Source of the DNA: a virus | Taxonomy: Duplodnaviria > Caudoviricetes | Virus record (IMG/VR): IMGVR_UViG_3300044709_000203 | Coordinates: 1 to 35,025 of that record | DNA: 35,025 bases | Direction: 5' to 3' (one strand) | In this document: positions 1 to 35,025 of the stretch, piece after piece | Numbering within the stretch: the stretch's first letter is position 1 | How the letters are laid out: the number at the start of each line of letters is the position of its first letter | The notes under the pieces: generated by a model | Database searches by the model: none | The model's input: only the letters and a program-made list of their open reading frames with translations | Told to the model about the DNA's origin: nothing | Made by a program: the position numbers and the translations under genes

Positions 1-261
1 GGCGAACAACTGCACGTACTCGAACAGCGCTGCGTCGTCGACGATCGAGAGCGTCCCGGCGTGTTCGAGGCGATCGCACATCCGCTCCCACTCGGCGAGC
101 TCGGCGCCGGCGAGCGGCCGCGGCGGAGTCGGTCGACCCTTCGGTGGCGCCAGCGTTTCGAGGTGAGCGTGGCGATCGGCGCGGTACGTGCCCTCGATCC
201 GGTGCTCTCGTGCCGACTTGGCGTTGTGGCCGCCGGAGCGCTGCCCCTTAACGCCTGCCAT
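1..261 (-). CDS. terS: Terminase small subunit (P27-like), second copy, 3'-truncated by the window edge
   Basis: Not in the ORF track. Manual translation from ATG 261 gives MAGVKGQRSGGHNAKSAREHRIEGTYRADRH...EWERMCDRLEHAGTLSIVDDAALFEYVQLFA, a clear paralog of 15816..16391; it lies downstream of an HNH gene and a cos-like site. Confidence 0.88.
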   Translation of the reverse strand, partial: MAGVKGQRSGGHNAKSAREHRIEGTYRADRHAHLETLAPPKGRPTPPRPLAGAELAEWERMCDRLEHAGTLSIVDDAALFEYVQLFA

Positions 262-285
262 TGGTACAACCCGCTAGAATTTTTT

Positions 286-367
286 TCATTTTGCTGCCAA
301 CGTCCGAATTTGCCTCCCGCGGACTCGCGCGCGGCCACCGGAGGGACTTTTCGACCCCCCTACCCCC
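286..367 (-). other. cos-like packaging initiation site (second element)
   Basis: Minus strand GGGGTAGGGGGGTCGAAAAGTCCC...GCGCGAGTCCGCG...AGGCAAATTCG...CGTTGGCAGCAAAATGAAA between HNH and TerS; matches 16434..16515 block by block. Confidence 0.65.
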
Positions 368-752
368 AATCCTCCGAAACTGGTGCAGGCTGCTGCCTGC
401 TCGTCGTCGGCTCGCGTCCGAATCCACCCTCGGCCGCGATTCCCTTCTTCGCGTTGCATCGCTTGCAGCTCGGTGCCCAGTTGCTCGGGTCCCAGAACAG
501 CGCGCGGTCTCCCTTGTGCGCGCGGCGATGGTCGACGAGCTGTGATGCCGCGCCGCAGTACACACATGTGGGATGCACGCGAAGGAAGTCCTTGGACGTG
601 CGTCGCCATTTCGCATCGTAGAGATGTTGATGTGTTCGCACGAACCGCGCCGCGCGCTCTTTCTTCGAGCAGCTCGCGCAGAATCCGCGGTGTGTTCCGC
701 GGCCTGAACATGCCGGCGTGCGACACGGCCCCTTCGGCGCGAGCGGGCTCAT
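360..752 (-). CDS. HNH endonuclease (terminase-associated, HK97 gp74-like), second copy
   Basis: CVYCG...VDHRRAHKGD...SNWAPSCKRCNAKK motif; N-terminus PLAPKGPCRTPAC resembles 16727..17089. Confidence 0.88.
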   Translation of the reverse strand: MSPLAPKGPCRTPACSGRGTHRGFCASCSKKERAARFVRTHQHLYDAKWRRTSKDFLRVHPTCVYCGAASQLVDHRRAHKGDRALFWDPSNWAPSCKRCNAKKGIAAEGGFGREPTTSRQQPAPVSEDWG

Positions 753-1069
753 CGCGAGAACACTCGAATCAGCGGCGCATGCTCACCGCTCGGGACGCGG
801 TTTCCGACATCGGTCAGACGAAATCGCAAACGGAATGGTGAGCCTGAGACGTAGAAGTCCGAGCTACTCGGATTCAACACCAGCTCGCCGATCTCGCCGT
901 TGGTGAGCGTGAGCTTGCCGCTGCTGTCGAACACGGTCACGCCGTTCGCGTCTTCCAGTACCGCCTGAATTCGCAGTCCGAGAATGTCGAGGCCGAGACC
1001 GTCCGCTTTCAATGTGAACGGCAGCGCGCCGGTCCAGCCTTCAACGATTTCCAGTGGCGCGTGAATCAT
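749..1069 (-). CDS. Small beta-sandwich protein, BppU N-terminal/Ig-like virion-protein-like
   Basis: Pattern G.T.ALPFTLKADG..DILGLRIQAVLED...TNGEIGELVL..SSSDF..SG.FRLRFRLT; coupled by 4-bp overlaps to both neighbours. Confidence 0.5.
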   Translation of the reverse strand: MIHAPLEIVEGWTGALPFTLKADGLGLDILGLRIQAVLEDANGVTVFDSSGKLTLTNGEIGELVLNPSSSDFYVSGSPFRLRFRLTDVGNRVPSGEHAPLIRVFSR

Positions 1070-1344
1070 CTGAGCGTCGCGGTCTCCGGCGTGAGCTGCC
1101 GCGTGAGCTGGATCGTCGTTTCAGATTCGCCGGCCCACTTCCGCGCCAGGCGCTCGACGGCTTCGCGTGTGAATCGGACTGCGCGTAAGCCGGGAATGCG
1201 AACGGGATTCAGAATCCCTTCACGAACCCAGATGAAGATCTGTCGCTCGCTCACGCCGAGAAATGCGGCGACGTCACGTACGCGCAGCATGAACGGCTCG
1301 ACCGCTGGGCGCGGCGCCTGAGCGTCTGATCTACGCCGCGGCAT
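1066..1344 (-). CDS. Excisionase/AlpA-like helix-turn-helix protein
   Basis: MLRVRDVAAFLGVSERQIFIWVREGILNPVRIPG..VRFTREAVE; start re-assigned to ATG 1344. Confidence 0.8.
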   Translation of the reverse strand: MPRRRSDAQAPRPAVEPFMLRVRDVAAFLGVSERQIFIWVREGILNPVRIPGLRAVRFTREAVERLARKWAGESETTIQLTRQLTPETATLR

Positions 1345-1540
1345 CGGTTTTCTCCAACGATGATCGGCGGCGTTCGGCGAGTTGTTGCACGGTCGCGCGT
1401 TCGAAGATGCGCCAGCCGCTCGCTGTGCGAAATGCCAACGGCAGCGCGCCGCGACTCTCCATCTCGCGCACGCCATTGGGCGTGATGTCGAGCAGCTTCG
1501 CGGCTTCCGATACGGTGAGGAATCTCGAGTTCTGATCCAT
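1331..1540 (-). CDS. MerR/excisionase-like HTH DNA-binding protein
   Basis: FLTVSEAAKLLDITPNGVREMESRGALP..RTASGWRIFERATV; purine-rich RBS (GAAGGGA) upstream. Confidence 0.82.
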   Translation of the reverse strand: MDQNSRFLTVSEAAKLLDITPNGVREMESRGALPLAFRTASGWRIFERATVQQLAERRRSSLEKTDAAA

Positions 1541-1585
1541 TCCCTTCGTTCCTTTGTTGTTTTACGCGCGCGGGGGAAAGGCGGG

Positions 1586-1677
1586 AAAAAAACAAAAGGC
1601 CCGTCCCCCCGCGCGTTTGGGCCTCTGCGCGGTGAACGGGCCTCTTCCGATCTGCTGACTCAGAGAGTAACTGGTGT
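1586..1677 (-). promoter_or_regulatory. Structured leader / terminator-like hairpin with GAGGCCC motifs (copy A)
   Basis: Minus strand ACACCAGT...CAGATCGGAAGAGGCCCGT...GCGCAGAGGCCCAAACGCGC...ACGGGCCTTTTGTTTTTTT; stem plus U-run, homologous to 11610..11699. Confidence 0.6.
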
Positions 1678-1755
1678 ACCTACCAAAGATCAATCAGCAG
1701 TTTTTCCCGCGCTCCACTTTCCGTGACGATCTGTGAATCGCGTTTCGCCGCCGTT

Positions 1756-1886
1756 TTTGTGACCAACTTTGTGACCATTGTGTCCTCAGCGTCGTTCAGA
1801 TCGATGCGTGTTCATGCGGTCCGACTGAGTTTCCACGTCGAACGCCTGATCGGAACCTATCGTGTTGATTCTCTTCACGTTTAGGT
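1756..1886. mobile_element. Putative attachment-site junction (arm-type direct repeats plus dif/core-like imperfect palindrome)
   Basis: TTTGTGACCA at 1756-1765 and 1768-1777 (degenerate third copy at 1778-1785); imperfect inverted repeat ACCTATCGTGTTGA-TTC-TCTTCACGTTTAGGT at 1855-1886, 15 bp from the stop of the LamG gene. Confidence 0.45.
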
Positions 1887-1901
1887 CTCGCTGCGTCGCG
1901 T

Positions 1902-3872
1902 TCATCCTGAGAACTCCACGGTGCGCAGGATCCCCGCCGCGAGCGGCGCCGATGCGGTCCGTAACGCGTAATGGGCGGCCACGCGCGCCCCGGGCAGCGC
2001 GGCGGCGTACAAGGCGACCTCATCGATCCGGCCATTAAAGCCTGATCCCGCGACCTGTGAATAACGACCGATCACGAAACGATCCAGTGTGCCGACCAGA
2101 TCGACCGCGCCGCTGAGCCCTGCCAGCGTCCCCACCTGCACACCATTGACGTAGGCGATGATCGTGGCACCGTCGTAGGTGACCACCACGTGATGCCAGG
2201 CGCCGGCGACGACCGCATTCGGCGCGGATGTCAGCTGCTGCTGACTGCCGCCAATCTGCAGTGAGACCGAGAGCGCGCCAGTCGGCAGCACGCTGACCCA
2301 GTTGTGCGATTGAAACGCGGTGGCGATGAGCGTGCTTTGAGTCGGTTGCGCAAGCGTCGCAGGATTTCCCCAGGCTTCGAGCGTCACCGCACTGCTGACA
2401 GAGCCGCCGACCGGGTTGAAGATCACGGTGATGCGTGTGGTATCCGCTCCGTCGAACAGCATCGACGTCGTGCCATCCGCCAACGCGCCAGGCTGGCCGA
2501 GTGTGATGCCCGTCGCGAAGAGTGAGCCATCATGACCGCCACCGCCGATGTCCTTGGCGATGAGGCCCGTCAGCTCGTTCAGGCGCCAATAGGCCGTCGG
2601 ACCATCCGCCAGGATCGCTGCTTGATAAGCGTCAACCGTGGTCGCGACGACGAGCGTGCGCGTGACGCCGCGACTCATGACCGTGCGGAGCACGCCATCG
2701 ACGACCGTTCGCGCCGGTCCAGTCGCCACCGTCGCGCGCACCGGCGCGCGCGACGTCACCGTCGCGACGATGATGTTGGCCGGGAGCTCGGCGCCGCCTA
2801 TGACGCGCGGCGCCGGCGCGATGAGGGCGACGGTGCTCGGTTGAGTCCCACCGGACGCGCTGTCGATGGCGACCGACCCTGGGACGAGGGTCGCTGTGGG
2901 TGCCGATACCGCGACCGTCTGCGCGCCCGCGTTCAGGCGCGTCTCGCTCAGCCGAATCGCCGTCGGCGCGGTGATCGTGACGACGTTCGCGCCAGCCGCT
3001 CGTGTGACGGCGGTGACGGTGCGCGTCGCCACCGGCGCCGTGACGGCGATCGTCTGCGTCCCAGCCGGCAGGGCGGCCGTCGCGATCCGTGTCGCCGTCG
3101 GCGCGGTGATGACGACGAGGTTCGTGCCAGCGGCCAGCGTCTTCAGAGCCAGCCGGACGGCCGGCGGCGCCGAGATCGCGACCGTCTGGATTCCAGCCGC
3201 CCGCGTGACGGCGCCGCTGACGACGGTCGGCGCCGGCGCGGCGAGGGCAATCGTCTGGACGCCGGCGGCGAGGGTCGACGCCTGGCTGATTCCCGCTGGC
3301 GGCGCTTTGATCGCAATCGTGTTCGCGGCAGCGGTCAGGGTTCGGACGCCCGCCGCGGCCGACGCGCTCGGTGCGGTGATCGCAATCGTCGTCGCACCAG
3401 CCGGCACCTGCGCCGCACCAGCGCTCAGCGACGCCGTGGGCGCCGTGATCGCGATCGCGCTGGTGGACGCCGAAAGGACCTTGCCGGTACGGATGGCCGC
3501 CGTCGGCGCCGTGATGGCGAGCGTCGTCGTCCCAGCCGGCAGCGATCGCGCGCCAGGCGTCAGCGTGGCGGGTGGCGCGGTGATGGCGATCGTCGTCGCG
3601 CCCGCGCTCAGCGCTCGAGCACCGGGTGCGAGCGTGGCCGTCGGCGCCGTCAGCGCGATCGTGTTGGCGCCGGCGGCAATCGTGACGGCGCCGGCGCTGC
3701 GTTGCGCCGTCGGCGCCGCGATCGCAATCGATTGTGATCCCCCGCCAAGCAGGACCGCGCCAGCGAGCAGCGCCGCAACAGGCGCCGAGATCGCGAGTCG
3801 AGCCGGTCCGGCCGAGACCTGCTGGCTGGAGGTGCCGGCGTAGTCGTAGTAGATCGGAAAAATGAGGCGCAT
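1902..3872 (-). CDS. Ala/Thr-rich repeat protein with C-terminal LamG/concanavalin-A-like domain (fibre/adhesin-like)
   Basis: About a dozen ~25-aa repeats (L.AG..TIAITAP.A); C-terminal AYWRLNE..G...SMLFDG...WHHVVVTYDG...YVNG...FNGRIDEVALY LamG signature. Confidence 0.82.
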   Translation of the reverse strand: MRLIFPIYYDYAGTSSQQVSAGPARLAISAPVAALLAGAVLLGGGSQSIAIAAPTAQRSAGAVTIAAGANTIALTAPTATLAPGARALSAGATTIAITAPPATLTPGARSLPAGTTTLAITAPTAAIRTGKVLSASTSAIAITAPTASLSAGAAQVPAGATTIAITAPSASAAAGVRTLTAAANTIAIKAPPAGISQASTLAAGVQTIALAAPAPTVVSGAVTRAAGIQTVAISAPPAVRLALKTLAAGTNLVVITAPTATRIATAALPAGTQTIAVTAPVATRTVTAVTRAAGANVVTITAPTAIRLSETRLNAGAQTVAVSAPTATLVPGSVAIDSASGGTQPSTVALIAPAPRVIGGAELPANIIVATVTSRAPVRATVATGPARTVVDGVLRTVMSRGVTRTLVVATTVDAYQAAILADGPTAYWRLNELTGLIAKDIGGGGHDGSLFATGITLGQPGALADGTTSMLFDGADTTRITVIFNPVGGSVSSAVTLEAWGNPATLAQPTQSTLIATAFQSHNWVSVLPTGALSVSLQIGGSQQQLTSAPNAVVAGAWHHVVVTYDGATIIAYVNGVQVGTLAGLSGAVDLVGTLDRFVIGRYSQVAGSGFNGRIDEVALYAAALPGARVAAHYALRTASAPLAAGILRTVEFSG

Positions 3873-3875
3873 GTC

Positions 3876-4631
3876 TTATCGCCTCGCGTGAGTCCCGACG
3901 CCCAGCAAGGTCCGCATCGGCGTGGCTGCGCCGCCGGCGGGCGCGAAGCTCTGCACGCGGTCGGCCCACGTATCGCTCGCTTCCGTGAAGGTGGCGTTCT
4001 GCGCCGAGCTGCTCGTGCCCGTCGTCAGGTCTTCAGTGAACAAGTCCTGAAAGCTCGTGTTATCCGTCTGCGTCGACCGCGTCTCGAACTGCCAGCCCGA
4101 GCCGGCCGTGACTGCATTCGTCGATTCGTTCGTCATCGCGCCGATGAAAAACGAATTGGCCGCGGGCGCCGGCGTGCTGGTGCCGCTCGCGGGATTGGCG
4201 CCCGTATTGGTCGCCGCGATCGAATCGCCGTTGTAGCTCGTCGTCGCGGCGCCCGACAGCGCCCACGCGATCGCCGTGCAGCCGTTGCCGCTCGCATGGC
4301 CCGTCACGACGAAGCTGGCCCCACCGGTCACGTTCTCGGATCGGTACACGGCGAGCTTGGCGTTGTTCGCGGTCGTCGTCGTGGTGCCGATCTGCGTATA
4401 GGTATTGGACTGCGTGTCGGTCGGCGCCGAGATGGTGATGCCCAGGCCGAAGGTCGACACGCCGACGACGATGGTGTCGCCCGTCACGGGCGAGGTCACG
4501 AACGTTCCGGTCGCGCAGCTCGTGGTCGGTGCACCGCTCGTGTGGCCCTCGGCGATTTCGCGTTTGGCGATCGCCGCCTCCACCGACGTGGCCAGACAGA
4601 CCAGCAGCAGCGCCAGACTAAAACGTCGCAC
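3876..4631 (-). CDS. Secreted Thr/Ser/Gly-rich beta-strand protein
   Basis: Sec-type signal MRRFSLALLLVCLATSVEA; G(D)TIVVGV...DTQSNTYTQ pattern; Cys pair. Confidence 0.7.
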   Translation of the reverse strand: MRRFSLALLLVCLATSVEAAIAKREIAEGHTSGAPTTSCATGTFVTSPVTGDTIVVGVSTFGLGITISAPTDTQSNTYTQIGTTTTTANNAKLAVYRSENVTGGASFVVTGHASGNGCTAIAWALSGAATTSYNGDSIAATNTGANPASGTSTPAPAANSFFIGAMTNESTNAVTAGSGWQFETRSTQTDNTSFQDLFTEDLTTGTSSSAQNATFTEASDTWADRVQSFAPAGGAATPMRTLLGVGTHARR

Positions 4632-5103
4632 TGATCCCCCAGGAGAATGACTGATTCACGACGAACGATCCGCGCAAGTCCATCGACTCCCCGCCCCAGC
4701 GCGTGCCGAACTTGATCAGCCCCGTGCCATCTTTCGTCGTGCTGTTACTCGTGAAGTGATCATTTGGGTCGCTCGGGTCGTTGCCCAAGAGGAACCCCCA
4801 GGTCGCGCCGCCATCGAGCGAGCGTTCAACCAGCACGCGCATCGTCAATCCCGGCGTCGTCGGCCACACGGACGACTCGATCGTAAAGTTGATGTTCCCG
4901 TTGTTCGCGGGCGTCCCGGCGTTGATGTGGACCGGCGTGGGACCACAGAACGAACAGCCACCGACCGTGGGATCGCCGACGTGGCCGAACGCGATCGATG
5001 TGTGAGCCGCCTCGGGAACCAGCGTGACGGTCGTCGCCGAGAGCGGGACCACCAGCGCGAGCACGAAGACGATCGCGAGCAGTCGACGCAGCTTCATGGC
5101 CAC
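4618..5103 (-). CDS. Secreted hypothetical protein
   Basis: Signal peptide MKLRRLLAIVFVLALVVPLSA; Asp-box-like RSLDGGATW; GAGG RBS. Confidence 0.7.
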   Translation of the reverse strand: MAMKLRRLLAIVFVLALVVPLSATTVTLVPEAAHTSIAFGHVGDPTVGGCSFCGPTPVHINAGTPANNGNINFTIESSVWPTTPGLTMRVLVERSLDGGATWGFLLGNDPSDPNDHFTSNSTTKDGTGLIKFGTRWGGESMDLRGSFVVNQSFSWGISATF

Positions 5104-5109
5104 CTCACC

Positions 5110-5598
5110 TTACGGAGCTTGGTAATAGCTCGCCGACCACGTCCACGCGGTGTTCGTCGCGGCCGCGGGCGACACGAACGTGGTCGCGGTGCCGGGCGAC
5201 GCGCTCTTGACGCAGCCGGTGTTGGCGATCCCCCAGCCTTCGATGACGTCCAGGTTGCCGTTGACCGTCGCGGCGAACGACAACTTCAGCGCAAAGCTAT
5301 TGAAATTGGTGCTGCTGGTCGTGACGTTCGTGTTGACCGACGCCGTCCCGTTCTGACTGCCGTTCAGATGCAACGAGCAGACGTAGTTGTAGAAGTTCGG
5401 CGCCGGCGCCGGGATCGTGAGCGTGACCTGGTTGTTCACCGCCGCGGTCGCGGAGATGGGCACCAGCGGGAACTGCGTCTGTAACACGACCGGTTGCGCC
5501 GACGTGGTCGACTGATACGCCGATTGCGCGTAGACCAAGCTCCCCACCATGAGCGTGGTCACGACAGCGGCGAAGACGAAGCGTTTGATCACGGACAT
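5110..5598 (-). CDS. Secreted Ser/Thr-rich protein, paralog 1
   Basis: Start at ATG 5598 with AGGAGG RBS; signal MSVIKRFVFAAVVTTLMVGSLVYA; mature part QSAYQSTTSAQPVV...YYQAP is nearly colinear with 5610..6098. Confidence 0.78.
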   Translation of the reverse strand: MSVIKRFVFAAVVTTLMVGSLVYAQSAYQSTTSAQPVVLQTQFPLVPISATAAVNNQVTLTIPAPAPNFYNYVCSLHLNGSQNGTASVNTNVTTSSTNFNSFALKLSFAATVNGNLDVIEGWGIANTGCVKSASPGTATTFVSPAAATNTAWTWSASYYQAP

Positions 5599-5609
5599 TG
5601 GCGGTCCTC

Positions 5610-6098
5610 CTACGGAGCCTGGTAATACGTGGCGTCCCACTCGAATTGCATGTTGGCGGTGCCGGTCGGCGACACGAACGTGGTCGCGGTGCCGGCCGCT
5701 GCGCTTCGGGCGCACCCCACGTTGGCGATGCCCCACGCGTCGAACCAGTCATAGTTCTGGTTCGCGACGTTGTTCAGCGAGAACTTCAGGGCCCAACTGT
5801 TGAAATTCGTCGACGTGGTCACGCCGTTTGAGAGCGCCGTCGTCGCGGTGTTGTCGTGCGAGGCGTTGAAGTGGATCGTGCAGACATAGTTGTAGAACGT
5901 CGGCGGCGGCGTCGGAATGGTCAACGTCACCTGCGTGCTCGCGCCACCGGTCGCGCTGACCGCAATCAGCGCGTACTGCGTTTGAATGACCACGGGCTGG
6001 GCCGAGGTCGTCGTCTGGTACGCGGACTGCGCCGCGAGATGCGGCGGCGTCAGGATGGCAAGCGCCAGCAGCGCGACCGCGAGAGCGAGGTTTCTCAT
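5610..6098 (-). CDS. Secreted Ser/Thr-rich protein, paralog 2
   Basis: Signal MRNLALAVALLALAILTPPHLAA; QSAYQTTTSAQPVV...FYNYVC...GC...ATTFVSP...YYQAP; GGAG RBS. Confidence 0.78.
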   Translation of the reverse strand: MRNLALAVALLALAILTPPHLAAQSAYQTTTSAQPVVIQTQYALIAVSATGGASTQVTLTIPTPPPTFYNYVCTIHFNASHDNTATTALSNGVTTSTNFNSWALKFSLNNVANQNYDWFDAWGIANVGCARSAAAGTATTFVSPTGTANMQFEWDATYYQAP

Positions 6099-6119
6099 GA
6101 CTGCGTCTTCTCCTCCGTG

Positions 6120-6791
6120 TTACGGCTTGCCGTAGGCGTACACGATGTTTCCCGACAGGCGCTGCGACCCGTTCTGCGCGAGGCAGAGGTCATCGCCGAC
6201 TTTCGTGGTGACCATGATCGAGCCGTAACCGACGCCCTGCGCGAAGCCGCCGTTGGCCGCGTACGACTCACCATTCGCCGCGGTCGTCGAGCCGCTGACC
6301 GCGAGCGTCCCGGTGCCGCACGTCGCGCCTGTACCTTCGATGAACGACGGAATTTCCGCCGCGGCCGCCACGACGCGCGCAGCACAGACGAAGATGCGCT
6401 CACCCGGATGGGCGACGACCAGGCGCGTCGACGCGGTCTGCGAGATCGCGACGTTGCCCTTGTCGCTGCCGAGGCACGGATCCAGCGGTCGCTCAGAGAC
6501 CGGGAAGACCTTGAGCGCGTCGCCGACCTGGCCGACGGGCCGACCGAACGTGCCGCTGACGGGTCGTCGCACCGCCGCACTCGCGACAAGCGAGGCCTCC
6601 AGCGATTTCAGTTCATTGAGAATGCCGCCGAGCAGCGCATCGTCCGGCGCGATCCGCACGATGGTTTGCGCCGGCGCGGTCGTGCGCTGCGCAAACACCG
6701 GCCGTGCGAGGTCGGCCGCACAGATCGCCACGAACGCGGCCGCCATGAGCACGCCGACGACTCGAATCCGCGGACTTGTGTGTTCAGACAT
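6120..6791 (-). CDS. Secreted hypothetical protein with Cys-containing beta-sandwich
   Basis: Hydrophobic N-terminus ending VFA|Q; IFVCAARV...ATCGTG...DDLCL. Confidence 0.68.
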   Translation of the reverse strand: MSEHTSPRIRVVGVLMAAAFVAICAADLARPVFAQRTTAPAQTIVRIAPDDALLGGILNELKSLEASLVASAAVRRPVSGTFGRPVGQVGDALKVFPVSERPLDPCLGSDKGNVAISQTASTRLVVAHPGERIFVCAARVVAAAAEIPSFIEGTGATCGTGTLAVSGSTTAANGESYAANGGFAQGVGYGSIMVTTKVGDDLCLAQNGSQRLSGNIVYAYGKP

Positions 6792-7104
6792 AGCCCCACA
6801 GCTTTCCCGTCACCGTCTGCTTCGTGCACGACCACTTCAACCCGACGATCGGCATGAACGGCCATTCCGGCGGCGGCCGGAGAATGTCGTGCGCCGGGAT
6901 CAGGAGATCCGGCAGCACCGCTTTGTCGGACCCGTCCGTGAGCAACACATACGCGTCGTCGTCGCCTTCGTTGGCGAAACTGCCGCCCATCAGCCAGAAC
7001 GTCGACACGCTGTCGGCGTTCGGCGGATTGGTCGGCGCCGCCGGCACCGTCGTAAAGCCGGAGTCGAACGACGGCGCCGCGGCGCTGCTGAATGGCCAGC
7101 CCAT
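6784..7104 (-). CDS. Small beta-rich hypothetical (decoration/spike-like)
   Basis: Overlaps the next gene; GC3-biased codons; alternating beta pattern. Confidence 0.6.
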   Translation of the reverse strand: MGWPFSSAAAPSFDSGFTTVPAAPTNPPNADSVSTFWLMGGSFANEGDDDAYVLLTDGSDKAVLPDLLIPAHDILRPPPEWPFMPIVGLKWSCTKQTVTGKLWGYV

Positions 7105-7113
7105 CGCGCCTGC

Positions 7114-7596
7114 TTACGACGTCGTCCCGAGTTTCAGCGCGCCGCCGGCCGACGTCGACGCCCACTGAATCGTGATGTCGCCGCCGTTGGTCGGCGTGTC
7201 CGTCACGTCATAGAACGCGATGAGGTCCTGGCCGCTGTCGCCCGTCGTCGCGGCCGCCGTCGTCGGCGCCGAGCTCGAGTAGCGATAGAGGACCGCGCCG
7301 CCGACGGTGCCGCCCGCGGCCAGCGCGGCGAACGTCACATCGTTGGCATCGAGCCCCGCGAAGTCGTTGCCGTCATCCTCGAAGAGCGCGACGCCGGCGA
7401 GCGATTGCCGCGCGTAGCTCCCGACGCTCAACTCGTAGGTGAACGGATCGCTGGTGCTGCTCGTGCCGTCCTTCACGGTGTTCTGATCGGGATCAAACAC
7501 GTACTGCGTGGTGACCAGCATGAGCCGCAACGCCAGGCCGGACAGATCGAACTTGCCGGCGACGTACTTTCCGCGGTTGTACACTCCGTTCGCCAT
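7114..7596 (-). CDS. Phage minor structural (tail-fibre-base-like) protein
   Basis: MANGVYNRGK...LRLMLVT...YELSVGSYARQSL...LDANDVTF...LIAFYD...TNGGDITIQW pattern, common in phage structural modules. Confidence 0.65.
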   Translation of the reverse strand: MANGVYNRGKYVAGKFDLSGLALRLMLVTTQYVFDPDQNTVKDGTSSTSDPFTYELSVGSYARQSLAGVALFEDDGNDFAGLDANDVTFAALAAGGTVGGAVLYRYSSSAPTTAAATTGDSGQDLIAFYDVTDTPTNGGDITIQWASTSAGGALKLGTTS

Positions 7597-7689
7597 GACC
7601 TATGCCCCTTCGTCAGCGCACGGACCGCAGTCCGTGCGGCCGCATGGCCGTTTCCGTCGGCCGAATGACGGCGTACTCGTGAACGTCGT

Positions 7690-8337
7690 CTATCGTTCGA
7701 CGACGAGGATCGCGTTCAACCGATCGACCGGCGGCGTCACCGGGACGAGACGTGCCTCGCCGCCGGCGAGCGAGCCGATCCATCTGAGCGCGCTCCGATA
7801 CTCGTGTGCCCATTCGCGATACCCCGATGCGTTCTGGACGGGCGTCCCCACGCGGCCCTCGAGCGTCATCGGCTCCGCGAGAATGACGGCGCGCGTCGCG
7901 AGCCGACCCATCTCGTAGAGCGCCAGGTCGAGATCCGCCGGCGCGACATACGCCAAGCTGTAACAACTCAACACCACGTCGAACGATCCCGACGCGAGCG
8001 ACGCAGTGCCATCCGGGAACCGACACGCATTCAGCTGGACGCGGTCGCTGAGCGCCTTGTCCCGCAGCCAGCGCCGGCCGGCCATGATCGCGTCAACATT
8101 CACGTCGATGCCCGCGGCCCGCAGCTGCGGATCCGCCTCGGCGAGCTTCACGAGGTTCGGGCCGCAGTGGCAGCCGACCTCGAAGAGGGTCTCGACCTGC
8201 AGCTCGCGGACAATCGACGCGATGACGGTTCGGTGCCGCGCGGCGAGACTCTTCTGGTAGTTCGCGACCCACTGCCCCGCCTGGCCATCGCGCGGCCGCG
8301 CCCACCAGTTCGCCGCTTCCTGACTCGCGACGTGCAT
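7690..8337 (-). CDS. Class I SAM-dependent methyltransferase
   Basis: LFEVGCHCGPNL (motif I), AGIDVN, SFDVVLSCYSLAYV, VILAEP; start ATG 8337 overlaps the upstream TAA. Confidence 0.85.
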   Translation of the reverse strand: MHVASQEAANWWARPRDGQAGQWVANYQKSLAARHRTVIASIVRELQVETLFEVGCHCGPNLVKLAEADPQLRAAGIDVNVDAIMAGRRWLRDKALSDRVQLNACRFPDGTASLASGSFDVVLSCYSLAYVAPADLDLALYEMGRLATRAVILAEPMTLEGRVGTPVQNASGYREWAHEYRSALRWIGSLAGGEARLVPVTPPVDRLNAILVVER

Positions 8338-9116
8338 TACGTCACCACCGGTGTCGGCGCGCCGCGCTCGCTGAACTCGCGCAGCTTCAGCACGTTGTCG
8401 TACGCCTGGATGGCGCCGTCGATCGTGTTGAGCGTCGCGACGGTTTCGGCGTGCTTCTTCTCCATCAGGGCTTTGTGCTTCGTAATCGTCTCGATGAAGT
8501 CGCCGCGGCCGCCGACCGGCGCCTCGAAGCCGTAGAGATGCCCGGACTTCAGGAGCGCAGCGCCTTCGGCGATGACCACGGTCCGACCCATCCCGCGTGC
8601 GAGGCCGATCAGGTACTCGGTGTTCGGCCGCTGGTTCGGGTACTCGACGTCCGAAGCGAGATCGATCCCGTAGAGGCCGATCCACTCGTAGCCCTCGGCG
8701 ATCGCGAGCGCGAGCATGTAGCCGATCGTCGATGTGAAGTACCGACCGAACGTGGCGATCATCTGCTCGAGCGGATACGTCACCGCAGCCGGGAAACGCC
8801 CGTCGCAGAACTGCGGCTGCATGTAGATCGGTTTGCCCGGCTCCTGCCGCGACAACCACTCGAGATGCCGCTTCTGCTCGCCCTCGCTCAGATCCCGCTT
8901 CGTGACGCCGAGCGTGGCGTCGTCGTGGAGCTCGAACCAGCGATTCCATCGCGGGATGTATTTCCAGAGTTCGTTCAAGGCCCAGATCTCAACCGACGGA
9001 TCGGCGAACGGGGCCTGCTTCCAGCTCTCGGCAAAGCCGACGAGCGCGACCTTTTTGCCGCGACCCTCCTGGGGTTCGTGAGTGGTCTGGCCCTCGCGGG
9101 GCTCCTCATGCGTCAT
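8337..9116 (-). CDS. Putative Maf/DUF115/GT29-like (sialyltransferase-fold) transferase
   Basis: KKVALVG..S...EIWALN near the N-terminus and TSTIGYMLALAIAEGYEWIGLYGIDL later, a layout resembling sialyl-motif-containing and Maf-like Rossmann proteins; C-terminal coiled coil. Confidence 0.55.
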   Translation of the reverse strand: MTHEEPREGQTTHEPQEGRGKKVALVGFAESWKQAPFADPSVEIWALNELWKYIPRWNRWFELHDDATLGVTKRDLSEGEQKRHLEWLSRQEPGKPIYMQPQFCDGRFPAAVTYPLEQMIATFGRYFTSTIGYMLALAIAEGYEWIGLYGIDLASDVEYPNQRPNTEYLIGLARGMGRTVVIAEGAALLKSGHLYGFEAPVGGRGDFIETITKHKALMEKKHAETVATLNTIDGAIQAYDNVLKLREFSERGAPTPVVT

Positions 9117-9145
9117 GTGATCTCTCGCTCCTTCTGAATCCCGAG

Positions 9146-9421
9146 TTACGTCGTTTCGTTCATGCGCAGCACGTCGACGACGATGCTGCCGGTCGATGTC
9201 CCGTAGAGCGCGTCCCACGGCTGCAGCGTGATCTGCAGCGGGATGTCGCCCGTCGAGAGCTGGTACCCGCTGGTCGTCACGCCGGAGCTACCGAGGTACA
9301 CGTTCGCGGCGCCGCGGTTGCGCACGATCACGCGCAACGATCCGAAGCCGGGCCCGCCTGGGACGTTCGCGATCGCCGTCGGACTCGTGGTCAGCGCGAT
9401 GGTCAAGCCCTGGACGGCCAT
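9146..9421 (-). CDS. Small beta-sandwich virion decoration-like protein
   Basis: LRVIVRNRGAANVYLG..GVT..GYQL..G...ALYG pattern; AAGGAG RBS. Confidence 0.6.
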   Translation of the reverse strand: MAVQGLTIALTTSPTAIANVPGGPGFGSLRVIVRNRGAANVYLGSSGVTTSGYQLSTGDIPLQITLQPWDALYGTSTGSIVVDVLRMNETT

Positions 9422-9424
9422 CGC

Positions 9425-9577
9425 CTACTCCTTCTTCGCTTTCGCCGACGTCGGCGCCGGCGCCGCCGCTTCGGCATAGCCGGTGCGAATCAATCGCTCC
9501 GCTTTCTCGTCCTTCAGCTCGAGGATCGCCCCGGCGGCATCGTTGGCCACCGAAGCGAGTAGTCGCACTCGCATCAT
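9425..9577 (-). CDS. Small post-capsid protein (50 aa)
   Basis: Not in the track: MMRVRLLASVANDAAGAILELKDEKAERLIRTGYAEAAAPAPTSAKAKKE; GGAG RBS; typical small gene after a capsid gene. Confidence 0.65.
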   Translation of the reverse strand: MMRVRLLASVANDAAGAILELKDEKAERLIRTGYAEAAAPAPTSAKAKKE

Positions 9578-9589
9578 GTCGTCTCCCAT

Positions 9590-9628
9590 CGACGGCGCCG
9601 AACGCTGTGCAGCGATTCGGCGCCGTCG
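9590..9628 (-). terminator. Intergenic hairpin
   Basis: CGACGGCGCCGAA-CGCTG/CAGCG-TTCGGCGCCGTCG stem without a U-run; could be a stabiliser or processing site. Confidence 0.45.
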
Positions 9629-9640
9629 TCCGAGAAGGTG

Positions 9641-10144
9641 TTACTGCGCCGGCAGTTCGTCGGCGCCGCCGAAGACGATCGCCACGCCGACGGCGACCGA
9701 TTCGCCGCTGGAGCTCGTGGCGAGTGTGATCGGCGGAATCTGGACGCGCAGCCATCGCTTCGCGCCGTTCAGATTCACGGACTGCTCGACTTCGAACGGC
9801 TCGCCGCCGGTCGTGTTCTTCGAGTTGCCGGCCGACGTCGCGCCGACGGTGACGGTCGCCGGCACGGTGCCGGTCGAGTAACTCGTCCACGGGCCGCCGG
9901 ACGAATCGGCGTGCTGGAAGTTGAGGCTGACGCCGGCGGTCAGCTGCGACGACGAGCCGGTGAACAACCCGGCGACGATCGCTTTGCAGCTGTAGTACTG
10001 CCGCTGGCCGGCGAGCTGGCGATCGATGGCGACGCCGTCCTGCGTCGTGGGCGCCGCGGCTGACGATCCGAGAATGGTGGCGACCAGGGCGCTCTTGCCC
10101 TTGATCACCGCGCCGATGTTGAAGCTGTACGAGAGACTGCTCAT
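9641..10144 (-). CDS. Putative capsid cement/decoration protein
   Basis: Immediately after the capsid gene; DGVAIDR...FQHADSSGGPW...KRWLRV...IVFGGADELP pattern; AGGAG RBS. Confidence 0.6.
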   Translation of the reverse strand: MSSLSYSFNIGAVIKGKSALVATILGSSAAAPTTQDGVAIDRQLAGQRQYYSCKAIVAGLFTGSSSQLTAGVSLNFQHADSSGGPWTSYSTGTVPATVTVGATSAGNSKNTTGGEPFEVEQSVNLNGAKRWLRVQIPPITLATSSSGESVAVGVAIVFGGADELPAQ

Positions 10145-10181
10145 GATCTGAACTCCTGCCTCAAAAAACGGTGAATCGCGA

Positions 10182-10208
10182 CAGGGCCGATGCCAGGCAT
10201 CAGCCCTG
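10182..10208 (-). terminator. Hairpin downstream of the major capsid gene
   Basis: CAGGGCCGATGC-CAG-GCATCAGCCCTG; a T6 run lies 13 nt further along the minus strand. Confidence 0.5.
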
Positions 10209-10223
10209 CGTGGTCAACTGCGA

Positions 10224-11579
10224 TTACGCGCCGTAGGTGACCGCCTCGATCACGGCCGCACTGGACGCGTGACGCATCGCGAAGTCGGTCTTGCGGATCA
10301 ACCGCACGACGGACTCATCGCGGCTCACGCCCGAACGGAGCGTGCCCGACGCATCCGCGTAGGTCGCGTTCTCGATGATCTCGAGTTCGAGCGTCGCCGA
10401 GTCGCCGATGAAGCACTCGCTCATCTCGACGTAGTAGTGTTCCGTCGCGTTGGCGCCGCCGCCGAGCGTGATCGGAATGTTGTTGTCGCGATAGACGCGC
10501 CCGCCGCCGAGCGTGGCGCCGTCGTCCTGCTGCATCTGGGGGAATGCGAAGTTGCTGTTCCCGTCGACGAGGTCCCAGCCCATGTACTCCGCGCTGCGCG
10601 AGTGCAGGAACCACGCGCGCCGCACGAGCGGCGAGTTGGCGTTGTTGACCTTGTTCTTCGCCGTCCGGATGTCGGTGCGGACGTTGGCGAGCGTGGTGCC
10701 GGCGGAATTGGCTCGGCCGGCGGCGCCGACCCAGTTGTAGATTCCCTTCGGCTGCCCGGCGAGGCCCGTGCCGCGCAGGAACGCGACGTCCTCGTCGTTC
10801 GCGGCCACGCGGATCATGTCGTCGCGCACGACGCGCTCGGTGTCGAGGCTCGAGTTGCGACGCAAGTCGTTGCTGATCGGCACGAGCACCATGTACTTCT
10901 TCTCGACCAGCTTCACTTGGCCGGTGCTCATGTCGTTCGGCGTGGCGTTGTCGCCTTCGGATCCCATCCACGTGCCGCTGGCGCCGCCCGTGAGCTTCGG
11001 GATGGTGGCGGATCCGTTCACGAGCGTGATCGAGCGCGCGCCGGCGCGACGCACCTGGGCGGTCGCGCGCAGCAACTCGATGAATTCGGCGCCGACGAAG
11101 TTCTCGGCGATGAACGCGCCGCCGGACGTGAAGACCGACTGCTGCATCGCGCGGCATTGCGGCGAGTTCTCGCCGTAAGTCTGACGCGCCCACTTCACGG
11201 CTTCGGGCTGTTGCCACGCGCCGAAGCGCATGCGCGCCGCAACGATGGCACCGAGCGCATCGCCCTTCTCGTACGCGGGAGCGCGATCGCGGACTGTGGG
11301 ATGCTGCGGCGGGTCGTTCGGATCCGCTGCCGCCTGTGACGCCGGCACCTCGTACCGCTTTGCGTCGTCGACGGCCTTGCGCGCCGCCTTCGCGCGCGCG
11401 GTGGCGGCGAGGTCCTCTTCGATGCGTTTCGCTTCGGCCAGATGCGATTTGACCTCGGCGTCTTCCTCCGGAGTCAGCCCGCGACCCTCTTCCTCGGACA
11501 CGGCGACGATGCGATCGGCGGCGTCGAGCGCCGCTTGGCGTCGCGCCTTCAGGTCCTTGTCGTTATCCACTTGCGGCAT
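10224..11579 (-). CDS. HK97-fold major capsid protein with N-terminal coiled-coil (delta) domain
   Basis: Position after portal and protease; GGAFIAE..FIELLR, VPISNDL, AFLRGTG..GQPKGI, DFAMRH motifs; GAGG RBS before ATG 11579. Confidence 0.93.
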   Translation of the reverse strand: MPQVDNDKDLKARRQAALDAADRIVAVSEEEGRGLTPEEDAEVKSHLAEAKRIEEDLAATARAKAARKAVDDAKRYEVPASQAAADPNDPPQHPTVRDRAPAYEKGDALGAIVAARMRFGAWQQPEAVKWARQTYGENSPQCRAMQQSVFTSGGAFIAENFVGAEFIELLRATAQVRRAGARSITLVNGSATIPKLTGGASGTWMGSEGDNATPNDMSTGQVKLVEKKYMVLVPISNDLRRNSSLDTERVVRDDMIRVAANDEDVAFLRGTGLAGQPKGIYNWVGAAGRANSAGTTLANVRTDIRTAKNKVNNANSPLVRRAWFLHSRSAEYMGWDLVDGNSNFAFPQMQQDDGATLGGGRVYRDNNIPITLGGGANATEHYYVEMSECFIGDSATLELEIIENATYADASGTLRSGVSRDESVVRLIRKTDFAMRHASSAAVIEAVTYGA

Positions 11580-11609
11580 GGCCACCTCTCGGGGGCCAGC
11601 CCACAAAGG

Positions 11610-11699
11610 AAAAGGCCCCATCACTGCGCTCCGGGCCTCTTGCGCGTGATGGGGCCTCTCCGAAATCTGACGGCCTCTCAGGGCCTGTCCTACTGGTGT
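11610..11699 (-). promoter_or_regulatory. Structured capsid-gene leader / attenuator-like hairpin with AGGCC repeats (copy B)
   Basis: Perfect 12-bp stem AGGCCCCATCAC/GTGATGGGGCCT followed by UUUU on the minus strand; four AGGCC motifs; lies between the Com-like gene and the capsid gene. Confidence 0.62.
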
Positions 11700-11717
11700 C
11701 CGACGGCGCGTGTTACG

Positions 11718-11900
11718 TCACGTCGAGACTCCGATCCGATAGTTCATGAAGTCGCACTTCGAGCATTTCACCTCGACGACCTTGCCCGGCCTCAGCGCCG
11801 CGATGTCGATACGCAGCAGCATGCGACCGCAGCCGTTGCAGCGCATCGCCTCGAGGCTGCGCAGCTGCCCGTCGCGAATCGCCGGCGCTACGGACGCCAC
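11718..11900 (-). CDS. Mu Com-like zinc-ribbon protein
   Basis: MRCNGCGRMLL...VEVKCSKCDFMN (two CxxC pairs with Com-family spacing). Confidence 0.78.
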   Translation of the reverse strand: MASVAPAIRDGQLRSLEAMRCNGCGRMLLRIDIAALRPGKVVEVKCSKCDFMNYRIGVST

Positions 11901-12592
11901 GCCTTCGCCTTGTTCACGGCTTCACGGGCTTCCTCGCGCCGCTGCTTTCCAGCATCATCATCGACGACGGGAGTCGTCGCGGTCCGTTGCGCCGCGGCAT
12001 CAGCCGGCTGCTGCTGCACAGCCGCCGCCTTCGCGGCCGCCGCTTTGTCGGCGCCGCCCAATTCTCCAGCGATGTTCTTGCTCCGCGCGCTGACGGTGGT
12101 CTCTTCGTACGCCGGAAACGTCACGGGCCCGACGTCATACACGCGCGCACGCTTGATCGTGCGCAATGGTAGTTTCGCGGGATCGTCACGCGTCCACGTT
12201 TCGTCGTCGTCGTTCTCGACTGTGAAGGAAAAGCTGCTGCCGGTGACATCGCGGCGCTTGATCTTGGCGCCCACCGACATCGCCTCGGGATCGTCGGGAT
12301 TCAGCCGCGCCACATAGAGGAGGCCGGTTTTGTCCTCGCTGACGTCAGCGGTGCGCGCGGCATTGCGACCCAGCACGTAATTGGGACTGTGATTGAACAG
12401 CACGCGGATGTCGTCGTCTTGGACCGTGTCGCTGAACGCGCCCGGGGCAATCACTTCGCGAAAGTAGTCGCCGATCACGGTCTCGACGCCGTAGAGCGCG
12501 CCGTACCCCTCGATCGACGGCGACGCGCCGTCTTTCGCGCGCACCTCGATCAGGGCCGAGGTCACCATGCGGCGTTCGATTTCGCGTGCCAT
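11888..12592 (-). CDS. HK97-family prohead protease
   Basis: IEGYGALY, FREVIAPGAF, LFNH, GSSFSF, DVGPVTFPAY; AGGAG RBS upstream of ATG 12592. Confidence 0.93.
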   Translation of the reverse strand: MAREIERRMVTSALIEVRAKDGASPSIEGYGALYGVETVIGDYFREVIAPGAFSDTVQDDDIRVLFNHSPNYVLGRNAARTADVSEDKTGLLYVARLNPDDPEAMSVGAKIKRRDVTGSSFSFTVENDDDETWTRDDPAKLPLRTIKRARVYDVGPVTFPAYEETTVSARSKNIAGELGGADKAAAAKAAAVQQQPADAAAQRTATTPVVDDDAGKQRREEAREAVNKAKAWRP

Positions 12593-12594
12593 CG

Positions 12595-13926
12595 CTACAT
12601 CACTCCTTCGGGTTCGGAGACGGTCGGTTTCGGCGCCGGCGTCGGCTCCGGCTCCGTCACGACAGGCAGACCATTGCCCGTCACCGGCGCGTAGTTCTGC
12701 GGCATCCAGAACACCTGGCCGGCGCCGCCGTCGATCGGATTGAGGTCCTCGAGCTCGCGGATCTCGTCGCCGTTCAACCAGCCGTTCTGACGCGCCACCG
12801 CGTACGCATCGAATCGCGTCTTGATGTCGCCGCGCACGAGCGCGTTCACCACGAACAGCGCCGTGTGCGTATTGAAACTCTTGCGGCTGAGGAGATCGCG
12901 CGCGATGACCTGTTGCCACAGCTGAAACCACGGCATCATCGTGATGTTCAGGAACCCCCGCATCTGTTGCTCGATCCCGGATCCCCAGCTCGTGTCCTTC
13001 GTTTGGTTCTGGATCATGAACAGCGGCACGCGATAGATCCGAGCTGCCGATTCGACTTGCGCGCCGCGCAGCTTATCGAGCTGCGATTTCTCCGGGTCGA
13101 CGCCGACGACGTGAATCTGAATGCCTTCTTCGAGGATCGCGAACTTGTTGGCTTTCTTCGCGCCCATAAACTTCTCGAGCCAGGAGCGCCGGATGTTTTC
13201 CTTGGCCGCCGGCGTGAGCGTTTTGGGATGCGTCGCGATGATGCCGGGAATCGCCCCGTTGCCGAACCAGGCGCCGACGTAGTCCTCGGCCGCCTTCGTG
13301 ATCCCGAGCGACTCGCGATTGATCAGGAGCGGCGATCGCCCGTCAAGACCGTCGTCGCTGTTGATGTGGAGGTGCAGGATGTCCGGACGATCCGGGTTGT
13401 GCTCCCACACCTGATAATCGCCGCGTCCCATCCAGTACGAGAACACCTTGCGGCCGAGCGCGTTCCGTTCGACGAACATCCGCGCCGGGTGCAGCGGCCA
13501 GAGCGCGGTCACATCGCCGCGCCGATCGCGCTGAATCTGCGCATACGCGCGGCCCCAGCCAGCGGTATGGCGCGTCAGGATTTCTTTCCCCTGGTACGCG
13601 GTCAGCTCGGGGTTGAACGCGTCGTGCAGGAGGTAATAGAGCGGGTGCTCGACGTCCGGCTGCTTGCCGCCCTCTGGCAGCAGACGATTGATCTTGGTCG
13701 GCAGCTGGCCCACCGTCTCGCTGAGCACGCGCTGGCAGGCGTAAATCGCTGGCAGGCCTTCAGCGATCGGCACGCTGATGTCGACGCCGGCGGTGGTCTT
13801 CCCGCCGTTCAGCAACGACGTCAGCCACGATGCGGGATTCGTGAGCGTCCCGCCGTTGTCGTACTCGCCGCTGTTGGCGGGCACGATGTGATCACGCCGT
13901 TCGAAGAATGAAGCCAGGCGTCCCAT
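12595..13926 (-). CDS. HK97-family portal protein
   Basis: AIYACQRVLSETVGQLP, GLDGRSP, FGNGAIPG, ILEEG, ARIYRVP, NEIR-like GDEIRELEDL. Confidence 0.95.
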   Translation of the reverse strand: MGRLASFFERRDHIVPANSGEYDNGGTLTNPASWLTSLLNGGKTTAGVDISVPIAEGLPAIYACQRVLSETVGQLPTKINRLLPEGGKQPDVEHPLYYLLHDAFNPELTAYQGKEILTRHTAGWGRAYAQIQRDRRGDVTALWPLHPARMFVERNALGRKVFSYWMGRGDYQVWEHNPDRPDILHLHINSDDGLDGRSPLLINRESLGITKAAEDYVGAWFGNGAIPGIIATHPKTLTPAAKENIRRSWLEKFMGAKKANKFAILEEGIQIHVVGVDPEKSQLDKLRGAQVESAARIYRVPLFMIQNQTKDTSWGSGIEQQMRGFLNITMMPWFQLWQQVIARDLLSRKSFNTHTALFVVNALVRGDIKTRFDAYAVARQNGWLNGDEIRELEDLNPIDGGAGQVFWMPQNYAPVTGNGLPVVTEPEPTPAPKPTVSEPEGVM

Positions 13927-14081
13927 CAGGACTTCTTCACCTCGACTCGTTGCTGCAGCCGCGCGCCGGCGCCGAATAGCACGGCACCACTCACGATCAA
14001 GGCGCAACCGAGTCCGAACACACGGCCAACGCCGGCGACGAACAATCCAAAGCCGATGAGAACCAATAGATCGGCAGCCAT
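13926..14081 (-). CDS. Small two-helix membrane protein between TerL and portal
   Basis: Not in the track: MAADLLVLIGFGLFVAGVGRVFGLGCALIVSGAVLFGAGARLQQRVEVKKS; TGATG overlaps at both ends. Confidence 0.7.
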   Translation of the reverse strand: MAADLLVLIGFGLFVAGVGRVFGLGCALIVSGAVLFGAGARLQQRVEVKKS

Positions 14082-15889
14082 CAGACCGTGAAGATCTCCG
14101 CGCCTTCGGCTTCGTAAATTGATCGACCGCCCGACGGATTGCGCACGATGGCCTGATCGATTGCCATGATCAGCGCGACGATGCCGTCGATCTTTTCGCC
14201 GGCCGCGTCTTTGTCAGGGCGGATCTCTTTGTTGCGGCCATGGCGCACGACGAAGTTCGATGCCATCCAGGACAGAATCGCGTTGCCGCCGCACAGGAAC
14301 AGCGCCTCGGCGATCAGCTCGAGCGTCCGCTTCGTCGCTTCGTTCAACTGAAAACCCTGCGGCGTTGGCACGACGTCGATGCCGCGGCCCTGGAGGTACT
14401 GCGCCATCTGATGCGCGAAGCGCGGGTCATACGCCAGCGAGCGCACACCGGACTCGAGGCAGTCCTGCTCCACGGCCTCCTGGACCGCGGCATAGTCGGT
14501 CGTGTCGCCTTCGGTCACCTCGAGCAGGCCGGCGCGGCGCCATTCGTCGTACGGCCGATTCGGGTATTTCTCGAGCGCCGCCTGCGGCAGCCAAAAGCGG
14601 CACTTCACGGGGATTCGGCCGTCATCGAGAATCCAAATCCGGATGGATGCGCACAAGTCATCGCTCTGTCCGAGGTCGAGGCCCGCGAAGCAGGGCGCGT
14701 CAACGAGCTCCGCGTCCGAGACGGTGCCCTGGCACAGCGCCCATTTCGCCTGGTCGATCGCGCGCGTGTGCGCGTTCGTCCAGACGCAGAAATTCAGGCG
14801 GAGCACCGTATTGGTCTCGGATGGAATGTTCTTGGCGTTCTCGACCTGGCGCCGGAGGTACTCGGGCGTGATCGTGACGCCGAGCAGCGGATTCGCTTTG
14901 ATCCAGCACGACTCATCGACGAGCGGATCGTCGCCCTCGTCGAGCGCGCAGACATACGCGAAGAAGCGATCGTCGACGACCGTCTGCTGGAGCACGCGTT
15001 CGGCGTGCTGATGCAGCTGCCACGCGATGGACGTGCGATCGAAGCCGCTGTTCGTGATTTTGACGGCGAGCGGCTGCTTGCGGAATTTGAAGCCGGCCTG
15101 CAGCTTGTTGATCGTGTCGGCCGACGGATGCTCATGGACCTCGTCGATGAGCGCCATGTGCGGCCGCTTCCCGGACTTCGATCCCTGGTTCCGCGAGTAG
15201 GGCCGGAAAAACGACTTCGTCGCCGCGTACGAGATGGTGCCGATCCCGCGCGGTTCGCCGGCCGGCGTGCGCTTCAGCAGCTCGCAGAGCTCGGGTGACA
15301 CGTCGACCATGCGTTCGGCATCGCGCATGAGAATCGCCGCCTGGTCGAGATCGACGGCGGCCGGATAAATCTCCGCCGCGTACTCGTTGTCGACCACCAG
15401 GCCGTAGAGCCCGAGCCCCGCGACAGTCGGCGTCTTCGCGTTGCCCTTGCCCATCTCGATGTAGGAATCGCGAAACCGGCGATAGCCGTCAGTACCGAGC
15501 CAGCCCGTCAGCGCGCCGACGATGAACGTGAGCGCCGGCTCGAGCAGAAACGGCTTCGGATTGCCGGCCTCATCGAGCGTGTCCGGGAGCCGCAGCACAT
15601 GCTCGAAGAACCCGATCGCGACGTCGGCCGCGTCCGCGCTGAACGACCAGCCTCCTGGATGGCGCGTCGGCGATGCGGCCAGCGCACGGTCGCGGAGATG
15701 TCGCTCGCAGGCGAGACGCACCCACGGCCCAGCGACGATCGGCTCGCCGGCGGTGGCATCGCCGAGCACACGTCGCGCATACAGATCGACGCGGTGGCCG
15801 AACGGCGCCCAGATGCTAGGCGCCGAATCGGACGACGCGCGCTTTCTGCTGGAGCGCGGCGAGCGAGTTCTTGGGCTGCTGTGGTTCAT
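14081..15889 (-). CDS. terL: Terminase large subunit (HK97/Terminase_1 type)
   Basis: RRFR, Walker A-like MGKGNAKT, Walker B ALIDEVHEH, WIKANP, nuclease GLDLG, KIDGIVALIMA. Confidence 0.95.
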   Translation of the reverse strand: MNHSSPRTRSPRSSRKRASSDSAPSIWAPFGHRVDLYARRVLGDATAGEPIVAGPWVRLACERHLRDRALAASPTRHPGGWSFSADAADVAIGFFEHVLRLPDTLDEAGNPKPFLLEPALTFIVGALTGWLGTDGYRRFRDSYIEMGKGNAKTPTVAGLGLYGLVVDNEYAAEIYPAAVDLDQAAILMRDAERMVDVSPELCELLKRTPAGEPRGIGTISYAATKSFFRPYSRNQGSKSGKRPHMALIDEVHEHPSADTINKLQAGFKFRKQPLAVKITNSGFDRTSIAWQLHQHAERVLQQTVVDDRFFAYVCALDEGDDPLVDESCWIKANPLLGVTITPEYLRRQVENAKNIPSETNTVLRLNFCVWTNAHTRAIDQAKWALCQGTVSDAELVDAPCFAGLDLGQSDDLCASIRIWILDDGRIPVKCRFWLPQAALEKYPNRPYDEWRRAGLLEVTEGDTTDYAAVQEAVEQDCLESGVRSLAYDPRFAHQMAQYLQGRGIDVVPTPQGFQLNEATKRTLELIAEALFLCGGNAILSWMASNFVVRHGRNKEIRPDKDAAGEKIDGIVALIMAIDQAIVRNPSGGRSIYEAEGAEIFTV

Positions 15890-16391
15890 CCGTTCCGTTC
15901 GTCCGTACCCGACTGCGCGACGCCGGCGTCAAGCCAAACTCCACGAGGTACTGCCGGAGCGCCATGTGTCCCTGCCGCAACTGCACGCGCTGTTTCGATG
16001 CGAGCTGCTCGAGCGTCACGATCCGATCGATCGCGCCGAACAACGATTCGCCCGTCAGCCGCTTCGCTTCGTTCTTTAACTCCGCGGCGAGGCTCAGCAG
16101 CTCGCTGTCCTTCGCCTTGATCGCCTGCGTCTCCGCGAACAACTGCACGTACTCGAACAGTGCCGCGTCGTCGACGATCGACAAGGTCTGCGACTGCTCG
16201 AGTCGCGTGACCATCCGGTCCCATTCGGCCTGTTCGACGTCCGTCAACGGCGCCGGCGGCCGCGGGATGCCCTTCGGCGGCTCCGGGTTCGTGATGCCCT
16301 CGTGCCGCGTCCGGTTGAACGTGCCTTCCAGCTGGTGCTGCTCGACGTGTTTCGCGTTCCGGCCGCCCGACCGGCCCTTCACGCCAGCCAT
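15816..16391 (-). CDS. terS: Terminase small subunit (P27 family)
   Basis: MAGVKGRSGG.., PP..L...EWDR, C-terminal EFGLTPASRSRV; directly upstream of TerL. Confidence 0.92.
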   Translation of the reverse strand: MAGVKGRSGGRNAKHVEQHQLEGTFNRTRHEGITNPEPPKGIPRPPAPLTDVEQAEWDRMVTRLEQSQTLSIVDDAALFEYVQLFAETQAIKAKDSELLSLAAELKNEAKRLTGESLFGAIDRIVTLEQLASKQRVQLRQGHMALRQYLVEFGLTPASRSRVRTNGTDEPQQPKNSLAALQQKARVVRFGA

Positions 16392-16433
16392 CGCGTTCGC
16401 TGCACTCCCCCGGCAAAGTCATTCGCCGCCGAA

Positions 16434-16515
16434 TTTCATTCGCTGCAACGCCACGAAAATGCCTGCGGCGCGGTCCGCGCGCCCCGGCGTGGGGACTTTT
16501 GATCCCCCCTACCCC
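16434..16515 (-). other. cos-like packaging site of the main phage
   Basis: Minus strand GGGGTAGGGGGGATCAAAAGTCCCC...GCGCGGACCGCGCC...AATGAAA between HNH and TerS, the canonical cos position in HK97-like phages. Confidence 0.68.
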
Positions 16516-16670
16516 TCCGCGTCGACGTCGCTGTCGCGCGGTGCGCTCGTCTCATCGCGCTCATCGCTCGTCGTGCAGGCTGGGCACGTCCACCGCACCA
16601 CACGTAAAGCTCGAAGGAAGCGCGCGTCGTTGTAATTGAGGTGCAGCGGATGACGGCAGCCGCTGCTCAT
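16509..16670 (-). CDS. Small hypothetical protein (53 aa, CxxC)
   Basis: MSSGCRHPLHLNYNDARFLRALRVVRWTCPAC...; not in the track. Confidence 0.35.
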   Translation of the reverse strand: MSSGCRHPLHLNYNDARFLRALRVVRWTCPACTTSDERDETSAPRDSDVDAEG

Positions 16671-16726
16671 CTCTTAATCGAGAATCACGACCAGCGATTC
16701 GAGCAGTCTCCACAACAGGTCAGCCA

Positions 16727-17089
16727 TCACTGTCTCCCCCACCCGCTCTGTTCGAGTGCTGTCCGCCGTGAGTGGTGCGGCTTGCACTTCGGTCTCAAGT
16801 TGCTGTCCGCATGAATCTGCTTCCACGACCAGCCACGACGTCGCGCGTCCTTCACCGTCACGATGTGGTCAGCTTCGGTTGCTGGTGCGGGACATTCATC
16901 ACAGGTCGGATGCGCTGCGAGAAATTCGGCGCGTCGCTCCGGCCAATTCGTCGACGTGCCGTACCCACGCTGCGCGCTCGTTCCACGCGCGCGTTCTGCG
17001 CGGAGCTCGCACTCAACGCAGAGGCCTCGACGGATTGCTCGACCCGGACATCGTGGTGTACGACATGGACCTCGAGGAGCAAGCGGCAC
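16727..17089 (-). CDS. HNH endonuclease (terminase-associated)
   Basis: SAQRGYG..W..RR.EFLAAHPTCDEC...ADHIV...NLRPKCKPHHSRRT; start probably GTG 17089 by analogy with 360..752. Confidence 0.9.
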   Translation of the reverse strand: MPLAPRGPCRTPRCPGRAIRRGLCVECELRAERARGTSAQRGYGTSTNWPERRAEFLAAHPTCDECPAPATEADHIVTVKDARRRGWSWKQIHADSNLRPKCKPHHSRRTALEQSGWGRQ

Positions 17090-17264
17090 TGGTAATAAAA
17101 AGGTGGGGACCGTTCGACATGGCGCGGCGCTCAGTCGCAACCGAGCGAGCGATTGTTCGCAGGTCCCGTTAGCTCAGGGCCGAGGATCGCTGAGCCGGCG
17201 TGCGCGAGGAAGGGGGCTCCGGCCGAAATGGATCCTGTTCCCGCTCAATGACCGTTATTCCGTC

Positions 17265-17498
17265 TTACGTCGTCGTCGCCAAACGCTGCCGCACTTCGAA
17301 CTCTTCAATCACGGCAAGCTCGATGCGGCGCAGCCGCGGCGCTAACACGATCCACGGCAACGAGAATTTGTTCAGTGTTTTCAGATCGATGCGCCAGCGC
17401 GCGCACAGATCGCCAGGGGTGAGGAAATCAGGATCGGTGAGGCGCCGCTGCTGGCCGCTCGTATTCGGGCGCGTGGGATCGCGGCGATCGATGGGCAC
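17265..17498 (-). CDS. Small HTH DNA-binding protein
   Basis: FLTPGDLCARWRIDLKTL...RRIELAVIEEFE; start probably GTG 17498. Confidence 0.68.
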   Translation of the reverse strand: MPIDRRDPTRPNTSGQQRRLTDPDFLTPGDLCARWRIDLKTLNKFSLPWIVLAPRLRRIELAVIEEFEVRQRLATTT

Positions 17499-17672
17499 AC
17501 CCTTATGCCTTCTTGCAGTGATAGGCTGCTCGTGCGTCAGGAAAGCGCTCTTCGCTGCTTCGGGCGGGTTGGTCGCTGGGTTGATGCCATAGAGAAGTGG
17601 GTGACCAAGGCATCCGAAGCCGGCCCGCTCGAGCCCCACCATCGAAAGGCGATAGCGACCCAGCCGTGACGC

Positions 17673-18467
17673 TCATACTCGGTACGGCGTCATCGCCGCT
17701 TCGCAGGCCATCACACATTTGTTTCCGTGGCCGAGCGCCGTTTCGGCGAATCGAATATTGCGGACGTACTCGCTGAATTGCGACGGCGTCATCGCATGCG
17801 GTGCATCGGGATTCTGCGGGTCGGTGTCATCGAGTCGAAGATGCGCTTCGATGATGCGGGCGCCGGCGGCGACGGCCAGCGCACCGGTCCACGTCTCGAT
17901 CGGAGACGAATGGTCGGAGAATCCGTCCATCCCGTAGCCGATGATGACAGACAGGTTCAGCGATTCAACGGGAGCGGGATAGCTCGAAACGCAGTGCAGC
18001 CAGGACACGTCGCTGCTGACATCCGACCACTCATCTCTGAGCGCCCAGTATTCTCCATCCCCGATCATTCCCGTGCTGACTATGATCTCTCGATCATCGA
18101 ACGAACGGTGCGCATCCATCAGCGCGACATCGGCGGCCTCGAAGCTGGCCACCTTGAACCGACTCACGAACGGCGCGACGACCTCGACGTCCTCGGGCAA
18201 GTACGTCGTGCACATGAACTCGAGGCCCTGGTTGTCGCAGCGCGCCTTCAGCAGCGCGAGCGAGGCCTGCGGCAGTTGATACCGCCGATAGATCTCTCGA
18301 TATGCGTCGGCGTGTCGACGCTCAGCGAGTCGATCGGCAGAACTCCAAAACTGGAATTTCGCGACGTCGGCGCCGCACGACCTCGCGACGTTGATCAGAC
18401 GGATGGCCTGCAACGGTTCGCCATCGTGGCAGCTGCCGATCTCGGCGATCACCAACGTGCGGTTCAC
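17673..18467 (-). CDS. neuB: NeuB/PseI-family nonulosonic acid synthase
   Basis: VIAEIGSCHDG, GADVAKFQ, FKVASFE, IIVSTGM, LHCVSSYP, GFSDHS, GARIIEAH; no C-terminal SAF/AFP domain. Confidence 0.92.
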   Translation of the reverse strand: MNRTLVIAEIGSCHDGEPLQAIRLINVARSCGADVAKFQFWSSADRLAERRHADAYREIYRRYQLPQASLALLKARCDNQGLEFMCTTYLPEDVEVVAPFVSRFKVASFEAADVALMDAHRSFDDREIIVSTGMIGDGEYWALRDEWSDVSSDVSWLHCVSSYPAPVESLNLSVIIGYGMDGFSDHSSPIETWTGALAVAAGARIIEAHLRLDDTDPQNPDAPHAMTPSQFSEYVRNIRFAETALGHGNKCVMACEAAMTPYRV

Positions 18468-18850
18468 TTCCGGCCTCGCAGCTCGAAATTCGTGCCGCTC
18501 GTCTGTATGTAACCAATCCCGACGGCGCGAACATCGATGCGTAACGGGCCAGGCATCAGGCCGGGCATCGCGACTTGCCAGCCCGAACCGAAGTCGTATC
18601 GATCGATATCTCTGGTGGCCTGAATGTCCGTGATGATGGCGACCGCTTCGCCGCGATCGTTGTACAGAATCTCGCCGGTCGTCGACGGTCCGTTTCGCCA
18701 GCGCGGCGGTTCCTGAAGCAGCGTGACTGGTGCGTCCTTCACGAGCGGCGCCGCGAAGGCCTCGATCTCCTTCGGCGTCGCCGCGATAATCAACCCGGCC
18801 GACGTCACGCCACCGAACAACCCTTTGAGAAATCCTCGTCGTTCAATCAT
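18464..18850 (-). CDS. Twin-arginine signal-like protein
   Basis: MIERRGFLKGLFGGVTSAGLIIAA; ATGA overlap with the upstream gene. Confidence 0.65.
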   Translation of the reverse strand: MIERRGFLKGLFGGVTSAGLIIAATPKEIEAFAAPLVKDAPVTLLQEPPRWRNGPSTTGEILYNDRGEAVAIITDIQATRDIDRYDFGSGWQVAMPGLMPGPLRIDVRAVGIGYIQTSGTNFELRGRK

Positions 18851-19266
18851 GCGAGTTGTCCCACGAGTTGCCGACGCGACCAGTCGCGGCCGCAGGTCCG
18901 GCACTCGAACGTATCCGGCTTCGTCGAGCGCTTCAGCCGGCCGCCGCACGGTTCGGCGATGACCATCTTCTTCTTCTCGTTTTGGTAGATACGCTGATAC
19001 GGGCAGCGCGCGACGTAGCGAGATTTCAATGCTTCGAGGTTCGCCCAGTACGCGGCCAGGAACCGATCGAGCGATTCGCGTGCCGCCTTCCGCCTCGCGC
19101 GCATCGCGGCGAACGTCCATCGGGTCTTCGCGACGGCCGCGACGACCATCGCGGCGGCGGAGGGTGACAACACAGCCTCGCGCCGGCGCCGTTCAGCGCG
19201 TCGAGCAATTCGTCTGGCGCGGCGCCGATGTTGCGCCGGCGTGCGCGGTCCGGTCCGATACTGCAT
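18847..19266 (-). CDS. Hypothetical basic Zn-ribbon protein
   Basis: RCPY...PCGG...FECRTCGRDW; coupled to its neighbours. Confidence 0.55.
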   Translation of the reverse strand: MQYRTGPRTPAQHRRRARRIARRAERRRREAVLSPSAAAMVVAAVAKTRWTFAAMRARRKAARESLDRFLAAYWANLEALKSRYVARCPYQRIYQNEKKKMVIAEPCGGRLKRSTKPDTFECRTCGRDWSRRQLVGQLA

Positions 19267-20037
19267 CTACGGTTTCTCCCAAATCCACAGGCGGCCTTGC
19301 GCCCAGGGCCCGACGCTCGGCAGCTGCAGGGCCAACTGATTGATCCGGGCGTCGTAGCGCGGCGGCAGTCCTTCGTCGTGCGCCAGCGCGGCGTTCACGA
19401 CTCGACTGAGGAAGTAATAGGTCGACGAGAACGGGACGCAGCGCAGCAGCCGCAGACTCGTGACGTCGAAGAGCTCCGCATCCCGCAGGTACCGGTTGTG
19501 CCACGGCCGCTCGATCGGTTCGAGCCCGAGTTTCAGGCGTTCGACGTTGATCGCGTCCACACCGTCCTGGCTGTTCTCGCACATCAGGTATTGGCCGCCG
19601 CGCAGCAACCGGTCGGCGATCGTGTCGAGCGCCAAGCGCTGCTCCTCCCACGTCGTCAGATTGATCAGCATGCGCTGCGTGTAGATGAGATCGAACTGCA
19701 CGTCTGGGAGCGCGGCGACATCGCCGACCTCGAACTGGAGGTTGTGGCCGACGCCCTCGGTCCGGGCGGCCGCGATCATCGCGGCGGCGTTGTCGAGGGC
19801 GAGAAACTGCACGTCCGGCAACGCCATCGCGAGCTCGCGCGCCGTGTCGCCGCGGCCGCACCCGATCTCAAGGACATGCCTCAAGGGGTAGTCGTGCCAG
19901 AACGCGCCGCAGGCCTCCTGCAGCGCTTGACGCTCGAGCTGCTTGGCCAGCAGGTCCTGTGTCCCGGCGCGCTCACCCAGGGCGGCACGCTGGTTCCAAT
20001 GCGATCGGATCTGTTCGCGGGAGGTCGGACTCATCAA
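19267..20037 (-). CDS. Class I SAM-dependent methyltransferase
   Basis: VLEIGCGRG, LALDNAAAMI, FDLIYTQRMLINL, LLRGGQYLMCE. Confidence 0.88.
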   Translation of the reverse strand: MMSPTSREQIRSHWNQRAALGERAGTQDLLAKQLERQALQEACGAFWHDYPLRHVLEIGCGRGDTARELAMALPDVQFLALDNAAAMIAAARTEGVGHNLQFEVGDVAALPDVQFDLIYTQRMLINLTTWEEQRLALDTIADRLLRGGQYLMCENSQDGVDAINVERLKLGLEPIERPWHNRYLRDAELFDVTSLRLLRCVPFSSTYYFLSRVVNAALAHDEGLPPRYDARINQLALQLPSVGPWAQGRLWIWEKP

Positions 20038-20225
20038 CGTCCTTTGGCCAATCGACGTGACAGCGCTTGTACCTGCCGGTCGCTGGCGACGATCTTCTGC
20101 AAGATCTCTCGCGCCCGCTGGGGCGCGAGCTCGAATGCCAGCCGCATCAGGTCCATCCAGTGCCCGTTATTCCGCGCGCGGATCCGCTGAATCCGCGCGA
20201 TGAGGCGACGGTCACGAGTCGCCAC
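20034..20225 (-). CDS. Small helical hypothetical protein
   Basis: IQRIRARNNGHWMDLMRLAFELAP; GGAG RBS before GTG 20225. Confidence 0.62.
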   Translation of the reverse strand: MATRDRRLIARIQRIRARNNGHWMDLMRLAFELAPQRAREILQKIVASDRQVQALSRRLAKGR

Positions 20226-20424
20226 GCTGTCTCCGTTCGAGATCGTGCCGTAGCATCTGGACGCACGTCTCATTGATCCCTTTGTCGATCGCCTGCTCGA
20301 GGTTCATCGCGAGCCGTTCGATGCGTTCGCGCGCGGCGCTGCCGACCTGTGGATCGACCCGGCTCATGGCCAACCGCAGTCGATCGAGCTGCTCGAACAT
20401 CCGCCGCAACTCGCGCCAGGTCAA
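20212..20424 (-). CDS. Small helical hypothetical protein
   Basis: Fills the gap in the operon; TTG start. Confidence 0.5.
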   Translation of the reverse strand: MTWRELRRMFEQLDRLRLAMSRVDPQVGSAARERIERLAMNLEQAIDKGINETCVQMLRHDLERRQRGDS

Positions 20425-20425
20425 C

Positions 20426-21718
20426 TCACGCGACCCTTGGCAGCAGCCAGCGCTTCGTCGACAGATCCTCGAGCGCGCGGGCGTAGATGCGGCAGGCCTC
20501 TTCGAACGCGGACGCGGTCGCGTCCTGCTCTTCGGCGGTCCGTCGATAGCACGGACAAACCCACTGCGCCCACCAGACGCCGCGGCGGAACATCTCCTGC
20601 TGAAAGAGCTCGCGGAACGCCGGGTCCGGTAATCCCAACGGCCCGAGGTACTGAATCATTGGCCGGTTCGAGAAATCGCCGGTCACGCGGATGTGGCCGG
20701 CGATGCCGTGCGCGATCGTGGCGCTCCGGAGATCGGTGATGAGCTGCGCGCCGACCTCGTGCAAGCGGCCGATGACGTCGTGGTCCTGATAGAAGCGCAT
20801 AGTCGCGATCGCCGCAGCCATTCCGGACTGCTCGGCGCCGTTCGTCGTTGACAGTAAGAACACACCGTCCGTGCCAAAGCGCGCGAGATCACCACGCTCC
20901 ATGAATTCACGTGTGCCGAGCAGTGCGCTGACGCTGTGGCCGTTGGCCAGGCCTTTCCCGAGCGTCATCAGATCGGGCGTCACCCCGAAGAGCGCCTGCG
21001 CGCCATTGAGGTGGTACCGGAAACCGGTCACGACCTCGTCGAAGATCAACAACGTGCCGTGCTTTGTACAGAGCTCACGGGCGCGCTCGAGGAAACCCGG
21101 TTGCGGCCGTTCGGCGCGGCAGACCTCCATCAACAGGCACGCCGGTTTTTCTCTGATTCCCCATTCGTCGATGTGATCGGCGAAGACGTGCTCGAGGCCG
21201 TCGAAGTCGTTGTACGCAAATTGGTCGGCGTACGAACGTTCGATCTGCAACGTGCCGTGCGGATGCTGCGAGTGCGCGCCCCACCAATCCGCGCTCGAGA
21301 AGAACGGCGCCGAGGCATCGAACGCGATCCGCTGCCGGCCGGTCACAGCCCGCGCGAGCTTGATCGCGGCGTTGTTGGCGTCGCTGCCGTTCTTCGCGAA
21401 CTTCACCATGTCCATCGCCGGAAACAGCGAGAGGACCGCCTCGGCCGCTTTCGCCTCGAGGAGGCTCGCACCCGAGAGCGCCTGGCCATTGCTCATGGCC
21501 GCGGCCGCTTCCTGATCGATCGCCGACTCCGCGTGGCCGATGAGCACGTTGTTGATCCCCATCGCCCAATCGACGTACGCGCGACCGTCCGCGCCGAAGA
21601 TCTGGCCGCCGCGGCCGCCGGCGGCGAGCGGGGCGTTCGCGGGATAGCGATCCGCGCCCTTCGAATAGGTATGGCAGCCGCCTGGAATCAAATTGCGCGC
21701 GTGATCAGACATGAGCAT
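20426..21718 (-). CDS. Class-III PLP aminotransferase (glutamate-1-semialdehyde aminomutase-like), sugar-pathway associated
   Basis: IPGGCHTYSKG, KFAKNGSDA, LIFDEVVTGFR, DLMTLGKGLANG (PLP lysine). Confidence 0.9.
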   Translation of the reverse strand: MLMSDHARNLIPGGCHTYSKGADRYPANAPLAAGGRGGQIFGADGRAYVDWAMGINNVLIGHAESAIDQEAAAAMSNGQALSGASLLEAKAAEAVLSLFPAMDMVKFAKNGSDANNAAIKLARAVTGRQRIAFDASAPFFSSADWWGAHSQHPHGTLQIERSYADQFAYNDFDGLEHVFADHIDEWGIREKPACLLMEVCRAERPQPGFLERARELCTKHGTLLIFDEVVTGFRYHLNGAQALFGVTPDLMTLGKGLANGHSVSALLGTREFMERGDLARFGTDGVFLLSTTNGAEQSGMAAAIATMRFYQDHDVIGRLHEVGAQLITDLRSATIAHGIAGHIRVTGDFSNRPMIQYLGPLGLPDPAFRELFQQEMFRRGVWWAQWVCPCYRRTAEEQDATASAFEEACRIYARALEDLSTKRWLLPRVA

Positions 21719-21891
21719 CAGAGTCGGCTTCCCAGAAATGTTTCGGAATCGAGGTTGTTGACGCGGCAAAACCGGTCCCACTCGAATCTGCCGGACTCGT
21801 CCGGCGCGGGCGGCCGCTCATCAAAGTCCACGCGCGGCGCGCGTGTCACCTTCTGCAGACGGCCGACTTCCTGGTCAGAAGGGTGAGGCAT
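21718..21891 (-). CDS. Small hypothetical protein (57 aa)
   Basis: MPHPSDQEVGRLQKVTRAPRVDF...EWDRFCRVNNLDSETFLGSRL; GGAGG RBS; TGATG coupling. Confidence 0.5.
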   Translation of the reverse strand: MPHPSDQEVGRLQKVTRAPRVDFDERPPAPDESGRFEWDRFCRVNNLDSETFLGSRL

Positions 21892-22609
21892 CGAGCGCCT
21901 CCTCCACCGCTTCGCATGACCACTCGCCGGCGCGGACCGCGGCCGCGAACGTGTCTTCGAATGAATACCGGCTGGGCTTCACGTGTCCGATGATTCGGCG
22001 CACGCGATTGAGTTCCTCTGCCGTGTCCACGCTCACCTTCGACAGCGCCGCGCCAAGGCCGACATGATTCGACGCGAAACCCGTGTGGCGCGCGCGGCGC
22101 CGGATGAACGGCGTCACGTGTTCGCGATCGTCATCGCCTTCGATCAGATCAGGCGACACGTGTCGATCGGCCTCGAATAACGCGCGGGCCGTAAAGGCCT
22201 CGACGTCCATGCCATCGGGCCACCCGCTGATACGCGTGTCGTTCCACGCGTACTCGCAACCATCACGGACGAAGGTCAGAACCTCTGTCGCGGCTTCTGG
22301 TGCGAGCAGCGGGCAATCGCCGGTGACGCGCACGACGATGTCCGCCTGGCAGGCCTCCGCCGCGAGCGCGAAGCGCCGTAGGACGTCGTGCTCAGGCCCG
22401 GCGTAGATCGTGACGCCGTACGACTCGAGGACCCGGCGTAGATCGCAATCGCGCTGCGGGATCGTGACGACGAGCTCGTCGACGCGCGGGATCGCCGCGG
22501 CGCGATCGAGGACGTGGTAAATCAGCGGCCGGCCGGCGATCGGCGCGAGGACCTTTTTCGGCAGTCGCGCGCTCGTGGAGCGTGCTTGGACGATGCAGAC
22601 GGTCTTCAG
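21875..22609 (-). CDS. SpsF-like / acylneuraminate cytidylyltransferase (CMP-nonulosonate synthetase)
   Basis: IVQARSTSARLPKKVL, G.E.DVL.RF, VRVTGDCPL, PDGMDVE, REHVTPFI, VSVDT.EE. Confidence 0.9.
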   Translation of the reverse strand: MKTVCIVQARSTSARLPKKVLAPIAGRPLIYHVLDRAAAIPRVDELVVTIPQRDCDLRRVLESYGVTIYAGPEHDVLRRFALAAEACQADIVVRVTGDCPLLAPEAATEVLTFVRDGCEYAWNDTRISGWPDGMDVEAFTARALFEADRHVSPDLIEGDDDREHVTPFIRRRARHTGFASNHVGLGAALSKVSVDTAEELNRVRRIIGHVKPSRYSFEDTFAAAVRAGEWSCEAVEEALDASPF

Positions 22610-23124
22610 AGTTTTTTCTCCTCGTGATACGACCAATCCGCCACTTGTTTGATCGGTATCACCCAGCCGCGCTGCGCGATGCCGACGTCGATGACGCATA
22701 CGCCGTACGCGTTGAATTCCTCGTGCATCGGGTCCCGGACGCCGGCGACGAGCTGCGCATCGGTCAAATCTTTCCGGTACACGAGCGAGAGCAGCGCCTG
22801 AGCGCGTTGGTCAAGGTTCGCGTGCAGATCGGCGAGCGTCAGGAGTGTTGTCGCGGCGTGGACGACCTGATACGTGATGATTAGCCCGACGACTTCCCCA
22901 TGCTGCAATTGCGGCGACGTCGTCATCGTTCGACGAGTGCCCATGACGAGCTCGAGCTCCTGAACAATCGGCCAGTACCAGTGCAGGCCCGGCCCCAGCG
23001 TCGCGACGCGACCGCGACGACCGAAGCGCACGCCGGTATGGGTCGCGCGAATCAGGACCGGACGCGGAATCCAGCGCCCGAGCCACTGCATCAGATCGTT
23101 GAGCCACGCCAGCGCCGCGGTCAC
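22606..23124 (-). CDS. SPFH/Band-7-like domain protein
   Basis: GVRFGRRG...LGPGLHWYWPIVQE...YGVCVIDV. Confidence 0.7.
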   Translation of the reverse strand: MTAALAWLNDLMQWLGRWIPRPVLIRATHTGVRFGRRGRVATLGPGLHWYWPIVQELELVMGTRRTMTTSPQLQHGEVVGLIITYQVVHAATTLLTLADLHANLDQRAQALLSLVYRKDLTDAQLVAGVRDPMHEEFNAYGVCVIDVGIAQRGWVIPIKQVADWSYHEEKKL

Positions 23125-23972
23125 GACAGGCTGCCCTCTCGAATGACGCGGTTCGGCGGAACTGTCGGCCGCGCCATCGCGGCCACCTGCGCGCAGACCT
23201 CAAGGACTGCGAGGCCGTCGGCGAGCGTGCACGCTGTCTGCTGACCGGACTGGACGCATGCGAGGAAGTGCTCGAGCTCGTCGAGGTACATCCCGACGCC
23301 GAGCTCCTCTGGCGAGAGAAAGGCCTGCTGATATCCCTTCGCCTCGTCGGCGATCGACCACTCGCGCAGATACGGCGCGCAGTTCTGCATCGACACCCAC
23401 CACGGCCCCAGCGCGATCGAGGCGCGATTGTCGGTCAAGGTCGCGTACGTCACCACCGGCTCTGCGCCGCACCACAGCGCGAGGTCGATCTCGTGCGAGA
23501 ACTCCAGCAGCATCGGTCCGTACGCCACGCCAGGCCACGTCGACATGTCGGCGGCGACCTGAAACCGGCCGCACATCGGCGACGGAATCGCCGCCTTCAT
23601 CGCCAGCGCCTTCGGATGAAAGCGGAGCATGTAGCCGACCTGGTTGACTGGGAGCGGCGCGGCCGCGAGCTCGCGCCAGCGCGAGAGCTGCTCGAGCGCG
23701 CCGAGCGGTTTCTCCACGAAGAACGGGATGCCGCGGCGCACCGCCTCTTCGACCCAGTACTGATGCAGGTTGTGGGGCGTGGCGATGACGTAGGCAGAGA
23801 ACGGTTCATCACCACCGAGGACGCCGAAGGTCCGCGCTGACGGATGTTCCTGCCTGGCGCGGTTCCTGGCCACGCTGCTCGGGTCATAGGCGTAGACGTC
23901 GCACCCGAGCTCGAGCAGGGTGCCGATATGGCGCCGCCCGATCGAGCCGCACCCGATCACCGCGATGCGCAT
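23121..23972 (-). CDS. Gfo/Idh/MocA-family oxidoreductase
   Basis: MRIAVIGCGSIGRRH, VIATPHNLH, FVEKPL, VGYMLRFHP, SHEID; true start ATG 23972. Confidence 0.9.
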   Translation of the reverse strand: MRIAVIGCGSIGRRHIGTLLELGCDVYAYDPSSVARNRARQEHPSARTFGVLGGDEPFSAYVIATPHNLHQYWVEEAVRRGIPFFVEKPLGALEQLSRWRELAAAPLPVNQVGYMLRFHPKALAMKAAIPSPMCGRFQVAADMSTWPGVAYGPMLLEFSHEIDLALWCGAEPVVTYATLTDNRASIALGPWWVSMQNCAPYLREWSIADEAKGYQQAFLSPEELGVGMYLDELEHFLACVQSGQQTACTLADGLAVLEVCAQVAAMARPTVPPNRVIREGSLS

Positions 23973-24931
23973 ACGTGCTCCACGACTTCGACCGGCAGCG
24001 GATCGACATCGCTGCTGTACCGGAAATCGCTGCCGACCTTCACCGCGCCCGCCGGCGGGGCGGGACTCCACCACTCGCCATGCTTCGGCAGGAGCACGTA
24101 GCTGTCGGGGAGCTCCCAGGCGTAGCGCACTTCGGTCGCGCTGATCATCGACTCGTGCGTTTTTTCGGGGCCGCGCATGCCCGTCTCGACGAGCTCGGAC
24201 GCCGGCGCGATCGCGCGCGCCAGGTCGACGACGCGTGCGCTGGGAATCTTCGGAATCCAGATCTCCGCGCCTCGCATGCGTCCGAGGACGGCGCCGACAA
24301 ATGCCACGGCGGACTGCGCATCCCACCAGAACCGGGTCGCCTCCAGGTCGGTGATCGCGAGCGGCTCCCCCGTCTGGCGCGCGCGGAGCAGTTGCTCGAG
24401 AAACGACCCCTGGCTGCCGAGCACGTTGCCGTAGCGCGCGACACTGATCCGGGTGCTGCCGGCGCCGCGCATCGCGTTCTGCCCGATGGCGGCCGCTTCC
24501 GCCGCCGCCTTCGTCGTCCCGTAGACGATTTCGGCGCTGCAGGCTTTGTCGCTCGAGATGACGAGGACTTTCCGAATGTCGGCGAGCATCGCTTCCGCGA
24601 CCACGTACCGAGTCCCGTCCACATTGGTCTTGATGGCCTCGTCGGCGTTTTGCTCGCAGCTGTCGATCCGTTTCAGCGCCGCGGCGTGGATGACGACGTC
24701 GGGCCTCGAGCGGAATGCCCACCGCAGGCGGTCGCGATCGCGGACGTCGCCGATCCAGCATTCGAGGCGTCCGTCGTTGACGGCGCGCTTCAGCTCCGCC
24801 TGGCGGTGTTCACCGCGCGACACCACGATGACGCGGGCGGCGCCGCCGGCGAGCGCGTCGCGCACGAAGGCCGTGCCGAACGTCCCGGAGCCGCCAGTGA
24901 CGAGGATCGTCTGTCCCGCGTAGTGGTTCAT
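23957..24931 (-). CDS. pseB: UDP-N-acetylglucosamine 4,6-dehydratase (PseB/FlaA1/CapD family)
   Basis: ILVTGGSGTFG, GDVRD, HAAALK, SSDKA, YGTTK, RYGNVLGS.GS, TRFW, G.RGPEK.HE. Confidence 0.88.
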   Translation of the reverse strand: MNHYAGQTILVTGGSGTFGTAFVRDALAGGAARVIVVSRGEHRQAELKRAVNDGRLECWIGDVRDRDRLRWAFRSRPDVVIHAAALKRIDSCEQNADEAIKTNVDGTRYVVAEAMLADIRKVLVISSDKACSAEIVYGTTKAAAEAAAIGQNAMRGAGSTRISVARYGNVLGSQGSFLEQLLRARQTGEPLAITDLEATRFWWDAQSAVAFVGAVLGRMRGAEIWIPKIPSARVVDLARAIAPASELVETGMRGPEKTHESMISATEVRYAWELPDSYVLLPKHGEWWSPAPPAGAVKVGSDFRYSSDVDPLPVEVVEHVCASR

Positions 24932-25134
24932 GTGGTGAGTCGATTCTCGAATCCGGCCAGCCACAACGCGCGGGCGGCTGCGAGCTCGCCGGCTTCCGCG
25001 AGGTCGTAGACCGCCTGGCTGACGGCGACGCCGTCGACGTAGAACAGACCGCCCGTGGTCCAGGACAACTCGCGAGGCGGCGTCAAGAGGAAGCCTTCGC
25101 GGAACGCCGTGATCGCGCGATCCCAATTGCTCAT
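24928..25134 (-). CDS. Hypothetical protein
   Basis: MSNWDRAITAFREG...; ATGA-coupled to pseB. Confidence 0.55.
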   Translation of the reverse strand: MSNWDRAITAFREGFLLTPPRELSWTTGGLFYVDGVAVSQAVYDLAEAGELAAARALWLAGFENRLTT

Positions 25135-25229
25135 GTCGTTGACGACGACGGCGCAGGCATCGTCACGGTGTGGCGGCCGTCCGGCACGCCCGCGACCACG
25201 ATCAGGACCTGCAGCTCGAGCCCATTCAT

Positions 25230-25406
25230 TCAGAGGATCCCCTGCAGCTGGATCCCGAGGACGAGGCCGACCACAAACGCGACCAGCAGCCACCAGCCCC
25301 ACGGCGACCAGGGCGGCACCGACGCCGCGATCTGTGAGCGATAGTCGCGGAGCCCACGTTCATCGGTGAAGGGCACGATGCCGACGGCGATGCTGTCATT
25401 CCCCAC
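25230..25406 (-). CDS. Small membrane protein (58 aa)
   Basis: Not in the track: MGNDSIAVG...PWGWWLLVAFVVGLVLGIQLQGIL. Confidence 0.5.
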   Translation of the reverse strand: MGNDSIAVGIVPFTDERGLRDYRSQIAASVPPWSPWGWWLLVAFVVGLVLGIQLQGIL

Positions 25407-25647
25407 GGGCCAGTTCCCAGTCGGGCAACCGCTTCCAGTTGATCGCCCGGAGGAATTCGATGAACTTGTCGAGATGAATGCGATGCTGACGCCGGCGGCC
25501 GACGGTCACCGTTTCGGCTTCGAGTCGCACGCGCGAATCACCCACGACGATCCCGGCGTCGATCGCGGTGCGAATCCAATTCGCCGAGAAGCCGAGATAC
25601 CGAGCGCAAGCTCGGGTCGTGAGCGGGGGCACAGACACGTCCGCCAT
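25396..25647 (-). CDS. HTH DNA-binding protein, paralog A
   Basis: PPLTTRACARYLGFSANWIRTAIDAG...RIHLDKFIEFL. Confidence 0.75.
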   Translation of the reverse strand: MADVSVPPLTTRACARYLGFSANWIRTAIDAGIVVGDSRVRLEAETVTVGRRRQHRIHLDKFIEFLRAINWKRLPDWELARGE

Positions 25648-25750
25648 GGTCCAGAAATCCGTCCGGTTCTCAGGAGAGCGCGACCGGGATGGTCGCGCGA
25701 GCCGCTATGGAGGATCAGGCCTGCGCGGGCGGCGGCACAAGAGCGGCGAT

Positions 25751-25791
25751 GCTCAGATTGCTCGGATTGCTCGGATTGCTCGGATTGCTCG
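25751..25791. repeat. 9-bp tandem repeat (GCTCGGATT) x ~4.5
   Basis: gctcagatt gctcggatt gctcggatt gctcggatt gctcg; intergenic. Confidence 0.95.
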
Positions 25792-25821
25792 CGTCACGTG
25801 GTGGGTCTGGTTGTCGAATGT

Positions 25822-26226
25822 TCACACAACTGCAGCCCGCTCGGGCGGCCGTCGCGGAATGCGCTTCCAGTGAATCGCCTGCAGGAACGCGACGAAGCGA
25901 TCGAGATGAATCCGATGGACGCGCCTGCCGTTGATGGTCAGCGTCTCGGCTTCAAGCTTCACGAGCTCGCCCTCGATCATCACGCCTTCATCGATCGCTG
26001 CTCGGACCCAGTCCGTCGAAAAGCCCATCCAGTCGGCACATTCCCGCGTGGTCAGAGGCGGATCGCTGAGGCGGTCGCCACCGATGATCGCGTACTGATG
26101 CCGCAGGTCCCGGCGTTCGCCGCTCGCGGGCGGCCGCACCGGCGCCGATCGCGCGAGGAACGCGCGGCAGCCCGGACAGGACTCACGGTTTTGCCCGTCT
26201 TCGTCGCCGCACAGCTCGCACGTCAT
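25822..26226 (-). CDS. HTH DNA-binding protein, paralog B, with N-terminal Zn finger
   Basis: CELC...CPGC, then PPLTTRECADWMGFSTDWVRAAIDEG...RIHLDRFVAFL. Confidence 0.75.
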   Translation of the reverse strand: MTCELCGDEDGQNRESCPGCRAFLARSAPVRPPASGERRDLRHQYAIIGGDRLSDPPLTTRECADWMGFSTDWVRAAIDEGVMIEGELVKLEAETLTINGRRVHRIHLDRFVAFLQAIHWKRIPRRPPERAAVV

Positions 26227-26308
26227 CTGCCCTATCGTCGTTCACGAATCGATCCGATGGATCAGCCGAACTGTTGTAGGCGGAACCCCGACACGAAACG
26301 GATGAGCG

Positions 26309-27145
26309 ATGGCACGAGCGACCTGGAAAGGTTTTCTGAAAATCAGCCTGGTGAACATCCCGATCAAGGTGTTCCCGGCCACCGAGTCGAGCGCGGGGAT
26401 CTCCTTCAATCAGCTCCACAGCGAGTGCCAGACGCGCATCCAACAGAAGCGTTGGTGTCCGCTTTGCGACCGCGAGGTGCCGAACTCGGAGATCGTCAAG
26501 GGCTATGAGTTCGAGAAGGGGCGCTACGTTCTGTTGTCCGAGGAGGATTTCGACAACGTTCGCACCGCCTCGACGAACGTCATCGACCTGGTCCAGTTCG
26601 ACGAAGACTCCGCGATCGATCCGATGTATGTCGATCGGACGTACTACCTCGCGCCAGACGGCGCCGGCGCCAATGCCTATGCGGTCATTCGCGAGGCGCT
26701 CATCGGCAAAGTCGGCGTCGGCAAGCTCGCCATCTACGGCCGCGAGTACCTCGTCGCGGTTCGGCCGTACGCGCATGGACTCGTGATGCACACGCTGCAT
26801 CACGCCGCCGAGCTGCGTCCGATGGACGTCGTCGACGAGCTCAACGCGGTTCCGACGACAGTCAGCGCGGACGAAGTGAAGCTCGCGCGCCAGGTGATCA
26901 GCGTGTTCGACCGGCCCCTCGATCTCGCGCAGTTCAGGGACGAGTACCGTGCAGGGCTGCAGCGGATCATCGACGCGAAGATCGCCGGCGACGAAACCGT
27001 CGGCGTGCCGGCCGTCGGCCCGACGAAGGGCACAGTCGATCTCCTGACGGCGCTGAAGAAGAGTCTCCAAGAGGTCAGCGCGAGAAAAAAGCGATCCGCG
27101 AAAGCGGTCGCGTCCTTCCCTTCTGCTAAACGCAAACGCGCCTGA
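26309..27145 (+). CDS. ku: Prokaryotic Ku DNA end-binding protein
   Basis: MARATWKGFLKISLVNIPIKVFPA, FNQLH, IVKGYE, YYLAPD, FRDEY, VDLLTALKKSL plus a basic tail. Confidence 0.96.
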   Translation: MARATWKGFLKISLVNIPIKVFPATESSAGISFNQLHSECQTRIQQKRWCPLCDREVPNSEIVKGYEFEKGRYVLLSEEDFDNVRTASTNVIDLVQFDEDSAIDPMYVDRTYYLAPDGAGANAYAVIREALIGKVGVGKLAIYGREYLVAVRPYAHGLVMHTLHHAAELRPMDVVDELNAVPTTVSADEVKLARQVISVFDRPLDLAQFRDEYRAGLQRIIDAKIAGDETVGVPAVGPTKGTVDLLTALKKSLQEVSARKKRSAKAVASFPSAKRKRA

Positions 27146-27148
27146 CGG

Positions 27149-27178
27149 AGACAGACGGCGTGCGCGTTCCCGTCTGTC
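27149..27178. terminator. Hairpin between the convergent ku and 27198..27914 genes
   Basis: GACAGACGG...CCGTCTGTC stem just after the ku stop. Confidence 0.55.
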
Positions 27179-27197
27179 CCCCACCGGCGGGCGTGCG

Positions 27198-27914
27198 TTA
27201 GCTCGCGCGATCGCGATCGCCGACGTTGGACCCGCTGCTGGCCGTGACCACCTGGTCGAGCACCGTGCTCGAAATGTGCGGCTCGAGGATGACGCGGCCC
27301 TCGGATTTGAACGCGCCGGCGACGTCGTCGAGCGTCGTCAGTGGCTTGCCGCCCGTCGAGAAGCACTTGGCGCCCTGGCTCATGCCCTGACGGATGTCGT
27401 TCATGAACTGCTGGACGCTCGCGCGATCGTTCCACGTGCCCTGCGTCGTCTGATCGGCCATAGAACCTCCTGCCTCCGACTCTAACGCACGACTCGCACG
27501 ATCGTCATCGCCATCTCGCGGTCGAGCCGGCTGGTCGCTGTTGAGAACCTCGAGCGTCTTCACGATGCCGCGCAGCGTGGGCAGCCAGACGCAGATCGGC
27601 CAACTGTAGGTGTTGATCGGCCAACGGCCTTCGTGGAGCAACGCGGCGCTGACGCAGTTGCAGACCCACTCGATTTCCGCTTCGCGACTTCGCCAGTACC
27701 AGTAATCCGGCGCTTGTGCGCGGAATCGGTCGGTCGTTTCCCGGGACGCGATCCCGAGTAGCCACCCGAGTTGCTCCGGCAGCAACCCACGACACGCCTC
27801 GAAGCCGTCGACGCTGCCGCGTAACCGGTCCGCGTCATCTGGTCGCGTGTAGTCGGCGCGCGCCGCGGTGATGCCGTCATCGATGATGCGCGCGAGAAAC
27901 TGTTCGTACGTCAT
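27198..27914 (-). CDS. Hypothetical protein, possibly a fusion of two ORFs
   Basis: Internal GGAGG-ATG at 27461 (MADQTTQG...). Confidence 0.6.
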   Translation of the reverse strand: MTYEQFLARIIDDGITAARADYTRPDDADRLRGSVDGFEACRGLLPEQLGWLLGIASRETTDRFRAQAPDYWYWRSREAEIEWVCNCVSAALLHEGRWPINTYSWPICVWLPTLRGIVKTLEVLNSDQPARPRDGDDDRASRALESEAGGSMADQTTQGTWNDRASVQQFMNDIRQGMSQGAKCFSTGGKPLTTLDDVAGAFKSEGRVILEPHISSTVLDQVVTASSGSNVGDRDRAS

Positions 27915-28141
27915 CGCCGTTCATTCGTCTGCCGCCACTGCTCGGCCTCCCACGCGGCCAGATCGGCGACCTCGACGTGGTACGGCTGCCCGCACTGCAG
28001 ACAGCGACACTGGTCCGGGAGCAGCGCGAGCGTCCACGGATCGCGCCGCATCTTCACGATTCCTTCCACACAGTAGCGACACGTGCCGGCGTGCGCGTGA
28101 AAGGTGATCGGCTCGGAGGGTTGCTCGGTGCGAAAGATCAT
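27911..28141 (-). CDS. Small Zn-finger protein
   Basis: CRYC...CRCLQC; ATGA-coupled. Confidence 0.6.
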   Translation of the reverse strand: MIFRTEQPSEPITFHAHAGTCRYCVEGIVKMRRDPWTLALLPDQCRCLQCGQPYHVEVADLAAWEAEQWRQTNERR

Positions 28142-28416
28142 GGCCTCGCCCGAGTCGCCGTCAGCTGCGCCCGCAACTTCGCGAGCTCGCGCGCCGGGTC
28201 GTAGCGATCGCGCGGATCCGCGAATTCGGCGATGATGCCGGGCCGCAGCTCGCCGGGTTTCGGTTTCGGCGGGATCTTCATCGGGCGCACCACGGCGGTG
28301 TGGCACGTCGGACAGCGGCGCCGGCCCTGCGTCAACAGCCAGCCGCGGCACGCCGGACACCAGCGCGCGGATCGCGAGGGCGGATCGCTGTCGGGGGTGA
28401 GCTGCTCGCGCGTCAT
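28138..28416 (-). CDS. Small Zn-ribbon protein
   Basis: CPAC...CPTC; ATGA-coupled. Confidence 0.6.
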   Translation of the reverse strand: MTREQLTPDSDPPSRSARWCPACRGWLLTQGRRRCPTCHTAVVRPMKIPPKPKPGELRPGIIAEFADPRDRYDPARELAKLRAQLTATRARP

Positions 28417-28715
28417 CGTCGTTGTCGGAGCCGATACGCTTTCCAGTCCGGAAACACGCGATCGAGGTAGTCCCGCGCGCGCGCTTTGTTGGCGCGTGTG
28501 CCTTCGAGCAGCGGCGAGAGCGCCTCGGTGTGCCCGTCGTCCTCGAGGCCGGCGAGGGTCTGCGCCAGCACGCGCATTAGCGTCCCGAGATGCTCCACAT
28601 GGAGGCGGATCTCGCTCGGGCCGCACACGTCGCAGTCGATCGTCACGATCGCGTAGGGCGGATCGCCATCGCTGTCGGGCAACTCGACGAGGACTTTGCT
28701 GTAGTGCCGCGCCAT
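28413..28715 (-). CDS. Hypothetical protein
   Basis: MARHYSKVLVEL...CDVC; GGAG RBS with TGATG coupling. Confidence 0.6.
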   Translation of the reverse strand: MARHYSKVLVELPDSDGDPPYAIVTIDCDVCGPSEIRLHVEHLGTLMRVLAQTLAGLEDDGHTEALSPLLEGTRANKARARDYLDRVFPDWKAYRLRQRR

Positions 28716-28843
28716 CAGCGCTGCTCCACGTCGCGCCTGTGGCGGCCCACCTGGAAGGCTCCGCACGCGGCGGCCCAGTCGACGTGGGACTTATGACCGC
28801 GCGGCCACTTTCTCGCAGGCGTGCAGGGCCGCCACAAGATCAT
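28715..28843 (-). CDS. Very small hypothetical protein (42 aa)
   Basis: MILWRPC...RRDVEQR; TGATG coupling at both ends. Confidence 0.45.
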   Translation of the reverse strand: MILWRPCTPARKWPRGHKSHVDWAAACGAFQVGRHRRDVEQR

Positions 28844-29094
28844 CAGAGCTGCTCCAGGTCCCGCCGCCGAGACGGTCCGCTCTTCTCGGTGACCTGCGAC
28901 AGCGATGTCTCTGGCGCGACCCCGAGTAGCCGATCGCGTAACGTCAGGATGGCGTGCGACGCGATCCCCTTCACGTATGCCCACTCCGCGGCCCGAACGT
29001 CGGCCGGCAATTCGGAGTCGTCGAGCGGCGGCAGTTCGTTGCCGATGCGGAGGACGAGCGTCATCAAGTCGGCGGCTATCTGCTCGCGTGTCAT
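28843..29094 (-). CDS. Hypothetical protein
   Basis: MTREQIAADLMTLVLRIG...RRRDLEQL. Confidence 0.58.
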   Translation of the reverse strand: MTREQIAADLMTLVLRIGNELPPLDDSELPADVRAAEWAYVKGIASHAILTLRDRLLGVAPETSLSQVTEKSGPSRRRDLEQL

Positions 29095-29300
29095 CAGAGC
29101 TGCTCCAGGTCCTTCCGCCGCCGCACGGGGTAATGCGGCTCCGCCGTGCCAAAGCCGCGCGACCACTCGTAGCGCGTCGCCGTCGCCTTCCGCAGGGGCT
29201 CGGGTCCTGGCGGCCCGTGCTGAATGTCGGCCGTGTCCCGCCACTCAAAGCGGTCGCCGATCGCGAGCTCGCCGAACGTCACGGCAGGCCGGCGCGGCAT
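29094..29300 (-). CDS. Hypothetical protein
   Basis: MPRRPAVTFGELAIGDRFEW...RRRKDLEQL. Confidence 0.55.
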   Translation of the reverse strand: MPRRPAVTFGELAIGDRFEWRDTADIQHGPPGPEPLRKATATRYEWSRGFGTAEPHYPVRRRKDLEQL

Positions 29301-29824
29301 CGCAGCTGCTGCAGATCGTCGCGCCGAATCTTCCACCCGCCGTCCCGCTCCGCCGGCAGGCGGCCCTCGGCAATCGCGCGCCGCAGGTAGGTCCGCGACC
29401 AGCCCGACGCCGCGGCCGCTTCCGCCAGGGTCAGCACCCACTTCTGAGAACTCTCAGAAGTCTTCTCAGAGGTCGGCACCGGCGTCGCCGCCGCGATGGC
29501 CTGGACGGCGGCGCCGAGGAACTCCCGGAACAGCTCGGCGCCGCCGGTTGCGTGTGCCGGCACCGCGAGGCTTCGGCCGTTGCCGCGCCCGACGTCCGTG
29601 CCGGCCGGTACAACGAACGCGGCGGGCACTGTCCGCCGCTCAGACGCGAGCCGGGCGACATCCTCGGGGTGAAAGACCGCCAGCGCCGGCCCGTGCGCCT
29701 GCGGCCGAGAGGCCTGCTGCAGTTTCTTCGCCTGCGCCCACGCTTCGATCGTTTTGGTCGAGACGCCGATCGCCTCGGCCGCCTGCTGTTTGGTGAGCCA
29801 GTCGTTGAGCTCCGGCGGCGTCAT
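29279..29824 (-). CDS. Tandem double excisionase-type HTH protein
   Basis: WLTKQQAAEAIGVSTKTIEAW and VLTLAEAAAASGWSRTYLRRAIAEGRLPA...WKIRRDDL. Confidence 0.82.
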   Translation of the reverse strand: MTPPELNDWLTKQQAAEAIGVSTKTIEAWAQAKKLQQASRPQAHGPALAVFHPEDVARLASERRTVPAAFVVPAGTDVGRGNGRSLAVPAHATGGAELFREFLGAAVQAIAAATPVPTSEKTSESSQKWVLTLAEAAAASGWSRTYLRRAIAEGRLPAERDGGWKIRRDDLQQLRCRAGLP

Positions 29825-30117
29825 GGCTTCTCAGAAGTCGGGCGCGACTTCTCAGAGGTTTCGCGTGGAACGTCTGGCTCGAGCTTGCTGGCCATCACCA
29901 TCGCGACGATGTGCGCGTCGACGCCCACGGGGTGCGGTGTGATACCCCGATCGCGCGCGCGCGACAGGATGTCCTCGCAGCGATTCACGTGGACGGCCGG
30001 GCTACCGGTGACTAGTCCGTACTGCCGCGCGCTGTCCAGCAACAGCGCGGCTTGCGCGGCATTCGCCGCGTCCTGCCATTCCGCGGGCGTTCGAGGGTCG
30101 CGCACGTTCTCACGCAT
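29821..30117 (-). CDS. Hypothetical phage protein
   Basis: DPRTPAEWQDA...LLDSARQYGLVTG; coupled. Confidence 0.6.
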   Translation of the reverse strand: MRENVRDPRTPAEWQDAANAAQAALLLDSARQYGLVTGSPAVHVNRCEDILSRARDRGITPHPVGVDAHIVAMVMASKLEPDVPRETSEKSRPTSEKP

Positions 30118-30304
30118 TGCAGACCGCCGACAGGATGGCCTTCCACCGTTCGGTGTTCGCGCACATCGCGACGATGTACGCCGCGACGAGCAGCGCGTCG
30201 TCTTCCGAGAGGCGCCGCGGCACCGGGAGCAGGAAGACGAACTCGCCGTTGGTCCGGGCGATGCCGAACTTGTTCGTCACGTCGATCGCGGATTCGTCGC
30301 GCAT
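30110..30304 (-). CDS. Hypothetical protein
   Basis: AAGGAG RBS with TGATG coupling; MRDESAIDVTNKFG. Confidence 0.6.
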   Translation of the reverse strand: MRDESAIDVTNKFGIARTNGEFVFLLPVPRRLSEDDALLVAAYIVAMCANTERWKAILSAVCNA

Positions 30305-30546
30305 CACGGATGCTCCTTCCCGACGCCGAATTCGTGAATCTGCCACTTCATCGTGCGCGCCCACTGATCGACGAGCAGAAACGCCGCGGTCGAGGTCGGC
30401 GCCTCGCGGGCCAGCAGCGCCGCGAGCTCGTAGGCGAGCGCTGCGGCTTGCACGTCCGGCGGTTCGCGCCGCACACGCAGCCAGGCGCGCAGCGTCGTCG
30501 TCAGATCCGCCGCCGAGTCCGTGCGCGGATCGGATTGGTGCGTCAT
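30304..30546 (-). CDS. Hypothetical protein
   Basis: Coupled chain of early ORFs. Confidence 0.55.
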   Translation of the reverse strand: MTHQSDPRTDSAADLTTTLRAWLRVRREPPDVQAAALAYELAALLAREAPTSTAAFLLVDQWARTMKWQIHEFGVGKEHP

Positions 30547-30734
30547 GACTGGCGCCCGCCCTTCTTCGGCAGCGTGCCCGTGTCGCGCAAGCGTTGGATC
30601 CAGGCGTCGGCGTTCGCGAACCCGATACGGTGGCCACCGTCGTGAATGTTCAGTAGGTTCGCGTAATGACTTTGCAACTTCACCGATTCCTCGAGCGCGA
30701 GGCGCAGCTCGTCGATCGACGGCTTTGCGCTCAC
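30543..30734 (-). CDS. Hypothetical phage protein
   Basis: ALEESVKLQSHYANLLNIHDGG; coupled. Confidence 0.62.
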   Translation of the reverse strand: MSAKPSIDELRLALEESVKLQSHYANLLNIHDGGHRIGFANADAWIQRLRDTGTLPKKGGRQS

Positions 30735-31054
30735 TGTTGCCCCTCGGGGCCTTTCATCAGGCGATCGCCGGCGATGAGCTGATCCAGATACTCCCGCGCC
30801 GCCGGCGACTGTTGGAGCAGCTCGCGCACGTTCGCGCGCCCTTGCTCGGTCAACTTGAACATCGCGACGTTGTCGGGGCCGACACGCACGGTCACGTCGC
30901 CGGCGAGCACCATCGCCAACAACTCTTGCGACATGCGGGCATTCTCGCCCCAGCGCACGACACGCTGCGCCTCGTCATCGCTCGGCCGATCGGGTAGCGT
31001 CTGTTCAATCAGTTGATTGAGCAGTGCATCGACTTCGTGATCGGCGAGGCTCAT
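30731..31054 (-). CDS. Hypothetical protein
   Basis: GGAG RBS; MSLADHEVDALL. Confidence 0.58.
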   Translation of the reverse strand: MSLADHEVDALLNQLIEQTLPDRPSDDEAQRVVRWGENARMSQELLAMVLAGDVTVRVGPDNVAMFKLTEQGRANVRELLQQSPAAREYLDQLIAGDRLMKGPEGQQ

Positions 31055-31103
31055 CGTGGCTCCACGCTCAGCCGCTCGATCGTCAGTGGCACACCGGTCG
31101 TCA

Positions 31104-31436
31104 TCAGTGCCTCGGCCCGCGCACGTCGGGGTCACCCTCGGCGGCGGCGGCGTGCGCCTCAAACCACGCGCGCTGGTGGGCGAGCAGCGCCGTGGCGTGC
31201 TCGGCGCCTTCCGCCTCGGCGCGCGCGCGGCGGATCCGCAGCTGATGCTCGGCCTCGGCGCGCCGCTGCCATTCCGCGATCGCCGCGATCCCGGCCGCCG
31301 TGCACGCGTTCACGCCCATCAGCGTGTAGGCCCCGACCGCCAGATTCAGCCCCGCGGCGAGCAGATTCCCGCCGATGCCGATGATCCTGACGATCGTCAG
31401 CCACCGCGGAGTCGGCGCGTGCGGGGTGCGCATCAC
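31104..31436 (-). CDS. Membrane protein with C-terminal coiled coil
   Basis: Two hydrophobic segments; coupled to the upstream ORF. Confidence 0.55.
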   Translation of the reverse strand: MMRTPHAPTPRWLTIVRIIGIGGNLLAAGLNLAVGAYTLMGVNACTAAGIAAIAEWQRRAEAEHQLRIRRARAEAEGAEHATALLAHQRAWFEAHAAAAEGDPDVRGPRH

Positions 31437-31666
31437 CGCCGCTCCACGGCCACGCGCTCGATGGCCCGCACCTGGTAGGACTGGCCGGCCGCCGTGTGCT
31501 GCTCGACCCCGACCGCGACGCGGCTCGACACTTCCTCGTGCACCTGCGTGTTCACGCGCTCGAGGTCCTCGACCTGGAAGACGTCGACGACGACGGTGAG
31601 CGTGACGGCAGCTCGGATCGTGCGCGGCGCGGGTGAGCCGATGCCTGCCGTATCGCTGGGCTTCAT
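31433..31666 (-). CDS. Hypothetical protein
   Basis: MKPSDTAG...; real start inside the long track ORF. Confidence 0.5.
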   Translation of the reverse strand: MKPSDTAGIGSPAPRTIRAAVTLTVVVDVFQVEDLERVNTQVHEEVSSRVAVGVEQHTAAGQSYQVRAIERVAVERR

Positions 31667-31668
31667 GG

Positions 31669-31911
31669 CTAGATCGATGCCAACGCGCGATTCATGGCGA
31701 AGCGGATGATGCGCAAGTCTCGTTCGGTGAGGACGATTTTGAACGTGTCGCCTGGCTGACCGTGGACGACGTCGACGATGTCCTTGAGGTGCGGCGCGAG
31801 CCGTCGGCCGACAACGCGATCCCGGACATGGCCAATCATCTCGCGCACGTCCTGGGCGTTCGCCGCCGTCGAGAACTCGGGATCGAAACTGTCGGAGACG
31901 GGGCCGGGCAT
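31669..31911 (-). CDS. Hypothetical protein
   Basis: AAAGGA RBS. Confidence 0.58.
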   Translation of the reverse strand: MPGPVSDSFDPEFSTAANAQDVREMIGHVRDRVVGRRLAPHLKDIVDVVHGQPGDTFKIVLTERDLRIIRFAMNRALASI

Positions 31912-31923
31912 CGTCGTTCCTTT

Positions 31924-32127
31924 CTACGCGCGATCGCCGCCATTGCGTCGCCCCATCGGCGGGGCCATGTGCGCGAGCGATTGCCGCAGCTCCTGTTTGA
32001 GGCGCCGCTGCCGCTCTTCCTCGTCGAGCCGCCGCGCGCGTCGCGTCTCCACGCGATGAATCCAGAACACGGCCACGCCGAGCGTTGTGATCGCCATGCC
32101 GAACCAAAACCAGAGATCGGCCGACAT
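31924..32127 (-). CDS. Small single-TM protein
   Basis: AAGGAGG RBS; LWFWFGMAITTLGVAVFW. Confidence 0.6.
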   Translation of the reverse strand: MSADLWFWFGMAITTLGVAVFWIHRVETRRARRLDEEERQRRLKQELRQSLAHMAPPMGRRNGGDRA

Positions 32128-32142
32128 GCACTCGCCTCCTTT

Positions 32143-32382
32143 TTATCGCTGGCGCTTCCGCGGCACGCATCGCGAGCAGAGATTCGGCTCGACCCAGATG
32201 CACCCGCCCGGGCACGCGCGCTCGTCGGTGCAGCCGCACTCGCGACAGACGCCGTGCTCCGTGAAGACGAATTTGCCGTCGACGCGCACCGTCGGCGCCT
32301 GCGCGGCCGCCGCCTCGAGCCGCGCGCAGGCCTCCTCGAGCGTCAGCGGTGGCGGCGCTGGGCGCCGGCGTTCGGCTCTCAT
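32143..32382 (-). CDS. Cys-rich Zn-binding phage protein
   Basis: CRECGCTDERACPGGCIWVEPNLCSRC; ATGA overlap at 32382. Confidence 0.72.
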   Translation of the reverse strand: MRAERRRPAPPPLTLEEACARLEAAAAQAPTVRVDGKFVFTEHGVCRECGCTDERACPGGCIWVEPNLCSRCVPRKRQR

Positions 32383-34097
32383 GCGATCCGCCGATCGACG
32401 ACACGGACGACCGCGTCCGCGACGACCTGGTAACCGCCGCTCTCTTTCGTGAGAAAACCGAACTCGGCGAGCTTGTCGCACTCCTTGTAGACGTTCGGCT
32501 TCGACGTCGAGAATCCGCGGCGCTTGAGCTCTTCGAACGTGCTGTGCCCGCTCTTCACGTCGTTGAACCAGCCGGCTTTGATCAATTGCGCGACGCGCCC
32601 GCGCAGCGAGCTGCCGTCCGCCTCGATCAGGCGACGTTCGATCGTGATGTCGAGCTCCGGGCCTTCGGCGAGAACTTTCAGGAGCGCCGGCGCGTCGGCG
32701 AGGAGCCGCGCTTTGATGGTTTGGTAGAGCGCTTCGTCGATTGAGACGTCGATCGACTCTGTTCGGCTGCCATGAGCACGAGGACTGTGTTCGCGTGGTG
32801 CAGGAGCGCGAGCGCTAGACCGAGCAGCGGCGTTCCCGCGTCCAACTCCTTCCCGATCAGACGCTCCACCTGCTGTCGAAACGTCATACTGCCCTTTCTC
32901 GAGCGCCTCGAGGCGCAGCCGCAGCGACGCGAGCTCCACCTTCAGCGCGTTTCGTTCGGTGCGCAGTTCCTCGTTCTCGCGTGTGAGCCGCGCGGCTTCG
33001 TCCTTCGTCACCCGTTCCTCCTTTGGCCGCTCTGTCAACTGCCGCGCGATCGCGCCGACGCTCGTGAAGCCGGAGGCCTCGGCGGCACGTCGCACGCGGC
33101 CGATGCCCGCGATCGCCGACGCGTTGCGCACGTCAAGCACGCCTGTCGCCACCTGGCGCGCGAGATGGTCGGATATCCACACCGGCTGCACGTAGGTCCG
33201 GATCGCGTGCTTGCCCCAGCAGGCGACGAACTGCCCGAGCTCGAGCGTCTGCACGTCCTGCGCCTTTGGCCGCACCGGCGCCGGGATGTTCTCGAGCGTG
33301 CGCTTGATCTCGTTCGCCTCGCGCTGCACGCCGAGGAGCCACACCGCGACCGAGCGCAGGATTTCCTTCTCGACGCCGCCCAGGTCCTGCGAATCGATCC
33401 AGAGGTAGTTGCCCTTGGCCGCGCCCTGCCGGATGAACGCGGCCGCCGAGAGCTTCACGGGCGTCCCGCGGCCCTGCGGCACGAACTTCCACGCCTCCGG
33501 GACGACGACCACGACGTCGCGCTCGCGCTCGAGCACCCAGTCGATCGACGACTTGATCACCAGGTTCTGGATCGACGTCGACGCGCCTGAGACGTCGACC
33601 ACGTTGACGCCGGCGGCGAGCTCGAGGCGCGTCGCCCAGGGGATCGCGGCGATCGCCGGCAGGAGTTCGTCGAGATACACGCCGAGCATGCGGTACTGGT
33701 CCTGGTTGAACCCGCCACGCGCCGACTCCGCCAGCGACCAGGCCCGCGTGCGCACGGCCTCGAGCGTCTTCTGCCCTTCGGCGGCGCGCGAGATCCAGTT
33801 CCGCTCGAACTTCAACCGTTCGCCCAGGTGCGCCTCGAGGAGCGACGCGACGAAGCGCCAGTCGGCTTGTTCGCGAAAATACGGCGCGATCCCCCGCGCG
33901 CCGGCGAACGAGGCCTCGCCCGGTTTGGTGATGAACGCCAGCGCGCGCAGTGTCGACCGCGCGATGAGCGCCTCGAGCGTCGTCGTCTTCCCGGCTTCCT
34001 GTGTTTGGCCGGTGACGCAGAGATGGCGGACCGGGATCTCGACCGCCTTCCCGCTGCCGACTTCGAAACCGAGATGAATCGATCGCGCCGTCGTCAC
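32379..34097 (-). CDS. HerA/FtsK-like P-loop ATPase with coiled coil and C-terminal winged-helix-like domain
   Basis: HLCVTGQTQEAGKT, VVVVPEAWKFVP, IRQGAAKG..LWIDSQ, L..GQF; start probably GTG 34097 (GTGA overlap, GGAG RBS). Confidence 0.75.
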   Translation of the reverse strand: MTTARSIHLGFEVGSGKAVEIPVRHLCVTGQTQEAGKTTTLEALIARSTLRALAFITKPGEASFAGARGIAPYFREQADWRFVASLLEAHLGERLKFERNWISRAAEGQKTLEAVRTRAWSLAESARGGFNQDQYRMLGVYLDELLPAIAAIPWATRLELAAGVNVVDVSGASTSIQNLVIKSSIDWVLERERDVVVVVPEAWKFVPQGRGTPVKLSAAAFIRQGAAKGNYLWIDSQDLGGVEKEILRSVAVWLLGVQREANEIKRTLENIPAPVRPKAQDVQTLELGQFVACWGKHAIRTYVQPVWISDHLARQVATGVLDVRNASAIAGIGRVRRAAEASGFTSVGAIARQLTERPKEERVTKDEAARLTRENEELRTERNALKVELASLRLRLEALEKGQYDVSTAGGASDREGVGRGNAAARSSARAPAPREHSPRAHGSRTESIDVSIDEALYQTIKARLLADAPALLKVLAEGPELDITIERRLIEADGSSLRGRVAQLIKAGWFNDVKSGHSTFEELKRRGFSTSKPNVYKECDKLAEFGFLTKESGGYQVVADAVVRVVDRRIA

Positions 34098-34312
34098 GCG
34101 GCTGGCTCCGGCTCGTCGATGGGTTCGACGCGGTCTTTCGCCACGGTTGCCTCCGCGCCGGGTTTCAACCACGGCTCGCGGTGCGCGATCTTGGTTTTCT
34201 CGATCGCGCGGATCCGGACCTTCCCGAACGGGAATTCGGCGACGATCTCGACTTTTTGCCGAGTCGAAACCAGCACGTCATCGACGCTCAGCCAGCCGTA
34301 CTGCGGCGTCAT
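34094..34312 (-). CDS. Small SH3/KOW-like hypothetical protein
   Basis: GGAGG RBS; ATGA-coupled. Confidence 0.55.
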   Translation of the reverse strand: MTPQYGWLSVDDVLVSTRQKVEIVAEFPFGKVRIRAIEKTKIAHREPWLKPGAEATVAKDRVEPIDEPEPAA

Positions 34313-35025
34313 CCGCTGCGCCTCCGGATGCCCGTCTTCGCCAACGGTGACACGAAATCGACGCGTAGGCCTGGCCGCACGTCACCAGCGGCCGCACGTA
34401 CCACATCGGCGTAATGCCGCTGAATCCAGCCGACGTCGAGGTCTGTTTTCGCTGCGACGGTGAGGTAGTGTCCGTGGTCCTCGGCGAGCTCTGTGCCGCG
34501 GAACCACTTGTAGAACGTGTGACGATCCAGCTTCAGCTCGATGCGGTGCAGGATCTCCGTCCACACATCGGGTTCTGGCGCCACGGCCGCCAACGCCCGG
34601 GTTACCTCGAGATCGAGAAAATCCGCCTTGCGATGCAGCAGCCAGATATTGCGGACTGGGACGCGTTCCGCGATGTACCAGCGATCGCTCCCCTGCACAG
34701 CGTCCGTCGTGACGCTCCAAAGCAGAAGCGTCATGGCCTTCAGCCGGTCGACGGTGCGGCCGCGGCGAAGCAAGTCGTAAACGCGCCCGCCATCGGGCGC
34801 GCGCTCGATCGTGCAGCGCGCACCATCGTGGCGCGCGGCGTACTCGGTCTCGAACCAGGCGACAAACGCGTCCGCCTCGCGCGCGCGCGCGTCTACTACT
34901 TCTTCGTATTTGTTCTTAAGATCTTCGCGCGCGGGCGCGCGCGAGCCTACGCCTACAGCAGTGCGCGTACTTCGTGCAAAATGCACGATGTTCGCGACGC
35001 CACTTCGGTACTTTTGCACGAAGTT
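34309..35025 (-). CDS. Phage replication-initiator-like protein (5'-truncated) with C-terminal DnaA N-terminal-like domain
   Basis: Frame is open to the window end; low-complexity linker with repeats; C-terminus VWTEILHRIELKLDRHTFYKWF..T.L......LTVAA......WIQRHY. Confidence 0.68.
   Translation of the reverse strand, partial: NFVQKYRSGVANIVHFARSTRTAVGVGSRAPAREDLKNKYEEVVDARAREADAFVAWFETEYAARHDGARCTIERAPDGGRVYDLLRRGRTVDRLKAMTLLLWSVTTDAVQGSDRWYIAERVPVRNIWLLHRKADFLDLEVTRALAAVAPEPDVWTEILHRIELKLDRHTFYKWFRGTELAEDHGHYLTVAAKTDLDVGWIQRHYADVVRAAAGDVRPGLRVDFVSPLAKTGIRRRSG

What the first reader, a model, noticed from the sequence alone, without database searches (positions are those of the whole stretch)
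1..1886. Second HNH-cos-TerS module: candidate satellite abutting or inserted in its helper
Seen: right after the LamG gene comes an att-like site, two Xis/AlpA-like HTH genes, an Ig-like gene, then HNH, a cos-like site and TerS. The last three are diverged paralogs of the main phage's 15816..17089 region, in the same order and orientation. Known: PICIs and related satellites carry AlpA-like regulators, their own TerS and/or HNH, and cos sites to redirect helper packaging. Inference: this is a satellite matched to this very phage, physically linked to it and possibly interrupting its structural operon.
Basis: partly seen in the sequence, partly recalled or inferred. Interest (0 to 1): 0.82.

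Follow-up and report, generated by a model that had tools for sequence, protein, structure and literature searches.

The report
Tape-measure satellite embedded in helper phage
A small DNA element is joined to a soil phage exactly where the phage's tail genes normally begin and carries its own versions of that phage's DNA-packaging and tail-length genes, with no capsid gene in the part recovered, so it is likely a parasite that sits inside its helper phage and would borrow its particles, a layout already described for gut bacteria.

Summary
Observation confirmed, interpretation largely supported. Window 1-1898 is the upstream end of a separate element, joined to an otherwise intact temperate cos-type phage at a 9-bp block spanning the LamG stop and the start codon of the phage's own Ig-like gene. 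Intact phage contigs run on into a full neck and tail module. Two metagenome contigs extend the element 5 kb: TerS, orf, prohead protease, HK97-gp10, orf, tape-measure protein (TMP), with no TerL, portal, capsid or tail tube. The join recurs in 2 of 6 runs laid (one borderline); 4 show the intact phage. Protease (74%), TMP C-terminus (69%, last 120 nt identical) and a leader hairpin match this phage best; HNH does not. Att-bounded relatives, some with TMP, occur in Vicinamibacteria genomes. It works like a helper-embedded PICI (PMC10111431) with a PLE/EPIP-like TMP. Not seen: the far end, an integrase, a primase. A hybrid in which the element replaced the tail genes stays open (about 0.2). This scan has noted embedded and TMP-bearing satellites before on other DNA.

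The parts
1..261 (-). Element TerS, 5' part (199 aa when completed by L007); P27/Terminase_4 family
   Evidence: 56% aa to helper TerS
284..366 (-). cos-like intergenic stretch between HNH and TerS (packaging site inferred)
   Evidence: 76% over 86 nt to 16434-16515, E 3e-5; G-rich block kept in allele L008
360..752 (-). Element HNH endonuclease, terminase-associated type
   Evidence: PF01844, phrog_144; 33% to helper HNH
749..1069 (-). Ig-like (BppU_N-like) gene: optional cassette, paralog of the helper gene at the insertion point; window allele lacks 3 conserved codons
   Evidence: 48% to helper gene; joint 755-1073 without it in X1, X2, X3 and a 9-nt longer allele in X2; gap in alignment A2
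1066..1344 (-). HTHb, Xis/AlpA-like HTH_17 protein (start codon uncertain)
   Evidence: 54% to an HTH of island L095
1331..1540 (-). HTHa, Xis/AlpA/MerR-like HTH_17 protein
1590..1653 (-). Terminator-like leader hairpin shared with the helper's leaders of the capsid and tail-tube genes
   Evidence: 78% to G001 1953-2015, E 5e-7; fold z -3.55; alignment; no further confident hit in 229 loci
1756..1777 (.). Doubled 10-bp motif, period 12: likely integrase arm-type sites
   Evidence: 122-143 bp from the crossover
1822..1898 (.). Element att arm, allele A (allele B, a diverged homolog, in X2, X4, X6)
   Evidence: 18/30 identical and 29/30 purine/pyrimidine-matched by eye, probabilities
1899..1907 (-). 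Crossover: 9-bp block GGATGAACG holding the LamG stop and the helper Ig start codon
   Evidence: L010/L011 match the window only from 1899
1902..3872 (-). Helper LamG-domain virion gene, last helper gene before the insertion
   Evidence: PF13385
11605..11666 (-). Helper copy of the leader hairpin, before the major capsid gene
11888..12598 (-). Helper prohead protease, closest relative held of the element's protease (L007 1313-2110)
   Evidence: 74% aa over 171 residues, next best 51%
15816..16391 (-). Helper TerS
   Evidence: PF05119
16434..16515 (-). Helper cos-like stretch
16727..17140 (-). Helper HNH
   Evidence: phrog_144

Best explanation
Window 1-1898 is the upstream end of a separate element that is joined, co-oriented, to the phage's late operon at the LamG stop / Ig start, and it is likely an integrated PICI-like satellite of this phage that would excise and be packaged in helper heads with its own tape-measure protein. 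Shown: the join, the intact alternative, the gene set (2 HTH, HNH, TerS, protease, gp10, TMP; no TerL, portal, capsid, tube in 7.1 kb), att-type anatomy, att-bounded relatives. Inferred steps: (1) a tyrosine integrase at the unseen far end, as in relatives, made the join at the 9-bp block; (2) helper late transcription runs through LamG and the helper-type leader hairpin into the two Xis/AlpA-like genes, which trigger excision and restore the LamG-Ig join, so tail genes are delayed until the satellite is out; (3) element TerS and HNH steer the helper's TerL to the element's cos-like site; (4) the TMP, foreign in its N-terminal 570 residues and helper-like at its C-terminus, nucleates chimeric tails from helper parts; (5) the captured Ig gene backs up the interrupted one.
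For: Intact phage: L010, L011 and loose ends at 1899 in X2, X4, X5, X6 continue into Ig, adaptor, closure, terminator, tube, chaperone, gp10, TMP; G001 adds tail tip, a tRNA-3'-like attP and the phage's own integrase. Joined form: X1 contig of 8,643 nt, 107 nt left of 1899, 0 differences over 1792-6000; X3 contig 1792-1928. Element genes are intact, with many synonymous changes (protease 58 syn / 44 nonsyn; TMP block 43 / 29) and protease His and Ser motifs kept (motif identity recalled). All 31 closest viral TerS loci (L016-L046) have TerL next, the element does not. Pairing: helper TMP is the top hit of element TMP 400-861 among 26 (69% vs 49% or less); protease 74% vs 51% or less; hairpin only in this pair. 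Family: 5 of 9 Vicinamibacteria genomes with a TerS hit (401 searched) hold TerL-less islands; 7 of 8 islands tested are bounded by tRNA-end repeats; L095, L220, L223 carry TMP and integrase without TerL, portal or capsid hits; 4 of those 7 show a doubled motif 89-132 bp inside the upstream att, against 122-143 bp here and 132 +/- 2 bp in HE-PICIs (PMC10111431).
Against: The far end, second att and integrase were not seen; L007 and L008 stop inside TMP where the last 120 nt are identical to the helper, which a replacement hybrid would also give. No primase or replicase lies between HTH and HNH, where L189, L191, L194, L195 and L095 have a replication-type or large unknown gene. G001 begins only 2 nt before the crossover, which fits a second upstream neighbour but not a 7-9 bp shared core. 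Arm A cannot be phased with the rest from contigs alone (break at 1792-1821). TerS is not sister to helper TerS (9-row clade, SH-aLRT 88, quick tree) and HNH has a better hit elsewhere. The Ig cassette inside the element is seen only in the window. No expression, particle or excision data.
Confidence: 0.65

Rival explanations
1. Replacement hybrid: the element is a real satellite, but in the joined molecules it has replaced the helper's Ig-to-TMP interval (about 6.1 kb) through the join at 1899 and a homologous crossover in the identical TMP stretch, leaving a phage-length, tail-defective derivative that needs an intact helper.
For: TMP identity rises to 100% over the last 120 nt where contigs break; no attR-Ig contig among the 3 viral contigs holding the Ig start; the swap would keep genome length nearly unchanged, whereas a full insertion adds about 10 kb (inference from relatives' sizes).
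Against: The join has att anatomy with family-typical spacing; the identity gradient (0.55 to 0.98) with synonymous changes suggests repeated gene conversion, not one crossover; the element also exists apart from the join with the phage intact (X2, X4, X6); in relatives TMP is followed by small genes and an integrase.
Confidence: 0.2
2. Decayed prophage remnant: the element is what is left of a related prophage after loss of TerL, portal, capsid and neck genes, and has no parasitic function.
For: Gene order is collinear with a phage late operon; no replicase or integrase seen.
Against: No stops or frameshifts in 10 genes, synonymous-rich divergence, several circulating alleles, and the same reduced gene set in unrelated att-bounded islands.
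Confidence: 0.08
3. Assembly chimera or a second complete prophage abutting the first.
For: The window ends in a TerS stretch shared by both paralogs, and several graph forks lie at 325-334, 755/1073, 1085, 1821 and 1899; 4 of 6 runs lack the join.
Against: Only 9 bp are shared at the crossover, too short to mislead an assembler; the join is rebuilt in X1 and X3; no morphogenesis set in the 5 kb extension.
Confidence: 0.07

Closest known systems
Helper-embedded PICIs (HE-PICIs; founder 11capE), Tommasini, Mageeney and Williams 2023, PMC10111431 (parts 1, 3-6 of 8 and passages read)
   Same: Sits in the helper's late operon, co-oriented; short identity block; doubled arm motif about 130 bp from the core; AlpA/HTH_17 regulator; captured late genes, including a homolog of the target gene that differs at the att-like site; cos shared with the helper.
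   Different: Likely Acidobacteriota host, not enterobacteria; no integrase between att and the HTH genes; no primase zone seen; different arm motif, period 12; crossover at a gene boundary; own TerS, HNH and TMP ('tape measure' and 'Acidobacter' occur 0 times in that paper's main text).
PICIs as modelled by SatelliteFinder, PMC10085698 (passages read)
   Same: Regulator, TerS, occasional HNH and protease; relatives add integrase, primase and tRNA att sites.
   Different: Tail genes are 'forbidden' in that model and this element has TMP and gp10; primase and integrase not seen; no capsid gene.
PLE11 and other PLEs of Vibrio cholerae with own TMP, PMC12987554 (passages read)
   Same: Satellite TMP alongside helper tail parts; chimeric tails shown there by experiment.
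   Different: PLEs parasitise a lytic myovirus and also encode a chaperone and hub; here the helper is a temperate cos siphophage, the satellite is joined to it, and the TMP C-terminus is copied from the helper.
EPIPs of Mycolicibacterium aichiense, PMC12822802 (part 1 of 2, the main text, read)
   Same: About 11-kb satellites with TerS, HTH and TMP that use a temperate helper.
   Different: EPIPs have a serine integrase, adaptor and stopper, little homology to their helper, and were found as separate circles; this element has strong helper homology and is joined to the helper.

Membership tests
HE-PICI | Integrated in a late gene region of the helper | tested here: met
   Join at LamG stop / Ig start; intact form in L010, L011, X2, X4, X5, X6. 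One end only.
HE-PICI | Co-oriented with the late genes | tested here: met
   All element genes on the same strand as the late operon
HE-PICI | attL and attR share an identity block of 7 bp or more | tested here: inconclusive
   9-bp block at one join; second join not found
HE-PICI | Integrase directly after attL, ahead of alpA | tested here: not met
   Only non-coding DNA between 1899 and HTHa
HE-PICI | Integrase of the 11capE clade | not testable with these tools
   Integrase not recovered
HE-PICI | Doubled arm motif at fixed distance from the core | tested here: met
   Doubled motif 136 bp centre to centre; sequence differs from the published motif
HE-PICI | Late zone of captured helper late genes | tested here: met
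   TerS, protease, gp10, TMP, Ig paralogs
PICI (SatelliteFinder model) | AlpA/MerR/Stl-type regulator | tested here: met
   HTH_17 and MerR hits
PICI (SatelliteFinder model) | Small terminase | tested here: met
   PF05119
PICI (SatelliteFinder model) | Integrase | tested here: inconclusive
   None in the 7.1 kb seen; far end missing; present in relatives
PICI (SatelliteFinder model) | Primase-replicase module | tested here: inconclusive
   Absent from its usual slot and from the 7.1 kb seen; a fork at 1085 in X1 and X4 may lead to another allele
PICI (SatelliteFinder model) | No tail genes | tested here: not met
   TMP paralog and HK97-gp10
cf-PICI | Own TerL, portal, capsid and head-tail connectors | tested here: not met
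   None between TerS and TMP
TMP-bearing satellites (PLE, EPIP) | Own TMP built into satellite particles | not testable with these tools
   Gene present by homology to the helper TMP; no Pfam or PHROG TMP hit of its own; particles untested

The most novel reading that the evidence does not exclude
A widespread Vicinamibacteria family of tape-measure-carrying satellites normally sits at tRNA genes; here one member has re-evolved its att arm (allele B to A) to target the start of its helper's tail operon, has no replicase of its own and is copied in cis by the helper, reads the helper's late leader signal, keeps its TMP C-terminus matched to the helper by gene conversion, and carries a back-up of the target gene from which the att-like core was deleted in frame.
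Probability: 0.25. Interest if true: 0.72.

Novelty: new variant of a known kind. Interest (0 to 1): 0.52.

Why it matters
It would extend helper-embedded satellites to Acidobacteriota phages by an independent route and join that layout with tail hijacking through a satellite TMP, two traits so far published apart. Empty and occupied helper forms and two att-arm alleles coexist in public soil runs, so retargeting of a satellite from host sites to helper late genes can be followed in a natural population. The TMP, foreign at the N-terminus and helper-identical at the C-terminus, points to the part that must fit the helper's tail tip. TMP- and TerS-bearing islands of this class would be rejected by SatelliteFinder's PICI model and are easily filed as broken prophages.

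Tried and rejected
tRNA or tmRNA at the join: none; Rfam 1-4000: only 4 sub-threshold chance hits; arm region folds no better than shuffles, so no structured RNA there. Sigma-70 promoter scan: 0. orf168: no relative in viral contigs, no usable Atlas hit; protease C-terminal extension: no usable Atlas hit. Element in IMG/VR: not found by TerS, Ig or TMP queries. attR-Ig contig: not among 3 hits. Arm DNA in 401 Vicinamibacteria genomes: 2 weak short hits, not followed to a host site. Test whether island L223's TMP matches the prophage of the same genome: no TMP or TerS match in 60 kb read, so helper-tracking of TMP is shown for this pair only. Consensus fold of the 4 hairpins: 2 of 16 pairs with a double change, covariation term unfavourable; the fourth copy folds no better than shuffles. 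Contig depths (element 3.3-7.9, phage 4.8-9.6) were not used as copy numbers; co-occurrence of element and phage in the runs is forced by the query (1-3800). Of 18 TMP loci fetched, 6 were annotated gene by gene; L219 has TerL and portal, L218 a capsid-family gene, L222 and L217 ORFs that resemble TerL by eye without Pfam hit; the other 12 were only screened by tblastn and 10 of them look like prophages. Careful TerS tree did not finish; the quick tree was used. No complex or structure prediction was run.

Full report
Observation. The window is a whole 35,025-nt virus record. On the minus strand, after the LamG gene (1902-3872), come 360 nt of non-coding DNA, two HTH_17 genes, an Ig-like gene, HNH, an intergenic stretch and a TerS cut by the contig end. 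TerS and the intergenic stretch match the phage's own at 70% and 76% nt; the proteins are 56% (TerS) and 33% (HNH) identical. The description is correct.

The helper. The window holds HNH, TerS, TerL, portal, protease and capsid but no neck or tail genes. L010 and L011 match the window only from 1899 on and continue from LamG into a BppU_N (Ig-like) gene whose start codon overlaps the LamG stop, then adaptor, closure, terminator, tube, chaperone, gp10 and TMP. G001 carries this module on through a 1,117-aa TMP, tail-tip genes, a joined tRNA-3'-like attP, a tyrosine integrase and repressor-like genes. So the phage is an intact temperate siphophage with its own integrase. The four closest TerS loci in GTDB are Acidobacteria / Vicinamibacteria MAGs, which makes that class the likely host.

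The element. One metagenome scan (21 of 64 parts read) gave L007 and L008, which extend the element about 5 kb past window position 1: TerS (199 aa), orf168, a Peptidase_S78 protease, an HK97-gp10-like gene, orf81 and 861 codons of a TMP. TerL, portal, capsid, adaptor, closure, terminator and tube are absent from the places where the helper has them. By contrast 31 of the 31 closest viral TerS loci (L016-L046) have TerL next (that print-out covered L001-L118 of 174 loci). The genes are intact and differ from the helper by many synonymous changes.

The join. Six runs were laid, all as contigs. X1 has an 8,643-nt contig running from 1792 across 1899 without difference; X3 has a 137-nt contig 1792-1928 (30 nt on the right, one short of the tool's bridging rule). 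X2, X4, X5 and X6 have the phage's own Ig start at 1899. The two forms share a 9-bp block (1899-1907). In X2, X4 and X6 the element leaves the window at 1821. The 30 letters shown match 1822-1851 at 18 positions and in purine/pyrimidine class at 29 (counted by eye; chance 1e-4 and 3e-8), so 1822-1898 is the element's own arm in one of two alleles. A 10-bp unit doubled at period 12 lies 122-143 bp from the block and is one of two such exact repeats in the window. With a looser test, 4 of 7 att-bounded relatives show a doubled motif 89-132 bp inside their upstream att; HE-PICIs have one 132 +/- 2 bp from the attP centre (PMC10111431; its supplementary figure was not seen). This makes 1899 an att-type crossover. 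The second join was not found: none of the 3 viral contigs with the Ig start shows it. G001 starts 2 nt before the crossover, which suggests a second upstream neighbour but does not fit a 7-9 bp shared core.

Is it matched to this phage? The helper TMP is the top hit of element TMP residues 400-861 among 26 (69% against 49% or less); identity is 0.2-0.3 up to residue 570, 0.55-0.8 to 810, and the last 120 nt are identical. The protease's best relative among the loci held is the helper's (74% against 51% or less). A terminator-like hairpin before HTHa resembles those before the helper's capsid and tail-tube genes (78%, E 5e-7) and a profile of the four copies found no other confident hit in 229 loci. 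Against: helper TerS is second of the non-self hits and not sister in a quick tree; HNH has a better hit in another locus.

The Ig cassette. X1, X2 and X3 join HTHb directly to HNH (755-1073), so the gene is optional; inside the element it is seen only in the window. X2 holds a separate allele 9 nt longer at 793, which fills a 3-residue gap at a position conserved in 4 of 4 homologs. That allele carries, on the other strand, an 18-of-19 match to the join sequence (worked out by hand; chance about 3e-7 for a gene of this length, noticed after the fact). The window allele lacks exactly the core of that match. This recalls 11capE, whose own capsid gene differs at the att site so as to avoid self-integration; here it is an inference.

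Relatives. Of 401 Vicinamibacteria genomes, 9 have a TerS hit; 5 of them hold TerL-less islands with HTH, replication gene, HNH and/or TerS and an integrase or integrase fragment (L097, L189, L191, L194, L195), and L095 has integrase, the same HTH pair, TerS, HNH, gp10, TMP and two protease-like genes. Seventeen of 401 genomes match the element TMP; of 6 loci annotated, L220 and L223 are att-bounded islands with TMP followed by an integrase at a tRNA and no TerL, portal or capsid hit. Seven of 8 islands tested are flanked by tRNA-end repeats, 6-18 kb apart. L195 has captured a 57% homolog of window gene 9146-9421. In L097, L195, L220, L222 and L223 the integrase lies at the downstream end, which is where ours would be.

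Mechanism. Most likely (0.65) the element is an integrated satellite. Helper late transcription would enter it through the helper-type leader, make the Xis/AlpA-like proteins, and excise it, restoring the tail operon; its TerS and HNH would steer helper TerL to its cos-like site; its TMP would seed tails from helper parts, the helper-identical C-terminus fitting the tail tip. Excision after helper induction is shown for 11capE and chimeric tails for PLE11; TerS-led redirection follows the PICI model; none is shown here. The main rival (0.2) is a hybrid in which the element replaced the Ig-to-TMP interval, since the contigs break where the two TMP genes become identical. Decay (0.08) and chimera or second prophage (0.07) are less likely.

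Novelty. Embedding (PMC10111431) and satellite TMPs (PMC12987554, whose Extended Data Fig. 10 legend also lists cf-PICIs with tmp genes; PMC12822802) are published. It fails strict HE-PICI membership (no integrase after attL) and strict PICI membership (tail genes), while working like both. Searches for 'phage satellite' with 'Acidobacteria' gave 1 off-topic listing, and with 'tape measure protein', 'small terminase', 'helper' 1 review listing; the two key papers do not mention Acidobacteria. The library lacks most subscription journals, so this is not proof of absence. Earlier notes of this scan report embedded satellites in other phyla and one TMP-bearing capsid-less satellite, unchecked. 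Verdict: new variant of a known kind, interest 0.52.

Noticed in passing
window 17673-25126: The helper carries a nonulosonic-acid-type sugar pathway: NeuB, class III aminotransferase, cytidylyltransferase, Polysacc_synt_2 dehydratase and a methyltransferase; possibly virion or host-surface glycosylation.
   Followed up: no
window 11605-11666, 1590-1653; L012 1946-2007, 8368-8429: A repeated long hairpin with a U-rich tail whose loop repeats its own 5' arm sits just before the capsid and tail-tube genes; candidate attenuator or processing site for late genes.
   Followed up: partly
window 26309-27145 (+): Ku gene, on the strand opposite to its neighbours.
   Followed up: no
window 1085: Contigs of X1 and X4 stop at 1085, which may be a third allele downstream of HTHb (perhaps a replication gene).
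   Followed up: no
L013 2277-2350; L012 11332-11971: Helper attP with a tRNA-Leu-like 3' half (identified by eye) in joined form; a HigB/HigA-like toxin-antitoxin pair (identified by eye) after the lysis region.
   Followed up: partly
window 5168-5529 / 5668-6032 and 25430-25593 / 25862-26025: Two pairs of tandem paralogous genes, about 69-70% nt.
   Followed up: no
L097 5500-16378, L189, L191, L194, L195, L220, L222, L223: tRNA-integrated PICI-like islands in Vicinamibacteria with varied cargo (capsid, protease, TMP, captured small virion genes); L097's TerS has an internal stop and an IS-like insert nearby.
   Followed up: partly

Follow-up and report, generated by a model that had tools for sequence, protein, structure and literature searches.

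A GAGGCCC-bearing RNA hairpin in an HK97-type phage and in a satellite-type element inserted in it: a candidate switch read by a Com-like zinc ribbon

A terminator-like hairpin with the word GAGGCCC both at the base of its stem and in its loop occurs twice in a 35,025-nt stretch of viral DNA (IMG/VR record IMGVR_UViG_3300044709_000203; hereafter the window). One copy, site A, lies between a gene for a small Com-like Cys4 zinc ribbon and the major capsid gene of an HK97-type phage, and the other, site B, precedes the excisionase-like genes of what, judged from its sequence, is a helper-embedded satellite. We consider it probable that the Com-like protein opens such hairpins within the helper phage, and we lean by a small measure toward the full helper-sensing model, in which the satellite would eavesdrop on this helper protein. 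The features on which these readings rest are as follows.

11718..11900, minus strand: Com-like Cys4 zinc-ribbon gene, 60 aa from the GTG at 11900 or 42 aa from the ATG at 11846, with a CxxC...CxxC pattern.
11672..11685, minus strand: small upstream hairpin GGCC-CUGAGA-GGCC with a loop like that of the Com site in Mu mom (folding, and comparison with the 19-mer Mom RNA in the available part of PMC6483171).
11605..11658, minus strand: site A terminator-like hairpin, with the word at its base (11652-11658) and in its 12-nt loop (11630-11641), followed by the U-tract UUUUCCUUU.
11577..11598, minus strand: hairpin covering the capsid ribosome-binding site; its 5' strand contains a UGGCCC word (folding; the same hairpin occurs in L089 and L151).
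10224..11579, minus strand: major capsid protein gene, HK97-type (PF05065, E 2.5e-28; PHROGs).
1586..1644, minus strand: site B terminator-like hairpin, with the word at its base (1638-1644) and in its loop (1619-1625), followed by the U-tract UUUUGUUUUUUU.
1566..1585, minus strand: near-perfect complement of the site B 3' arm, downstream of it (predicted fold).

The initial annotation had described both elements on the minus strand, with GAGGCCC retained at the stem base and in the loop. Each was found where it had been placed, and at both sites the word sits at the stem base and in a loop of 12 nt (at site A, 11633-11639). The further claim that the stems differ while pairing is retained also held, in that the loop-closing helix covaries. 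ACACCAGT, which had been counted as part of the element, is not conserved: a near-identical sibling has ACACCAGC instead, and the 8-mer is missing from L089, L090, and L151. Folding gave z = -5.25 for the site A hairpin and z = -4.11 for the site B hairpin, and in neither case was any of 200 shuffles equally stable. Local alignment of the two sites scored 61, against a background maximum of 37 over 1456 subwindows of this DNA. GAGGCCC alone shows no enrichment across the window (9 occurrences against 5.9 expected); the non-random part is the paired arrangement of the words, spaced 19 bp apart at both sites, and not the word itself. Both sites have the anatomy of an intrinsic terminator, a stable GC-rich hairpin followed by a U-tract, and a simple terminator scanner missed them because it allows only 3-8 nt loops. 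Rfam returned no family match over site A or B and no match at E <= 1 in 5 related loci, and no RNA holder is listed for window 1000-2400.

Two hairpins near site A were absent from the initial annotation. In the small one at 11672-11685 the loop, CUGAGA, is one letter away from the CUGCGA loop of Mu mom; a similar hairpin precedes the tail copy of the RNA in a sibling of the helper, and site B is without one. The other is the hairpin at 11577-11598 over the capsid ribosome-binding site. Site B has a feature of its own in the complement at 1566-1585, which gives a second predicted fold within 1.2 kcal/mol of the first. In these predictions, blocking both words led to the alternative fold with a free ribosome-binding site, and with the base word alone blocked, the loop word could take the 3' arm as its partner with little change in energy (-17.1 versus -16.8 kcal/mol).

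The late module of the helper runs on the minus strand in the order HNH, TerS, TerL, portal, protease, zinc-ribbon gene, site A, and capsid. A sibling record (G001) matches the window at 99.9% identity over 13350 to 1899, beyond which it runs on into connector and tail genes. Its tail region holds two more copies of the RNA, sites C and D, which brings helper and satellite together to four. Site C has a U-tract and precedes a gene of 148 aa that has no family match and that we read, by position, as the tail tube. Site D has no U-tract, its 3' arm contains a ribosome-binding site and start codon, and its predicted minimum-energy fold differs from the word-hairpin layout. On the late-sense strand, 9 of 11 AGGCCC words fall in three intergenic clusters, an arrangement reached in 0 of 20,000 random placements. 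A possible fifth copy at about 8965-9025 was rejected: it falls inside a coding region, and its folding is no more stable than that of shuffled sequences (z -0.51, 0.25). Directly before the tail copy in L220 (1698-1898) is a small CxH...CxxC protein that matched neither a family nor the Com profile.

The assignment of the zinc ribbon to the Com family was supported through its relatives: the window protein itself has no PF10122 match, and the link to that family runs through proteins related to it. A relative 83% identical to it carries the source name 'phage FluMu protein Com', the L113 copy matches a 'gpCom' PHROG (E 1.8e-4), and the window protein matches phrog_6417, a translational regulator, at E 0.0096. 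A profile built from 7 relatives recovered 223 representatives at E <= 0.001; among the 60 scanned of the 150 profile matches listed, 41 matched PF10122 and 24 passed its cut-off. The four cysteines are invariant, and the structure model of the window protein is a four-strand zinc ribbon (pLDDT 84.5). Searches with it against solved structures and folds gave nothing above background, its atlas matches are unnamed clusters, and cultured phages yielded 4 weak matches (E 0.6). No second Com ORF was found in the window, L122, L141, L154, L220, or L221.

Com has a known preference against which the RNA can be read. The available part of PMC6483171 describes a selection that yields GAG(N)2CC, mostly in two copies, and reports that Com favors sites in hairpin loops, binds duplex weakly, and binds RNA with two motifs better. 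GAGGCCC, as a sequence, fits this selection motif. RNA of the cognate type (GAG(N)2CC, or a CC(N)2-3GAG loop) adjoins the Com-like gene at 11672-11685, 11652-11658, and 11633-11639.

To place the two sites within a family we used pattern and protein searches. A first pattern scan returned 83 viral loci, 13 of them with a Com-like ORF upstream. Narrower scans returned 7 viral, 65 metagenome, and 25 genome loci, and these 97 loci merged into 54 clusters. A fold like that of sites A and B was present in 6 of the 7 clusters with an adjacent Com and in 8 of the 47 without one (Fisher p 7e-4). Since the search pattern itself demanded the words, nothing follows from their invariance; the evidence lies in loop length and stem. 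The loop was 12 nt in all ten phage or mobile copies, closed by 4-6 pairs of varying identity. When arms were swapped between nine phage or mobile sequences, cognate arms had a mean energy of -14.3 kcal/mol and swapped arms -7.8 (0 of 20,000 permutations), in a set whose members had been selected partly by fold. The nine cellular copies, drawn from that same partly fold-selected set, gave -12.6 for cognate and -11.8 for swapped arms (p 0.019). Covariation by RNAalifold on a sequence-only alignment came out in part: the basal 8 pairs were recovered, and just one of them showed a compensatory change. The covariance model (R1) has 8 pairs only. Word spacing varied from 16 to 23 nt across copies; in cellular copies it was 16-17 nt, and site B, at 19 nt, resembles the phage copies. 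A U-rich tail followed all 19 copies tabulated, its first four U being set by the search pattern.

A protein-driven search, independent of the RNA pattern, gave 19 loci after two siblings were removed. The word lay directly behind the closest relatives of the protein, with the base-plus-loop layout in L197, L199, and L200, and behind all 8 loci whose next ORF resembles a capsid start by eye. Among these capsid-type loci a U-rich tail was present in only 3 (L089, L199, and L200); in L197 a ribosome-binding site lies within the 3' arm, and in L193-L196 no terminator was seen by eye. The GAG(N1-2)CC word was missing within 200 nt in 5 of the 19 loci, the more distant ones. Since the word also occurs without a terminator in some close relatives, read-through may be one of two outputs. 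A last scan, covering at least 119 viral loci, added L235, with a 12-nt loop before a capsid-like ORF; no further satellite-type copy was found among the 119 viral loci listed. Behind the more distant Com-like proteins of L204, L209, and L210 is a different repeated word with a terminator-like tail, which suggests a changed specificity. In the L115 group the RNA is kept while the adjacent Com looks decayed (L157); at L157:6000-6420 the RNA precedes an oxidase, and the upstream Com-like gene has no CxxC pair in three forward frames.

The second element had been called satellite-like, and we could substantiate this: it is a site-specific insert with a duplicated 12-bp core, and both junctions and the empty site are present in public runs. 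Its features in the window, and the site used by a sister element, are these.

10426..10434, minus strand: 9-bp core, duplicated where the sister element sits in another phage copy (L141 and L154 flanks) and empty in the window.
1899..1910, minus strand: 12-bp attachment core (attL), located where the stop of a LamG gene overlaps the start of the next late gene.
1757..1785, minus strand: three GG(A/T)CACAA repeats, predicted integrase arm sites; the same repeats occur at the integrase end of the sister element.
1331..1540, minus strand: excisionase-like HTH_17/MerR gene 1 (PF12728, 27.4 bits against a cut-off of 27; TIGR01764 below cut-off).
1066..1290, minus strand: excisionase-like HTH_17 gene 2, start inferred (PF12728, E 5e-8; phrog_66).
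749..1069, minus strand: accessory copy of the helper gene that is split at the attachment site, with 48% identity to it (sequence comparison).
360..752, minus strand: HNH endonuclease, 34% identical to that of the helper.
270..366, minus strand: spacer homologous to the helper HNH-TerS spacer, a putative cos by position.
1..261, minus strand: terminase small subunit, truncated at the contig end and 63% identical to that of the helper.

The late operon of the helper breaks at 1899. The attL junction is bridged by contigs of X2 and X8, is reached in X1 with 30 letters on one side, and is repeated in L122. The attR junction is in X2, with about 3 kb of foreign DNA, and the same loose end is in X1. 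Both junctions have in common the 12 bp at 1899-1910, and the empty site was seen in X3, G001, L126, and L154. A chimeric assembly at 1899 was rejected on these junction contigs and L122. The helper copy of the interrupted gene matches minor tail/virion PHROGs, and we take it and the accessory copy to be BppU-like. The accessory copy is missing from the X1, X2, L122, and L154 variants. In L141 and L154, which have a common assembly prefix, the sister element interrupts the capsid gene in the opposite orientation; it has the RNA and xis genes found in the window element and ends in a 394-aa tyrosine integrase (in L141, PF00589/phrog_1). The ends in L141 and L154 are taken as one element because of the 9-bp duplication and their common GGTCACAA repeats. 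Only the ends of the satellite were seen, about 2 kb and about 3 kb, with no primase or origin within them. When xis1, the L141 integrase, and HNH served as queries for a complete satellite in viral contigs, only weak matches came back, and a promoter scan of 1-18000 located no sigma-70-like site and hence no satellite promoter. A second assembly branch point lies inside the left end of the satellite, at 1792-1821 (X1 and X2), and probably reflects a variant left end as in L154, whose sequence differs beyond about 1846; the L154 difference suggests exchangeable attachment modules.

Genome matches with this fold were all in Acidobacteriota (L167, L179, and L187; L188 just missed the fold rule), and because of these copies we infer a Vicinamibacterales host for the phage. 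In L167, L187, and L188, Vicinamibacterales-type genomes, a Com-like gene is followed by the RNA and then by genes for a Tat multicopper oxidase, a CusB-type adaptor, and an RND pump (CusA); this arrangement of sequences makes the Com-like gene and its RNA a candidate copper-responsive RNA switch. The next start in cellular copies is 24-94 nt away. Site B aligns to the cellular RNAs at about 80% over 50-60 nt. The cellular Com subfamily is patchy, found among 301 genomes sampled from the class in the seed alone, and a relaxed pattern run over 401 genomes of the phylum gave 7 matches against 2 in the control; one of the seven is the seed, and the other six were judged by matched letters. In L179 (5900-6460) and L099 (730-1150) the RNA lies behind promoter-like sequence and before an RHH gene, followed in L179 by HTH_17. 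No Com adjoins the RNA at these two loci, and none was found in G006 with a single-protein query; the gene before the L179 hairpin encodes an AAA ATPase. L179 and L099 are possibly another element listening to Com.

We propose the following mechanism. The Com-like protein would bind single-stranded (A/U)GGCCC in the nascent RNA and stop the hairpin from closing. When the protein is missing, hairpin and U-tract would end transcription before the capsid gene (site A), the tail-tube-like gene (site C), and the satellite xis (site B), and at site D, which has no U-tract, the hairpin, like that over the capsid start, would block translation instead. Late in induction the protein would accumulate and occupy both base and loop words. 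Both words are probably needed, because a block at the base alone leaves the loop word free to pair with the 3' arm in a fold of similar energy, and this need would give the switch a threshold. At site B the freed 3' arm would then pair with 1566-1585, leaving the ribosome-binding site open, and Xis would be made. The satellite would excise after helper replication has begun, the late operon would be rejoined, and packaging of the satellite would rely on its own set of HNH, cos, and TerS. That the sister insert is inverted points to a satellite-owned promoter and a diffusible, trans-acting trigger, for which the nearest candidate is the Com of the helper. More tentatively, and with a confidence that falls somewhat short of even, one RNA word read by Com-type zinc ribbons may be a currency common to the copper oxidase/efflux operon of a soil Acidobacteriota host, the capsid and tail gates of its prophage, and a Com-less satellite that senses its helper for excision timing, and it may couple metal status to prophage and satellite expression.

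An alternative trigger for site B would be a host-encoded Com, or one of the satellite's own. The switch would then be real, with the satellite sensing itself or metal stress. We regard this as unlikely. It draws on the cellular loci in L167, L187, and L188, in which Com, RNA, oxidase, CusB, and CusA lie together, on the resemblance of site B to cellular RNAs, and on how little of the satellite is seen beyond its ends. However, the cellular subfamily is as rare as the class sample indicates, site B has the loop length and 19-nt spacing of phage copies and not the 16-17 nt of cellular ones, and both known insertions sit in a Com-encoding phage. Less likely again is mainly translational control as in Mu mom, with the U-tract hairpins terminating weakly or serving processing or stability. 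Translational activation is the only Com action described in the available part of PMC6483171, site D and L197 hide a ribosome-binding site in the 3' arm, a word-bearing hairpin lies over the capsid start, and L193-L196 are without a visible terminator. The U-rich tail of all 19 tabulated copies argues against this reading, allowing that the pattern imposed its first four U, as does the distance to the next start in cellular copies, mostly too far for direct occlusion.

A still smaller chance attaches to site B being a captured piece of the helper late operon, a plain insulating terminator, with induction left to another signal or to flanking late transcription. Helper-embedded satellites capture nearby late genes, cis drive by helper late transcription has been proposed for them (PMC10111431, in the part available), and the element described here holds a captured helper-like gene. 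Yet the loop word of site B is exact although its stems differ from every helper copy, its downstream complement gives rise to another fold, the sister element runs against the direction of late transcription, and similar hairpins precede RHH/HTH_17 genes with no adjacent Com in L179 and L099. That the words are DNA direct repeats for a DNA-binding regulator, with the hairpin an ordinary terminator, we hold to be very improbable: the 19-bp spacing at both window sites and one Com-family entry labelled DNA-binding would fit, but the copies differ in spacing (16 to 23 nt) and agree in loop length and pairing, and the words always lie on the sense strand, ahead of the U-tract.

The predicted logic of the helper-sensing model resembles that of the BglG/LicT antiterminators, which bind a RAT RNA overlapping the 5' arm of an intrinsic terminator, in that a protein binds a nascent RNA element over the terminator 5' arm; here the protein fold is unrelated, there are no PRD domains, and the target is a short repeated word. 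The satellite P4 and its helper P2 cross-activate each other through Ogr/Delta, a small zinc-binding late activator that serves as cue and acts at DNA promoters with RNA polymerase. The use of a helper zinc-binding late activator as cue would be the same in the present pair, whereas the cue would act on RNA.

With Mu Com/mom (PF10122), as far as the available part of PMC6483171 goes, our system has in common a small Cys4 zinc ribbon just upstream of its RNA target, a word that fits GAG(N)2CC, the similar CUGAGA and CUGCGA loops, and a two-site arrangement. The Mu target is a DNA-modification gene, whereas the targets here are capsid, tail, satellite xis, and copper genes; the gene directly downstream of site A encodes the major capsid protein and not a DNA-modification enzyme. 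Unlike in Mu, most copies form part of a terminator-like hairpin whose 12-nt loop contains the word, there are several targets per genome, and the phage is HK97-type and not Mu-like.

The satellite in turn resembles the HE-PICIs (11capE in 50icd), which in the available part of PMC10111431 are likewise tyrosine-integrase elements that insert site-specifically into late genes of prophages, using more than one site (the capsid gene among them), with doubled arm-type repeats on both sides, a helper-like cos, and a captured late gene. From the HE-PICI hallmark set (AlpA, primase, origin, 10-20 kb size, absence of a full structural module), HTH_17 genes are present here, where the satellite ends alone are seen. 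The cases in that part of PMC10111431 come from Enterobacteriaceae, are without exception co-oriented, and have int at the front; in the present case an acidobacterium is the probable host, xis-like genes come first behind the RNA gate, int lies at the far end, and the window insert is co-oriented while the sister insert is inverted. The trigger proposed there is cis late transcription, put forward as a hypothesis, and not a protein-RNA trigger (PMC10111431, same part).

A literature search of limited coverage found no report of Com-type read-through or of satellite sensing of Com; PMC5737381, in the part available, describes 224 RNA motifs. Satellite detection of the helper late phase is known for few systems, and the helper-sensing model, if true, would be an RNA-level mechanism for it. 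Com, described as activating the translation of a single Mu gene, would then also act as a read-through regulator with several targets, in phage, satellite, and cell. The candidate pair, a protein of 42-60 aa and an RNA of 60 nt, lends itself to tests in a reporter strain, with no need to culture the host, and is compact enough for a candidate orthogonal switch.

Other genes of the window deserve mention in their own right. Upstream of HNH/cos, at 17673-24761 on the minus strand, are a NeuB synthase, a methyltransferase, a class III aminotransferase, a cytidylyltransferase, and a GFO/IDH oxidoreductase, a cluster that looks like nonulosonic-acid synthesis, perhaps for the virion or for DNA modification. 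Amid the head genes, at 7690-9116 on the minus strand, is a gene with a SAM methyltransferase domain whose true start is probably near 9116. Finally, 5110-6098 on the minus strand encodes two tandem paralogous small proteins of secreted type that are about 57% identical.
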